40,752 nucleotides of DNA, taken from the IMG/VR virus record IMGVR_UViG_3300020138_000011, positions 1-40,752 of that record. One strand, written 5' to 3'. Shown in pieces: positions 1 to 40,752 of this stretch. The translations under genes were made by a program, and so were the position numbers. How positions within the stretch are numbered: the first letter of the stretch is position 1; every line of letters starts with the position of its first letter. The stretch comes from a virus (lineage: Duplodnaviria; Caudoviricetes). Below the pieces are notes generated by a model. That model did not search any database, was not told where the DNA came from, and was given only the letters and a program-made list of their open reading frames with translations.

Positions 1-125
1 ATGAGGGCGGGGGGGTCGTTTTGCGAGGACCCCTCCCCCTTCCCTTTTAAGAGAAGGCCCGTCCAATTTATCTTAACTATTTGGATAGCTCAAATGAATT
101 TTGGACGGAAACCTCATCAATTTGG

Positions 126-395
126 TTATGTTCCTTGTCTGGCTCTATCAACGTTAGAAGTTTCAGAGACCTTGATGTAGATTCCAAGAATGTTCTCCTG
201 GACGATCTCATCGATTGCTTCTTGGATGATTCGTTCTTGCTCGGCATCTGGAAGAGCATCAGATACCTTAGCGATTCGAGCTAGGTAAGACGGGGTGTCA
301 TACCCTTGTGATGCATCGAAGGCAAACCATTCATCATAGTGCTTGAAAGGATTGAACGGGTTGTCGATTGTGCTAAGCATGTACAGTACAGTCAT
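126..395 (-). CDS. hypothetical protein (89 aa)
   Basis: ORF with GAAAGGAG RBS, directly downstream of the 880-aa gene. Confidence 0.8.
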   Translation of the reverse strand: MTVLYMLSTIDNPFNPFKHYDEWFAFDASQGYDTPSYLARIAKVSDALPDAEQERIIQEAIDEIVQENILGIYIKVSETSNVDRARQGT

Positions 396-407
396 GACGA
401 ACTCCTT

Positions 408-3050
408 TCATCCCACAAGCTTGTTGATTGTACTAGTTGAAACACCAAGAGCATCAGCAATCTCTGCTTGAGTGTAGCCTGCTGCAAGCATAGTCATAGC
501 TCTAGCTTCGATAGCCTTAGACAAGGTTCTAGACGGTCTTGGTGTGGCGAGCTTCTTGACTTCATCGAGATCCGCGTGCTTTAGAATCTCTTTCAACTTA
601 CTAGCTGTAATAGCGCCTGCTTGAATGGCTTCCCATTGCCTTGGTGTGAACTTGATCTGTTGCTTCTTAGCACCTGTAATCAAGCGTGCACGCTCTAGTT
701 CTTGCCCTCTAATCTTCTTAATGAAGTCGCCAGTAACGTCAGGATTAGACAATCTTCTAGCCTTAACAGCAGCGTTTGCTAGAATCTGAGCGCGTCGTTC
801 TAGAGGGGCGTTTCTCTGGGCTATGGCTAGGGCACTATTAAGTGCGGCCACCTCTTCCGCATACACCCCCCTAGCTGATGGTGAATAGGGGGTGGGCTTA
901 GTTTCTAGTGCCGTCTTACGGGCCTGGTTAGCCAAGGCCTTCAACTTGTTTGCGTGGTCAGCGTAAGCCATCTCCATAGAAGTGCCAGGCTTAGACATCA
1001 AGGATCTGGCATCCTCTACAACCGCCATCTTAGTGGTTTTAGTCTGGCGAGTTACTACATCACCCTTCTTGTTAACGTAGGTCCTACCAGTAGGCTCAAA
1101 CATGAGTCGACCAGTCTTAGGGTCTACAGGGCCGCCCTTTGCTGCTGTTCTGGGCTTTCTTTCGTCAACCCAAGTGGGGGAGCTAGCTCTAGAGATGAGT
1201 GTAGCAGAACCCGCATTGGCACGCTCTTGATATTTGACCTTCAATTCCTTGATGCCGTTATCTAGAGCAGACTGCTTATAATCGAGATGGTGTTTTTCGG
1301 CATCGATAACGACCATCGAATGCTTAACAGCCCTAGCGATCTCCGATTCGTGAGCCCCCTTGATTGTCATATCTGTAATCAGATTAGATACATCGCCCAT
1401 GAGCTGCTGTTTCCTAGTATCAGAAAGCTTTGGCGCATCCTCGGGGAGCTTATAGCGAAGAGGGTCGAAATCCTTCAATGCTCCCAGAGGGGACGAACTC
1501 TTAATTGGCTTTCCACCTGGATTGGGGATCACCAAAACTGAGTCTCCATCAAAGTCGGCCCCAGAAAGCTGCTTTGCAACTTGAGGGTTTATACCGATAG
1601 CATCTTTTGCCTGACCGATAATAGCCCTTGATTCTCGATGCCTGTTATTCACAGTCAATTGAGGAATCTCAAAGATGCCTCCGTGAGGATGTCTAATCAG
1701 AACAACCGTTTCACCAGAACGAAAGTTGGGCGCGTAAACCTCATTATCCTTCAGACTAGGAATAGGTAGAATTACATGGTTCCTAGTTCTCGGAAGACTA
1801 GCTGCCTTCAGATGAACTGCAGAGGAATCTGCCGAGTCAGCAAAAGCTTCCATAAGCCTCTGCTTAACAACAGGGTTGGTCAGCGCATTGATTTCATCAA
1901 ACTCGGCGCGCTTAATGTCGAAAGACAACCCCAACTGACGCTTAGCCAATTCCGTACCCTGCTTAGAAAGCATCTGGCTAGAGAACGTGCGAGACCACTC
2001 GTGCCAGTCACCTTCTTCCCGAAGGATGTTAAGTGCTCCCGATTGACGACGGATATTCGACGAAAACGGGTTCTCTGGATCCGACCCCATAAGCTTCATG
2101 GCGTCCTTCGGGTTGCCCGTAGAACTCTTGTTTGTATTGAATACAATGTCTACACCATCGGGAAGATCCGTCTTGTAGATGGCCATACCCTTCAGGTAGT
2201 GGGTTCCATCAATCGCAATTCGAACCTGAGCGTAGCGAGAAGAACCAAGCGAAAGGTCCTTGACACCCGGGCGAATGTAGATAACACCGTCTCGGTCGGC
2301 ACCGCCCTCTTCTGCATATGCGACCTTGACTCGCTTACCACTAACATTCTTTGGTGGCCCAATAACCTCGTAAGTTCGACCACGGTCATCGCTGGTCTCA
2401 CCGATAAGGTTAATCTTTTCTGGGTTTGTAACGATGTCCTTAAAGGTTTCCCTGCCAGTCTTTCCTGGAGGAGCTAGCACCTTGACCTCGGTCATGTGTC
2501 CGGTTCCAAGCTGCTCAATCTTAACCTTATGAACCTCGTATCCCTCTTCCTTCAGCATAGCCAACGCGGTATTAAGCTTTGTCGAGCTGATTCCGAGATC
2601 GTGCTCTACCCCGGCGCCGACGTCAATGTAGCCCTTTTCGTCGACGTTCTTCTTCAGGATGTTGGCGGTGGTCTTAAGTACTGCCTGATTCTCCTGAATT
2701 GAGGTGTTCAAAAGTGCACGAACCGAAGATTCGTTAATACCCATTCGCTCACCAATGGCGACGTTAGACAGCCCCTTTTCCTTTAGGCGGACCGCCAGAG
2801 CCACGTCTCCAGACCGCTTCTCATGCCTTGAAATTGCCGTGGCTGCTCGAAGCTGAGTTGTGGTCCAAGGACGACCGTCTTCATCGAGAATGCTCTTGGC
2901 GATTTCTGTGTCCGTAAGACCGTTATTTCGAAGCTCGTCTACGTAACCGAGGAAGTTCATACCCCTCTGATAGGGGTTACTGCCACTGCCCCAAGGATAC
3001 CGCCCAGAACGTCGAAGGATGCCATAGTGCATGATCTCTTCGTCGGTCAC
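408..3050 (-). CDS. putative single-subunit two-barrel (DPBB) RNA polymerase with N- and C-terminal HTH-like segments
   Basis: Motifs in order: DGVIYI..QVR..KG, VLIRHP, LSGADFDGD (DFDGD at 1542-1556) and HSMVVIDAEKH, as in YonO/cellular RdRP-type polymerases; HTH-like segments LSNVAIGERMGINESSVR and YTQAEIADALGVSTSTI. Confidence 0.75.
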   Translation of the reverse strand: MTDEEIMHYGILRRSGRYPWGSGSNPYQRGMNFLGYVDELRNNGLTDTEIAKSILDEDGRPWTTTQLRAATAISRHEKRSGDVALAVRLKEKGLSNVAIGERMGINESSVRALLNTSIQENQAVLKTTANILKKNVDEKGYIDVGAGVEHDLGISSTKLNTALAMLKEEGYEVHKVKIEQLGTGHMTEVKVLAPPGKTGRETFKDIVTNPEKINLIGETSDDRGRTYEVIGPPKNVSGKRVKVAYAEEGGADRDGVIYIRPGVKDLSLGSSRYAQVRIAIDGTHYLKGMAIYKTDLPDGVDIVFNTNKSSTGNPKDAMKLMGSDPENPFSSNIRRQSGALNILREEGDWHEWSRTFSSQMLSKQGTELAKRQLGLSFDIKRAEFDEINALTNPVVKQRLMEAFADSADSSAVHLKAASLPRTRNHVILPIPSLKDNEVYAPNFRSGETVVLIRHPHGGIFEIPQLTVNNRHRESRAIIGQAKDAIGINPQVAKQLSGADFDGDSVLVIPNPGGKPIKSSSPLGALKDFDPLRYKLPEDAPKLSDTRKQQLMGDVSNLITDMTIKGAHESEIARAVKHSMVVIDAEKHHLDYKQSALDNGIKELKVKYQERANAGSATLISRASSPTWVDERKPRTAAKGGPVDPKTGRLMFEPTGRTYVNKKGDVVTRQTKTTKMAVVEDARSLMSKPGTSMEMAYADHANKLKALANQARKTALETKPTPYSPSARGVYAEEVAALNSALAIAQRNAPLERRAQILANAAVKARRLSNPDVTGDFIKKIRGQELERARLITGAKKQQIKFTPRQWEAIQAGAITASKLKEILKHADLDEVKKLATPRPSRTLSKAIEARAMTMLAAGYTQAEIADALGVSTSTINKLVG

Positions 3051-3607
3051 AGCTCCGCCTCCATTCGTAGGTTCTTGATTCGCTTATCAAAAGTGATAAC
3101 ACGATCCATAAGATGTGCGATTCGATCTGGCTCGGGGGCTAGAATCTCGATTTCGTCATTCTGATAGATGCGTAGTTCGATGGCGATGTCAAATGGCTTA
3201 TACCTATACTCCAGACAGAAGAATGCCGCATACAGCTCTAGCTGAGTCATACTACATGGAGTAACACCAGACTTATAGTCGTGAATCCGGAGGAAGTTGT
3301 CTCGAAAAGAGATAGCATCTGCGGTTCCAAAAGCGTTTTCCGAAACATATAGCGGCTGCTCGGGAGTCATCCTAAACCCGATGGCATCATTGACAAACGC
3401 GTTGATGCTCCGATTACTCCTTGGAAGCCGCTGCTTTAGTCTAATAGCTGTAGCCGCAAATTCATGTAGCTCCACGCCCCTCTGCGCAGCCATTGACCGA
3501 AGGAAGGTTGCGTCCAGCTTTTCCTCATCATAGTTAACCCAGTGATACTTACTAGGGCTGAGGAAGGCGTGCTTACCGATCAGTTCCAAATGCCTGTTGA
3601 AGCTCAT
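3047..3607 (-). CDS. PD-(D/E)XK exonuclease, Cas4-like/DUF2800-like
   Basis: HAFLSPS N-terminus, E..GTAD..IHDYKSG and QLELYA motifs; start moved to MSFNRH, behind a GGAGG RBS. Confidence 0.75.
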   Translation of the reverse strand: MSFNRHLELIGKHAFLSPSKYHWVNYDEEKLDATFLRSMAAQRGVELHEFAATAIRLKQRLPRSNRSINAFVNDAIGFRMTPEQPLYVSENAFGTADAISFRDNFLRIHDYKSGVTPCSMTQLELYAAFFCLEYRYKPFDIAIELRIYQNDEIEILAPEPDRIAHLMDRVITFDKRIKNLRMEAEL

Positions 3608-3869
3608 AAAGGACCTCCTCTTCATTCTCCGGATAGATAAACGCCGCGAATGACATCCGACCTAGACGATCGATAAAGTACTCTTGGTTCGGGCGCTTTC
3701 TAGCTGTAGCAGACACCTTAACCTCTAAGGCTGCCCAAAAACTCTGAAAGAGAACTAGAAGATCCGGAATCCCTTGAATGTAGTTCGGGTCGTTCTTAAT
3801 GACTACACAGCCAGGAAACAAGATCTCCAATCTTTTAATGATGTGGGCTTGGTATTTGCTCTCCAACAT
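3573..3869 (-). CDS. VRR-NUC family nuclease
   Basis: E..Q, GIPDL, LEVK and RPNQ motifs; start at MLESKY with GAGG RBS. Confidence 0.8.
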   Translation of the reverse strand: MLESKYQAHIIKRLEILFPGCVVIKNDPNYIQGIPDLLVLFQSFWAALEVKVSATARKRPNQEYFIDRLGRMSFAAFIYPENEEEVLYELQQAFGTDR

Positions 3870-3928
3870 TTCAACCTCTTCCGAAAAATGAAAAGGATAG
3901 AAAAATGCATACGCATACTCTATACCTT

Positions 3929-3955
3929 TCATAATATGGTGTGTTTATTGTGCTG
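3929..3955 (-). promoter_or_regulatory. degenerate copy of the 27-bp promoter motif
   Basis: CAGCA-N3-TAAACA-N5-TATTATGA, same spacing as the consensus. Confidence 0.55.
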
Positions 3956-3968
3956 GTAGTAAATGTTT

Positions 3969-4445
3969 TTAGTACCAGGTCCAGATTCCACCCTTGTAAC
4001 TGCTTTGATTGTAGGCGGCTAGAATCACATATCTCTCGATCCCGCCAATATCTCTAGCAGCATCTAATGGGCTGTTATAGATGATTCCTGTACGCTTGTT
4101 CATCACTCGACGATTTTCCGTAGGCTCGACCTTATTCGCATCCATAGTCATCTCTCTAGCAATGGACAGACTCCTCCATTCTAGATTGTCAGCATGGTTA
4201 TTTTCTCGATCCCCATCAATGTGTACAGGAGTTCGCCCATAATCTGCCGGATGTAAGAACGCTTCGGCGACTAGTCTATGAATATACTTTGTGTGCTGAA
4301 CTCCCGACCGACGTAGAAACACCATGAGAAAACCTGAAGGCTTATGCATTTGGGGTCGCAAAACGGTCAAAGTGTTACGATTTCGGACTCTTCCGTCATA
4401 ACTGACCTCGTAGTTGGGGAAATTGGTTACTGGAACCCATTCCAT
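3969..4445 (-). CDS. NUMOD4/HNH homing endonuclease
   Basis: W.PV..FPNYEVS..GRVR NUMOD4 start; HRLVAEAF..HIDGDRENNHADNLEW HNH core. Confidence 0.9.
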   Translation of the reverse strand: MEWVPVTNFPNYEVSYDGRVRNRNTLTVLRPQMHKPSGFLMVFLRRSGVQHTKYIHRLVAEAFLHPADYGRTPVHIDGDRENNHADNLEWRSLSIAREMTMDANKVEPTENRRVMNKRTGIIYNSPLDAARDIGGIERYVILAAYNQSSYKGGIWTWY

Positions 4446-4463
4446 CGATTTTACCTCCTTCTG

Positions 4464-4573
4464 CCCACTTATTTAGTTTTTGCGAGAAAACTTTTCTGTA
4501 AACGCACCCTAATAAAGGTTTAAAACATTTACTAGGGTCTAATGATGAGTAAGTTTTTAGCCTCATAAGTGGG
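4464..4573. repeat. AT-rich nested inverted repeat (candidate replication origin)
   Basis: Arms cccacttat/ataagtggg, aaaactt/aagtttt and accctaataaa/tttactagggt. Confidence 0.5.
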
Positions 4574-5807
4574 TTTTTGGCCAGAGATCATCATTTCTAG
4601 ACTCATGAAAGCTCTTTTTTGCACGCAAACACCCACGAATGCGTCGATCTATGGATGAATTGGACATAAGCACATAATAGTACAGATCGGTGAACTTGGT
4701 GTTCATTCGATCAATCCGTCCTTGCGCTTGCTCAAAGACTTTATAGCTGTAAGTCAACGAGTAAAAGACCATTGCGTCCGTAGAAGTGCAGTTCCATCCT
4801 TCAGCCCCCGCGCTATACTGCACCAAAAACATCCACCGATCCCCATCCGGAAGCTCCTCATGTTTATGTCCGTTTAGTTCAGCCACCGGATACTCAAGAG
4901 ACCGAGCCAAAACTCGTAGGATCTCTAGCTCATAGTCAAAATTATAAAAAATGATTAGACGAGGATGCCGCTCCAGAAGGTCCATAATAGCACCAATCCT
5001 CGAGACATCCTCGTTAACAACCTTTCTCATACATCGGAACAACTCTGCTACGTCTTTGATTGGAGCATCCTCAAACGGATTCCAACGCTTCTTTACAATT
5101 ACATCCCACTTCTCACGATTGAACTCAGTGATGACGTCCTTGACGTGACGAGCTGTATGCCGTTCGAATGGCATCTCGACCAATATGTCTCGCCGATACT
5201 TCTCGAGAATCCCCGTATCTACATAGCGTTCGATCTTGGGGAACTTGGTAAAGCGACTCATCACAATATGGCGCGCAGCAAACTCGGTTCGGTTTCGATA
5301 GAATCCATTAGCAATGAAGACTGGGATGTAATCCGACCATGAGTCCCCGGGTGTAGCCGACAGCATAATCCAACGATTCAGCTGAGCAATCTTTAGGAAG
5401 GCCTTGACCCAGACACCTCGCCCAACAAGACGCTGTTCGTCAAATATGAAGAACGCATTTGTGACGTCCTGATACTTCTGGATGTTATTCCAAGAGTCTA
5501 CAACAATCTCAATAGGAGAGATGGACGACCCCGGGTCCCTCGACAAAGAGAAGAGAGCTAGTTCTCTCTCCCAGTCCTTGTCGTCTCGCTTCTTGGCAGT
5601 CGTAATGATGTACAAGTTCTTTAGATTTCGGAGCGGGTGGAACTCCTCCGACCCGACGCCATCTAGACTCCCTCGCCCCTCTTTGAGAAAGAAATATGCG
5701 ATGGCTGTACGAGACTTACCCGACCCTGTCCCGCCACAAAGGATTGAGCCATTCTTAAGCTTCTCGAGAGCGCTTAACTGATGCGGCCTTAGCAAAACAC
5801 TCTTCAA
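4563..5807 (-). CDS. superfamily 2 DNA helicase
   Basis: LRPHQ Q-motif, GTGSGKS Walker A, FDEQ, SATP, GAEGWN and QAQGRIDR. Confidence 0.9.
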   Translation of the reverse strand: MKSVLLRPHQLSALEKLKNGSILCGGTGSGKSRTAIAYFFLKEGRGSLDGVGSEEFHPLRNLKNLYIITTAKKRDDKDWERELALFSLSRDPGSSISPIEIVVDSWNNIQKYQDVTNAFFIFDEQRLVGRGVWVKAFLKIAQLNRWIMLSATPGDSWSDYIPVFIANGFYRNRTEFAARHIVMSRFTKFPKIERYVDTGILEKYRRDILVEMPFERHTARHVKDVITEFNREKWDVIVKKRWNPFEDAPIKDVAELFRCMRKVVNEDVSRIGAIMDLLERHPRLIIFYNFDYELEILRVLARSLEYPVAELNGHKHEELPDGDRWMFLVQYSAGAEGWNCTSTDAMVFYSLTYSYKVFEQAQGRIDRMNTKFTDLYYYVLMSNSSIDRRIRGCLRAKKSFHESRNDDLWPKTHL

Positions 5808-5955
5808 TTTCGCCCCTCCTTACAACAGTTATGCGATCACAAACGGAGCAACGAAATATAAGATCCTTGTAACCGAGGAATAGACCAAACCGGACAAGGT
5901 CTTCGTTGTAACTGCGCGTAATTCTATCATCCAACACAAGTCTATGCTTATGCAT
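5755..5955 (-). CDS. small protein with CxxC motif
   Basis: GAAAGGAGACC RBS; HxH and CSVC residues. Confidence 0.65.
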   Translation of the reverse strand: MHKHRLVLDDRITRSYNEDLVRFGLFLGYKDLIFRCSVCDRITVVRRGEIEECFAKAASVKRSREA

Positions 5956-5977
5956 AATAGGTCTCCTTTCGAAAAAA

Positions 5978-6002
5978 CTAGAACCCGTGTTAGGGGTCCT
6001 AG
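5978..6002 (-). terminator. cassette terminator with CTAACAC loop
   Basis: Stem-loop followed by a U-tract on the minus strand. Confidence 0.7.
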
Positions 6003-6012
6003 CTTTGTGAGA

Positions 6013-6276
6013 CTACTTCTTGCGAAGACGGATCTCACTCATGATCCGAGGGTCGGGCGAGTCGGAGTACCGCCACTGGTACTTCTTGTAGAACTCGTCC
6101 ACGGTCAGGATCTCGCAGGGCATCTCGCTGTTGTACGGGTAGACGAACACCGACATGCCGTTGTCGGCGAGCGTGGTGGGCGTCTCCGGGTTGGAGATGA
6201 GGGGGCTGAGGATCCTGAGGCTGTGGATGTTCTCGTGGGTGATGAAGATGGCGATTCCGTAGGCCTTCTTGGACAT
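6013..6276 (-). CDS. hypothetical cassette protein (87 aa), paralog of 16747..17007
   Basis: GAAAGGA RBS; flanked by the promoter motif and a terminator. Confidence 0.8.
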   Translation of the reverse strand: MSKKAYGIAIFITHENIHSLRILSPLISNPETPTTLADNGMSVFVYPYNSEMPCEILTVDEFYKKYQWRYSDSPDPRIMSEIRLRKK

Positions 6277-6303
6277 GGGTGTTCCTTTCGGGTTGAGGGG
6301 ATC

Positions 6304-6330
6304 TCACTATATGCACTGTTTTGTGTGCGA
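6304..6330 (-). promoter_or_regulatory. 27-bp promoter motif
   Basis: TCGCA-cac-AAAACA-gtgca-TATAGTGA. Confidence 0.75.
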
Positions 6331-6667
6331 GAGGGGGCGCCATAATGGTCGTTTAAGCCTACGCATTCCCAGTCATGAGCTGGTCGTGCCGAGGCCCCAG
6401 TGTGATAGCTATCTGCTTACGGACTTATCTAATATAAGACTTAAATCTCTACACCCACCACAATAGATGTTTTTCTTATCGCCGCAGGGACTCATGAATG
6501 CTATTTCACATTCCTGTATACGGAAACGGATAAGTGAGTTTAAGGCAACCGGTGGGGCGCATTTTAAGCATGTCGTTTAATATCAAGGTGCGTTTTTTTC
6601 AACTAACCGGATACCCCATACCACGCTCTGGGCTTAATGCCTATTTATACTCGCCCAGTCGAGTTTG

Positions 6668-6787
6668 TTACTTGGAAGAACCGTCGTCCTTACCGTTCGA
6701 TCCAGCAACAGTAGTGATAAGAGAGCCGAGGAACACACCCAAAAGCATGATCGCAGCCCCCACGATGATCTCAATCATTATTACCAT
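6668..6787 (-). CDS. small membrane protein (36-39 aa)
   Basis: Hand translation MVIMIEIIVGAAIMLLGVFLGSLITTVAGSNGKDDGSSK; GAAAGG upstream. Confidence 0.6.
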   Translation of the reverse strand: MVIMIEIIVGAAIMLLGVFLGSLITTVAGSNGKDDGSSK

Positions 6788-6801
6788 TACCTTTCACTTT
6801 G

Positions 6802-7002
6802 TTAGAGGTGAACCTTATAACCGTACTCGGTCTCGCTAGCTTCCTCGATAGTTGCTTCGAAGAGCTCTTCGAGGGTGTCGAATGTCCGCGCTTCTCCCGC
6901 CTCGTATGGACTCGGCCATTCATCTGCTGACATGAAGACTATCTGTGCGGTGTATCGACCACCTTCAGTCTTCTGGACTAGCATCGCATTATCTGCGCTC
7001 AT
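6802..7002 (-). CDS. hypothetical protein
   Basis: AAGGAG RBS, 66-aa acidic ORF. Confidence 0.7.
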   Translation of the reverse strand: MSADNAMLVQKTEGGRYTAQIVFMSADEWPSPYEAGEARTFDTLEELFEATIEEASETEYGYKVHL

Positions 7003-7066
7003 GTCAAACTCCTTATTATCTAGAGCAACAGCCTTCAGAGTGGATTTTCAAACCTCCTTGAACAGA

Positions 7067-7495
7067 TCACGCACCCCAGACCCGATCCTTATGGTCCAGA
7101 GCAAGAATGTGCGGGATGGTGTTTCCAATCTCCTTGAAAACGTCCGACATAGTGAAGTAGTGCACACCATTATCGAACGAGAACGCTTCTGGATCTCTGA
7201 CATTTTGCCAGAGGCGGAAGTCATTCTTTCCGATCTCGGTCCACTCGTCTGGATCGCTCGACAAAGGCGACAGAAGCTCGCCTTTGAGAAGCGTGTGAAT
7301 GGCTTCAACCATGGAATGTCGGGAAGAAAGATCGTCGTCCAAGCCAAGATTGACGAATGCTTGGAAGACCCTGAGAATCGAATCTATGGGTAGGCCACCC
7401 TCAATAGTCAACTCACGCTTAGCGTGAGCGATCAAAGGGTGATCGTAGTCGATAAGTCCACTGTCAGGACTAGGGGAAGTTTCCTCGATGTGCAT
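7067..7495 (-). CDS. hypothetical phage protein
   Basis: GAAAGGAGAC RBS; LSPL..DPDEW..WQNVR pattern; start moved to MHIEET. Confidence 0.75.
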   Translation of the reverse strand: MHIEETSPSPDSGLIDYDHPLIAHAKRELTIEGGLPIDSILRVFQAFVNLGLDDDLSSRHSMVEAIHTLLKGELLSPLSSDPDEWTEIGKNDFRLWQNVRDPEAFSFDNGVHYFTMSDVFKEIGNTIPHILALDHKDRVWGA

Positions 7496-7627
7496 GATAA
7501 TGTCTCCTTTCAAAAATGTTTAAGACGGGAGGGCGGATGTGGGGCAACACTCTACCACCGCTAACATCTCTTACCTAGTGTTAGACCCTCCCCCGCACAA
7601 GGTTTGGCGAGAACCTTTATTGGAAGA

Positions 7628-8137
7628 TCAGCTCCAGGGAGGCCCGTCCGGGTCCTCTGGGATGGTGTTCATAGCCGAGTCAGGAACATCCGAATACTTC
7701 ATCTCGAGCTCATCCTCGATGATGGAGACATAGATGCTCTTGAGATATGCCTTGATTCCAGTCTTACCGTTGACTTCCCAGTAGTACGGGTTGATGATGA
7801 GGTCAACGTTGCGAATCTCCGCCCAGTCAAGAATGACGATCTCACCCTCGCCAAGGTTTGTACGTCCTCGATGAGTGATGAGAACCGCACGAGGCGGCCG
7901 AGCACCGTAGTTTACCGAAACCTGGATGTAGGGCTGAGGCTCGTCCCCCTCCTCTCGAGGGCGGAGGTACTTCACATTCCAGCCCTCCTCTTCCATCGTA
8001 CGGGCCTCGTCCGTCTCAAGAAGGAGGCAGAAGTTTCGGTCCCCCTTAGCGTTGTAGCGACCCTCCTTACCACTGAAGTTTCGGAAGATAATTCGAGCGT
8101 TCTCGAAAGTCACGGGCTTCACTCGGTTCTCACTCAT
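7628..8137 (-). CDS. putative single-stranded DNA-binding protein
   Basis: RIIFRNFSG..GDRNF..KAYLKS pattern, acidic C-terminal tail, location among replication genes. Confidence 0.65.
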   Translation of the reverse strand: MSENRVKPVTFENARIIFRNFSGKEGRYNAKGDRNFCLLLETDEARTMEEEGWNVKYLRPREEGDEPQPYIQVSVNYGARPPRAVLITHRGRTNLGEGEIVILDWAEIRNVDLIINPYYWEVNGKTGIKAYLKSIYVSIIEDELEMKYSDVPDSAMNTIPEDPDGPPWS

Positions 8138-8279
8138 TCTCATTCTCCCTTTCTCGAATTTCGACAGTCAGATTCCCATCCAACTCTAGATATTTGGTTG
8201 TAATACTGCCTGCCAGTCGGGCGGCATCAACCTGACTAACTCCGTCGGCGATGATTGTAACCTCGTATGTCTTGTTCAT
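8130..8279 (-). CDS. hypothetical protein (49 aa)
   Basis: Hand translation MNKTYEVTIIADG...ERENENE fills the gap; AGGGGG RBS. Confidence 0.55.
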   Translation of the reverse strand: MNKTYEVTIIADGVSQVDAARLAGSITTKYLELDGNLTVEIRERENENE

Positions 8280-8287
8280 CGTTCCCC

Positions 8288-8569
8288 CTATGCGAAGACG
8301 TAGATGGACTCGAAGAGGCCTGCGCCGTAGACCATAAATACTCCGTTTGGGACCTCAACGACATAGTCGCCAATAGACACGGCGACCTTTGTGGGGGGCA
8401 CCATATTTTCGGCTTGAAGGACGAGGTACTCCTCTCCGTGTCGCCTGACAAATTCGTGCATTGTAGCGCCGACGAAGTTAATCACCGCGTCGACATTCTT
8501 ACCGTCGTATCGAATAGCCCGAACCTTCTCGGGCTTCCGGACGAACGTCTGAACAGTTGCATTACCCAT
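8288..8569 (-). CDS. hypothetical phage protein
   Basis: GAAAGGAGACC RBS before MGNATV; RKP..VRAIRYDG..GDYVV pattern. Confidence 0.75.
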   Translation of the reverse strand: MGNATVQTFVRKPEKVRAIRYDGKNVDAVINFVGATMHEFVRRHGEEYLVLQAENMVPPTKVAVSIGDYVVEVPNGVFMVYGAGLFESIYVFA

Positions 8570-8582
8570 GCTAGGTCTCCTT

Positions 8583-8831
8583 TCAGACATAAAGATTATT
8601 GGTTCCGGGCTTCTCATCAAGCAAGTTGTCGTGCTTTTCTAAGAGACGGATCCACTTTGTGGCCTTAACCGTGTTTGGTTTCGGCAGAGCAAGCTCCTCA
8701 TATCCTAGAAAAACAAGACTCTCCGAAGCAAGCCAATCTTGAACTTCGTTGTATAACGGGTACATCTCAGCCCGAATATCGGCCCGCTTCTTTCGCCAAG
8801 CCTTACGCGCCTTGCTGTTGTTCCTAGCCAT
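8583..8831 (-). CDS. hypothetical basic protein
   Basis: GAAAGGAGACC RBS, 82 aa. Confidence 0.7.
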   Translation of the reverse strand: MARNNSKARKAWRKKRADIRAEMYPLYNEVQDWLASESLVFLGYEELALPKPNTVKATKWIRLLEKHDNLLDEKPGTNNLYV

Positions 8832-8855
8832 TATGGGTCTCCTTTCAAAGATTCC

Positions 8856-11800
8856 CTACTTCACAAACTCCTTGAAGCTGACATACTTTTCGATACTCTG
8901 ACGGGCATCATATGCGAGCTTCTCGAAATATGACATGTCGATACTGTCTGTCATGTCGTTTGCCTTGACAATCTCAGCCTCGTGCCAGAAGTATCCCTTA
9001 GTCCCAGTCACGGAATAGAAGTTCCCGTCCTTCTCTCGATAGAGGGTTCCTCCACCACAACCGGGCATAATGGGGACAAACTCCCCGACCCTACCGACGA
9101 ACTTCATGGCACCGGTAGTCAAAGCCATCGGCGTTGTGTCGGTTTCGAAGTTGAGGTACATGGCCGTGGTAACACTCTTGGCCTCACACAGGTCCTTAAA
9201 GACGATCGGCTCGTTAGAGAACAGCGTCTTAAAGACGTACGGGTGCTGGAACTCGGCCCCCACAGCCTCCCAATGCTCGGGCTTTCGACCAGCTCTAGCC
9301 TTGGCGATATAGACAGCATTGTTCACCAGACAGAACTTGTCATAGGTCACTTCGTGCTCGAAGTCATACCCATACTCCTGACCAAATTCCATGACGAGGT
9401 CGATGATCTCAGGCGTTGCGTTTGGGATCTTGATCGAGTCCGTCTTGATGTGCGCGACGGTGAAGCCCAACGTCTGTACATAGTGCTTCAGATCGATCAT
9501 GAACAGGGCCCCACGCTTAGCCACGATGTTATCGATGTTTCGCGGATCCCTGAACGAGTTGTCAAAGCTGGCGCTAGTCAGACCGTATACGATGTTAATT
9601 ACGATCTTAAGCGCGTAGGAAAGAGCCTCAGCTTCCTCCTCGTTAGTGAGGTGTCGAGCGAGCTTCCCGCCCAGCATCTTCTTCGCCGTTTCGAAGTCCT
9701 TGTGCTTGATAGCAAGACGAGCCTGCTTTAGCGCCGAGAAGTTCTTCGTGTAATCCCCGAAGAGATTCAGCTGTTCGATGCTGGTTGGATGCATAGATGC
9801 GATGTCAAGCACTGCGACATTCTCGTAATATCCCGGTTCGGCATAGACATAACCGCCTTCGGATGGGTCTTCACCCTTATACGTAGACTTGCCAGCATCG
9901 AAAATATAACCAGGAAATTCGGTGCTCAGATCGGTGTAGACAAAGCTATCTTGTGGATGCTTGTCGTCACCGAAGACAATCCTACTAGTATGACGCTGGG
10001 TGGTGTCATTCACAGTAAGCCCCGACAAATCTGCTAGAATCTGACGGGCAACAAAGTCTTCCTTCCGGGCATGGAATACCGCCTCGGTGGAGAGGACGTC
10101 GTTCGCACAATATTCAACGACCTGGTTGATCTTGTCTTCCGGAACAGGCTCGTCCCAGGGGAGCTCAGACTCCTTGTGCTCGATGCCGAGCTCAATCTGG
10201 AACTTCTTAAGACTCTGCTTCTTGCTTGAGAAGTCATAGATGTCCGTGTAAGACAGACGATACGCTTCCCCAAAATATGCACCAGGAGTATTTGAGATGA
10301 GCTTTTGGCTCAGCTTATACAACTCCTCATTGTCGTAGCCCATGTAGCGAGCATACAAAATATGGTTGTCATACCTTCGGCAGTTGAAGCCAACAAGCTT
10401 GAGCGACATGATCTTCTCGATGTCTTGAGGCGATGGGTTGATCATCTTAACGACCTGCTTGGCCCCGTCATACTTCCAACAGACCACAAACAGATTCGAG
10501 AAAACCTCAACATCGAAGAATACCAGGGTCTCGTCCTTAGGCGTGTCCGGTGCGCTCTCGATGTTATCCTCACTCTTAAACTGCATCGTCTGAACAAGCT
10601 TGATGCAGTAGGGGGCCTGGTTTGTCGAGTTATTAGCAAACGCCAGAATCCTAGAACGAAGATCAGTCACGTCATACGACAGCCCCGAAGCGTGAGCATC
10701 TTCTAGAATCTTGTGGATGAAGTCCATACTAGGCTTCGTCCCCGGATGAATCTCCTTCCTGAGGTTTCGTAGAATCAGCTCACGAAGACCCTTTTCGCTC
10801 TTTATCTGGTCATGATTTATCAACTTCTTCTCCTTAATAGGGAGTCCAGACGAGATAGTTGCCACGGGTACAGCGTTACACTTAGAGACTCTTCGACGAA
10901 GCGATGCGTCTCCGACGAATACTTTGATCTCGATTCCGTCCTCGTAGACTCGCTCGAGAAGCTCTGGGTCTCCTCCTTCATAGATGTAGTGGAGATGAAC
11001 TCCTCGCCCACTCTTGCTGTACTCAGCGTAAGTAGGCGGCCATTGGCTAGCAGCCTCGAGGTTCTTCTCGCTGGACTTTTCGCCATTTTCATCCTTAAGA
11101 TCGAAGTCGATGACGATGTGCTTCTTGGGCAGTTTCACATAGTGGGTCCTTGACGTGTCAAGATCTGCCAATGTCGTGTCTACATTAGCCCATTTCTTAG
11201 TTGGCATTTCGTCCGCATTAGCATACTGTGCCGGCTGAGAAGCAAGAAGCTCGTCGAGCAACGATGTCTCCTCATCCATCACTAGAGAGAAAGCGTGTTC
11301 TTCAACTTCAACCCTCGTCTTGAAATGATCCGCCTTGAAGATTGAGTAGTAGCTCCTGACTCGTTCGCCATTCACCTCAGCCCGATCCTCGAACTTCTCA
11401 AAGTAATTCTTAAGCTCCTCTCGAAGCTTAACTCGACTGATCTTAAACTCAGACCCCGTCTCATCACTAAACTGCTTATACATATCATAAGCCTGCTTGA
11501 GAGTAACTCCGTCCTGCTCCTTAAACACATCAAAATATGCTTCGATGAAATTGTAGAAGTAGTCCGTTTGCAGCATCATCTCGACCGGACGATAGTTGAT
11601 GTAGTAGTTCTTCCCCAATTCCAAATATCGCTGAAGGCAATAATGAGCAATTGCCCCCAATTCGAAATCAATCTGGGACATCAACGTGTGGTACCGTCGA
11701 ACTGGAACCTTTCTACCGGAGGGGTGAACGTCGATTAGCCGTCGAATGATGCCAGATTTGGCGTCTGTAATCTTGACTGGGCGGTTTGTCCCCATGAATA

Positions 11801-12614
11801 GGAACGCGTTAATCCGAGCCATATATGACGGCTTGTACTTCTCGTTTAGACTCATCTCCTCGTGAGAGACAATTGAGTTTAGCTTAGAGTTGTCTTCAAT
11901 CTTGCTGAGGTCCCCATCGTGTTGGATCGCAACTAGGGGGTTTGACTTAAATACTTCTGTGGAGAAGGAGTTGTTCGAGGAGGTAAGAGCCTTGGCTTCG
12001 AACGCTGTATAATACCCTTCGAAGAGACGCTGTATAATGTCGAGGACGGTAGACTTACCCGTACCCGCTGGACCATACAAGACCAGGAACTTCTGGATAG
12101 ACTTTGCGTCGCCTGATACCACAGCGCCGATGGCCCATTCCAGCTTATCCCTTTCTGATGGGTCGTACAGTGTAGAAATAAGCTCATCGTACGCCGAGAT
12201 GTCGCCGCTCTCAAGTGGATACGGCAACCGTCGACTGACATAGTCTTCCTTTCTAACTTCGGTGTTGGAGAAGGTAAGCTTCTCATCCAACTGCTTATAC
12301 GAGTCTGAAATATGACTCATGTAGTTTCGAAACTGAAGCCAACTGCTGGAGGAGAAATCGCCCATAAGCTTTGGAATGAAGAGACCATCTTTTTTCTCCT
12401 TCTCCAATCGATCCTGCTCCTCGAGAAGAGTTGCATCTACAAGCGCCTGAACGTCGTATTCGTCGGTGCTCCACACGCCCGCATGTTCATCCCAAATAGC
12501 GTAGAACGACTTACCTCGGACCATCAAATCCTTGGAGCGAACCACTCGGAAATCGGGATAAATCTCGATGCTTCCGTGGCGCCCAGGTCGAGTCTTAATC
12601 CTGTAGAAGTCCAT
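8856..12614 (-). CDS. fused D5-like P-loop helicase, PrimPol-type primase and family B-like DNA polymerase
   Basis: GPAGTGKS; DFD and SKSGRGVHLHY; exonuclease motifs FFDVE, GFNCRRYD and YCANDV; polymerase motifs DIASMHP, KIVINIVYG and KTDS. Confidence 0.85.
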   Translation of the reverse strand: MDFYRIKTRPGRHGSIEIYPDFRVVRSKDLMVRGKSFYAIWDEHAGVWSTDEYDVQALVDATLLEEQDRLEKEKKDGLFIPKLMGDFSSSSWLQFRNYMSHISDSYKQLDEKLTFSNTEVRKEDYVSRRLPYPLESGDISAYDELISTLYDPSERDKLEWAIGAVVSGDAKSIQKFLVLYGPAGTGKSTVLDIIQRLFEGYYTAFEAKALTSSNNSFSTEVFKSNPLVAIQHDGDLSKIEDNSKLNSIVSHEEMSLNEKYKPSYMARINAFLFMGTNRPVKITDAKSGIIRRLIDVHPSGRKVPVRRYHTLMSQIDFELGAIAHYCLQRYLELGKNYYINYRPVEMMLQTDYFYNFIEAYFDVFKEQDGVTLKQAYDMYKQFSDETGSEFKISRVKLREELKNYFEKFEDRAEVNGERVRSYYSIFKADHFKTRVEVEEHAFSLVMDEETSLLDELLASQPAQYANADEMPTKKWANVDTTLADLDTSRTHYVKLPKKHIVIDFDLKDENGEKSSEKNLEAASQWPPTYAEYSKSGRGVHLHYIYEGGDPELLERVYEDGIEIKVFVGDASLRRRVSKCNAVPVATISSGLPIKEKKLINHDQIKSEKGLRELILRNLRKEIHPGTKPSMDFIHKILEDAHASGLSYDVTDLRSRILAFANNSTNQAPYCIKLVQTMQFKSEDNIESAPDTPKDETLVFFDVEVFSNLFVVCWKYDGAKQVVKMINPSPQDIEKIMSLKLVGFNCRRYDNHILYARYMGYDNEELYKLSQKLISNTPGAYFGEAYRLSYTDIYDFSSKKQSLKKFQIELGIEHKESELPWDEPVPEDKINQVVEYCANDVLSTEAVFHARKEDFVARQILADLSGLTVNDTTQRHTSRIVFGDDKHPQDSFVYTDLSTEFPGYIFDAGKSTYKGEDPSEGGYVYAEPGYYENVAVLDIASMHPTSIEQLNLFGDYTKNFSALKQARLAIKHKDFETAKKMLGGKLARHLTNEEEAEALSYALKIVINIVYGLTSASFDNSFRDPRNIDNIVAKRGALFMIDLKHYVQTLGFTVAHIKTDSIKIPNATPEIIDLVMEFGQEYGYDFEHEVTYDKFCLVNNAVYIAKARAGRKPEHWEAVGAEFQHPYVFKTLFSNEPIVFKDLCEAKSVTTAMYLNFETDTTPMALTTGAMKFVGRVGEFVPIMPGCGGGTLYREKDGNFYSVTGTKGYFWHEAEIVKANDMTDSIDMSYFEKLAYDARQSIEKYVSFKEFVK

Positions 12615-12627
12615 TTAACCTCCTCCC

Positions 12628-13170
12628 TTAGAACAAATAGTTTTCGAACAAATAGATAGACATCTGATCCCAAATCTCAATGTGACGCTGATCGCCCTGT
12701 CTAGGGTCATTAATTGGAAATATACCACCTCGACCGTCAGAGTCATACGTCCGGAAGATAAGACTCTCCAAAATATCGTCGATCTCAGAGTCCGAATACC
12801 GGTTGTACTTATGGTCGGTAAAGTGTGATAGAGACAGGTTCTTCAAAAACGTCCAGAACCACTCCACGCTTGAAATTTCCGTTTGAAATTCAGCTCGCCT
12901 AGACAGGGCGATCAGCATCTCGAGAACACTACATCCGAGGCCCAACCAAGAGTCTAAAGCCTCGTCGGACTCCACCTGGTTGAGGTACTCTAGGCGAAGA
13001 GCACGCCCGTCCTCAACTCGATTGTCGTCATTTGGAACTAGCCAGATAAACTCTTTAGAGTAGAGTTGGCGAAAAAGCTTCCAGTACGACTTGGTGGGGT
13101 TCCTGTTCCTTACCGCAGCGACTTGACTATAAAGCCACTCCAGATAGCGGTCGTCAATCGTCCCGCTCAT
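12628..13170 (-). CDS. hypothetical protein
   Basis: 180-aa ORF in the operon. Confidence 0.75.
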   Translation of the reverse strand: MSGTIDDRYLEWLYSQVAAVRNRNPTKSYWKLFRQLYSKEFIWLVPNDDNRVEDGRALRLEYLNQVESDEALDSWLGLGCSVLEMLIALSRRAEFQTEISSVEWFWTFLKNLSLSHFTDHKYNRYSDSEIDDILESLIFRTYDSDGRGGIFPINDPRQGDQRHIEIWDQMSIYLFENYLF

Positions 13171-13894
13171 CTCGTCGCTTCCGCGTCCTTACAACTTCGT
13201 CCTCCGGGTCCTCCCGAATACCGAGAATCTTCTCAGTGTAGGAGCCTTCATCCCTCAGAACCTCGAGGTCCAGCTCGAGAGCTTCATTCCGAATGAAGAG
13301 AACGTCCTTGTTGTCCGACAGCCCCTTATCGAACAGGTTCAGGTTCTTGAGACCAACAGTGTCATCGATGTTTGGGATGATGGCGTCTCGATCGTCGGCA
13401 AGAGTGTTATCCGCCTCGTAGTAGGTGACCTGTGCCTGCTCGTAGTTTCGCTCCTGGAGCGTCCACTCACCCTCACTGATCACATACGGCATACCCTCTC
13501 CTCGAGGAGAAAGACGCTCCTCCTTTGACGGGGCATCATCTCCTCTCTCAGGCTCGTGAAGATCGTCCTGATCGAAGAGGTTGTAGTGCTCCTCCTTGAT
13601 GATCTGTTCTACGACTTCGGTGCCGACACCGTCTTCAGGCTCAGAAGTCGTCTCCTCCTCGACGACATCATCGCCAACCAACTTCTTCGCAGCGGAGGAG
13701 ACGGTCGCATATGGACCGGTCTTGTTCAGACGCTCGTAGAAGTCCTTGGTCTCGTTGATGGCCTCATCGACTCGATCCATTGTTTCGTTTCGAACTCGGT
13801 TGCTGGCCAAAATATAACCAGCAGCGAATCCAGCAGCAGCCAACCCCACGGTGAGGGCCGTGAAACCGCCAGCATTCATGGTAACTGTTCGCAT
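13154..13894 (-). CDS. acidic protein with N-terminal transmembrane anchor
   Basis: Hydrophobic N-terminus; GAAGGAGACC RBS. Confidence 0.75.
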   Translation of the reverse strand: MRTVTMNAGGFTALTVGLAAAGFAAGYILASNRVRNETMDRVDEAINETKDFYERLNKTGPYATVSSAAKKLVGDDVVEEETTSEPEDGVGTEVVEQIIKEEHYNLFDQDDLHEPERGDDAPSKEERLSPRGEGMPYVISEGEWTLQERNYEQAQVTYYEADNTLADDRDAIIPNIDDTVGLKNLNLFDKGLSDNKDVLFIRNEALELDLEVLRDEGSYTEKILGIREDPEDEVVRTRKRRDERDD

Positions 13895-13895
13895 C

Positions 13896-14045
13896 TCAGG
13901 TCTCCTTCTGTTCCTTCTTCGAGTGGTATCGAGAGAGTCCCTGCCGAAAAGGCCTATGAGTAAGGTGCGGCTTTACTCGATATGGCTTCTTCTTGGGGAG
14001 CTTCTTGCTTGGGAAAGCGTCCCTTGGCGTAGGGATCTCAGTCAC
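13896..14045 (-). CDS. small basic protein (49 aa)
   Basis: GTG start with AAGGAG RBS; MTEIPTPRDAFPSKKLPKKKPYRVKPHLTHRPF... Confidence 0.6.
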   Translation of the reverse strand: MTEIPTPRDAFPSKKLPKKKPYRVKPHLTHRPFRQGLSRYHSKKEQKET

Positions 14046-14066
14046 AATACGCTCCTTAAATATGGA

Positions 14067-14216
14067 TTAAGCGCGAGCGCGCTCAATAAGTTCACCGGCA
14101 TCCTTGTGATACCAGCGCTTATACTTCCTTCGGGCTTCCGACTCACTATACGCATAAACCCAAATATTACGGCCATCCAGGGCGAAGCAATATGCGTAGC
14201 GTGGATACTTTTCCAT
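14067..14216 (-). CDS. hypothetical protein (49 aa)
   Basis: Hand translation MEKYPRYAYCFALDGRNIWVYAYSESEARRKY...; abuts the upstream stop. Confidence 0.55.
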   Translation of the reverse strand: MEKYPRYAYCFALDGRNIWVYAYSESEARRKYKRWYHKDAGELIERARA

Positions 14217-14219
14217 CAC

Positions 14220-15098
14220 TTAGATCTTGTCGTAGATTACGCCGTCAACGTTGAAGTCCAGGAGAATGGCTGCCTCCTGACCATTGATGAACTGACGCTT
14301 AGCGTAGTTTTCTCCATCGAACAGACCGAAATCGATGAAGTTGTCACCATCGTGGTTCATAACCCAACCGACGACTGCTCCCGCGGAAGTACGATCGAAT
14401 CCAAGAGCATCGTAGATGTCATTGAGAAGGACGTGGCCCCGTGCTCGAAGGAGATCGTTCGCATACGTCTGCTGCGAGTGCAGGAATGCTCGATTGTAGG
14501 ACGGCTCATGCTTCCACAGAGAGTTTGTCTCGTCGAAGAAGCGAGCGTAGATGGAGGGGGATCCTGGGACCCGAACCTCAATCTTCTTGCCATCCTCGTC
14601 CGTACGAGTCTCGGTCTTAACGTCGTGTCGGAGGTCATACTCGACTGCGTCTCCAACCTTATCTTCGACGCGCTTGCGATACTCATTAAAGCCCTTCTCG
14701 AGAACTGCGTACGCCGCCACAAGCGAGGCGTTACGCTTGCGCATAATGCCATGGCCAGCCACGATGCTGACAATGGAGGCTGCGCCGAGAGAGATCGCCG
14801 GGGCGTAGAGCTTTGCCAGATTCATGGACGTCTTGGTGTAGACATATGCCATGTTCTTGGCGTGCTCTTCGGTATTGAGAGCCGACTCCTGCTGGACCAT
14901 CTTAGCGTTCTCGATCCCGAACTTGTGATCCTCGAGGATGGGCTCGACCTTAAGTGTGGCCTTGGCGCCCATAACCGCGGCGACAACTCCACCGACGATA
15001 CCCACAGTCGTGAGAATTTCCGGCGAGTACTTCCGAGCGATCAACGCTCCTCGATGCGCGCCTCGAATGACGCTGGTCTTAACTGCGCTAATGTTCAT
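14220..15098 (-). CDS. DUF6353-like membrane-associated protein
   Basis: SPEILTTVGIVG, LYAPAI and SLVAAY motifs; paralog of 18309..19079. Confidence 0.7.
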   Translation of the reverse strand: MNISAVKTSVIRGAHRGALIARKYSPEILTTVGIVGGVVAAVMGAKATLKVEPILEDHKFGIENAKMVQQESALNTEEHAKNMAYVYTKTSMNLAKLYAPAISLGAASIVSIVAGHGIMRKRNASLVAAYAVLEKGFNEYRKRVEDKVGDAVEYDLRHDVKTETRTDEDGKKIEVRVPGSPSIYARFFDETNSLWKHEPSYNRAFLHSQQTYANDLLRARGHVLLNDIYDALGFDRTSAGAVVGWVMNHDGDNFIDFGLFDGENYAKRQFINGQEAAILLDFNVDGVIYDKI

Positions 15099-15108
15099 GG
15101 TATACTCC

Positions 15109-15306
15109 TTAATAAGGAACGCGAGTGGCTAGTCGGTCCAAAGCCCTCGCCAGGAGAGGCATCGAGCGACGAACCATTTCTTGTGCTTGCTTGTGATATT
15201 CCGGGTTATTCCCAGGGTTCGTCCATGCCTGAACTACTGCATGGATGGGCAGCATGTGATCGAATTTCCTAAGTCCTCTCCAAGTCACTGGAGTATAAAG
15301 CTTCAT
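15109..15306 (-). CDS. hypothetical protein
   Basis: 65-aa ORF with ATGA overlap to the upstream gene. Confidence 0.7.
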   Translation of the reverse strand: MKLYTPVTWRGLRKFDHMLPIHAVVQAWTNPGNNPEYHKQAQEMVRRSMPLLARALDRLATRVPY

Positions 15307-15440
15307 GAAATTCGTCCACTACTTAGAAGACGGCGATACGTGGCATAGAGTTGAGCGTCAGACATCTTTTCAACCTTCTTGCGCCACTGCGCTCCAGGAT
15401 ATGCATCTGCAACCTTCTTGCGCATCTCCACTTGGTTCAT
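15303..15440 (-). CDS. hypothetical protein (45 aa)
   Basis: Hand translation MNQVEMRKKVADAYPGAQWRKKVEKMSDAQLYATYRRLLSSGRIS; GGAG RBS. Confidence 0.7.
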   Translation of the reverse strand: MNQVEMRKKVADAYPGAQWRKKVEKMSDAQLYATYRRLLSSGRIS

Positions 15441-15461
15441 TTTAAAAACTCCAATTGATAG

Positions 15462-15653
15462 TTACGCGGCGTACACATCCTGGTTGCTAGGAAGCCCCAT
15501 AAAATGAAGAGAAGCAACATAAGGAAACAACGTGTACAGAATGTTAAGTAGGTACGCACCACAAATGCATCGCGTGCTAGTTGTGACCGACCCAGCAGTA
15601 TGTATTTTTCCGCATTGGCACTTGAAAAATGTTACATTTACAGTCTTACGCAT
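15462..15653 (-). CDS. small zinc-ribbon-like protein
   Basis: CQCG and CICG pairs; AAGGAGAC RBS. Confidence 0.6.
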   Translation of the reverse strand: MRKTVNVTFFKCQCGKIHTAGSVTTSTRCICGAYLLNILYTLFPYVASLHFMGLPSNQDVYAA

Positions 15654-15677
15654 CTTGTCTCCTTATGTTGTGTTTTG

Positions 15678-16310
15678 TTAGGTCATAGGTTCGGTAGGAG
15701 GAAGCTCCAGCAAATATCCCTCTCGCACCAGTCGGACACGTGCGCCACGGAGATCGGACCACCCCCACTTGTCGTCGACGTAGCTTCCGGTGATGCCGAC
15801 CAACTCGTAGAGGTCGGATACAGTTGCCACGTCATACTGATTGATGATGGTGGTCAGCCTGTCCAGGACGTTCTCTGCCTCGATACGAGAGTCGAACACC
15901 ACCTCACCGAAGTCGTGTGTTGTACGACCTCGTCGGCTAATGTTCCTCTGAGAGGAGATGCTGGAGCTACGAGAGAGCGAATCATAGGGCGTGTGTCGAG
16001 TTCGAGAGCCTTGAGAACTGCGAGATGGTCGACTCTCACCAAAGAGCATTCGATCTGCGCCTTGACTGACTGCGTCAGAGACCATGTTCTTAAATGCTGG
16101 AACGAGAACATCCATCAGGATAAACATACCGGCACTCTTAGCATCTTCGCTGGTGAACGTCTCTGCGAGCTTGCGACCGAGCGGCTTCTTTCGTTGAATG
16201 ACCTTACCTTCGGTCACTCGCTCCACCTTCTTCTCGGTCTTTTCTTCTGTCTGTGGCGCTCGATCCTTGTGGCTGTTACCGGGATAGTTCGAGCTTGTTG
16301 GCTGTGTCAC
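15678..16310 (-). CDS. hypothetical protein sharing a C-terminal motif with the DUF6353-like paralogs
   Basis: GTG start with AGGAGACC RBS; VSDLYELVG..KWGW. Confidence 0.75.
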   Translation of the reverse strand: MTQPTSSNYPGNSHKDRAPQTEEKTEKKVERVTEGKVIQRKKPLGRKLAETFTSEDAKSAGMFILMDVLVPAFKNMVSDAVSQGADRMLFGESRPSRSSQGSRTRHTPYDSLSRSSSISSQRNISRRGRTTHDFGEVVFDSRIEAENVLDRLTTIINQYDVATVSDLYELVGITGSYVDDKWGWSDLRGARVRLVREGYLLELPPTEPMT

Positions 16311-16330
16311 TAAGGTCTCCTAAAATATAA

Positions 16331-16363
16331 AAGATAAGAAGCCTTGTTAGGGCCTCTTATCTT
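16331..16363 (-). terminator. cassette terminator with CTAACAA loop
   Basis: aagataaga/tcttatctt stem followed by a U-rich tract. Confidence 0.7.
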
Positions 16364-16366
16364 GAG

Positions 16367-16633
16367 TCAGAGCTTGTCGAGTGGGTGAGGTTGGACTTTG
16401 TAGCCCGTAGATTCGATCACGTTGTCGACGGTCTTGTTGACGTGTCGGCCAACTCGTCTCTGAACTAGATCGATGAAGAACCACATCCCGAGCGCGACCG
16501 AGATCCTCTTGATGAGGCTCATGGACGTGCTCGGGGGGAGGATCCTAGCGAAGGTCAGGGACAAGATGATGCCGATACCGAAACAAGCGGCGAGGCGCAG
16601 AACGAACTTGAGCAGGGCGATGATGTGTCGCAT
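16367..16633 (-). CDS. small membrane protein with two hydrophobic segments
   Basis: Hydrophobic 88-aa ORF; RBS; flanked by promoter motif and terminator. Confidence 0.8.
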   Translation of the reverse strand: MRHIIALLKFVLRLAACFGIGIILSLTFARILPPSTSMSLIKRISVALGMWFFIDLVQRRVGRHVNKTVDNVIESTGYKVQPHPLDKL

Positions 16634-16660
16634 CTCAGGTCTCCTTTCGAGAGTCTGTTG

Positions 16661-16687
16661 TCACTATAAGCGATGTTTTAGATGCGA
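16661..16687 (-). promoter_or_regulatory. 27-bp promoter motif
   Basis: TCGCA-tct-AAAACA-tcgct-TATAGTGA. Confidence 0.75.
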
Positions 16688-16740
16688 TAAATCCTACGAC
16701 CCAAAGCACGTTTTAACAGTGTGCTTGATGGTAGGATTTA
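16688..16740 (-). terminator. hairpin downstream of 16747..17007
   Basis: Stems taaatcctac/gtaggattta and aagcac/gtgctt; weak U-tract. Confidence 0.5.
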
Positions 16741-16746
16741 GCTAAA

Positions 16747-17007
16747 TCACCGCTTAACTACGTCGATGAAGAACTCGCCCGAGAGGGCATCCTCATTAGT
16801 CATGTAGCACTTCATGAACTCGCCAACGGAAACGATACTCGGCGATCCGGCGGGGTCGTACGGGTGGAGGTAGATGTCACCGACACTTTCCTTGTCGATC
16901 TTGACAACCGACAGGATAGCAATCTTCTTTCGATTGCTGGGCTTGATGACGATTGCCATGTGGGTTGGAATTATATGTCCCATGAGTAAAGCCTTTCGCT
17001 TCGACAT
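16747..17007 (-). CDS. hypothetical protein, paralog of 6013..6276
   Basis: Shares AI.I...N, ILS, PY and V.EF.K.Y pattern. Confidence 0.65.
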   Translation of the reverse strand: MSKRKALLMGHIIPTHMAIVIKPSNRKKIAILSVVKIDKESVGDIYLHPYDPAGSPSIVSVGEFMKCYMTNEDALSGEFFIDVVKR

Positions 17008-17136
17008 TTTTCAAAAGTTGCTAGGTGATGTGGGGGCACCTTTTATGAGGGGTGAGCGGTTGTTTAAGATCGAGCCTCTCCGCGATAAGTATATCTGATA
17101 CTCTTCGCTGCTGGGCAGATCCCCCCTTAACGTCGT

Positions 17137-17673
17137 TTAGCCCTCGGACTGCCGAGCCTTCCACTCCTCGAACGCCATACGGTCAGCGTCCTCAGAAGCT
17201 GAGACCATCTCGGTCTTCTTTGGGAGGTGATCCTTAGGTTCCAGGCGTGCTACAGGCTTCTCGTCGACGTTCTCGCCCTCATTCGAGCTCGCGATTGCCT
17301 GGAATCGAGAAGCAATATCGTTGGGGACTAGGCCCCGAACGAACTCTGCGCCGCTTGACGGGTCCTCGAGGAAACCGAGAACGATCTCATTAAACGCGAG
17401 GCTGTTCTTGAATCGCTCACGGATCGCGTCGTTCTTACGGAAGCCACGACCATCTTCCTCGCGCTCGCCGTAAGCCGTAAGAACGATGTTGCTCATGGCT
17501 GCGAACGCTTCACGGGGGTTCTCGGACTTCACGAGGGTGTCGATGTACTCGGCCCAGCCATTCTCGTGGGAGAACTGGAGCTCCACAAGCTCATATTCGC
17601 TGAGGTGGAAGTACAGATCCTCCGTGACATGACGACCGTACAGATCCTTGTAGGTTACAGACTTCTTAATCAT
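17137..17673 (-). CDS. hypothetical phage protein
   Basis: AGGAG RBS; KKSVTY.D..G..TEDLYF pattern. Confidence 0.8.
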   Translation of the reverse strand: MIKKSVTYKDLYGRHVTEDLYFHLSEYELVELQFSHENGWAEYIDTLVKSENPREAFAAMSNIVLTAYGEREEDGRGFRKNDAIRERFKNSLAFNEIVLGFLEDPSSGAEFVRGLVPNDIASRFQAIASSNEGENVDEKPVARLEPKDHLPKKTEMVSASEDADRMAFEEWKARQSEG

Positions 17674-17708
17674 TTGTTACTCCTAAATATGACTGGATAA
17701 AAGAAAAA

Positions 17709-17751
17709 AGTCTAAGCCTATGCTAGGTGTGAGTTAGCATAGGCTTAGACT
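17709..17751 (-). terminator. intrinsic terminator
   Basis: Perfect 17-bp stem followed by a U-tract. Confidence 0.8.
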
Positions 17752-17792
17752 ATGGACATAGCCAGTACGAGGTTAGACGACGACTAGTGAGG

Positions 17793-17984
17793 TCAGTCGT
17801 CCTCGGGAGAGTCCTCTTCGGTGAACGTGAGGTTCCCCCGCGACGTGTTGTAGCGGTCGAGTGTGGCACCCACAGCAATGATGCTGAGGATGCCAGCGCC
17901 GGTGTACGCCAGGACGCGGCGGGACTTCAGGAACTCAAAGAACTTCTTCTTGGGGGCGACGACCTGGTCGGGTGAGTCGGTCAT
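17793..17984 (-). CDS. small single-TM membrane protein
   Basis: VLAYTGAGILSIIAVGATL segment; cassette context. Confidence 0.8.
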   Translation of the reverse strand: MTDSPDQVVAPKKKFFEFLKSRRVLAYTGAGILSIIAVGATLDRYNTSRGNLTFTEEDSPEDD

Positions 17985-18012
17985 GTCGGTTTCCTTTCAG
18001 TAGTGACGGATG

Positions 18013-18039
18013 TCATTATAGAACGTGTTTTTAATGCGA
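18013..18039 (-). promoter_or_regulatory. 27-bp promoter motif
   Basis: TCGCA-tta-AAAACA-cgttc-TATAATGA. Confidence 0.75.
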
Positions 18040-18051
18040 TCATAAAAGAAA

Positions 18052-18072
18052 GAGACCCGTGTTAGGGGTCTC
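18052..18072 (-). terminator. cassette terminator
   Basis: GAGACCCCTAACACGGGTCTC followed by TTTCTTTT. Confidence 0.8.
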
Positions 18073-18081
18073 AGTCTTTGA

Positions 18082-18252
18082 CTACTTCTTGGTAACGGAT
18101 GTGAAGAGCAGGTGTACTCTCGGCGTGAAGCCCGCTGCTCGGATCACGTTGGAGATCTTCCAGTTCATGTGCACCACGACGGTGGTGATGTAGAAGAGGA
18201 TCTTGTAGATGATCCAGAGGGGGAACAGGATCGGGAGCAAGAGATAACGCAT
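18082..18252 (-). CDS. small membrane protein (56 aa)
   Basis: Hand translation MRYLLLPILFPLWIIYKILFYITTVVVHMNWKISNVIRAAGFTPRVHLLFTSVTKK; GAAAGGA RBS. Confidence 0.8.
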   Translation of the reverse strand: MRYLLLPILFPLWIIYKILFYITTVVVHMNWKISNVIRAAGFTPRVHLLFTSVTKK

Positions 18253-18280
18253 ACTAGTTTCCTTTCAAAGAAGTGGTATG

Positions 18281-18307
18281 TCATTATAAGCCCAGTTTTA
18301 AGTGCGA
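18281..18307 (-). promoter_or_regulatory. 27-bp promoter motif
   Basis: TCGCA-ctt-AAAACT-gggct-TATAATGA. Confidence 0.75.
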
Positions 18308-18308
18308 C

Positions 18309-19079
18309 CTATCCGAACTTGTAGTAATCCCGAACGGGGGTCATTCGATATCCCAGAGCAAGACAAGGCTTATTATCCTCGGAAAGGACTGAGGAGAATT
18401 GGAGATCCATTTGATGATCGACAGTCCACCCAAGCTCTTCCCCCATACCAGTGGGTGCAAGACCGATCAGATTGTAGAACTCATTCTGAGAAGCATACAT
18501 ATCACGAAGAATCTTCGCGTTGATGTCGTTCTGAGCCTTCCGGAGAGTCTCAATGTCGCTACGGAAGTATCGGCCAGTGATGGTCTCGTAGCAGAGAACG
18601 TCGCCATTCCCAGTGATGTAGACTTCCTTATTCGAAACGGGGTCCTCGGCTACCTTATTCTGAGCAACCGAATCTCGAATCTTCTCTTCCTTCTTTGAGC
18701 CGATTTGCTCGACCACAGCGTCCTTATAATCTGAGAACGCCTTTTCCGAAAGAGAATATGCGCTGGCGAGAAGAGCTGCTCGGCGCGACCCTACACGATT
18801 AGCACAAACGATGCACGTAATTGTAAGAGCGCCTGTTACGATTGCTGGAGCGTATACAGGCCCATACACTTTTACATACCGCTTCGCCAGTTCCATCTTT
18901 GTCTGTGGCGACCCGTTGGCGGCCTTGTCCTCTTCACCGCGCCTAAGTGCCTCGGGCGTCGAACGAACAGCCAAGATTGTAGTCCCGATCGTTCCAACAA
19001 CAGCAATACCTGTAAGAATTGCCGGGGCGTTATCCGACACGGTCTTTACAGCCTTCTTAAAGACATCTTGAATCACCAT
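18309..19079 (-). CDS. DUF6353-like membrane-associated protein
   Basis: APAILTGIAVVG, VYAPAI, LASAY and GRYF motifs; paralog of 14220..15098. Confidence 0.7.
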   Translation of the reverse strand: MVIQDVFKKAVKTVSDNAPAILTGIAVVGTIGTTILAVRSTPEALRRGEEDKAANGSPQTKMELAKRYVKVYGPVYAPAIVTGALTITCIVCANRVGSRRAALLASAYSLSEKAFSDYKDAVVEQIGSKKEEKIRDSVAQNKVAEDPVSNKEVYITGNGDVLCYETITGRYFRSDIETLRKAQNDINAKILRDMYASQNEFYNLIGLAPTGMGEELGWTVDHQMDLQFSSVLSEDNKPCLALGYRMTPVRDYYKFG

Positions 19080-19157
19080 AGCCTCCTTTCTAAGCCAAAA
19101 AATGAGAAGATGTGTAGCATAAATACTGCACTAGATATCTAAATATATCTCTTCTTC

Positions 19158-19184
19158 TCATTATAAGATGTGTTTTTTATGCGA
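19158..19184 (-). promoter_or_regulatory. 27-bp promoter motif, followed directly by a hairpin and U-tract
   Basis: TCGCA-taa-AAAACA-catct-TATAATGA. Confidence 0.75.
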
Positions 19185-19196
19185 GGGAAAAAGAAA

Positions 19197-19217
19197 GAAG
19201 CCCTTGTGAGGGGCTTC
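19197..19217 (-). terminator. cassette terminator
   Basis: GAAGCCCCTCACAAGGGCTTC followed by TTTCTTTTT. Confidence 0.8.
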
Positions 19218-19226
19218 AATCTTTGA

Positions 19227-19394
19227 CTAGTTGTACCTAGTGTAGGTCAGATGCCACTGGCCTGTGGTGAACTTGAGCGCAGTCAGAGGGTACTCCACGA
19301 TTCGGAGCGCGTATCGGAGAATCAGCATGAGCATGACAATGACGCGGTACAGAATGACGATGGGGTAAACCAGGATGGCCAAGATCAAACGCAT
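19227..19394 (-). CDS. small membrane protein (55 aa)
   Basis: Hand translation MRLILAILVYPIVILYRVIVMLMLILRYALRIVEYPLTALKFTTGQWHLTYTRYN. Confidence 0.8.
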   Translation of the reverse strand: MRLILAILVYPIVILYRVIVMLMLILRYALRIVEYPLTALKFTTGQWHLTYTRYN

Positions 19395-19428
19395 GGCGTT
19401 TGGTCCTTTCTTATAGTGTACGGGGGTG

Positions 19429-19455
19429 TCACTATAAGCCTTGTTTTGGCTGCGA
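19429..19455 (-). promoter_or_regulatory. 27-bp promoter motif
   Basis: TCGCA-gcc-AAAACA-aggct-TATAGTGA. Confidence 0.75.
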
Positions 19456-19463
19456 AAAAGAAA

Positions 19464-19484
19464 GAGACCCGTGTTAGGGGTCTC
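19464..19484 (-). terminator. cassette terminator
   Basis: GAGACCCCTAACACGGGTCTC followed by a U-tract. Confidence 0.8.
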
Positions 19485-19496
19485 AATCTTTAGAGA

Positions 19497-19610
19497 TCAG
19501 CGATTAGAGTTTCGGATCTCACGAACAAGGACCCAGATGAGCCAGAGTCCTCCGGTGAACAGCGTGAGCGTTGCATCGAGGACGAAGTTCCAAAAGGTGT
19601 ACTTCTTCAT
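19497..19610 (-). CDS. small membrane protein (37 aa)
   Basis: Hand translation MKKYTFWNFVLDATLTLFTGGLWLIWVLVREIRNSNR; GAAAGGA RBS. Confidence 0.8.
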   Translation of the reverse strand: MKKYTFWNFVLDATLTLFTGGLWLIWVLVREIRNSNR

Positions 19611-19641
19611 GACGATTTTCCTTTCAAATCGATGACGGATG

Positions 19642-19668
19642 TCATTATAAGCCCTGTTTTCCATGCGA
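19642..19668 (-). promoter_or_regulatory. 27-bp promoter motif
   Basis: TCGCA-tgg-AAAACA-gggct-TATAATGA. Confidence 0.75.
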
Positions 19669-19676
19669 AAAAGAAA

Positions 19677-19697
19677 GAGACCCGTGTTAGGAGTCTC
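19677..19697 (-). terminator. cassette terminator
   Basis: GAGACTCCTAACACGGGTCTC followed by a U-tract. Confidence 0.8.
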
Positions 19698-19709
19698 TTT
19701 CTTTGCGTC

Positions 19710-19955
19710 CTAGAAATGGTGTTCTTTCACATAAACGATATGCGAGTTGTCGTAAAGAACGATCGGGGCGAAGGTAAAAGCGAGAGGGTCATCATCCAGT
19801 GTGGACACGCAAAGCGCGGTCTTGTTGTAGGGACTCGGGAGAGCAAGCTCCCTGGAGTGTACGAAGACACCGGGCAGTTCGGGATTCAATTGGATGACGT
19901 CCCCTCGCAGAACTTCACCGATCGGCTTGAAAGCCTCAACGGGCACAACGAACAT
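19710..19955 (-). CDS. hypothetical cassette protein (81 aa)
   Basis: Start at MFVVPV behind GAAAGGA, downstream of the promoter motif. Confidence 0.75.
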   Translation of the reverse strand: MFVVPVEAFKPIGEVLRGDVIQLNPELPGVFVHSRELALPSPYNKTALCVSTLDDDPLAFTFAPIVLYDNSHIVYVKEHHF

Positions 19956-19986
19956 AGAAAATGTCCTTTCTAAAAGCGATTGGATG

Positions 19987-20013
19987 TCATTATAAGCCCT
20001 GTTTTCCATGCGA
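19987..20013 (-). promoter_or_regulatory. 27-bp promoter motif
   Basis: Identical to 19642-19668. Confidence 0.75.
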
Positions 20014-20021
20014 AAAAGAAA

Positions 20022-20042
20022 GAGACCCGTGTTGGGGGTCTC
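20022..20042 (-). terminator. cassette terminator
   Basis: GAGACCCCCAACACGGGTCTC followed by a U-tract. Confidence 0.8.
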
Positions 20043-20051
20043 AGTCTTTGA

Positions 20052-20222
20052 CTACTTCTTGTTGAGGTCGTTCACGAGAGCCTTGACCGGGGACTCATAG
20101 CCGAGAAAGCTAATGCATTCCTCTAGCAGACCCAGTACCAACACGATGACGATGACGGGTATGAACAGGATCAGGCTGAGCAGGATGAGCGGAGCGGCGA
20201 TGAGCAACTGGTAGTAGCGCAT
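20052..20222 (-). CDS. small membrane protein (56 aa)
   Basis: Hand translation MRYYQLLIAAPLILLSLILFIPVIVIVLVLGLLEECISFLGYESPVKALVNDLNKK. Confidence 0.8.
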   Translation of the reverse strand: MRYYQLLIAAPLILLSLILFIPVIVIVLVLGLLEECISFLGYESPVKALVNDLNKK

Positions 20223-20255
20223 GGCGAACTAGCCTTTCTAAAAAGGGAATGGTTG

Positions 20256-20282
20256 TCACTATAAGCCCTGTTTTCCATGCGA
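20256..20282 (-). promoter_or_regulatory. 27-bp promoter motif
   Basis: TCGCA-tgg-AAAACA-gggct-TATAGTGA. Confidence 0.75.
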
Positions 20283-20341
20283 ACTCCCCGCCAAAAATCC
20301 CACCCGGGAAAATTTTAGGATGCGATGTTGGAGGTGCGAGA

Positions 20342-20388
20342 AAAAGAGTAAGGCCCGTACGGATATGATGTACGGGCCTTACTCTTTT
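20342..20388 (-). terminator. intrinsic terminator, possibly bidirectional
   Basis: Perfect 19-bp inverted repeat aaaagagtaaggcccgtac/gtacgggccttactctttt. Confidence 0.85.
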
Positions 20389-20413
20389 GAGCAGGTCTAT
20401 AGAAGTAAGCTGG

Positions 20414-20701
20414 TCACGGTCGAGCCTTGACAATGAACGACAACGCCTTGGACGCGATCACATGGCTTCGTTCGAAGCTCAGGATGGTCACGATTCCGAG
20501 GAGGTTGGCCGAGATCGTCAGCACTGTGTCCATGCTAACTCGGTCATTCGTGTTGTACGAACGAGCCTTGTATAGCTGGTCCAGAGCCGACAAGATCTTG
20601 GTGTGCTCGTCAGAACCGACGACTTCATTCTTAAGCTCGTCGAGAGTCTTAGAGATAGCGTCGTCGAGTTGACGGTCTGTCTTGGTCTTAAACAGCGACA
20701 T
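20414..20701 (-). CDS. membrane protein with C-terminal hydrophobic segment
   Basis: GAAAGGAGACC RBS; VLTISANLLGIVTILSF. Confidence 0.8.
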   Translation of the reverse strand: MSLFKTKTDRQLDDAISKTLDELKNEVVGSDEHTKILSALDQLYKARSYNTNDRVSMDTVLTISANLLGIVTILSFERSHVIASKALSFIVKARP

Positions 20702-20723
20702 AGGTCTCCTTTCATAGAGGATG

Positions 20724-20750
20724 TCACTATAAGCCGTGTTACCGGTGCGA
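20724..20750 (-). promoter_or_regulatory. 27-bp promoter motif overlapping the holin stop codon
   Basis: TCGCA-ccg-GTAACA-cggct-TATAGTGA. Confidence 0.7.
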
Positions 20751-21095
20751 CACCTTAACTGTGAGCTCGTTCTTAGAATTCAGAATCGACAGAGGAGTAT
20801 CCACCTCAAGCGAATACACATCCGTGTCATCGTTGGAAGTATCGATAACCAGCGTCCCGTCGAAACGATCTTGGCTATTGCTGTACGACTTAACACTGAT
20901 TCGAAGAACCGTGCCAAGGAATACCGCAATCACAGCCAGGGTGCCCGCGACCTGCTCGACGTTGGGGAACCCCCAGATCTGTGCTAGACCGACATACAGC
21001 GCACTAACTGCTGGAATGACGATCTGAACCAGGAACTTAAGGCGATCGTATGTGAGATTAGAGAGCAACGTATTACTCTTCCCCGCGTTCGTCAT
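20739..21095 (-). CDS. holin (Dp-1-like)
   Basis: LSN.TYD.LK..VQIVIPA..ALY..LAQIWG pattern, two TM segments. Confidence 0.8.
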   Translation of the reverse strand: MTNAGKSNTLLSNLTYDRLKFLVQIVIPAVSALYVGLAQIWGFPNVEQVAGTLAVIAVFLGTVLRISVKSYSNSQDRFDGTLVIDTSNDDTDVYSLEVDTPLSILNSKNELTVKVSHR

Positions 21096-21429
21096 CTTTC
21101 TCCTTCAAAACGGTTGCGATGGGGCTAGACTTGTTTTCAAAAGGTAACTTGTTAACCTCAATCATTACCTTATCCGCTAGTCCGTTCCCACCGAATTTGG
21201 AATACGGATCGTACAAGTACTTTCGAAAATCCTCATACTCATCCTTGGTGAGGTGCCCCCGCTTGATGTAGGACATACCCAAGAAAATGATTCGGTCGTG
21301 CGCAAGCCCCAGCAGTAAAGACTGGATGGCATCCTTTCGACCGCTTCTATTACTCATGTATGCCCAAAATCCTGAAGAGGCCATTACCCCGGCGAGTGAA
21401 GAAATGATGGCTGTTACCAGTGTGTCCAT
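21073..21429 (-). CDS. membrane protein, holin-associated
   Basis: N-terminal TM, LLGLAHDRI and GGNG; adjacent to the holin. Confidence 0.65.
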   Translation of the reverse strand: MDTLVTAIISSLAGVMASSGFWAYMSNRSGRKDAIQSLLLGLAHDRIIFLGMSYIKRGHLTKDEYEDFRKYLYDPYSKFGGNGLADKVMIEVNKLPFENKSSPIATVLKEKDDERGEE

Positions 21430-21452
21430 AGGGCGTTTGTCCGTTTCTATAT

Positions 21453-22166
21453 TTACCCGATGCCGGGCTTCCATACGCCATTTTGCTTAACGAACGGAAT
21501 AGCTTTTCGCCATACACCGCTAACATTCACATAAGCGATCGTATGCTTCCAAGCTCCCGACTGTCTTACTCTTGGACCCCCGTCAAGAAGTAGGAGCGCG
21601 GGCGTAGACCACGGACCCCAACCTTGAGAGTTCCTAGCTCTCACTCGAAAATATGTTACTCTACCAATTGCCGCGTCAGTAATTACTACCGAACGATTCT
21701 TGGTGGTTAGCGATTGCGAACCAGCAAACGTACTATTAACCGAGTACTGAACTTCATAACTAGTGACTAGCGCAGCCAAAGCTGCAGAATATCCCAGAGG
21801 GAAAGACCATGAAAACGAAACGTTAATTGGCCTTGCCAAAGACAATTTTAGATTAACCATTGTTGTCGGAAGCCCCGGAATATATACTACTTCGGGCTCG
21901 CTATATGGACCATAGCCATCAGCGTTGACGCCCCTGACCCTAACCAGCCAGTCCTTACCCCATCCACTGTTTGGGATCGAGATGGCTGCGAAATCCGCGG
22001 ATCCAGGGACATTCATCACTAGAGGATTTCCCCATCCAGACCCAGCCTGTACATACTCAACGCTGTTTGCAATGGCTGACGCTCCTGAGGAAGTAAACCT
22101 AACGTTCACGGAGCTGGTTGGAACAAACGTTAAACTTGTGATTTTTCTGGGTCCTGGGGCAGCCAT
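21453..22166 (-). CDS. minor tail protein with two fibronectin type III-like domains
   Basis: VRVRGVNADGYGPYS and FRVRARNSQGWGPWS; C-terminal W-K/YV repeats. Confidence 0.7.
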   Translation of the reverse strand: MAAPGPRKITSLTFVPTSSVNVRFTSSGASAIANSVEYVQAGSGWGNPLVMNVPGSADFAAISIPNSGWGKDWLVRVRGVNADGYGPYSEPEVVYIPGLPTTMVNLKLSLARPINVSFSWSFPLGYSAALAALVTSYEVQYSVNSTFAGSQSLTTKNRSVVITDAAIGRVTYFRVRARNSQGWGPWSTPALLLLDGGPRVRQSGAWKHTIAYVNVSGVWRKAIPFVKQNGVWKPGIG

Positions 22167-22169
22167 GAT

Positions 22170-22448
22170 CTATCCAATAACCTTGAAGTAGATATCGCCG
22201 TTCTCCCCGCCAGTAGGATCACTCGTCCCATAGCTAAAACCCAAATTAATCTTAGCCTGAGACTTGTTGTTTGCGCCTGTCCCGCCTCGAGACACCGGCC
22301 AAATCCCAAGAACAGAGGCCTTAACCTGAGCAATGAAATCTCGAGTGCGGTTGATCTCACGAGCACCCCAACGAACCCGAGCGTCATCGCTACCCGTATC
22401 TGGAACTAGAGGATAGCCCTGCCCGGTTGCGTCATCTCCGATAGCCAT
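22170..22448 (-). CDS. minor tail protein
   Basis: PVSRGGTGA and G..GDIYF tail-fibre-like motifs. Confidence 0.65.
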   Translation of the reverse strand: MAIGDDATGQGYPLVPDTGSDDARVRWGAREINRTRDFIAQVKASVLGIWPVSRGGTGANNKSQAKINLGFSYGTSDPTGGENGDIYFKVIG

Positions 22449-23629
22449 CAGACATCACTCCAGTTATCACTCACGTCGACCCACTCTTCGGAAGGCGGCC
22501 AACCAAGCCATGTCCCGGGAGTAATCGTCAACTCGGTTGTCAGAGTTGGATACTGTCGATCACCCTCGGCGTCTGAAACGAAGATCTGCTCGGTTACTCG
22601 GACATGAGATGACCAGCCTCGATCATTCTTAATCTCGACCAAGTCACCGAGCTGATAATCTACGCCATATGCGTATGAGCTGTTCTGGGAGATCTCGCCA
22701 TCGAAACCGCTAAACGATCGATGCTGTCCGAGAGCCTCCAAGCCCTTTCTCTGCATGGCGAGGTTTAGGGTGGAGCCAGCGGGGATGTCCAGATCCTCAG
22801 CCATCACTCGAAGAACACGACGCTCGATTCCGCTAACGCTAGAGTTAAAGCCGTTACCATACACTACGGCGACCCCATTTTGAGCGAAGACGTATGCCAC
22901 ATTGTAGAGGTTCGAGATCGACTCAAGTTCCGTCGTCTTAAGTACGTTCTCAAGACTCTGACTGAAGATGACCGGTGGGTTATTAGATTGTCCAGTAGTC
23001 CGATCAAAGCCAGTATAGACAGAGAAGTGAATCTGCTCATGCTGAGGATCCTTGAGAATTCGGAATCCAAGATTGAACGTCTCGCAGATTAGCTTGATCG
23101 TCTCATACATGTTCTGAGAATCCAACTCGAAACTGTAGGTCTCGTCCGGAAACGGAATGTCACCGGTGGGAAGCGGCAAAGAAGATTGCCACATGGAGCT
23201 CAGTTCTGGGATCAGATCGGCGGTGTAGAGAGGGTTCTCAATTAGAAGAATTCGATAGAACTCACTAATTGCCGAAAGCGGACGACCGCCATACCGCCAC
23301 TTATTAAAACCTGCGCCGATAGACGCGTGAATTGACATGGCGACTCGAGACTCGAGTATAACAGCCTCAAGAGACCGTCCAGTAAGCTTACGCTTAACGC
23401 TTCCATCCTCGTCTGTGATTCGCTCGGACGTCTCAACCTTCATGACACGAAGTGAGTCATCAATCGAGATGAAGCTGCCCAGTGCGAGCTTTGCTGAGTC
23501 CCCCCCATCTCCAGGAAGGATCAATTCGAAATCGCCATGGGAATTAAACCGCTCTGTCCAGATGAACGATTCGTAACGATCAATGATTTGATTATTTCGA
23601 AAAGAACCATCTAGGGTGTAGATATCCAT
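22448..23629 (-). CDS. tail hub/baseplate protein (ReqiPepy6 gp37-like)
   Basis: SFIWTERF..GDFEL and YGVDYQLGDLV motifs; follows the distal tail gene. Confidence 0.8.
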   Translation of the reverse strand: MDIYTLDGSFRNNQIIDRYESFIWTERFNSHGDFELILPGDGGDSAKLALGSFISIDDSLRVMKVETSERITDEDGSVKRKLTGRSLEAVILESRVAMSIHASIGAGFNKWRYGGRPLSAISEFYRILLIENPLYTADLIPELSSMWQSSLPLPTGDIPFPDETYSFELDSQNMYETIKLICETFNLGFRILKDPQHEQIHFSVYTGFDRTTGQSNNPPVIFSQSLENVLKTTELESISNLYNVAYVFAQNGVAVVYGNGFNSSVSGIERRVLRVMAEDLDIPAGSTLNLAMQRKGLEALGQHRSFSGFDGEISQNSSYAYGVDYQLGDLVEIKNDRGWSSHVRVTEQIFVSDAEGDRQYPTLTTELTITPGTWLGWPPSEEWVDVSDNWSDV

Positions 23630-24462
23630 TAGAGTCCTCCATACTTCACAGTTACCACATAATCAACCCAAGGAACTGATGGCGGAGACGAAGGCCACCC
23701 AGAGTCAAATATAGAAACGCTATTTGCCCCGGGGGTTACTAGTGGCCAAACAGACCTTGGGGCGATGTACCCCAGCAAGGAAACTTCCTCGTCATCTCGG
23801 ACAAGCGTCAATTCCTTGTTACCCGGAGTGGAATTGAAACGAAGGAGATCTCCGTTTTGGAAGTCGTACAGGACTTCTAGAACTTGCGTCCCGTACTTAG
23901 AATTTACAACTCGGAGACGAAAACCTGAATGATCATCACTGAGCAACGTAAATTCTGCAAATATGCCCGTCTCAACATCTCCGTAATAGTCATAATCCCA
24001 ATCGACGTTAATCTGTTCTGGGGTTACGCTATCGTTCGATCTAAAATATGGATCGAAGCAGAGAATCGAGATGACAGCTTTTGGCTCTCTAGTGAATAAA
24101 GGCGCATCAAGTGACTCAATACGCCCTCGAATCTCACAGAAGAACTCGTTATCCATGAAGAACCGGAGGAGTACCTCCGTTCCAGGCATGAAGAAAGGGT
24201 AAAGCCCCCTCCTCAATTCCTGAACGGAGGTACTCCCCGGGTCGTCCGGCTCAAGACGAAGCGTCGCAACGATGTTCCGCTTGTCCGTCCGACTATTCAT
24301 GAACTGTTCGCCATCAAAGTTTGGGAGGGTTGACGAGGAGAAAGAGGCCTTAGACGGCTCCAATCCCGTGATCTCCTCAATGACATATCCATTTGACGAA
24401 TCGAACATATCAAGAGCCAGTGTCGAACCGGCAGGATTAACAATCTCAATCTTGGTAAGCAT
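23629..24462 (-). CDS. distal tail protein
   Basis: Directly follows the tape measure; CFDPYF and PGAN motifs. Confidence 0.75.
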   Translation of the reverse strand: MLTKIEIVNPAGSTLALDMFDSSNGYVIEEITGLEPSKASFSSSTLPNFDGEQFMNSRTDKRNIVATLRLEPDDPGSTSVQELRRGLYPFFMPGTEVLLRFFMDNEFFCEIRGRIESLDAPLFTREPKAVISILCFDPYFRSNDSVTPEQINVDWDYDYYGDVETGIFAEFTLLSDDHSGFRLRVVNSKYGTQVLEVLYDFQNGDLLRFNSTPGNKELTLVRDDEEVSLLGYIAPRSVWPLVTPGANSVSIFDSGWPSSPPSVPWVDYVVTVKYGGL

Positions 24463-27400
24463 TAGCTCGGCAACGCTCCCTTCGCAACGGATAGTGCATT
24501 CTTTGTCTGGCGATAAGTCTCCGCTGGCGAGATAGCCTTCGGAGAGTTGTTGTACTGTGTGAGATTAATGTTGGTTCCCGAAGGAGCCGACGCTTGTCCG
24601 AGAACACCTTCCCCAGCCTTGACCGAGGACGACAGCATAGACGCCTGCGCGATAGACGTATCAAGATTGATCGTCTTGCCTGCAAACATGCCGTCTATAA
24701 GGTTAGAATCCTTCTGAACCTTAGAAAGATCCAAGACTGGTGTAATTCTCGGATTCAGATCGACATCTCCATCCAGTTCTCTTCCAACGTTAGAAAGCGT
24801 GTTAGAGAGTGCGTCAGTGATTTGTTCGCCCATATTCTTAGTGGCCGAAACCGCCTTAGTTGTGGTCGAACGAATACCGCCGGTGAGACCCTCAACCGTC
24901 TGAATGGCGATCTTACGGAAGACTCGCGAAGGGGACTTAATGCCAAGTTCCTTCTTGATAGCCTTGGCCATGGCCTTAGCAATCTTCTCCATCTCCTTCT
25001 CGATCTGCTTCCGCTCCTTCTTCAAACCGTCGACAATACCCTTGGCCGAATCGACTGCCGCTTGGTATAGCTCGTTCGAAGCAGACTTGCCGAGGTTCTC
25101 GGAAGCCTTTTCGAGCTCATCAGCAAGCTTATTGATGTCTCGAACACCGCTGTCACCCGCATCCAAAAGATCTTGCACAAATGGAAGCGCGTCAACACCC
25201 TCTTCAAGAAGCTTCTTGTACATGGTGTCGTTAAGACCGCGGTCTCGAAGTTGCTGAAGTGCCGCTGCGAACTTCTTAGTGTTTTCAATTTGCTCGGTTG
25301 TTGCTTCGGACCAGCTCTCAATGCTTACGGCTGTGCTGTCCTCAACCAAACCAGGAAGTTCGTTATACTGATCCTTGATGCTTTCTCGGTAATCGTCTCT
25401 CGTCTTAATCGCGTCTTTAAGAAGTGCCTTCTCGGCTTCGAGCTTCTCGTTAACCTTGTCGTGCTCCTTCCCAAGACGAACCAACGACTGACGATTATCC
25501 TTCTGCTTCTTGGTCAGCTCCTCAAGGGCCTCTCCGGCCGCCTTTCGCTCCTTACGAAGGTCCTTGATTGCTTGCTCGGTCTTCTTAATTTCCTTTTCGT
25601 TCTTCTTACTATCCTTATTCAGGCTCTTAAGCCGGCTGATGTGCTGCTCAATTTCTCGACCAGACTCATCGATGAAGGTTCGGAGCCCATCGCGCATAAT
25701 CTGATAGGTTCCAATCACAGCATCTCGACCGCCAACCAGTCCCTGAACGAATCCTTCAATTACAAACTGACCAAGCTGCTTGAACTTCTTAGATGGGGAA
25801 TGGATTTCCAGAAGATTCGCCACGCCATCATAGATTGCCTGGCCAATGTTCTTTCCGGCCTTATAAATATCCCCAAGAATCGGGACGGATGCGATAATCT
25901 GGTCCAAACCGTCAATGATTGCTTGACCAAGCCTTCGACCAGCCTCGATTAGTTCTGGCACATTCTCCTCGATAGCATCGGCAATACCATCGGCAATACC
26001 GATAACCATCTTGAAACCCTGGGCCACAAGCTTTGGAATGTTGTCTTCCAGCGCCGACATAAATTCGGTAACGAGGTTTGTCGCCGCGGTTACAACATCC
26101 CCGATATTATTGGCAATACCGTCGAGAATGCCGGTCAAAAGCTTAAGACCGCCCTCAACTAGGCGAGGGACCATGGTTACAATGTAATCCAAGAGACCCG
26201 TAACCACTTGCTCTAGCGTCGTGAATACCAGATCAAGAAGATGTGGAATCACGGCGGTAAGAGTGTCGATAAGCGCTAGAAGAACCGCCCCAAGAGCCCC
26301 AGCAAGTACTGGCGCACCCTGAGTAATTACCGTGGCGAAAGCCAACAGTCCCTTAGCAACGTTTGTGGCGAGCAAAGGAATCATGTTGATCAGACCACGA
26401 ATAAATGCCAGGATTACCCCAACCCCAACTAGACCAACAGCCGCAAGAGTTCCAATAGCGCTTGCCGCCATCATCATTCCTGCGCCCGCAGCCATAGCTC
26501 CGATACCTAGAGCGGCGATAGCCACGCCAAGTGCCAGAATTAGAGGAATTGCCGGGGCCATAAGAAGCGCCGAAACCGCCAATGCTGCAAATATAACGCC
26601 CATGACCATTAGTCCGTTAACGACAAAGTCCCAGGGCAGTGCTCCTAGCACGAGGAAAACCGACGAAAGAACCGTCAATGCTCCAGCGATGACTAGTAGA
26701 GCCAATGCGCCCGGAATTGCACCGGTCATAGCATACATGGCAGCAGCAATGATCGCTAACGAACCTGCTAGCATGATCAAAGACTTACTGATCATGTCCT
26801 CTGAGAAGGTTCCAAGAATTGCCAAAGGACCTGTCAAAAGCGTCAGTGCAAACGCTACGACCGTAAGCGCTGCCGCAGAAAGCAACGCTGTCTTTGGGAT
26901 CAGACTCAGCGCAATCCCAATAGTCGTCAGAATGGCAAGCATTCTTGAGAATCCAACCTCAAAAGTAGTTGGGTCGAGTAGAGAAAGAATCTTAACTGCG
27001 CCTGCAACTGAGCTGAGACCGACTCCAAGAAGCATGACCGATGCTGCAGCAGCAAGAAGGTTCCCTGCTTTTAGACCGTCCATCTTAGACAGTGCTAGAG
27101 CAAATCCGAGAACAGAGGCCATAATTGCAGCCATTGCTACGGTTCCGGCAGTCAAACTCGCAGGATCAATTGTCGAAAGGACCTTGACCGAGAGCGCCAT
27201 CATCCCAATCGCGGCAGCCAAAATCATGAGAGATGCCGAGATCTTGACGAATTCGGTTGACTTAGCGCTGGTTGTCATCTCTTCGAGCATGTACATGCTG
27301 GCCAAGACTGAACCAATCAAAGCTGCAAGAGCAACCGAGGCCTGACCAAGATTGTCTGGGTTGATCTTAGACAGGATGAACATCGACCCTGCCAGGACAC

Positions 27401-29384
27401 CAATGGCGAAAGCAATCTTGAGGATCGCATCCGCCTTGAGCTGGAGTTCCATGCCCTTTAGGGTTCCAGTCAACCCCTTCATCACATGATTGATGGGCTC
27501 AAGGACGTTAACATTCTTGAGAATTGAGTTAAACGGTCCGAGAATGTCCTTGAAAATCTTAGCTATGACTGCCGCGACCCCCAAGTTGAGCGAACCCATA
27601 GCCACGTTCGGATCAAGACGAGCCATGAAATCGGCCATAATAGCTCGGACGTCCTCGCCAATGCCACGAAGTTCATTGACAAATTCCCCCGGAGCCCTTC
27701 CAGCCCTTCCAAATGCATCTGTGACCTTGTTCCAGACCTCAACAATCTTCTCACCAATCGGAGCGAGGAATTCCATCCCCTTTCCGACTGACTCATTAGA
27801 TGCTTCTCCGATACTAGAGAAGGCATCCTTAAGCGAAGTGATCCCATTTTGAATGAAATCCTTAATGCTCTCACCAGCGCGCTTAAGGAAGTCGAGAGGG
27901 CCGATCAGGAACGACTCGACGTTGTCGCCAAGACTCTGGAACCACGCCCCAACTTCAGAGAATAGCGGACCGAGACCTTGCGGGAAGAACTCCGACCAAA
28001 CTCGGCTAACCGTCTCTCCTGCAGACTGGAAGAATGCAATGATCGGCTGGAGAATGCTCAGAAGCTTCTTTCCGAACTTGTAGAACGTTCCGGAAAGAGC
28101 GATCTTCTTCTCGAGGTTTGTGAACCAGTCACCAATACCCCCCAGGAAGTCGGCGATTGCTTCGCCCGAGATCCCCAAACTAAGATTGAGTGGGAACAGC
28201 GCTCGCTTGATCGTACCAACAACCGTGCTAAAGAGCTTACCTAGGAGACGGAATGGCACAGCAAGTCCGGACACAAATCGGTGAAGCCCCTCAAGAGGAC
28301 CCTTACCCTGGACGATACCCTTGATGAAGCGATTAAGCCCCTTTCCGACTGCATTTAGGACGTTAACAAGTGGACCAAGATCCAAGTTTGTAAGGAAGTC
28401 TACCAAAGCGTTAGAGCGAATCTTCATCAGTCGACGCCAGACCTTGTAGAATGGCTCGACTGCACCCTTAAGTGTGTCGATGACTGGCGTAAGAGCGTTG
28501 AAGATCTTTCGCTGACTCTCAAAATATGGCGTAGCAACATCCGCGCCAACACGAGCCAGTGCCGCACGCATGTTAGACAGCGAACCTGTATAGGTTTCAT
28601 TTGCCTTAGTTGCGTGCTCACCGAAGGCGTCACTCATAACCTTAGCGAACTCGTTGAAGCCAATCTTGCCCTCGGAAACCATCTTTCGAACGGCGACCTC
28701 GGTGGTCCCCATCGACTTAGCCATCTCTGCGGCCGCGTTAATTCCTCGAACACCGAGACGGTTAAGGTCGTCACCCATCAGTCGACCCTGACCGGCAACC
28801 TTTGTGAAGATATTACCGACGTCGGTATAGCTTGCGCCAGCCATAGCAGCGACGCCAGAAATACCAAGAAGAGCCGACTGCATTTCAGCGCCCGACTTAA
28901 CACCCGAGGCTCCGAACTGAGCAGCCACGACCGCCGCCTCGTCCAGGCCAAAGGCCGTTCCCTTCACCGCGAAAAGTGCGTCCTCCATGGACTGCTTAAC
29001 ATTCATGCCAAGGCCCTTGAACTGGAACTTGGCCTGCTCGATGTTGAGAGCTCGCTTCTTACCGCCCTCGACAATGGGATCAATCATAGCCGAAGCCATA
29101 GATGTTCCCGCATCGATTGCCGCGGTGGTGAGTCGGTTAAGAGCGCTGAATCCGATGGCGCCTAGCGCGCCAAAACGAGAAGAAACCTTCTCAACATTGT
29201 CCGCGATGTGCTCGACATTGAGATTCTTCGCGACGTCAGACAGAGCTTGGAATTGCGCCTTCTGATCATCAAGATTGAGGCCCTTCTTAAGATCGTCAAG
29301 AGTCTTAAGCGTGTTCTGGACACCTCGCTCGAACTGTGCGTTGTCAAAACGCATCTGAACTATTCTCTGGTCAATACTACTCAT
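24462..29384 (-). CDS. tape measure protein
   Basis: 1640 aa, Ala/Gly-rich helical repeats, hydrophobic centre, HSPS/KSPS motifs. Confidence 0.92.
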   Translation of the reverse strand: MSSIDQRIVQMRFDNAQFERGVQNTLKTLDDLKKGLNLDDQKAQFQALSDVAKNLNVEHIADNVEKVSSRFGALGAIGFSALNRLTTAAIDAGTSMASAMIDPIVEGGKKRALNIEQAKFQFKGLGMNVKQSMEDALFAVKGTAFGLDEAAVVAAQFGASGVKSGAEMQSALLGISGVAAMAGASYTDVGNIFTKVAGQGRLMGDDLNRLGVRGINAAAEMAKSMGTTEVAVRKMVSEGKIGFNEFAKVMSDAFGEHATKANETYTGSLSNMRAALARVGADVATPYFESQRKIFNALTPVIDTLKGAVEPFYKVWRRLMKIRSNALVDFLTNLDLGPLVNVLNAVGKGLNRFIKGIVQGKGPLEGLHRFVSGLAVPFRLLGKLFSTVVGTIKRALFPLNLSLGISGEAIADFLGGIGDWFTNLEKKIALSGTFYKFGKKLLSILQPIIAFFQSAGETVSRVWSEFFPQGLGPLFSEVGAWFQSLGDNVESFLIGPLDFLKRAGESIKDFIQNGITSLKDAFSSIGEASNESVGKGMEFLAPIGEKIVEVWNKVTDAFGRAGRAPGEFVNELRGIGEDVRAIMADFMARLDPNVAMGSLNLGVAAVIAKIFKDILGPFNSILKNVNVLEPINHVMKGLTGTLKGMELQLKADAILKIAFAIGVLAGSMFILSKINPDNLGQASVALAALIGSVLASMYMLEEMTTSAKSTEFVKISASLMILAAAIGMMALSVKVLSTIDPASLTAGTVAMAAIMASVLGFALALSKMDGLKAGNLLAAAASVMLLGVGLSSVAGAVKILSLLDPTTFEVGFSRMLAILTTIGIALSLIPKTALLSAAALTVVAFALTLLTGPLAILGTFSEDMISKSLIMLAGSLAIIAAAMYAMTGAIPGALALLVIAGALTVLSSVFLVLGALPWDFVVNGLMVMGVIFAALAVSALLMAPAIPLILALGVAIAALGIGAMAAGAGMMMAASAIGTLAAVGLVGVGVILAFIRGLINMIPLLATNVAKGLLAFATVITQGAPVLAGALGAVLLALIDTLTAVIPHLLDLVFTTLEQVVTGLLDYIVTMVPRLVEGGLKLLTGILDGIANNIGDVVTAATNLVTEFMSALEDNIPKLVAQGFKMVIGIADGIADAIEENVPELIEAGRRLGQAIIDGLDQIIASVPILGDIYKAGKNIGQAIYDGVANLLEIHSPSKKFKQLGQFVIEGFVQGLVGGRDAVIGTYQIMRDGLRTFIDESGREIEQHISRLKSLNKDSKKNEKEIKKTEQAIKDLRKERKAAGEALEELTKKQKDNRQSLVRLGKEHDKVNEKLEAEKALLKDAIKTRDDYRESIKDQYNELPGLVEDSTAVSIESWSEATTEQIENTKKFAAALQQLRDRGLNDTMYKKLLEEGVDALPFVQDLLDAGDSGVRDINKLADELEKASENLGKSASNELYQAAVDSAKGIVDGLKKERKQIEKEMEKIAKAMAKAIKKELGIKSPSRVFRKIAIQTVEGLTGGIRSTTTKAVSATKNMGEQITDALSNTLSNVGRELDGDVDLNPRITPVLDLSKVQKDSNLIDGMFAGKTINLDTSIAQASMLSSSVKAGEGVLGQASAPSGTNINLTQYNNSPKAISPAETYRQTKNALSVAKGALPS

Positions 29385-29761
29385 GCCGATCTCACCTCAT
29401 TCCATACGTCGGCAGCGATTCGCTCAAATATAGGCTGAATCGCGGGGTTGATAAAGTCTCTCCCTTGAACATAACCACCGTTTCTCGTTCCGTGGCCATA
29501 CTGAAGAAGAATTACGAGGGGGACGCCGTCCACAATGTTGTTGTTGTGCCAGGAAATCGTATAGACGTTCTTAGTTACGGAAACTTTGTACGTCCATGAG
29601 CTGGCAGTGACACCAGAGTCTTCTGGAGTTGAACTATCGAGGGCGGCGACCCCCTCTACACCGTACTTATGAAGAGCCAAAGCAATGTCTAAGTTAGTGA
29701 CTTGCTTTAGAAAATTTTCGGTGTTCTTAAAGTCGCCACGATGCCCGACCTGGATTTTCAT
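29381..29761 (-). CDS. tail completion/neck protein (HK97 gp10-like)
   Basis: TPEDSG..SW, LQYGHGT and FINPA motifs. Confidence 0.65.
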   Translation of the reverse strand: MKIQVGHRGDFKNTENFLKQVTNLDIALALHKYGVEGVAALDSSTPEDSGVTASSWTYKVSVTKNVYTISWHNNNIVDGVPLVILLQYGHGTRNGGYVQGRDFINPAIQPIFERIAADVWNEVRSA

Positions 29762-29775
29762 GGCAACCTCGGTTT

Positions 29776-30429
29776 CTAATACGTGGCAATCCAGTTAAAT
29801 CTTAGTGATCCAGAAAAACTCGCAGCTGTCTGATTGTTTCTCGGCGTCATGCTGAAGCCTGTACTGTTGGTCCCCCAAATACTGACCGAAGCTCCCCAGT
29901 TCGAGCCGGTTAACTGAGCAACAACCGTTGGCGTTCCAGGAAAAGGTTCCGGAAATGTTACTGCCTGAGACACCCCAGCTGTCTGAGGGGCAAGTCCAGC
30001 AACTGAAATATCGGCAAATCCTCTCTGTGTCATGGTAACTAGGGGGTCTCTAGAACTAAGAAGATACCCCCAAGTTACGTTGTCGGTTGTATATTCAAGT
30101 TTTCTATAACTCGGCGCGTCTACTCTCCACACAAAAAGTGGGTTATTTGTGCTCGGAGACAAAGCAGACGCAAGAGCGCCACGCTCTGTTGTATTGGCAA
30201 CCTTATAGATTGGAGCTTGACCATCAAGAATACTCTGGATGACATCAATTGAGTCATCGACATACTTCTTATTTGCAGCCTGTCCATCGGTCAAAGGCGC
30301 ACTTGAAGGGATAATCGGTGTATACTCGAAGGTCTTAATCCCAGAGATGGTCTGATGACCTTCGAGAGAAACCTTCTGGTTTAATAGAAGGTCGATAGCT
30401 TCGTCTGTATAGCTAGTAGCGTTGACCAT
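29776..30429 (-). CDS. putative virion accessory protein with C-terminal lectin-like beta-sandwich
   Basis: QTISGIKTF, AANKKYVD, VTFPEPF..TPTVVA and FNWIA tail-fibre motifs. Confidence 0.6.
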   Translation of the reverse strand: MVNATSYTDEAIDLLLNQKVSLEGHQTISGIKTFEYTPIIPSSAPLTDGQAANKKYVDDSIDVIQSILDGQAPIYKVANTTERGALASALSPSTNNPLFVWRVDAPSYRKLEYTTDNVTWGYLLSSRDPLVTMTQRGFADISVAGLAPQTAGVSQAVTFPEPFPGTPTVVAQLTGSNWGASVSIWGTNSTGFSMTPRNNQTAASFSGSLRFNWIATY

Positions 30430-30440
30430 ATCGCCCCCTC

Positions 30441-31226
30441 CTAATCTGTAGAAATTGTATACTTATCGTCGGTCACAGTAACAAAGTCGCTATCGACCGA
30501 GAAACGACCACCGGTAAGGAGCGAAACCTGTCGCCTTGTCCCGGAAACTTCGAATGTATCCCCAAAAACCGTTAGAGTAATCGGGTCCTCTGGAATTCCA
30601 AGAATTGAGAGGATCTCATCCGTGGTAGGGAAAGTAGCGAGCGTTTCGTCTGTCCCATATAGTAGATCTTCGATTGCCGCCATAGTTTCTTGTTCGATTG
30701 CGGAGGAATCTAGAACAAAATATGACGAAGATCTATACCCCGGAACCTTGATCGGCACTGTGGTTAGATCCCAAGAGAACAAAGCCGGCTCGGAATCACT
30801 TCCGCGGGTCTGTCGAGTCAATTCTGTAGCGCCAGCCCAAACATTATAGACCAAATGGAGCTTATACCCCTTGTCCTGAGTGATTCCGTCTCCAATTTCG
30901 GTTCTATAACAAAGATTGAACGGCTTCTTGTTCTGGTATCCAATTCCAAAACCAGGCCGAATACTTCTCAGACCCATACAAACGGCAAACTCGTCAGGAT
31001 AGGTGTATGCTTCAATCTTTCCTTCAAAAACTTCAGAAGTAAAAGTTTGCTTGTACTTCTCTCCATCATAGAAGAAAGAGTGTGGTTCGCCGCCTTCTGG
31101 TGCTTCTTCGATAGAGACTACACCATTCCAGGGGACACCATAACCACCGTCAACATACAGAACTGCACGACTAATGCCATCCTCAAAGCGCCTAGTTTCT
31201 GGGTCGCCCCATGTAAGTCTTGCCAT
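30441..31226 (-). CDS. major tail protein paralog
   Basis: Shares WNG, IEAYTYPDEF and GYKLHLVY with 31807..32676. Confidence 0.8.
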   Translation of the reverse strand: MARLTWGDPETRRFEDGISRAVLYVDGGYGVPWNGVVSIEEAPEGGEPHSFFYDGEKYKQTFTSEVFEGKIEAYTYPDEFAVCMGLRSIRPGFGIGYQNKKPFNLCYRTEIGDGITQDKGYKLHLVYNVWAGATELTRQTRGSDSEPALFSWDLTTVPIKVPGYRSSSYFVLDSSAIEQETMAAIEDLLYGTDETLATFPTTDEILSILGIPEDPITLTVFGDTFEVSGTRRQVSLLTGGRFSVDSDFVTVTDDKYTISTD

Positions 31227-31245
31227 TTACGCCACACCTCCCTTC

Positions 31246-31788
31246 TTAGCCTGAGGTATTCAATTGAGCTCGACGTTGAGCATTAAGTTGCGCATACGAT
31301 TGAAGGACATCTCGGCGAGGAACCTTCTTCTTAGGAGCGTTCTTCTCGTTTACGACCTTGATAAGCGTAAACAGACGGCCCAAATGCCAAGTTTCACACT
31401 CTGTTGGGATTTGTAGAGTGAGCATCCAGTAATAGATAATCTCGGCAGTGTGCACTTCTCTGGACGTCTTTCGATTTGTAAGCTCATTAAACCATGTGGC
31501 TGACATCTTTGCATTGATGTACTCATTTATGTCTTTAATGTTCTCTTCCGAAAGCCTGTACAGATCTTCTATAGGAATTTCAGGAGAAACGACCATGCAA
31601 TGGATGTACGAAAGCGTCTCTTCAGAAGTCTTTTTGTCTGGGCCTAAGAACGGCTTCTCCCAAATCGACTCCCATTTTGAAAGGGCGACCAGGGAGTGCT
31701 CAAGTTCAAGCTCGATCGAACCTATTTCGACAAACTCTTGGGCTTTGTCGTCGAAGAACTCTTGTCCTGGAAGTTTGATCTTAAGCAC
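31246..31788 (-). CDS. putative tail assembly chaperone
   Basis: Follows the major tail gene; LEHSL..SKWES and WHL.RL motifs. Confidence 0.6.
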   Translation of the reverse strand: MLKIKLPGQEFFDDKAQEFVEIGSIELELEHSLVALSKWESIWEKPFLGPDKKTSEETLSYIHCMVVSPEIPIEDLYRLSEENIKDINEYINAKMSATWFNELTNRKTSREVHTAEIIYYWMLTLQIPTECETWHLGRLFTLIKVVNEKNAPKKKVPRRDVLQSYAQLNAQRRAQLNTSG

Positions 31789-31806
31789 CCCCTGGCCTCC
31801 TTTCTA

Positions 31807-32676
31807 TCAGTCCTGGTACTCGAACGCCCAGTCGTCGTCCGATGTGGCCGACAGCTGGTAACCAACGTTCGGGAATGCACGGACGAGCGTGTCCTCAGTG
31901 ATGACGACCGAACCAGTGACCGTCTCACCGTCGATGGTGTAACGAACGCCGGCGACCGAGGGGATCGTAATCGTGTTCGTCTCCTCGTTGAAGGTCGGAG
32001 ACGTAGCGTACACCAAGTTCGAAACGCCCTCGAAGAGCGAGACGATCTCTGCGGGAAGCGGAAGACGCGGAGTCTGAATGTCCGTTCCGTAGAGGATGTC
32101 CTCGAGTGCTGCCAGCTTAGCCGAGTTCACCTTTGTCGAGTCGATCGTGATCGTCGCCGACGGGCTGTGATCAGGAACCGGAACCGACGTCGTGCTGAAC
32201 TCCCAAGAGAACGTCATCGCCTCGGGGGACTCATTGACCGTTGAGTACGCCTTCTCCGACGGCGAAGCTAGCGCACCGTAAACCAGGTGAAGCTTGTATC
32301 CGTGATCGGTGGAGTCGACATCGTTACCAAGAAGCGTCCGGTACGAGAAGCCGAACGGCTTGCGAGTCTGCTGACCGACAAACACACCGGGAGCAAGAGC
32401 TGCCGATCCGTCGCACTGAGCGAACTGCTCCGGGTAGGTGAACGCTTCGATCGTTCCACCAAATTCCTCGGCAGACTGAAGGTTCAGGTACTTGAGGTTG
32501 TCCGCGTACTGCGGGGTTGCCTCGGCGCCGGAGGGGGACTCGTTGACTGAGGTGAGTCCATTCCATGCATACCCGTTAACGTACTCCCCCTGGTTGTTGG
32601 GGATGTAGAGAACGCCGCGATCGACGCCAGTCTCATACAGTCGGTCCCCAACACCATCCCAAGTAATCCTAGACAT
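31807..32676 (-). CDS. major tail protein with C-terminal Ig-like extension
   Basis: YETGVDRGVLY, YADNLKY and IEAFTYP motifs; strong codon bias. Confidence 0.85.
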   Translation of the reverse strand: MSRITWDGVGDRLYETGVDRGVLYIPNNQGEYVNGYAWNGLTSVNESPSGAEATPQYADNLKYLNLQSAEEFGGTIEAFTYPEQFAQCDGSAALAPGVFVGQQTRKPFGFSYRTLLGNDVDSTDHGYKLHLVYGALASPSEKAYSTVNESPEAMTFSWEFSTTSVPVPDHSPSATITIDSTKVNSAKLAALEDILYGTDIQTPRLPLPAEIVSLFEGVSNLVYATSPTFNEETNTITIPSVAGVRYTIDGETVTGSVVITEDTLVRAFPNVGYQLSATSDDDWAFEYQD

Positions 32677-32691
32677 GGGTGTTATTCCTTT

Positions 32692-32994
32692 CTAGAAAAA
32701 TATGTTGTAAACGTCATGATTCAGACCATCCTTGACAAAGTGCGTTGCGAACCTTGCAAGGGGGAGATCTGCAATCTTTTCCGGAATCGAGCTATCTGGA
32801 TTCCTATCAATCACAGTAACTTGATAGCGCTTTTTGTGATTATACGGCTCGTTATTAGCGTAGTCTGTAGCACGCCAATTTCGCTGATAGATAATTGCGG
32901 GGTATTGAATCTTCAGGTTTTCCGGGGGTTGAAAATATACATTACTCGTCCCCATCGTCTCCAGTAGGCTCTGGAGATCCTCCCGTCGGCCCAT
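32692..32994 (-). CDS. tail terminator/completion protein
   Basis: NVYFQPP..YPAIIY motif; position. Confidence 0.65.
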   Translation of the reverse strand: MGRREDLQSLLETMGTSNVYFQPPENLKIQYPAIIYQRNWRATDYANNEPYNHKKRYQVTVIDRNPDSSIPEKIADLPLARFATHFVKDGLNHDVYNIFF

Positions 32995-33301
32995 TATACA
33001 CACCCCCCAACGTTAAGATGAGGCGGGGGCTTCTGACTTCGACATTTGAGACGAGCCAGTAAGCCCCCGCCCACTTAATGTAGCGAATGGCAAAGAAGTG
33101 CTCATTAGCATACGCATCGGCCACAATACTAATAGCATTGCTAACTGTCAGATCGGGGATTACTTTATCCCCCTGGGTCTGACGACGAAAGTTCCGAAGA
33201 ACATCACCATAGTGCTTACGCTCTGTGATTTCTTCCTCCCAAACGCCAGAAACAGTTTCCTTAGTTACTGCGTAGCCTATTTCACCGTAATACTTTGCCA
33301 T
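32942..33301 (-). CDS. head-tail adaptor/closure protein
   Basis: Follows the capsid gene; beta-rich 119 aa. Confidence 0.6.
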   Translation of the reverse strand: MAKYYGEIGYAVTKETVSGVWEEEITERKHYGDVLRNFRRQTQGDKVIPDLTVSNAISIVADAYANEHFFAIRYIKWAGAYWLVSNVEVRSPRLILTLGGVYNGPTGGSPEPTGDDGDE

Positions 33302-33316
33302 TGTGAAACCGGCTTA

Positions 33317-35326
33317 CTACTGAGCCTGGTCGTTGAACTCGAACGTCCACTCGGTGGTCGTGCCGTCGGCGAAGTAGTAGTCCTCATTCGCAGACGCCTC
33401 AACCGTCGTGTTCTCAGTGATGACCACGGTGCCAGTAACAGGCGAGTCATCGATCGAGTACGTCACACCAGTGACCGAGGGGATGGTGATCGTGTTCGTC
33501 TCGCTGTTGAACGTCGGGGCAGAAGGCGTAACCTTAGTGCCCGTAGCGCGAGAGAAGACAAGCGCCGTCTTGAACTTGGTCAGAGCACCAGAGATACGAG
33601 TCTCCATGAGGTACTTGTACTGGTTGTAGTCGATGTCGAAGTCGTCAAACATCGACAGAGCACCACCCCTGTCTGCACCGAGGGTGTAGTCGCCGAGGTT
33701 GACCATGATCGCAAGAAGCTCGCCGCCCTCAACCGACTCAGACTCCATGACCTCAACGGTCACGATGTTCGAGACGCGAAGCGTGGACTGGAGCTCGCTG
33801 ATGTTGGCGTAGAGCTTGCGACCGATCTTGTCCTTCGAGAGGAGAAGGTCGTTGAGGATGTCCTCGGTCGTGAACATGGTCGGGTTGCCCGAGCCACGGT
33901 AGTACTTCCGGTTACGAATAATTGCATCGACAAGAGCGTCGCCCTTAACGTTAGCCGGAATAACGACCTTGTGCGAGTAGAACTCGTGGTCGTGAGCGAT
34001 CGGGCGAATTCCCTGACCCTCACCCGTGTCACCGGAGGGAGCCTTGATCTTGTCCGGGTTGGGGACCATCTCGCCATCGTCCTCGACCATGGCCGGACGA
34101 CCATCACCGATAAGAACTGCTCGAGCGATCTCCTCACGGACCATGAGCTTCATCTCGGCCTTAAGCCACGCAACAACATCGAGGTCGGTGATGTCGTGAA
34201 CGTCGTCCCGGTCAAGCTTCTGCTTCTTGTAGATCGTCGTCGGAGTGGTGACACGAGACTGGAGGGCGAAGAACTCCTCCTTCTTGAGGTTGCCCTTGAT
34301 GTAGCCAAGAGCGCGAGCCTCTTCGTGACGGACGTCTGCGCTGATCGACTTGATGCGCGAGAAGGGGTTCTTCTTGATACCGTTCATGACGGTCTCAACC
34401 CACTCGACCTTGCGCGTGATCAGCTCAGGGCTATTCTCAAGCGTCTTTGCGTCCGGGAAGAGAACATCGATGTTCGTGATCCCATACTCCTGTGCGTGCT
34501 TAAGGAAGGACTCCTTAAACGAGCCAAGAGACTTAGCATCGGCCATGATGGTCTCGAGCTGGGTGTGGGTGAGCGTGGGCTTAGCGCCGCCGCTAGCACC
34601 GTTCTGCTCAAAGACGTTCGCGGTCATTTCATCGCCCTTCTTATCATGCTGGAGTTCCTCGTCCTTGCCGGACTTATCTTCGTGCTTTGTCTCTTCGTCG
34701 TCTTCGTCGTCAGAGCCCTCTTCGAGAGCTTCGCTAACGAGATAGTGAACGACCTGCTTCTGCTCCTCGGTGAACGACTCGTAAACGTCCTTTACGGTCT
34801 TATCGCCGAGATTGTCGGTGGTCTTCTTGGCCACGTCGTCATCTCCCTTGTTATCCTGATGCTCGATCTCGAGACCGGTGTAGATTGTGGCCTCATCGTC
34901 TAGCTCTGCATATCCATCGCCGTGCTGAATGGTGACGTTATCAATGAACGCCCCTGGATTTGCACCGGCCAAGACCAGACTAACCTCACGAATCTCTCCG
35001 TGAACGACGTTCTGGCCCTGCTTTCGAAGCTCGTTTGCACGAATAGACAGCATGTTGATGTCTCTGTGCTTAACGAGCTCCCTGGCGTTTTGACCCGACG
35101 GAGTATCGTTGAAATACCCGTAGGCGTAAACACCATCTTCCCTATGCTCCAACACGGCGTGGCCGAGAATGTTCTCGGACGAGTTGATATCGTGCTGCCA
35201 GACCAAAGGGACGGTCTTGTTGTCGTTGTGCTTGAAGGCGTTCGGCATGATCGTGACACCATCAGAACACTTCAAACCCGCCTTCGTGGCGTAACCACCA
35301 AAATCAGGTTCCATTTTGATTGTCAT
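33317..35326 (-). CDS. fused prohead protease, scaffold and major capsid protein
   Basis: HK97-type protease motifs (PLVWQH, LSI, EVSLV..GANPGA), acidic linker, capsid domain and Ig-like tail. Confidence 0.88.
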   Translation of the reverse strand: MTIKMEPDFGGYATKAGLKCSDGVTIMPNAFKHNDNKTVPLVWQHDINSSENILGHAVLEHREDGVYAYGYFNDTPSGQNARELVKHRDINMLSIRANELRKQGQNVVHGEIREVSLVLAGANPGAFIDNVTIQHGDGYAELDDEATIYTGLEIEHQDNKGDDDVAKKTTDNLGDKTVKDVYESFTEEQKQVVHYLVSEALEEGSDDEDDEETKHEDKSGKDEELQHDKKGDEMTANVFEQNGASGGAKPTLTHTQLETIMADAKSLGSFKESFLKHAQEYGITNIDVLFPDAKTLENSPELITRKVEWVETVMNGIKKNPFSRIKSISADVRHEEARALGYIKGNLKKEEFFALQSRVTTPTTIYKKQKLDRDDVHDITDLDVVAWLKAEMKLMVREEIARAVLIGDGRPAMVEDDGEMVPNPDKIKAPSGDTGEGQGIRPIAHDHEFYSHKVVIPANVKGDALVDAIIRNRKYYRGSGNPTMFTTEDILNDLLLSKDKIGRKLYANISELQSTLRVSNIVTVEVMESESVEGGELLAIMVNLGDYTLGADRGGALSMFDDFDIDYNQYKYLMETRISGALTKFKTALVFSRATGTKVTPSAPTFNSETNTITIPSVTGVTYSIDDSPVTGTVVITENTTVEASANEDYYFADGTTTEWTFEFNDQAQ

Positions 35327-36551
35327 TCCTTTCTACCGGATCCGGTGGAGAAGGCTCTGGTTCCTCAACCGGGGCTGGAAGGTTCTTATTTCGGAGTTCG
35401 TCGGCTTGTGGGTCATTGGATGGCTTGAAACCAATGATTCCTCTAATCTCATTGGAGGAGAGGATCTCGTTTCGGGTAAACTTGTCAGCCATCTCAGACA
35501 ACGTCTCCATTGGGACCAACTTGAATGGGTCTCGGAAGAACCTAACAGACTGCTTTTGAGAACGGGCTGTCTTTGTCAGGAACGTTCTCGACATCTCTTC
35601 GGTAATAGCTGTAAGAATCGGCTTAATTGTCCGATTGTAGTAGTTAAGCATGGTTGCTTCGTCAGCCTTACCAAGGAAGACATCTTCCGTGATCCCCAAT
35701 TGACCATAAACGAGCGCCCAGAGATACTCGATCTGTCGCTGAAGCTTGTTTTCTACAGGTCGATTAAGTTGTGTGATTCTTTCTGTAGCATCGGTGTATG
35801 CGATTCCAAGCTCAGACGTCTTAAGCTGCATTTCGATAGCTTTTTGACGACTCTCAGCCTGCTTTGCCCGGGCTTCAGACTTAATCACATAAGGAAGCTG
35901 AATGATTAGATCCAACTTGTTAGATCCCGATGCTTCATCAATTGCGTCCAGAATCTGAAGTTTTCGATTCAATCTCTGAAGCATCGAATTTGGTTCGTTC
36001 ATGACCTTATACAGAGGGTTTTCGACAATGGCAGTAAATCGCTTATCGACCCATACGTCTTCATGCCTCTGAAATTCGTCACGCCATAGACGAACCTCTA
36101 CCTTTGTTGCAGACCATTGGAGAATCTTACCAACTCGCATGGTCTTAATGTCGAAACTTCCAGATGAGTTCGGATTGATAGAGGTATCCACTGGAACAAT
36201 AGCGATAACGCCTTCATCAAGAAGTGAAAATATAACATTCTGCCTAAAGTACGTTGCTGCCTGATCGATGTTCGCCTCTGTGTTTAGACAGTAATTCAAC
36301 CCGCTATCAATCGTTTCCAAAAATCGATCATTATCGTCCAAGCGAACATGCTTGATCTCGATCTCGGATGCATCAATCGCGATTCTAGTAATGATACTTG
36401 AAAGAATCGACTTGTCGGAGCCAAACGACCTATATAGGACGTCGGGTCTACGACCATAACTAGTGCTATGATCGAAATTTGGATAGGATTCAATTTCATC
36501 CTTGTTTCGGAAGGCATTCCATGCGTGCCTAAGCTGCGTGCTGAGGGACAT
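35304..36551 (-). CDS. portal protein
   Basis: Between terminase and protease; YYNRTIKP and NEIRGIIG motifs. Confidence 0.88.
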   Translation of the reverse strand: MSLSTQLRHAWNAFRNKDEIESYPNFDHSTSYGRRPDVLYRSFGSDKSILSSIITRIAIDASEIEIKHVRLDDNDRFLETIDSGLNYCLNTEANIDQAATYFRQNVIFSLLDEGVIAIVPVDTSINPNSSGSFDIKTMRVGKILQWSATKVEVRLWRDEFQRHEDVWVDKRFTAIVENPLYKVMNEPNSMLQRLNRKLQILDAIDEASGSNKLDLIIQLPYVIKSEARAKQAESRQKAIEMQLKTSELGIAYTDATERITQLNRPVENKLQRQIEYLWALVYGQLGITEDVFLGKADEATMLNYYNRTIKPILTAITEEMSRTFLTKTARSQKQSVRFFRDPFKLVPMETLSEMADKFTRNEILSSNEIRGIIGFKPSNDPQADELRNKNLPAPVEEPEPSPPDPVERNDNQNGT

Positions 36552-36569
36552 TGTCACCTCCTATTCTCC

Positions 36570-38315
36570 TCATTCAAACGCCTCCTTATTAAGCTTATAA
36601 GCTACGTATGCATCCATCAGAGCGGCAACATTGTCAATCTTTTGCTCTTTACGCTTCTTATAAAGCTTTCTGTTACCGTTAGTATCTTCCAGAGTAATAC
36701 AATTACCCATGGCCCAAGACATCAGATGCTCATCGAAGTCAAGCATTCTCTCTTCGGCCATAAGTTTAAGTTCGCCCAAAGGTACGGACTCAGTTCTAGC
36801 GCCCTGAATGACCTTCTCAACGGCATACGGTCCGTTTTCGGCCGTCCATCGATCAACAAACTCCTTGGCGTTGTATGGATCGTATCCAAAAGAACGAACA
36901 TCGTAGTTTTGTTCTTGAATGAAGGCGTCTAGATCGTCATAGACTTCCATCATATCAAGAACAACACCCTCTAGAACGTGAAGACTTCCTTCGTCGATGA
37001 ATTCCTTATACTTCTCCCGCATAGCTCCCGGGAGTTTATTTAGAGTAATCTCGGAGATGTAACTTCTAGTTTTAACACCGAAACTACCACTAGAATGTGG
37101 AAACAAAAACGTAAAAGCACAGAAGTCATCGCCTTGAGAAAGATCCGCGCCCATAGAGCACGGGAGACCTCGCAGAATCAATCGACTCTTCGTTGGTAAT
37201 GTCTCTTCGTATGTGAAGAAGTATGTGTAGCCTTCCATTGGGAGACCGAAACGCTTGGCTAGAATGTCATTTCTTGTTGCTGGCGCGTTTTCGGCTCGCT
37301 CAACATCTTGATGGTATGTCTCATACGAGACTGTTAGACCGATGTTTGGGTTAGCCTTTGGCCACATTGAAGGGTCCGCCACCTCTTCCACTCGATCTAG
37401 CTTGTAGTGCCAAATCGAGACGTGAGGTGCATAGAAGTCGCCATTTAGGATGCTGGCAAGTTCCATTTTGATTGTGTCTCCGGAAGCGTTTCTTACAGTC
37501 CCTTCGGAGCTTATGGCCGCGATGAACCAATCATCCAACTTAGACGCACCCTGCTCAATTGCACCAACAACATCTTCTCGAATGTCTCCAGAAAGCCATT
37601 CATCAACCGTCGAGATCTTCGGACGAAGTCCCTGAAGCTTGTTGATTGACATCGGACGGATTTCAAGAAGTGAACCGGTTAGGAAGTTCTCAATTCCCTT
37701 TTTTGTTGCGGCTAGCTTGGTTCTTAACGCCTTGCTCCCCGTAGTGTTCTGCAGAGAACCTTCCGTTAGAAACTTGAACAGGGGTCCTCGTGCTCGAACG
37801 ATTGCGGTTCGCAAAGGCGACATGACCTCTTCAGCCTGCTTCATCGTAGGTGCTGTCGTGATTTGGTGCGTAGTCGCTGTGTCTACATTAAGAAAGTATG
37901 CTTGGATGCACTCTGCATACATAGACTTCGCCGCACCTCGAGCAACGATCAAGTATTGCTTAGTTGTTAGGCGCTTCTTAATTCGTTTTCGAACGAAGTG
38001 CCCACCACCTTCCGGGAACGGCTCGTAGATGCTCTTGTCTGTGAAGTAATACCATCCGAAGACTTGCTCACCCCAAAGCTTAAAAGTTTCAAGGAGGCGC
38101 AAGTCCGTTCCATCAGTGAGAGTCAGTTCGTTTTCGCAGAATCGAATCCACCCCTCAACAGCTTGATCGTCGTAATAGAAATTAGGGTTTCGGATTAGGT
38201 CGTCGATTCGGTTCATCTCCAGTGCAATTTCTCTATTGACTGGAATTTCCCCACGCAACACAGCGTCACGAAACATTCCATAATACTTTGGTGTTGCTGT
38301 GTTAGACAAACCCAT
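36570..38315 (-). CDS. terL: terminase large subunit
   Basis: VARGAAKS Walker A, VDEW Walker B, GADLS..DD, YDPYN and KIDNVAA nuclease motifs. Confidence 0.92.
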   Translation of the reverse strand: MGLSNTATPKYYGMFRDAVLRGEIPVNREIALEMNRIDDLIRNPNFYYDDQAVEGWIRFCENELTLTDGTDLRLLETFKLWGEQVFGWYYFTDKSIYEPFPEGGGHFVRKRIKKRLTTKQYLIVARGAAKSMYAECIQAYFLNVDTATTHQITTAPTMKQAEEVMSPLRTAIVRARGPLFKFLTEGSLQNTTGSKALRTKLAATKKGIENFLTGSLLEIRPMSINKLQGLRPKISTVDEWLSGDIREDVVGAIEQGASKLDDWFIAAISSEGTVRNASGDTIKMELASILNGDFYAPHVSIWHYKLDRVEEVADPSMWPKANPNIGLTVSYETYHQDVERAENAPATRNDILAKRFGLPMEGYTYFFTYEETLPTKSRLILRGLPCSMGADLSQGDDFCAFTFLFPHSSGSFGVKTRSYISEITLNKLPGAMREKYKEFIDEGSLHVLEGVVLDMMEVYDDLDAFIQEQNYDVRSFGYDPYNAKEFVDRWTAENGPYAVEKVIQGARTESVPLGELKLMAEERMLDFDEHLMSWAMGNCITLEDTNGNRKLYKKRKEQKIDNVAALMDAYVAYKLNKEAFE

Positions 38316-38336
38316 CGTGCCCCCTCCTTTCTACGA

Positions 38337-38732
38337 TTACCGGCCAGTAACATACTTAGCGGCGGTTTTGGGATCCCACTTTCGTTCTAGACTCAGCCTA
38401 ATCAGATAGAGTGCCCCACCAGTTGCTGCGGTAGACAGAACCTTCCGACCACTCCCCTTAAGAACGTCGGCAACGAACGTCCTTCCGGGGGACAGATCTT
38501 CATTGATTAGATCCCTAAGCTGCTTTTCGAGACGAATTCTATCGATAGTCTCTCGAATTTCCGAATCGCTTAGTGTCCTACGATTTCTAACGGTCCGTCG
38601 ACGTTCTCGTCGAGTAGACGATTCGATGTCGGATCGTCGAGGATACATACCTGTTCGGCGATCCTTCCTGAAACCCCATCGCATACCCTTAACGCCGTAA
38701 TGCTCTAGAAAATCATCAGCGTTGGTGGTCAT
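38337..38732 (-). CDS. HYGxKGMxWG-motif protein (possible internal head protein)
   Basis: N-terminal FLEHYGVKGMRWG; basic; in the packaging module. Confidence 0.7.
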   Translation of the reverse strand: MTTNADDFLEHYGVKGMRWGFRKDRRTGMYPRRSDIESSTRRERRRTVRNRRTLSDSEIRETIDRIRLEKQLRDLINEDLSPGRTFVADVLKGSGRKVLSTAATGGALYLIRLSLERKWDPKTAAKYVTGR

Positions 38733-39072
38733 CCGTCTTAATCCCTTCTCGATAGACGTTCAAGCGCCATTCCAATTCCTGAACTTGATTGGCCATGGCG
38801 TCCTTGGCGTATGAAGTTTCCGGGGGGTCGAAAAGAAGACGAACTCGTAGATAGACGTATGTCTTAACTGAGTTAAGATTCGTATCGCCGCGGAGGAATT
38901 CGTCCCACTCAGCCTCTTCGTCTTCAATGGCGAATCCCTCTTCGGGCCCCACCCCCAATTGCTGAAGGGTATTAAATACCGAATTAATGTGCATAATTAC
39001 ATCTACGTCAAAAGCAGTATAATCATCAGCAATACTCAACACCTTCTTAACTGAGTTAAGAATGCTATCCAT
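38716..39072 (-). CDS. putative head-tail connector protein
   Basis: SIL.SVKK, FD.D..HIN, LLFDPP and ELEWR motifs. Confidence 0.6.
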   Translation of the reverse strand: MDSILNSVKKVLSIADDYTAFDVDVIMHINSVFNTLQQLGVGPEEGFAIEDEEAEWDEFLRGDTNLNSVKTYVYLRVRLLFDPPETSYAKDAMANQVQELEWRLNVYREGIKTDDHQR

Positions 39073-39120
39073 CCCAAGTCACCTCCTCAATCTTCCATTT
39101 TGATTTACTTCTTTGAAGTC

Positions 39121-39783
39121 TTACCCCTTGGCCTTCTTAAGCCTCGCTGTGGCGACGAAACGACCAGAACGAAGAACTGTCCACGTCTTCCATGTAGAAA
39201 GAACGTTCTTGTACTTGTACTTTGCATTTCGGCGCTTGACCACGGTCTTTCGATCATCGTCATAAAGCTTGAGCTGAAGATGACGACTGTTAAACTTTGG
39301 TGTCATGACAACACCTTCACCTGGTCGAAGGTGAATGTTTGGCTGTCCATTGTCCGCGAAGTACTTTTCTGGATCTACAGGCTTTCCAGAGACGTGCACC
39401 TCATAGTGAAGATGCTCCGCCATGTTCTTAAGCGTGGAGGAGTTCCCCATTCGTCCGATCTTTCGACCGATTCGAATCTTACCGCCGGTCTTGATCGTCT
39501 TCGCGATGGACTTCAAATGCTGAAGCCGGTGAATAGAACCCTTTGCATCCTTGATGTCCACATAGAGTCCTCGAGCATTGACTGTGGCTCGCTGAACATG
39601 AACAACTGTTCCAGAAACTGGAGATCGAACAATCGGGTTTGGGCCAAGAGTTCCTCGACCAATGTCCACACCTTCGTGGTTATTGGTTGCACCGCTAGGA
39701 AGCCCTGTCGTGTCTCTTGGTCCGAACTTGCTTCGACCAACCGGCTTGCTACCGGACACGGGCGCAATAATGGGGATGCTCAT
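39121..39783 (-). CDS. M23 family peptidase (putative endolysin)
   Basis: HEGVD, GRMGNSS and HLHYEV..PVDP motifs. Confidence 0.85.
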   Translation of the reverse strand: MSIPIIAPVSGSKPVGRSKFGPRDTTGLPSGATNNHEGVDIGRGTLGPNPIVRSPVSGTVVHVQRATVNARGLYVDIKDAKGSIHRLQHLKSIAKTIKTGGKIRIGRKIGRMGNSSTLKNMAEHLHYEVHVSGKPVDPEKYFADNGQPNIHLRPGEGVVMTPKFNSRHLQLKLYDDDRKTVVKRRNAKYKYKNVLSTWKTWTVLRSGRFVATARLKKAKG

Positions 39784-39794
39784 GATGTCTCCTT

Positions 39795-40205
39795 TCACCA
39801 GAGTTTAGTATCTCCGGGTCGTCGTTCTATCATTACCGGAACTATGTTCAATCTATTCCCGTAATGCAATGCGTTATGCGTGTCATGTGTTGTTGTTATC
39901 AGATACTCTGGATCTAGAATGTATTCTCTATTGTGAAGAACGTCGTCTTTCGTTATTGGGTTCATATGGTGGATGATAATCTTTTCAAATATAGGATAAT
40001 CCTCACACCCTAAATCCAACCCGCTGTCTCGAGCGATGACGTGGTTTCTAACATGACGCCATTCTTGAGAAGTATAAAAGCGTTGATTCAAATATCGCTC
40101 AGACCCAAAGGTCTCGATCCCAACCGCGCCATTTAACTGAAGATAATCGAATCTATCTTCGAATGTTTGAAGACGTCTAAATTCAGAATATGTTCTAATC
40201 CTCAT
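39795..40205 (-). CDS. HNH endonuclease (packaging-associated)
   Basis: FY.S.EW..VR..VIARD, IHHMNP and THNALH motifs. Confidence 0.8.
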   Translation of the reverse strand: MRIRTYSEFRRLQTFEDRFDYLQLNGAVGIETFGSERYLNQRFYTSQEWRHVRNHVIARDSGLDLGCEDYPIFEKIIIHHMNPITKDDVLHNREYILDPEYLITTTHDTHNALHYGNRLNIVPVMIERRPGDTKLW

Positions 40206-40536
40206 AGTCGTCTTCCTCTTCGTGACCGGAGTACGACCGCATAGCCCTGATCGCGTTTTCGTAAAGCTCTTCGGTTCTCTGACTAGACAAGAGCTGGTCC
40301 TGCTTAGCTTTTAGGAGTTCCGTTTCCAACGCAATCTTCTGTTGCTCCAACTGTTCTCTAGTTGTAGCCAATTTTAAAAAATGTGTAATGACTTGTGAGG
40401 ACGCAGTTCCGTTGGCGAGTTGCTTTTCCGCTAGATCGACAGCGAGGGCAACCATTTGCTTTTCACGGCCCTCCAGCGTTGTTGCGGGCGGTCGTTTCGG
40501 CCTGCGAGCCTCGGCAGACTTCCTCGTTGCCGCCAT
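40195..40536 (-). CDS. hypothetical protein, possible terminase small subunit
   Basis: First gene at the genome end; helical/coiled-coil; AGGAGG RBS. Confidence 0.55.
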   Translation of the reverse strand: MAATRKSAEARRPKRPPATTLEGREKQMVALAVDLAEKQLANGTASSQVITHFLKLATTREQLEQQKIALETELLKAKQDQLLSSQRTEELYENAIRAMRSYSGHEEEDDYED

Positions 40537-40573
40537 AAATATAACTCACCTCCTAAACTTACGTGTGGGCGGT

Positions 40574-40704
40574 ACAGGGAGGAGACTCTCTGAAGGAGCT
40601 ACAATAGTTTTGGGCTGGTTAGACCCACTTTGAAAGGAGACCGGGAGGTTTATTCCCTATTATTTGTTTACTATTGTAGCTCCATCAGAGAGTCTCCTCC
40701 CTGT
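40574..40704 (-). ncRNA. candidate structured non-coding RNA (long hairpin with anti-RBS loop)
   Basis: 35-bp inverted repeat with 1 mismatch around a 61-nt loop; strand is inferred. Confidence 0.5.
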
Positions 40705-40752
40705 TTTAACCCGGTTGCCCCCATCAAATATCCCCCCGGGGAATTTTTGAAG

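Follow-up and report, generated by a model that had tools for sequence, protein, structure and literature searches.

A predicted single-chain two-barrel RNA polymerase of a siphophage and its candidate promoter motif

The last large gene of the siphophage genome analysed here (the window, a stretch of 40,752 nucleotides) is an ORF on the minus strand with a GTG start, which encodes a protein of 880 aa. The product is likely to be a single-chain two-barrel RNA polymerase that needs no host sigma factor and transcribes early and middle phage genes from a promoter that is specific to the phage and occurs in repeated copies. A sequence-only reading of this DNA had described the ORF as HTH-containing and interpreted it as a two-barrel RNA polymerase. 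The former is confirmed by HTH matches at both ends of the protein, and the latter is supported by the PHROG 4291 profile, invariant catalytic residues, and the predicted fold.

The polymerase gene, its family and its neighbours

The PHROG 4291 profile ('RNA-dependent RNA polymerase') matches the ORF over residues 2-878 with E=0, and a BLASTP comparison with gp75 of phage 1706 yields 35% identity over the entire length (E 4e-166). Its sequence places the full-length ORF in the phage 1706 gp75/PHROG 4291 family. Homologues of the 880-aa protein are encoded in 250 GenBank phage records, 249 of which cover at least 80% of the query. Identity is below 60% for every GenBank phage match and ranges from 37 to 56% among the 40 GenBank phage entries listed. 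Clustering at 90% identity divides the family into more than 8,000 clusters, and at 50% identity 908 clusters are obtained with E-values up to 1e-30. The expectation that automated labels may mention only the HTH proved correct for more than half of the 40 entries listed, which are labelled 'HTH protein'. RefSeq records and PHROGs already label the family 'RNA-dependent RNA polymerase'.

The two-barrel reading of the family is not new, since both the family and its architecture with HTHs at both ends have been published. The phage-1706 family was named by Ruprich-Robert & Thuriaux 2010 (PMC2919709), and an RdRP match, the DxDGD motif, and HTHs at both ends were reported for it by Koert et al. 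(bioRxiv 10.1101/842583). Members from actinophage clusters AM, AU, AW, BI, CC, DJ, and EL as well as FP_oengus are described as 'HTH domain protein / putative RNA polymerase' (PMC2919709; bioRxiv 10.1101/842583). The promoter motif and the loading tag discussed below are not linked to the family in either publication and are added here. A literature search, with subscription journals mostly outside its coverage, found no biochemical test of the PHROG 4291 family, and the accessible portions of Cornuault 2018, PMC13432834, Klyczek 2017, and PMC5759034 contain nothing about the enzyme.

Two other groups were considered and set aside. The NCgl1702 family was rejected by its description in PMC2919709 as a 2169-aa beta::beta-prime-like protein, with 1706 placed separately among the YonO-like proteins. 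Ca. Heliusvirales was dropped; no RNA polymerase is among its nine marker genes, and Streptomyces, Lactococcus, and Arthrobacter are not mentioned in the available part of the text.

The polymerase gene lies in an apparent operon:

126..395, minus strand: small downstream gene with an 89-aa product (phrog_4303), a possible accessory
408..3050, minus strand: gene for the predicted single-chain two-barrel RNA polymerase (PHROG 4291, phage 1706 gp75 family)
3047..3932, minus strand: genes for an endonuclease (phrog_93) and an exonuclease (phrog_3953), upstream of the polymerase and apparently in one operon with it
3931..3954, minus strand: weak promoter-like motif copy with 2 mismatches at the head of the polymerase operon

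The phrog_4303 gene occupies the same position as 1706 gp76 and ReqiPoco6 gp107. In 8 of 13 related loci, the motif core is matched at a distance of 910-1045 nt before the polymerase gene.

Catalytic motifs and predicted fold

Five motifs in a defined order had been proposed for the protein, and all of them were located, namely DGVIYI (residues 254-259), QVR..KG (275-288), VLIRHP (450-455), AKQLSGADFDGDSVLV (492-507), and HSMVVIDAEKH (577-587). For the second motif, the residues themselves are present, but the spacer consists of 9 residues instead of the proposed 8, and the x8 pattern matched nothing. In an alignment of 121 sequences, D254, G255, Q275, R277, K287, G288, R453, P455, D499, D501, D503, and D583 are invariant, which argues against a chance occurrence of the motifs. 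The catalytic residues of two-barrel polymerases, eight in total, are thereby all invariant in 121/121 homologues; they correspond to the eight invariant positions listed in PMC2919709, as assigned by motif order and not by residue-level superposition. The three aspartates D499, D501, and D503 of the DFDGD loop account for part of this set, and D254, R277, K287, R453, and P455 represent the remaining superfamily residues (the acid and two basic residues of the beta-like barrel, and R-x-P). Among the 270 best-scoring proteins, query included, DxDGD is found in all 270, RxP..GADFDGD in 264, DG..QxR-x9-KG in 261, and HSMxxIDAxKH in 206.

The core is arranged as follows:

2016..2330, minus strand: predicted first (beta-like) barrel, residues ~241-345, with invariant D254, Q275, R277, and K287; limits approximate, from model strands
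1521..1790, minus strand: predicted second (beta-prime-like) double-psi barrel, residues ~421-510, with R453 and P455
1542..1556, minus strand: DFDGD metal-binding loop, residues 499-503
1290..1322, minus strand: HSMVVIDAEKH helix, residues 577-587, within the helices that follow the second barrel

Structure prediction, which had been suggested as a check together with Foldseek, placed QDE-1 first and agrees with a two-barrel fold. For the full-length AlphaFold model (pLDDT 84), the top Foldseek matches are QDE-1 (E 1e-9), RDR2, P74-26 gp62, and P23-45 gp96, with low full-length TM-scores (best 0.35). A model of the core (residues 230-625, pLDDT 91.9) matched QDE-1 with E 1.7e-11 and TMq 0.58. 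When this core was compared with 48,161 chains by VIA-align, the highest scores were obtained for QDE-1 (Z 19.3, rmsd 4.3, 341 of 396 residues aligned), Thermus phage P74-26 gp62 (Z 17.1, rmsd 4.9, 322 aligned), and RDR2 (Z 17.0, rmsd 4.1, 333 aligned); the next row reached Z 10.9, and gp96 Z 9.9. Compared with isolated DPBB domains, the second barrel gave Z 9-10 at an rmsd of ~2. The protein is accordingly predicted to contain two double-psi barrels sharing one active site. A PDB search with the single sequence matched no polymerase, and a profile search of the PDB returned only HTH-like repeats and no polymerase; seemingly, no family member has been solved.

Candidate promoter, candidate head-loading peptide and proposed mechanism

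The C-terminal HTH is matched by Pfam HTH_23 at residues 844-878 (whole-protein E 1.9e-11) and by Sigma70_r4_2 at 850-878. At the N-terminus, the best Pfam stretches are weaker (residues 84-119 and 91-116), and a helix-plus-hairpin element lies at ~141-193. The matches at both ends belong to generic HTH families. No sigma region 2 family is present among the 25 of 26 Pfam matches listed, in which sigma-70 factors are represented only by region-4-like HTHs, and NCBIfam gave only sub-threshold HTH matches (TIGR02937, 22.6 bits vs a cut-off of 42.9). The terminal HTHs may replace a sigma factor, which is plausible because a promoter-like motif co-occurs with the polymerase.

414..521, minus strand: C-terminal HTH, residues 844-879
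2427..2975, minus strand: N-terminal helical region with HTH modules, residues 26-208, candidate promoter-binding part

This motif, TCGCA-N4-AAACA-N5-TATARTGA, is present in 10 copies, all on the coding strand, and was found 0 times in 100 shuffles:

6304..6330, minus strand: motif copy before ORF 6013-6276
16661..16687, minus strand: motif copy
18013..18039, minus strand: motif copy, preceded by terminator-like hairpin 18052-18072
18281..18307, minus strand: motif copy with 1 mismatch
19158..19184, minus strand: motif copy, preceded by terminator-like hairpin 19197-19217; the only copy without a close ribosome-binding site
19429..19455, minus strand: motif copy, preceded by terminator-like hairpin 19464-19484
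19642..19668, minus strand: motif copy with a similar hairpin and T-run before it
19987..20013, minus strand: motif copy, preceded by terminator-like hairpin 20022-20042
20256..20282, minus strand: motif copy
20724..20750, minus strand: motif copy with 1 mismatch, the first after the tail and holin genes

The copies mostly lie directly upstream of ribosome-binding sites (GAAAGG follows directly in 9/10), four of the ten are preceded by listed terminator-like hairpins, and none is located among virion genes. The polymerase is encoded in 26 of 36 motif-bearing viral records, and in 13 of 14 near-complete ones. Conversely, 12 of 15 polymerase-bearing records contain the motif, and a reversed-pattern control gave 0. 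Records with both include phages of Rhodococcus, Streptomyces, and Lactococcus. The full motif is lacking in 3 of the 15; the inner core alone remains in P162, where it occurs 13 times, and no exact inner-core match was obtained for two gut-phage records, though a variant scored in another scan. This co-occurrence is confounded by descent, because any lineage-wide gene would co-occur, and 6 of the 15 polymerase-bearing records are close relatives. GTDB genomes contain 59 motif stretches, compared with ~35-100 expected by chance at 40-50% GC. A 32-bp intergenic repeat of cluster AU phages, which is interpreted as a recombination boundary in the accessible part of the Giantsbane preprint, is likely the same motif.

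A second element concerns the N-terminus of the polymerase:

2982..3035, minus strand: N-terminal peptide IMHYG..SGRYPWGSG, residues 6-23, of low model confidence; candidate head-loading/cleavage tag
33317..35326, minus strand: protease-capsid fusion, candidate tag-processing enzyme
38337..38732, minus strand: basic 131-aa head-module protein starting with a DUF7211 peptide (FLEHYGVKGMRWG) related to the polymerase N-terminal peptide

ORF 38337-38732 matches DUF7211 with E 6.7e-13, and the [L/I]xHYG..WG peptide of the polymerase resembles the DUF7211 peptide by eye and by regex, with L/I-x-H in 201 of 218 regex-matched homologues. DUF7211 (PF23847) was not among the 25 of 26 Pfam families listed for the polymerase up to an E-value of 10, and no papers on this domain were matched in the literature search. 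In the linker of the protease-capsid fusion (residues 131-285), L/I stands two residues before 5 of 7 histidines. The ReqiPoco6 record labels the polymerase homologue 'structural protein, similar to 1706_gp75 structural protein' (a GenBank annotation only); the 1706 evidence for the virion presence of the polymerase is second-hand. A peptide related to the polymerase N-terminus is also found in 1706 gp07 ('structural protein'), and six other 1706 'structural' proteins have no tag within the first 70-90 residues. The tag common to the polymerase and the head-module protein hints at loading into the virion.

In the proposed mechanism, the barrel interface is predicted to hold two Mg2+ via D499, D501, D503, and D254, and the NTP via R277, K287, and R453, as in QDE-1 and the Thermus phage polymerases. 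The virion, promoter, and template steps can be inferred as follows. A few copies of the polymerase would enter the head by means of the N-terminal [L/I]xH-YG..WG peptide and would subsequently be injected, which would explain the first synthesis of a polymerase whose own operon begins with the motif. By analogy with YonO and P23-45 gp64/gp96, the template would be dsDNA; the CGCA and WWACA boxes would be bound by the HTHs fused to the chain, with DNA opening taking place at the AT-rich TATART. Virion genes, which lack the motif, would be read by other means. In its most complete form, which is advanced tentatively and may well not hold, the 97-kDa chain would be an entire sigma-free holoenzyme that enters the head by its His-site tag, which would be trimmed by the capsid protease, is injected together with the DNA, and reads a promoter of three boxes (CGCA-N4-WWACA-N5-TATART) across phages of two bacterial phyla.

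TATAAT/TATAGT equals the host -10 consensus, and as a perfect host -10 box TATAAT could therefore allow the host polymerase to read the motif sites. The motif might then be a strong host sigma-A-type promoter, perhaps helped by an activator, and the phage enzyme would be made after infection for DNA-dependent transcription of the late operon (virion and lysis genes), as YonO transcribes late genes according to the available part of PMC5467207. The absence of motif copies from the late region at 21-40.7 kb, for which another route is needed, counts against the main reading, as does this role of YonO; furthermore, a 35-bp inverted repeat lies upstream of the first late gene. However, the upstream box of the motif is 14 nt from TATAAT, compared with 16-18 nt in sigma-70 promoters, and a sigma-70 scan of 15.5-21.5 kb detected none of the motif copies. 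In addition, the full motif is no more frequent in GTDB than expected by chance, yet its spacing is kept in phages of Actinobacteria and Firmicutes, and the 'structural protein' annotation of the homologue suits an early role better. This alternative is regarded as unlikely.

The closest folds, QDE-1 and RDR2, include true RNA-templated enzymes, which also counts against transcription from DNA and would suit a true RdRP or a primer-making replication helper. Such a function would agree with the PHROG and RefSeq labels, the gene position after helicase, nuclease, and polymerase genes, and a match to Pfam RdRP PF05183 that remains below the cut-off (14.6 bits vs 23.8, E 0.013, residues 490-583). 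However, the RdRP label derives from homology and not from an assay, gp62 scores as high as RDR2 in VIA-align, and an RdRP needs neither several dsDNA-binding HTHs nor a dedicated upstream motif. PMC2919709 describes RdRPs as lacking the switch-2 and funnel motifs found in DNA-dependent enzymes, and YonO-like similarity as confined to the barrel core; YonO was nonetheless later demonstrated to be DNA-dependent (accessible part of PMC5467207), and the assayed phage members of the superfamily, YonO, P23-45 gp64, and gp96, use DNA templates in the portions of the sources available. An RNA-templated or priming enzyme is considered improbable. Least probable of all is a motif-reading polymerase whose HTHs are insufficient without a partner (the 89-aa downstream product or a host sigma/RbpA-type factor): in the window, ReqiPoco6, P162, 1706, and DrGrey, the gene next to the polymerase on the downstream side is the small one, no sigma region-2-like family was found in the Pfam matches considered above, and the available part of PMC5467207 leaves a factor requirement of YonO open, but synteny alone is weak and HTHs are already present at either end of the chain.

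Significance and comparison with known systems

As a family member the gene is unremarkable: polymerase function had already been predicted for this family, which is large and often labelled 'HTH protein' only. The accessible part of the YonO paper (PMC5467207) leaves open whether single-chain enzymes recognize promoters alone. This question can be put to a direct test, given the candidate promoter described here, the confident model, and the relatives available in culture (DrGrey, ReqiPoco6, 1706). If the most complete form of the mechanism holds true, the enzyme would be a minimal two-barrel transcription system that initiates by itself and whose promoter is known, and it would be ready for use as an orthogonal expression tool in Gram-positive hosts.

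The window protein resembles the 1706 gp75/PHROG 4291 family in full-length homology, motifs, HTHs at both ends, and its place at the genome end after helicase, endonuclease, and exonuclease genes and before a small conserved gene; it differs in sequence only. T4 internal proteins carry capsid-targeting leaders, a short N-terminal peptide common to unrelated proteins. Like the candidate tag in the window, these leaders end in a site resembling the linker sites of the capsid precursor. QDE-1 and RDR2, the best core matches, share the catalytic residues and the barrel order within one chain, but identity is 12-15% and they lack terminal HTHs and a phage context. SPbeta YonO is likewise a phage-encoded single chain of ~100 kDa in the two-barrel superfamily, and PMC2919709 groups 1706 as YonO-like; in the five-way split of that classification, YonO is set apart as a separate family. 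YonO transcribes late genes, whereas the window motif marks non-structural genes. The closest solved phage folds are those of the Thermus phage polymerases, with 17-18% identity in structural alignments. P23-45 and P74-26 encode the non-virion gp64/gp62 and the virion polymerase gp96, which is fused to the tape measure, and each polymerase is proposed to recognize a phage motif of its own (bioRxiv 10.1101/2022.12.01.518664). In contrast to these two enzymes, of which one is delivered from the virion, the window encodes a single enzyme that has HTHs at its ends and carries a short candidate tag instead of a tape-measure fusion.

The two-barrel core and its family

The ORF proposed at 408-3050 is real: it lies on the minus strand, starts with GTG and encodes 880 amino acids. 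The five motifs on which the sequence-only reading was built are present in the claimed order (residues 254-259, 275-288, 450-455, 492-507 and 577-587), with the correction that the spacer between QVR and KG comprises nine residues, not eight. Above threshold, Pfam recognizes HTH families alone, best at residues 844-878 and more weakly near 84-119, and an RdRP match at residues 490-583 is sub-threshold. The PHROG 4291 profile ("RNA-dependent RNA polymerase") covers residues 2-878 (E=0). Twelve residues (D254, G255, Q275, R277, K287, G288, R453, P455, D499, D501, D503 and D583) are invariant in an alignment of 121 sequences and remain so in a more diverse set of 76; D254 is nearly invariant in a set of 150. 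Mapped by motif order, they appear to fit the eight invariant two-barrel polymerase positions given in the available text of PMC2919709.

In a Foldseek search of the PDB, the full-length model (pLDDT 84, pTM 0.75) matched QDE-1 (E 1e-9), RDR2, P74-26 gp62, a related Thermus phage gp64 and P23-45 gp96, followed by cellular large subunits, with global TM-scores of 0.35 at most. Matches in BFVD were models of Thermus phage and other viral polymerase-like proteins. A core-only model (residues 230-625, pLDDT 91.9) matched QDE-1 with E 1.7e-11 and TMq 0.58. When this core was compared with 48,161 chains by VIA-align, QDE-1 (Z 19.3, rmsd 4.3, 341 aligned), gp62 (Z 17.1, rmsd 4.9, 322 aligned) and RDR2 (Z 17.0, rmsd 4.1, 333 aligned) stood far above the next row (Z 10.9), and the second barrel matched lone DPBB (double-psi beta-barrel) domains with an rmsd of about 2. 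The two-DPBB fold claimed from the motifs is therefore present at the level of structure prediction, and the product is almost certainly a two-barrel polymerase.

A tblastn search with the polymerase matched 250 of 50,697 phage records, 249 at ≥80% coverage and all below 60% identity (Arthrobacter 95, Gordonia 55, Streptomyces 54, Lactococcus 13, and others). Protein searches returned at least 8,000 candidates and, at the level of 50% clusters, 908 clusters with E up to 1e-30. An alignment with phage 1706 gp75 spans the entire protein at 35% identity; the accessible part of PMC2919709 treats the phage 1706 protein as one of five families of YonO-like proteins that carry the eight invariant residues. 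For the same family, the available portion of Koert et al. (bioRxiv 10.1101/842583) reports an HHpred RdRP match (95.68%), HTHs at both ends and DxDGD, names it a potential RNA polymerase and treats it as a signature gene of one group comprising AM/AU/AW/BI/CC/DJ/EL plus Lactococcus/Faecalibacterium. The protein is a new member of a family whose polymerase nature was already predicted in print. Our literature search found no assay of this family, and the value of the case lies in an untested enzyme together with a precise candidate promoter.

In two clusters of long fusion proteins, P0207 (1789 aa) and P0223 (1809 aa), the polymerase core is located at the C-terminus. It corresponds to query residues ~120-839, without the N-terminal HxG..WG peptide and the terminal HTHs. 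The first domain of P0207 is portal-like (PF04860, E 2.9e-29), and P0223 contains a phrog_8314 domain; by domain composition, the core looks to have been captured into head-associated multidomain proteins.

A candidate promoter of the phage lineage

A repeat finder detected a ten-copy repeat family in the window. The motif TCGCA-N4-AAACA-N5-TATARTGA (coding strand) has ten matches with up to two mismatches, all on the minus strand, and none in 100 shuffles. In nine copies a GAAAGG ribosome-binding site follows a short way downstream, and four are preceded by hairpin-plus-T-run terminators found by scan, forming terminator-promoter-gene cassettes. No copy was found past 20,750, where the virion genes lie. 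With a relaxed pattern, one opposite-strand match appeared at 6558, which may be chance. Further elements are:

3931-3954: weak motif copy heading the polymerase operon (relaxed pattern)
5983-6022, 18045-18094, 19457-19506, 19670-19704, 20015-20064: near-identical terminator-like hairpin adjoining the motif

As this hairpin is repeated next to the motif, terminator-promoter joints recur as units, and gene cassettes could be exchanged at these joints.

In 8 of 13 related polymerase loci (L001, L005, L006, L010, L011, L013, L017 and L021, with L011, L013 and L017 being close relatives), a core match occurs at a distance of 910-1045 nt upstream of the polymerase gene. IMG/VR contains an estimated ~480 stretches with the exact pattern; among 145 distinct viral sites, an RBS-like word lies ≤50 nt downstream in 111 and ≤40 nt upstream in 30. 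Motif-bearing loci were chosen from contigs ≥30 kb among the first 80 of 134 listed, and the polymerase is encoded in 26 of the 36 records checked (13 of 14 near-complete ones). Conversely, 12 of 15 polymerase-bearing records contain the relaxed motif, and in each of them all copies share a strand (ReqiPoco6 14 copies, DrGrey 11, 1706 8; control 0). P162, one of the three others, has kept the inner core WWACA-N5-TATART 13 times; in the remaining two, both gut-phage records, the exact inner core was not found. In GTDB (596 billion bases), 59 stretches show the exact pattern, some multi-copy on short contigs, a number within the chance expectation of 35-100 at 40-50% GC.

Genome context and a candidate loading tag

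The window (40,752 bases) is coded almost wholly on the minus strand, in the order terminase, portal, protease-capsid fusion, tail, holin and small genes. These are followed by DNA polymerase/primase, ssDNA-binding protein, helicase, HNH, endonuclease, exonuclease, the two-barrel polymerase and a last 89-aa gene; the final part of this order agrees with the genome ends of ReqiPoco6, P162, 1706 and DrGrey. Among DNA sequencing runs, the best match is labelled as an ant metagenome, which may be where the window comes from. Other features are:

7067-7513 (-): Tad3 (Pfam, E 4.5e-15; type I Thoeris inhibitor family), likely an anti-defence gene as judged by this match
8856-12614 (-): 1252-aa protein whose primase/helicase-like N-terminal part (DUF5906) is fused to a DNA polymerase (phrog_4210)
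14220-15098, 18309-19079 (-): two DUF6353/phrog_2152 paralogues
30441-31226, 31807-32676 (-): two paralogues of the major tail protein, each matching phrog_2645
40574-40608 and 40670-40704: 35-bp inverted repeat, 97% complementary, 61-nt spacer, fold z -11.3

The 35-bp repeat lies at the genome end, directly upstream of the first late gene, and is a candidate packaging, origin or late-control element. An imperfect inverted repeat of 38 nt (24162-24242) is found within the distal tail gene.

In all six frames of the window, HxG..WG peptides start two proteins only, the polymerase and a basic head-module protein (38337-38732) which matches DUF7211; related loci encode up to three more proteins with such a peptide. 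The strict pattern is present in 218 of 270 homologues, 201 of these with L/I-x-H, and most of 30 shown among the 52 misses carry a variant. In the linker of the protease-capsid fusion (residues 131-285), L or I precedes histidine at -2 in 5 of 7 cases versus 20 of 136 across 22 further ORFs of the window (p 0.001, with residue bounds picked after inspection), and 1706 gp10 has similar ITH/LKH sites. The ReqiPoco6 record annotates gp106 as structural by similarity to "1706_gp75 structural protein", a label reportedly based on virion mass spectrometry. Against virion loading count the absence of a Pfam match between the DUF7211 model and the polymerase, and the fact that the peptide was not found in 1706 gp62 and gp71, which are also labelled structural. 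Delivery of the polymerase from the virion, taken alone, is slightly favoured.

Homologues of ~1050 aa (P0004, P0021, P0124 and P0126) have a 2H phosphoesterase-like domain (PF13563) before the peptide. In P0004 and P0124 the peptide is thus internal, behind this domain, a position that would fit a cut site.

Proposed mechanism and characterized phage enzymes

The polymerase would be a DNA-dependent, single-chain enzyme whose HTHs recognize the phage motif; reading of the motif would drive transcription of early and middle genes, and the enzyme would probably be brought in from the virion. This package as a whole is reasonably probable. Because of the viral co-occurrence and the GTDB count at chance level, the motif is, on sequence evidence, a feature of the polymerase's phage lineage and not a general host promoter, and we infer that the polymerase reads it.

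Descent alone accounts for the co-occurrence, and TATAAT is a host -10 box as well. A YonO-like late enzyme, with the motif being read by the host, is unlikely. In the accessible text of the Giantsbane preprint, a 32-bp intergenic repeat in cluster AU is interpreted as a recombination boundary. An RNA-templated or priming role is improbable, and dependence of initiation on a partner is slightly more so.

According to the available part of PMC5467207, YonO is a demonstrated DNA-dependent enzyme that serves late genes; the question of promoter recognition is left open there. For P23-45, the accessible text of the preprint (bioRxiv 10.1101/2022.12.01.518664) describes virion and non-virion two-barrel enzymes, each linked to its own motif.

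What the first reader, a model, noticed from the sequence alone, without database searches (positions are those of the whole stretch)
16331..20750. Conserved 27-bp promoter motif TCGCA-N3-AAAACA-N5-TATA(A/G)TGA: likely target of the phage RNAP
Seen: ten well-conserved copies (6304, 16661, 18013, 18281, 19158, 19429, 19642, 19987, 20256, 20724) and one degenerate copy (3929). All share orientation and exact spacing, and most lie 20-35 nt upstream of a start codon. The motif has a TATAAT-like -10 but no TTGACA at the -35 position. Inference: it is read by the HTH-bearing RNAP, or by host RNAP with a phage activator. Together with the RNAP it would form a self-contained expression system.
Basis: partly seen in the sequence, partly recalled or inferred. 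Interest (0 to 1): 0.85.

Follow-up and report, generated by a model that had tools for sequence, protein, structure and literature searches.

The report
Promoter of phage's own RNA polymerase
A 27-base signal repeated ten times in this phage, nine times just before small genes, and found in hundreds of related phages, is likely the start signal read directly by the phage's own single-chain RNA polymerase rather than the host-type promoter that papers have called it.

Summary
Observation confirmed: ten copies, minus strand (0.01 expected); nine sit in terminator-motif-ribosome-site-small-gene cassettes or before a gene. [quoted passage not shown] The motif family (CGCR-N6-ACA-N5-TATART-GAGA) occurs in all 14 actinophage isolates tested, in Firmicutes-host phages in altered form, and only at chance level in 401 host genomes; 38 of 44 motif-bearing contigs encode the polymerase. 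It does not behave like a sigma-A promoter: no -35, the '-11' A is the hexamer's least conserved T/A anchor, and in 25 copies the only ribosome site starts right after the hexamer, so transcription likely starts at the purine after TATART. Loss of polymerase HTH residues E107/R111 tracks loss of the CGC element in four lineages (two exceptions). The weak 3929 copy is real and heads the polymerase operon. Print: polymerase predicted; motif noted in Gordonia DJ phages as sigma-70; no link found. This scan reached the same link before on other genomes. No bench or RNA evidence.

The parts
20724..20750 (-). Motif copy (2 mismatches); predicted +1 at 20725; serves conserved gene 20414-20701 (PHROG 5818)
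20256..20282 (-). Motif copy; predicted +1 20257; serves small membrane-type ORF 20052-20222
19987..20013 (-). Motif copy; predicted +1 19988; gene starts at about 19955 (inside listed ORF 19710-20009)
19642..19668 (-). Motif copy; predicted +1 19643; gene starts at about 19610 (inside listed ORF 19497-19664)
19429..19455 (-). Motif copy; predicted +1 19430; serves ORF 19227-19394
19158..19184 (-). Motif copy with no nearby gene; predicted +1 19159
19097..19159 (-). Predicted small structured RNA whose first seven bases close a stem, followed by a U run (z -3.3)
18281..18307 (-). Motif copy (1 mismatch); predicted +1 18282; serves ORF 18082-18252
18013..18039 (-). Motif copy; predicted +1 18014; serves ORF 17793-17984 and genes after it
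16661..16687 (-). Motif copy; predicted +1 16662; serves ORF 16367-16633; hairpin 16688-16740 lies just upstream (z -4.0)
6304..6330 (-). Motif copy; predicted +1 6305; serves ORF 6013-6276 and likely the helicase region
3929..3955 (-). Degenerate copy heading the VRR-nuclease / Cas4-like exonuclease / polymerase / PHROG 4303 operon; position conserved across the family, CGC often missing
20022..20042 (-). Intrinsic-terminator-like hairpin plus U run directly upstream of copy 19987
19670..19704 (-). Related terminator-like hairpin directly upstream of copy 19642 (not listed by the terminator scan)
19464..19484 (-). Terminator-like hairpin upstream of copy 19429
19197..19217 (-). Terminator-like hairpin upstream of copy 19158
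18052..18072 (-). Terminator-like hairpin upstream of copy 18013
16331..16363 (-). Terminator-like hairpin closing the cassette of copy 16661
20342..20388 (.). Perfect 19-bp inverted repeat, likely the terminator between the lysis/PHROG 5818 genes and the cassette array
408..3050 (-). 880-aa single-chain two-barrel RNA polymerase (PHROG 4291, Lactococcus phage 1706 ORF75 family)
2694..2801 (-). HTH1 (residues 84-119) with E107-S-S-V-R111, candidate reader of the CGC element
1542..1556 (-). Catalytic loop DFDGD (residues 499-503), invariant in 137 of 137 aligned sequences
417..521 (-). C-terminal HTH (residues 844-878; Pfam HTH_23, Sigma70_r4-like)
2988..3029 (-). N-terminal H-Y-G tag shared with ORF 38337-38732 (DUF7211); candidate virion-loading signal

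Best explanation
The repeated motif is likely the promoter of the phage's own 880-residue single-chain RNA polymerase, which is predicted to recognise it with its built-in helix-turn-helix domains, without a sigma factor, and to start RNA at the purine right after the TATART stretch. Shown: the motif, its cassette layout (terminator, motif, ribosome site, small gene), its spread, its co-occurrence with the polymerase gene, the two-barrel fold of the model. Inferred: TATART (-6 to -1) is the melted start region rather than a -10 box; HTH1 (E107/R111) reads CGC at -24 to -22; another domain reads the near-invariant C of ACA at -13; the enzyme is made late, loaded into the head by its N-terminal H-Y-G tag and injected, so the cassette genes and replication genes are transcribed at once without host promoters; the weaker copy at 3929-3955 drives the polymerase operon and, after the genome ends join, would read on into the structural genes.
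For: Co-occurrence: 38 of 44 searchable motif-bearing contigs encode the polymerase, 17 of 18 near-complete ones; the misses also lack its neighbours. All 14 actinophage isolates chosen by the polymerase carry 4-24 copies on the coding strand against 0-3 in controls. Hosts: 4 single hits in 401 Actinomycetota genomes against 4 control hits. Non-sigma profile in 661 unique copies: C at sigma position -19 differs in 1 copy, '-11' A differs in 94, '-10' T in 21; all 15 Oengus copies lack the '-11' A; no -35; TG in 16. Start geometry: positions 1-4 after the hexamer are 91-100% purine, positions 6-8 only 44-51%, 203 of 661 have no purine at 6-8; in 25 copies from 17 units the only ribosome site starts 1-2 nt after the hexamer (ATG at 11-21 in 22 of 86 such copies against 38 of 574 others, p 7e-7). 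Covariation: E107 and R111 are invariant in 81 of 81 non-redundant polymerases and replaced in P092 and G046, both without CGC; prediction noted beforehand held for G451 (0 of 14 with CG, sister G454 5 of 7) and G458 (0 of 6), partly for G450 (3 of 9). Fold: pLDDT 86.8; QDE-1 Z 16.0 (rmsd 4.4, 374 aligned), P74 gp62 Z 14.5, P23-45 gp64 Z 12.2. The ReqiPoco6 record calls the 1706 homologue a structural protein. No strong sigma-70 promoter anywhere in the window.
Against: No RNA data and no biochemistry for any member. The window's own copies read TATA(A/G)T, a good sigma-A -10, and most ribosome sites start 10 or more nt after the hexamer, which fits either geometry. G047 and CHPC971 keep E107/R111 yet have no CG (0 of 16, 0 of 10); G450 keeps CGC in 3 of 9 copies without E107; G453 control was weak (3 of 7). 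The seed pattern fixed the last T and the next purine, so the 658 of 661 pyrimidine-purine step is partly built in. Motif and polymerase are both supergroup-wide, so co-occurrence alone could reflect shared ancestry; other universal unknown genes (PHROG 4079, 4282, DUF6353) travel with the motif too. Virion packaging rests on a record note and a sequence tag; the original 1706 paper was not available.
Confidence: 0.8

Rival explanations
1. Host sigma-A polymerase uses TATART as its -10 box and a phage protein (possibly the 880-aa protein acting through its HTH domains, or one of the conserved unknown proteins) binds CGC and ACA as an activator, as MotA does at T4 middle promoters (recalled).
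For: TATAAT is the commonest hexamer (380 of 661); CGC sits near -30 in sigma numbering; main ribosome-site edge at 10-13 nt after the hexamer fits a start at 7; conserved unknown genes exist; DJ-phage papers read it as a sigma-70 -10.
Against: 103 of 661 copies lack the '-11' A or '-7' T, including all Oengus copies, and G458 reads CTATAT; 25 copies would lose their only ribosome site; no purine bias at 6-8 and no leaderless peak at 6-7; no other HTH or sigma protein found in the window by Pfam; an intact catalytic loop in 137 of 137 sequences would be unexplained.
Confidence: 0.12
2. The phage polymerase reads the motif but only with a separate phage or host specificity factor; the HTH domains do something else (for example bind DNA for packaging or injection).
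For: Two lineages keep E107/R111 without CG; for YonO it is unknown whether extra factors are needed (PMC5467207).
Against: Loss of E107/R111 tracks loss of CGC in four separate lineages including a sister pair; no sigma-like gene in the window.
Confidence: 0.05
3. Ordinary host promoter or a recombination/cassette-shuffling repeat with no special reader; similarity among copies reflects duplication of cassettes.
For: Some copies share long flanking identity (D2-D3); the Mossy paper links the repeat to rearrangements and calls it a translational start.
Against: Fixed spacing with free spacer bases across hosts of two phyla and 31-61% G+C; strict strand bias (703 against 4); isolated conserved copy before the polymerase operon; no -35.
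Confidence: 0.03

Closest known systems
Intergenic 50-bp / 43-bp motif of Gordonia cluster DJ phages Vardy, Conley, Mossy, Fazel (PMC9671010 whole text; PMC10868162, PMC11008172, PMC12750149 passages)
   Same: Same motif family (Gravy, a DJ phage, carries 11-12 copies), same central array of small genes with terminators.
   Different: Those papers read it as a sigma-70 -10 box or a translational start and do not link it to the polymerase or follow it beyond DJ phages.
PHROG 4291 / Lactococcus phage 1706 ORF75 family, predicted polymerase (PMC2919709 and bioRxiv 10.1101/842583, passages)
   Same: The 880-aa protein is a member (1224 bits; 250 phage records).
   Different: Predicted only; the 2021 paper's main text has no occurrence of 'promoter' (its supplements were closed).
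Thermus phage P23-45 gp96 virion and gp64 non-virion RNA polymerases with their own promoter motifs (PMC10770324, passages)
   Same: Single-chain two-barrel enzymes, structural matches to the model; conserved motifs upstream of early genes that co-occur with the enzyme.
   Different: Two enzymes, one fused to the tape measure; different motifs; no occurrence of HTH in that paper's main text. Here one enzyme with HTH domains at both ends.
YonO of SPbeta (PMC5467207, passages)
   Same: About 100-kDa single-chain two-barrel phage RNA polymerase, proven active.
   Different: Transcribes late genes from one start site; its promoter sequence and need for factors were left open. Here 10-30 promoter copies per genome before small central genes.
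T7-type promoters (recalled)
   Same: Works alike in outline: recognition elements upstream, A/T stretch directly before +1, purine-rich first bases.
   Different: Unrelated enzyme fold; no T7-type gene in the window.
'Genome expansion modules' of Rhodococcus phages ReqiPepy6/ReqiPoco6 (Summer et al. 2011; recalled, paper not held)
   Same: As recalled: promoter-gene-terminator cassettes in the same phage supergroup; Poco6 carries 14 copies of this motif.
   Different: Could not check whether that paper gives the consensus or assigns it to a polymerase.

Membership tests
Housekeeping sigma-70/sigma-A promoter | -35 TTGACA at 16-18 nt, or extended -10 TG | tested here: not met
   Best -35 match 4 or more of 6 in 59 of 661 copies; TG in 16 of 661; none scored in the window region
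Housekeeping sigma-70/sigma-A promoter | A at -11 and T at -7 are the fixed bases of the -10 box (recalled) | tested here: not met
   A differs in 94 of 661, more than T at -10 (21) or -12 (39); T at -7 differs in 11; all 15 Oengus copies lack the A. The window's own ten copies do keep both.
Housekeeping sigma-70/sigma-A promoter | Start site, usually a purine, 6-8 nt after the hexamer (recalled) | tested here: inconclusive
   Indirect only: no purine bias at 6-8, 25 copies with the only ribosome site at 1-2; but most ribosome sites start at 10 or later; no RNA data
Housekeeping sigma-70/sigma-A promoter | Active in uninfected host, rifampicin-sensitive | not testable with these tools
   needs bench work
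Activator-dependent phage middle promoter (T4 MotA type, recalled) | Separate phage activator gene | tested here: inconclusive
   No other HTH/sigma protein by Pfam or PHROGs, but several universal unknown genes remain
Single-chain two-barrel RNA polymerase (YonO / QDE-1 / P23-45 gp64 type) | DxDGD loop and R-x-P motif | tested here: met
   D499, D501, D503, R453, P455 invariant in 137 sequences
Single-chain two-barrel RNA polymerase (YonO / QDE-1 / P23-45 gp64 type) | Two-barrel fold in one chain | tested here: met
   Model residues 230-714 match QDE-1 (Z 16.0, rmsd 4.4, 374 aligned) and P74 gp62 (Z 14.5)
Single-chain two-barrel RNA polymerase (YonO / QDE-1 / P23-45 gp64 type) | DNA-dependent RNA synthesis | not testable with these tools
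   no biochemistry found in print for this family
Cognate promoter of a phage-encoded polymerase | Motif co-occurs with the enzyme and is absent from hosts | tested here: met
Cognate promoter of a phage-encoded polymerase | Motif changes track changes in the enzyme's DNA-reading part | tested here: inconclusive
   Four lineages agree (one partly), two disagree
Virion-packaged RNA polymerase (P23-45 gp96, crAss gp66 type) | Enzyme present in the particle | not testable with these tools
   Record note on 1706 gp75 'structural protein'; shared N-terminal tag; original paper not held

The most novel reading that the evidence does not exclude
A single 880-residue, virion-delivered two-barrel RNA polymerase with fused HTH domains acts as core enzyme and sigma factor in one, reads CGC-N-ACA-N-TATART and starts right after it, and transcribes the whole genome, early cassettes from strong copies and the late operon from one weakened copy read across the joined ends: a host-independent, T7-like expression system built on the cellular polymerase fold, used by thousands of phages of Actinobacteria and Firmicutes.
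Probability: 0.4. Interest if true: 0.85.

Novelty: new variant of a known kind. Interest (0 to 1): 0.64.

Why it matters
How minimal two-barrel polymerases such as YonO find promoters without a sigma factor is an open question (PMC5467207). This family supplies an enzyme, a sharply defined promoter with a predicted start base, and a predicted contact (E107/R111 to CGC), all testable in laboratory phages of harmless hosts. It would also correct published sigma-70 readings, explain how low-GC phages cross between phyla without adapting promoters, and give a compact orthogonal expression system for Actinobacteria. About 4,700 stored IMG/VR stretches carry the polymerase pattern.

Tried and rejected
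RNA evidence: no RNA holder listed; laying two DNA runs showed only the assembly. De novo motif search by my own EM converged on low-complexity sequence and was discarded; profile-guided scans replaced it. Test for 5'-terminal hairpins starting at +1 across 647 copies was negative (61 observed, 60 control); only single cases such as copy 19158 support it. Profile search of solved structures by sequence found no polymerase. A first tree run timed out; FastTree trees were used. The genome-contig scan with one protein found a single locus, so prophage hosts were barely sampled. The reverse-complement resemblance to T7's CACTATAG was set aside: wrong orientation and no T7-type gene. L052 was dropped as a probable chance match. 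L278 (D107, A111) has too little upstream DNA to score. Eight loci wanted for the covariation test were not held (L412, L421, L427, L422, L442, L430, L432, L424). Automatic discovery failed in G458; its six copies come from a targeted pattern. Paper searches found no paper linking motif and polymerase; subscription papers (1706 and ReqiPepy6/Poco6 descriptions) and bioRxiv supplements could not be seen and may bear on this.
Full report
1. The observation. A search for TCGCA-N3-AAAACA-N5-TATARTGA with up to three mismatches gives exactly the ten copies listed, all on the minus strand, which is the coding strand of the whole window; eight are exact and 0.01 are expected by chance. A profile built from them scores the ten at 38-53 bits and the next site at -1.9; the 3929 copy scores -5.4 on this profile. 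Nine copies lie 22-34 nt before an ATG with a GAAAGG-type ribosome site. Several are directly preceded by a hairpin and U run, so the region 16331-20750 is an array of terminator-motif-ribosome site-small gene cassettes. Copy 19158 has no gene after it; it precedes a 57-nt fold whose first bases close the stem, then a U run (z -3.3).

2. The phage. The window is a whole virus record with both family-typical ends. Gene content places it in the supergroup of Streptomyces BI, Arthrobacter AM/AU/AW, Gordonia DJ, Microbacterium EL, Rhodococcus CC, Lactococcus 1706-like and Faecalibacterium Oengus phages; its polymerase groups with Microbacterium phage Count. The host is not known. The best DNA holder is labelled ant metagenome and may be the source.

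3. The 880-aa protein. It is PHROG 4291 (1224 bits), with 250 phage records and at least 8,000 clusters. R453, P455 and D499-F-D501-G-D503 are invariant in 137 sequences. The model (pLDDT 86.8) matches QDE-1, plant RDR2, and the Thermus phage polymerases P74 gp62, P23-45 gp64 and gp96. HTH-type domains lie at residues 84-119 and 844-878. Its N-terminus carries an H-Y-G tag also found at the start of ORF 38337-38732 and of small proteins in relatives; an earlier scan note pointed to this tag. The ReqiPoco6 record describes the 1706 homologue as a structural protein.

4. Spread of the motif. The exact window pattern hits about 400 IMG/VR stretches; 71 of the 79 loci with flanks carry supergroup marker genes, and most marker-less ones proved to hold several copies. 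I gave 50 of the 129 loci, chosen for long contigs, to a polymerase search; 6 were not held, 38 of 44 encode it, 17 of 18 among near-complete records. The six misses also lack the neighbouring genes tested (no positive control in those calls), which fits truncation. In the other direction, a relaxed pattern finds 4-24 coding-strand copies in all 14 actinophage isolates picked by the polymerase, with 0-3 in controls, and none in the three Firmicutes-host isolates. A family profile then finds altered versions there: Oengus CGCG-N6-(A/T)CA-N5-CTTTATG, P092 and CHPC971 with the ACA and TATART kept but the upstream part changed. Over 96 units the scan gives 703 copies against 4 on the reverse strand. 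In 401 Actinomycetota genomes there are 4 single hits against 4 control hits.

5. It does not behave like a sigma-A promoter. In 661 unique copies from 93 units the C of ACA differs once, CGC is 96-97% conserved, and within the hexamer the A that sigma-A needs most (recalled) differs in 94 copies against 21 for the next T, although my seed pattern favoured that A. The 18 named genomes other than the window give the same picture (30 against 3 in 208 copies). There is no -35 and TG occurs in 16. Positions 1-4 after the hexamer are 91-100% purine, whereas positions 6-8, where sigma-A would start, are 44-51% and wholly pyrimidine in 203 copies. In 25 copies from 17 units the only ribosome site serving a gene begins 1-2 nt after the hexamer; an ATG at 11-21 follows in 22 of 86 copies with such a site and 38 of 574 without (p 7e-7). 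I infer that +1 is the purine after TATART. Against this: the seed fixed that purine and the T before it; some of the 25 would keep part of a site under a later start; most ribosome sites start at 10 or later; and a test for 5' hairpins was negative.

6. Which part reads it. E107 and R111 in the HTH1 recognition helix are invariant in 81 of 81 non-redundant polymerases (not all with a scored motif; the P092-like group, G046, CHPC971 and L278 were left out of that set). They are two of only three conserved columns changed in both P092 and G046, separate lineages that both lack CGC. I wrote a prediction for further variants before looking. G451 (V107, N111) has CG in 0 of 14 core matches while its sister G454 (E, R) has 5 of 7; G458 (G, R) has no CGC in 6 copies; G450 (A, R) keeps it in 3 of 9; controls G452 8 of 9, G453 3 of 7, G456 (D, R) keeps CGCG or CGCA in most copies (the core pattern also catches some chance matches, 0-6 on the reverse strand). 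Two exceptions, G047 and CHPC971, keep E and R without CG; both lie in the P092 clade, where the element seems changed throughout. This is suggestive, not proof.

7. The 3929 copy. In 114 non-redundant polymerase loci, 97 have a core match within 1.4 kb upstream (20 on the reverse strand) and 94 of the 97 lie 800-1199 nt before the polymerase start; only 46 of 91 keep CGC against 609 of 661 overall. So it is a real, weaker class that heads the nuclease-polymerase operon. The structural arm has no copy and no strong sigma-70 site; in Oengus and G046 the polymerase operon runs directly into the first structural-arm genes. I infer read-through across the joined ends as the late route; untested.

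8. Mechanism. Likely: the polymerase is made late, packaged, injected, binds CGC with HTH1 and ACA with another domain, melts TATART and starts at the following purine. Rival: host sigma-A enzyme with a phage activator (0.12). Rival: phage enzyme with a separate factor (0.05).

9. What is known. The protein was predicted as a YonO-like polymerase in 2010 (PMC2919709, passages) and 2021 (10.1101/842583, passages). The motif was reported in Gordonia DJ phages as a sigma-70 -10 or translational start (PMC9671010 whole text; PMC10868162, PMC11008172, PMC12750149 passages). PMC7302621 and PMC13313380 (passages) describe the supergroup without it; PMC13432834 (passages) was not relevant. Proven precedents are P23-45 (PMC10770324, passages) and YonO (PMC5467207, passages). 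Ten searches found no paper joining motif and polymerase; the 1706 and ReqiPepy6/Poco6 papers were not held. Earlier reports of this scan reached the same link on other genomes; they are not independent support. New here, as far as I could see in those short notes: the start-site argument, the HTH1-CGC test and the conserved operon copy.

10. Verdict. Real feature, correctly read in outline; new variant of a known kind (phage two-barrel polymerase with its own promoter), with a fused-HTH recognition mode that is untested. Interest 0.64.

Noticed in passing
window 6598-6664 (-): Pistol ribozyme (Rfam RF02679, 49.8 bits) in the long intergenic stretch upstream of motif copy 6304-6330.
   Followed up: no
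window 40538-40712 (-): Long hairpin (z -9.5) just before the first structural-arm gene; long inverted repeats sit at the same place in G005, G046 and Oengus. Possible late-expression control or end-related structure.
   Followed up: partly
window 1-45: G-tract / C-tract inverted repeat at the genome end, with TCGCA in its loop; similar in Scap1, Oengus, P092, G005, G046.
   Followed up: no
window 7067-7513 (-): ORF matching Pfam Tad3, a type I Thoeris inhibitor (E 4.5e-15).
   Followed up: no
window 38337-38732 and 2988-3029 (-): H-Y-G N-terminal tag shared by the DUF7211 protein and the polymerase.
   Followed up: partly
window 19097-19159 (-): Small structured RNA downstream of a motif copy, with no Rfam match; it precedes the DUF6353 gene 18309-19079.
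   Followed up: partly
window 14220-15098 and 18309-19079 (-): Two DUF6353 paralogues, a universal unknown family of this supergroup.
   Followed up: no
window 5983-6002 (-): A copy of the cassette terminator hairpin after ORF 6013-6276 (D4), showing the same cassette far from the main array; that ORF has strongly C/G-ending codons.
   Followed up: no
P0003 and P0020: Two polymerase homologues of 1045-1054 aa carry an extra Pfam PF13563 hit.
   Followed up: no
L003 20090-20170 and 20470-20550; L002 2935-3005: tRNA-like sequence directly after motif copies in P092 and Oengus; seen by eye only.
   Followed up: no

What the first reader, a model, noticed from the sequence alone, without database searches (positions are those of the whole stretch)
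40574..40704. Terminal long hairpin whose loop is antisense to a shared extended RBS: candidate global translational regulator RNA
Seen: 35-bp arms (34/35 match) enclose two mini-hairpins that flank ctttgaaaggagacc (40628-40642), with no start codon after it. On the minus strand, which carries all genes, this reads GGUCUCCUUUCAAAG. That is complementary to the RBS of the genes starting at 8831 (15 nt), 7495 (13), 8569 (12), 20701 (12), 5955, 16633 and 39783 (11 each), and more weakly 13894, 15653 and 16310. Most structural genes use other RBS contexts (AGGAGGTG, GGAGGGGG). Inference: a late sRNA that silences early/middle genes and times lysin expression, or an SD-like decoy if made from the plus strand.
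Basis: partly seen in the sequence, partly recalled or inferred. Interest (0 to 1): 0.8.

Follow-up and report, generated by a model that had tools for sequence, protein, structure and literature searches.

The report
Phage RNA mirroring early-gene ribosome sites
Beside the packaging end of this phage genome lies a conserved 131-base hairpin whose predicted open loop is the exact complement of the ribosome-landing sequence of several non-structural genes and changes in step with that sequence across related phages, so it is likely a small RNA that turns those genes down together, although no transcript has been seen.

Summary
Observation confirmed. The window is an essentially complete phage of the 1706/Oengus/Arthrobacter AM-AU supercluster. 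The hairpin (40574-40704, minus strand) belongs to an RNA family absent from Rfam: a 30-35-bp covarying stem closing linker, hairpin, anti-RBS strand and second hairpin. It is present in 22 of 36 genomes or contigs examined, plus 23 further IMG/VR loci, and missing from one clade. G-U bias puts it on the gene strand. The loop co-varies with each phage's own extended RBS (permutation p about 5e-6, 10 lineages). Matches of 11 nt or more fall at 43 of 551 non-structural starts against 1 of 288 structural ones. Most typical relatives add an anti-AUG loop whose matching CUGAUG starts are also enriched; this window lacks that loop. Best reading: a trans-acting antisense repressor of early-gene translation, likely cut from a longer transcript. 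Lysin timing is not conserved, decoy and DNA readings are disfavoured, and nothing shows expression. It works like C4 antisense RNA but is not a C4 member. This scan noted what is probably the same family (e1-8699238) and the same principle on other DNA; I found nothing in print.

The parts
40574..40704 (-). Whole predicted RNA element: long stem closing a junction with two hairpins and a single-stranded anti-RBS segment
   Evidence: model built without the window scores it 52.8 bits on -, 38.5 on +, next site 19.3
40670..40704 (-). Outer stem P1, 5' arm (35 nt); U-U mismatch at 40684/40594, 14 bp from the junction, at the family's conserved GA-x-GG/CC-y-UC position
40574..40608 (-). Outer stem P1, 3' arm
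40658..40669 (-). A-rich unpaired linker (A/C-rich in the family)
40643..40657 (-). Hairpin P2; in most typical relatives its loop carries UCAUC(AG), complementary to (CU)GAUGA at start codons; here the CAU is absent
40628..40642 (-). Anti-RBS strand GGUCUCCUUUCAAAG, mostly predicted unpaired (0.3-1.0 per base)
40611..40627 (-). Hairpin P3 (variable in the family; C(UUCG)G loop in 4 of 36 members on this strand, 0 on the other)
8836..8850 (-). Predicted target: RBS of the 82-aa gene 8583-8831 (15 nt, -25.1 kcal/mol), directly after the primase-polymerase gene
7502..7514 (-). Predicted target: RBS of gene 7067-7495 (13 nt), which matches Pfam Tad3, a Thoeris inhibitor family (E 4e-15)
20703..20714 (-). 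Predicted target: RBS of gene 20414-20701 (phrog_5818, 12 nt), first gene after the lysis genes, directly behind a TATAGT box; the most conserved target
8574..8585 (-). Predicted target: RBS of gene 8288-8569 (12 nt)
16638..16648 (-). Predicted target: RBS of gene 16367-16633 (11 nt), behind an early-type promoter repeat
18260..18270 (-).
5960..5970 (-). Predicted target: RBS of gene 5755-5955 (11 nt)
39787..39797 (-). RBS of the M23 peptidase (lysin) gene, start 39783 (11 nt); the match is not conserved in relatives
13899..13907 (-). Weaker predicted target: RBS of gene 13154-13894 (9 nt exact)
31794..31804 (-). Structural-region exception: RBS of gene 31246-31788 pairs 11 nt with one G-U; it also lies in a cis stem (31677-31806)
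40705..40752 (-). 48 nt between the cos-like left end and the element; by comparison with relatives only the short cohesive end is missing from the contig
40195..40536 (-). First gene of the structural arm (phrog_4259), 37 nt downstream; its RBS pairs poorly with the loop (-7.6 kcal/mol)
408..3050 (-). Supercluster signature RNA-polymerase-like gene; lies upstream of the element once the genome is circular

Best explanation
The hairpin is a conserved structured element on the gene strand whose anti-RBS strand is complementary to the extended ribosome-binding sites of the phage's own non-structural genes, and it likely acts as a trans-acting antisense RNA that blocks ribosome loading on those mRNAs after the early phase. 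Shown: the structure, its conservation by compensatory changes, the strand bias, the complementarity, its co-variation with each phage's RBS, and the confinement of good matches to non-structural genes. Inferred steps: (1) it is transcribed as part of a longer transcript running into the structural arm; in DizzyRudy, G002 and G009 it starts 6-8 nt after a stop codon, leaving no room for its own promoter. (2) The 30-35-bp stem with a fixed central mismatch is cut by a double-strand RNase (RNase III-like; geometry recalled), which would free a stable RNA of about 90 nt closed by about 14 bp. (3) The junction strand pairs 11-17 nt over the SD and its flanks, more stably than the 16S tail (here -20 to -25 against about -13 kcal/mol for the top six targets); in most typical relatives the P2 loop also pairs with the AUG. 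(4) Structural genes mostly escape because their RBSs follow the 16S tail (AGGAGGUG, AGAAAGGAGG) at the positions where the loop differs.
For: Family: 24 of 25 consensus pairs with double changes; 91.6% of cells paired against 38-51% in slid controls; leave-out model recognises the window on the minus strand. Strand: G-T 55 vs A-C 26 in 28 elements, p 0.002; 34 vs 16 in 17 newly found ones, p 0.015; one column holds C-G, U-G and U-A but never C-A. Loop-RBS covariation: window GGUCUCCUUUCAAAG with CUUUGAAAGGAGACC; Qui 12 starts with 14-15 nt; BitterVaud1 AACUCCUUACAA with UUGUAAGGAGUU; P092 GUCCUCCUUAAGAC with GUCUUAAGGAGGAC; G010 up to 17 nt; G012 15 nt. Own loop ranks first in 6 of 10 lineages, permutation p about 5e-6. 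Targets: 43 of 551 vs 1 of 288, p 2e-7. The phrog_5818 start carries CTCTTGAAAGGAG in 8 of 8 other actinophages that have the typical loop and a called orthologue, and in 0 of 7 that lack the element. Second site: uncoupled TG|ATG behind AGGAG in 27 of 210 starts in 7 CAU-loop phages vs 1 of 124 in 5 element-bearing phages without CAU (window 0 of 21) and 6 of 120 in 8 without the element; this accounts for G002, which failed the first test.
Against: No transcript, promoter or RNA run. The candidate late motif TCAAAATGG has no copy upstream of the element. CC and DJ phages keep a repeated extended RBS (CCTAYGAAAGGA) with no antisense copy found at up to 1 mismatch, so an extended RBS can persist without this RNA. 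The core CUCCUUUC is also the ordinary 16S anti-SD, so part of each match is expected. Own-loop rank is only 2-9 of 16 in 12 of 17 genomes, many of which share nearly the same loop; Zeina copy 1, G014, G007 and G001 show few or no good targets. Mean duplex energy of early vs late starts does not differ across the window (p 0.28). In gut members G010, G011 and G012, 3 of 20 matches lie in or near the structural half. The window's own stem gives no strand information. Genomes are related and Qui supplies 12 of the 43 early matches, so the p-values overstate independence.
Confidence: 0.68

Rival explanations
1. The RNA pairs with the same sites, but the outcome is not a ribosome block: it triggers decay or premature termination of early transcripts, or serves immunity against superinfecting relatives, as C4 does, rather than timing.
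For: All covariation evidence fits equally. At the phrog_5818 gene the paired stretch begins about at the predicted transcript 5' end, just behind TATAAT. C4 serves immunity and lysogeny (PMC5320573 passages).
Against: Pairing is centred on the SD and, in relatives, the AUG, which is where a translational block acts. 11-17 bp is short for RNase III cleavage (recalled).
Confidence: 0.15
2. Its main job is broad host shut-off: an anti-SD sponge that binds any strong GAAAGGAG site, with phage early genes as bystanders.
For: The invariant core CUCCUUUC equals the recalled 16S tail, and 8 nt would pair with many host mRNAs.
Against: The flanks track each phage's own RBS and depart from the 16S tail on both sides. 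No host genome was tested.
Confidence: 0.07
3. The functional molecule is made from the opposite strand: an SD(+AUG) decoy or a small ORF, ended by the hairpin and U-rich tail at 40643-40669.
For: A terminator-like site on + at 40643-40657; each arm holds a TACAAT; 13 of 17 typical members have SD plus ATG on that strand; Mudcat gene 2 is annotated from this ATG.
Against: G-U bias and UUCG loops favour the gene strand. The reverse ORFs run 5-65 aa with no shared sequence, and the window has no such ATG. A transcript ending at P2 could not form the conserved outer stem.
Confidence: 0.05
4. It is a DNA element (cruciform or protein site) for packaging or replication at cos.
For: It lies 48 nt from the cos-like end here and near it in many members.
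Against: It sits about 2 kb inside, between genes, in DizzyRudy and JoyLin, and straight after a stop codon in G002. A clade with the same cos and terminase lacks it. Arm sequences are not conserved, and a DNA role does not explain loop-RBS covariation.
Confidence: 0.03

Closest known systems
C4 antisense RNA of phages P1 and P7 (PMC5320573, passages read)
   Same: Phage-encoded, three-helix RNA processed from a longer transcript. Unpaired segments pair with the phage's own mRNA and occlude ribosome-binding sites, with two recognition sites whose specificity varies between phages.
   Different: No Rfam match. C4 is about 77 nt, cut by RNase P, and acts in immunity and lysogeny on a specific target operon (the target scope is recalled). 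Here a 30-35-bp closing stem is predicted, recognition is by a junction strand plus an anti-AUG loop, and up to 12 dispersed genes per genome carry the site.
Start-associated sequences (SAS) of cluster K mycobacteriophages (PMC3203893, PMC11373665, PMC12699233, passages read)
   Same: [quoted passage not shown] The authors left open whether an RNA or a protein binds it.
   Different: Different motif and unrelated phages. In Anaya the single reverse copy is intergenic and largely unpaired in a predicted multiloop, but has no long closing stem. No partner RNA is described in the passages read.
Bacterial sRNAs with C/U-rich anti-SD loops (6C RNA, cuckoo RNAs, RNAIII, RsaE; recalled, not read)
   Same: Expose anti-SD sequence in unpaired regions to repress several mRNAs.
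   Different: Chromosomal, with short generic motifs in hairpin loops. No Rfam match here, and no full-length element in 100 of the 120 cellular-genome loci that carry the loop pattern.
1706 / FP_oengus / actinophage supercluster (bioRxiv 10.1101/842583, passages read)
   Same: Host lineage of the element: same terminase, gene order and DxDGD RNA-polymerase-like gene.
   Different: A term search of that preprint's main text found no mention of hairpins, promoters, non-coding RNA or ribosome sites.

Membership tests
C4 antisense RNA | Match to the Rfam C4 models | tested here: not met
   No C4 hit at E up to 10 for the window; no Rfam family at gathering score in 12 relatives' loci
C4 antisense RNA | Unpaired segments complementary to RBS regions of the phage's own mRNAs | tested here: met
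   (prediction and covariation only)
C4 antisense RNA | About 77 nt, target-binding a' and b' loops, short closing stem | tested here: not met
   131 nt with a 35-bp stem; the main site is a junction strand
C4 antisense RNA | Matured by RNase P | not testable with these tools
   No RNA data
Cluster K SAS system | 13-bp GGGATAGGAGCCC at gene starts | tested here: not met
   1 match with 2 mismatches, 0.81 expected
Cluster K SAS system | Repeated extended RBS confined to non-structural genes, plus one opposite-strand copy away from any start | tested here: met
   7 gene-strand copies at starts, 6 of them non-structural, and 1 opposite copy in the loop
Anti-RBS long-stem RNA family of this supercluster (defined here) | 30-35-bp stem with mismatch 14-16 bp from the junction, linker, P2, YCUCCUUUCAAR, P3, on the gene strand before the first structural-arm gene | tested here: met
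   Model built without the window: 52.8 bits, minus strand; architecture table
Anti-RBS long-stem RNA family of this supercluster (defined here) | CAU in the P2 loop 6-10 nt before the anti-SD (13 of 17 typical members found through protein anchors) | tested here: not met
   Window P2 loop is AUAAACC, and 0 of 21 starts have TG|ATG; Tokki, Gordon and Zeina also lack it
Anti-RBS long-stem RNA family of this supercluster (defined here) | Expressed and processed as a discrete RNA | not testable with these tools
   No RNA holder listed
1706/Oengus/actinophage supercluster | Signature RNA-polymerase-like gene and conserved head, tail and replication synteny | tested here: met

The most novel reading that the evidence does not exclude
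A phage lineage spanning Actinomycetota and Bacillota hosts carries an RNA that copies the two RNA contacts of the initiating ribosome, the 16S anti-SD tail and the initiator anticodon CAU on a G-C-rich hairpin. It is cut out of the late transcript by RNase III and switches off a whole early regulon, including an anti-Thoeris gene here. Extended phage RBS repeats such as the cluster K SAS would then be the operator sites of such RNA repressors, a general RNA-based early-to-late switch.
Probability: 0.35. Interest if true: 0.88.

Novelty: new variant of a known kind. Interest (0 to 1): 0.74.

Why it matters
Few phage-encoded trans-acting RNAs have known targets (own knowledge), and how lytic phages shut early genes off is mostly explained by proteins. 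This family names RNA, targets and pairing rule from comparative data. It occurs in cultured phages of harmless hosts (Mudcat, Gordon, Sporto and Qui on Arthrobacter; P092 on Lactococcus lactis), so it can be tested directly. It also offers a concrete answer to the question left open for start-associated sequences since 2011, namely whether an RNA binds extended phage RBS repeats. One practical point: the reverse 'gene 2' annotated in many AM phages probably reflects this RNA's mirror SD and AUG.

Tried and rejected
Rfam: only miRNA-precursor look-alikes far below their thresholds; nothing for 12 relatives' loci. Blastn of the left end against phages matched the genes, not the hairpin, in the 20 of 73 records listed, so members were found through protein anchors and a loop pattern. 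A whole-genome folding scan timed out and was replaced by an inverted-repeat prefilter. Strand by minimum-energy folds was weak: 147 vs 122 G-U pairs, gene strand more stable in 22 of 34. Sequencing runs: no RNA holder listed, 2 DNA runs, one possibly the source; run X2 covers the region only in pieces. Promoter scan found no sigma-70-like site upstream of the element on the gene strand, and no shared upstream motif other than the cos repeats. Heliusvirales paper: 0 occurrences of oengus, Arthrobacter or RNA polymerase in the main text, so that label was dropped. The function of the conserved target protein (20414-20701) stayed unknown after PHROG, Pfam and Atlas. A conserved reverse-strand peptide was rejected. 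Absence in BI, CC and DJ was checked with the model: no hit in whole genomes with default filters, best 19 bits with filters off on the first 20 kb of 5 genomes. The model also misses divergent Bacillota and gut members (P092, Oengus, G011, G012, G014, BitterVaud1), which are assigned by position and architecture only, so a very divergent form in BI, CC or DJ is not excluded. G015 is truncated at the relevant end. Literature searches that did not show this element: (listings only, except the papers named). No supplements were read; large catalogues of candidate viral structured RNAs (recalled) could list the motif there.

Full report
Setting. All called genes lie on the minus strand. The terminase is about 78-79% identical to those of Streptomyces BI and Arthrobacter AU phages. 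PHROG matches give the order: small gene, HNH, M23 peptidase, terminase, portal, protease-capsid, tail, holin, an array of small genes, primase-polymerase, helicase, RNA-polymerase-like gene. This is the supercluster that joins actinophages with Lactococcus 1706-like phages and FP_oengus (10.1101/842583, passages). The two ends match the cos flanks of relatives, so the window is essentially the whole genome. The hairpin lies 48 nt from the left end and 37 nt before the first gene.

Observation. The inverted repeat, inner hairpins and all listed RBS matches are as described. AAAGGAGAC occurs 7 times on the gene strand, always at a start, and once on the other strand, in the loop; 0.54 matches are expected. 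On the gene strand the 15-nt segment is mostly unpaired. Rfam has no family for it.

A conserved family. Loci fetched through the two neighbouring proteins showed the same element with unrelated arm sequences. Of 36 genomes or long contigs including the window, 22 carry a long stem with a CUCCUU core in its loop, 1 has a C-rich variant, and 13 showed none; one of those 13 (G015) is cut at that end. On a terminase tree of 33 rows, the element-less BI, CC and DJ phages with G001 and G008 form one clade (93/93, below the tool's starred bar). Carriers occur among both Actinomycetota- and Bacillota-infecting members, which suggests an old element and one main loss. In 16 aligned elements 24 of 25 stem pairs show double changes, and 91.6% of cells pair against 38-51% when partners are slid. 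A loop pattern scan of IMG/VR gave 93 loci; 30 hold a full-length or 5'-cut match to the model at E under 0.001, of which 7 were already in hand. The same pattern in cellular genomes gave no full-length element in the 100 of 120 loci tested. A model built without the window finds it at 52.8 bits on the minus strand. The shared anatomy is a 30-35-bp stem with a mismatch 14-16 bp from the junction, an A/C-rich linker, hairpin P2, YCUCCUUUCAAG, and a variable hairpin P3. Divergent gut and Lactococcus members are assigned by position and architecture, not by model score.

Strand. Where arms are not perfectly complementary, G-T outnumbers A-C on the gene strand: 55 to 26 in 28 elements (6 near-duplicates or elements without the core left out) and 34 to 16 in 17 of the pattern-found members. 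One column pair is C-G, U-G or U-A in all 16 rows. The window's own stem cannot tell the strand. Reverse-strand ORFs from the mirrored SD and ATG are 5-65 aa and unrelated.

Loop and RBS change together. Each lineage's loop is complementary to its own repeated RBS. In many carriers (for example the window, Qui, Mudcat, P092, G010, G011) the commonest RBS 10-mer has its gene-strand reverse complement in the loop. Scoring pairing beyond the shared AAGGA core, the own loop ranks first in 6 of 10 lineages, with permutation p about 5e-6. G002 fails this test. Among all 17 genomes the own loop ranks first in only 5, because many actinophage loops are nearly the same. Matches of 11 nt or more occur at 43 of 551 starts after the lysis genes and 1 of 288 before them, in the 10 genomes where the boundary gene was found. 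Starts were called by a simple script that missed the window's 5955 gene. The boundary gene itself (phrog_5818; 20414-20701) is the most constant target: CTCTTGAAAGGAG in 8 of 8 typical actinophage carriers and 0 of 7 non-carriers. One window target matches Tad3. Against a recalled 16S tail, the top six window targets pair 8-12 kcal/mol better with the loop, whereas several structural starts pair better with 16S.

A second site. In 13 of 17 typical members P2 shows CAU 6-10 nt before the anti-SD, the spacing of SD and start codon. Phages with that loop have uncoupled TG|ATG behind AGGAG at 27 of 210 starts. The rate is 1 of 124 in carriers without CAU, 6 of 120 in non-carriers and 5 of 306 in gut and Bacillota members. 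G002 has 8 of 33, which explains its failure above; Sporto has 0 of 22 despite its CAU. The window lacks CAU and instead extends pairing to GACC after the SD.

Mechanism. The simplest account is pairing in trans over the SD, and the AUG in relatives, blocking initiation. The element is not tied to the next gene: that gene's RBS pairs poorly, and inserted genes separate them in Qui, G005 and G002. In 3 of 16 genomes checked it begins 6-8 nt after a stop codon, and here no U-tract follows it, so it is likely made inside a longer transcript. Release by RNase III at the central mismatch is an inference from geometry. Timing after the early phase is inferred from position only; TCAAAATGG, suggested by note e1-9751146 as a late signal, occurs 6 times on the gene strand in the structural arm but not upstream of the element.

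Against. There is no expression evidence. CC and DJ phages keep their own extended RBS without an antisense copy, so such repeats can persist for other reasons, for instance as leaders of early promoter cassettes. The lysin match is unique to this genome. One structural-region RBS pairs well (31788). Related genomes are not independent.

Comparison and novelty. It works like C4 antisense RNA (PMC5320573, passages) but fails the family tests. The target side resembles cluster K SAS, where a single opposite copy was noted and the binding partner left open (PMC3203893, passages; still described as ill-defined in PMC11373665). In Anaya that copy is largely unpaired in a predicted multiloop, which is a lead only. 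Searches listed under Tried and rejected showed no description of this family. Earlier notes of this scan report the same principle in other phages and probably the same family on other DNA (e1-8699238); these are unchecked and are not counted as support.

Verdict. A real, conserved RNA family with comparative evidence for multi-target antisense control of phage translation. New variant of a known kind; interest 0.74.

Noticed in passing
window 31677-31806 (-); also Tokki 13571-13696 and 3504-3678, and Gordon, Sporto, DizzyRudy, L012, L014, G008: The RBS and start of the gene between the two major-tail genes (phrog_4338), and in relatives also of the terminase large subunit, pair with coding sequence 110-150 nt downstream in a long predicted stem: conserved cis sequestration of these starts.
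   Followed up: no
window 39103, 37471, 35319, 31680, 27852, 22883 (-): TCAAAATGG occurs 6 times, all on the gene strand in the structural arm and 0 times on the other; the same bias for TCAAAATRG holds in all 36 genomes or contigs checked.
   Followed up: partly
window 6289-6331 and 16646-20751: Ten copies of an early-type promoter repeat (TCGCA...TATAAT/TATAGT on the gene strand), several joined to terminator hairpins, in front of small genes.
   Followed up: no
window 7067-7495 (-): Gene matching Tad3, a type I Thoeris inhibitor family (Pfam PF25185, E 4e-15).
   Followed up: no
Mossy 38844-39013 and Tanis 36001-36171 (records W04, W12): DJ Gordonia phages, which lack the anti-RBS element, share a different long-stem structured element in mid-genome with a conserved inner sequence.
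   Followed up: no
Sporto 46-153, Qui 447-572, Tokki 142-252, L013 258-372, L042 206-342: A second long-stem element without the anti-SD core lies at the left end of several members; Zeina has two anti-SD copies in tandem (42-170, 179-319) with different loops.
   Followed up: no
L018, L020, L022, L024 (before gene 1); L001 5337-5476: Variants whose loop reads CCCCUC or CCCCCC instead of CUCCUU; no matching targets were found in the partial contigs held.
   Followed up: partly
window about 15515-15670 (-): A 27-bp predicted stem pairs the RBS of gene 15462-15653 with sequence about 150 nt downstream.
   Followed up: no
L375 31871-31883 (Mycobacterium phage Anaya, between genes 96 and 97): The single reverse SAS copy lies largely unpaired in a predicted multiloop, a candidate analogous RNA.
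   Followed up: partly
L053 371-568 (Mudcat and other AM phages): The annotated reverse-strand gene 2 starts at the mirrored ATG of this element and may be an annotation artefact; it is absent from several near-identical records.
   Followed up: partly
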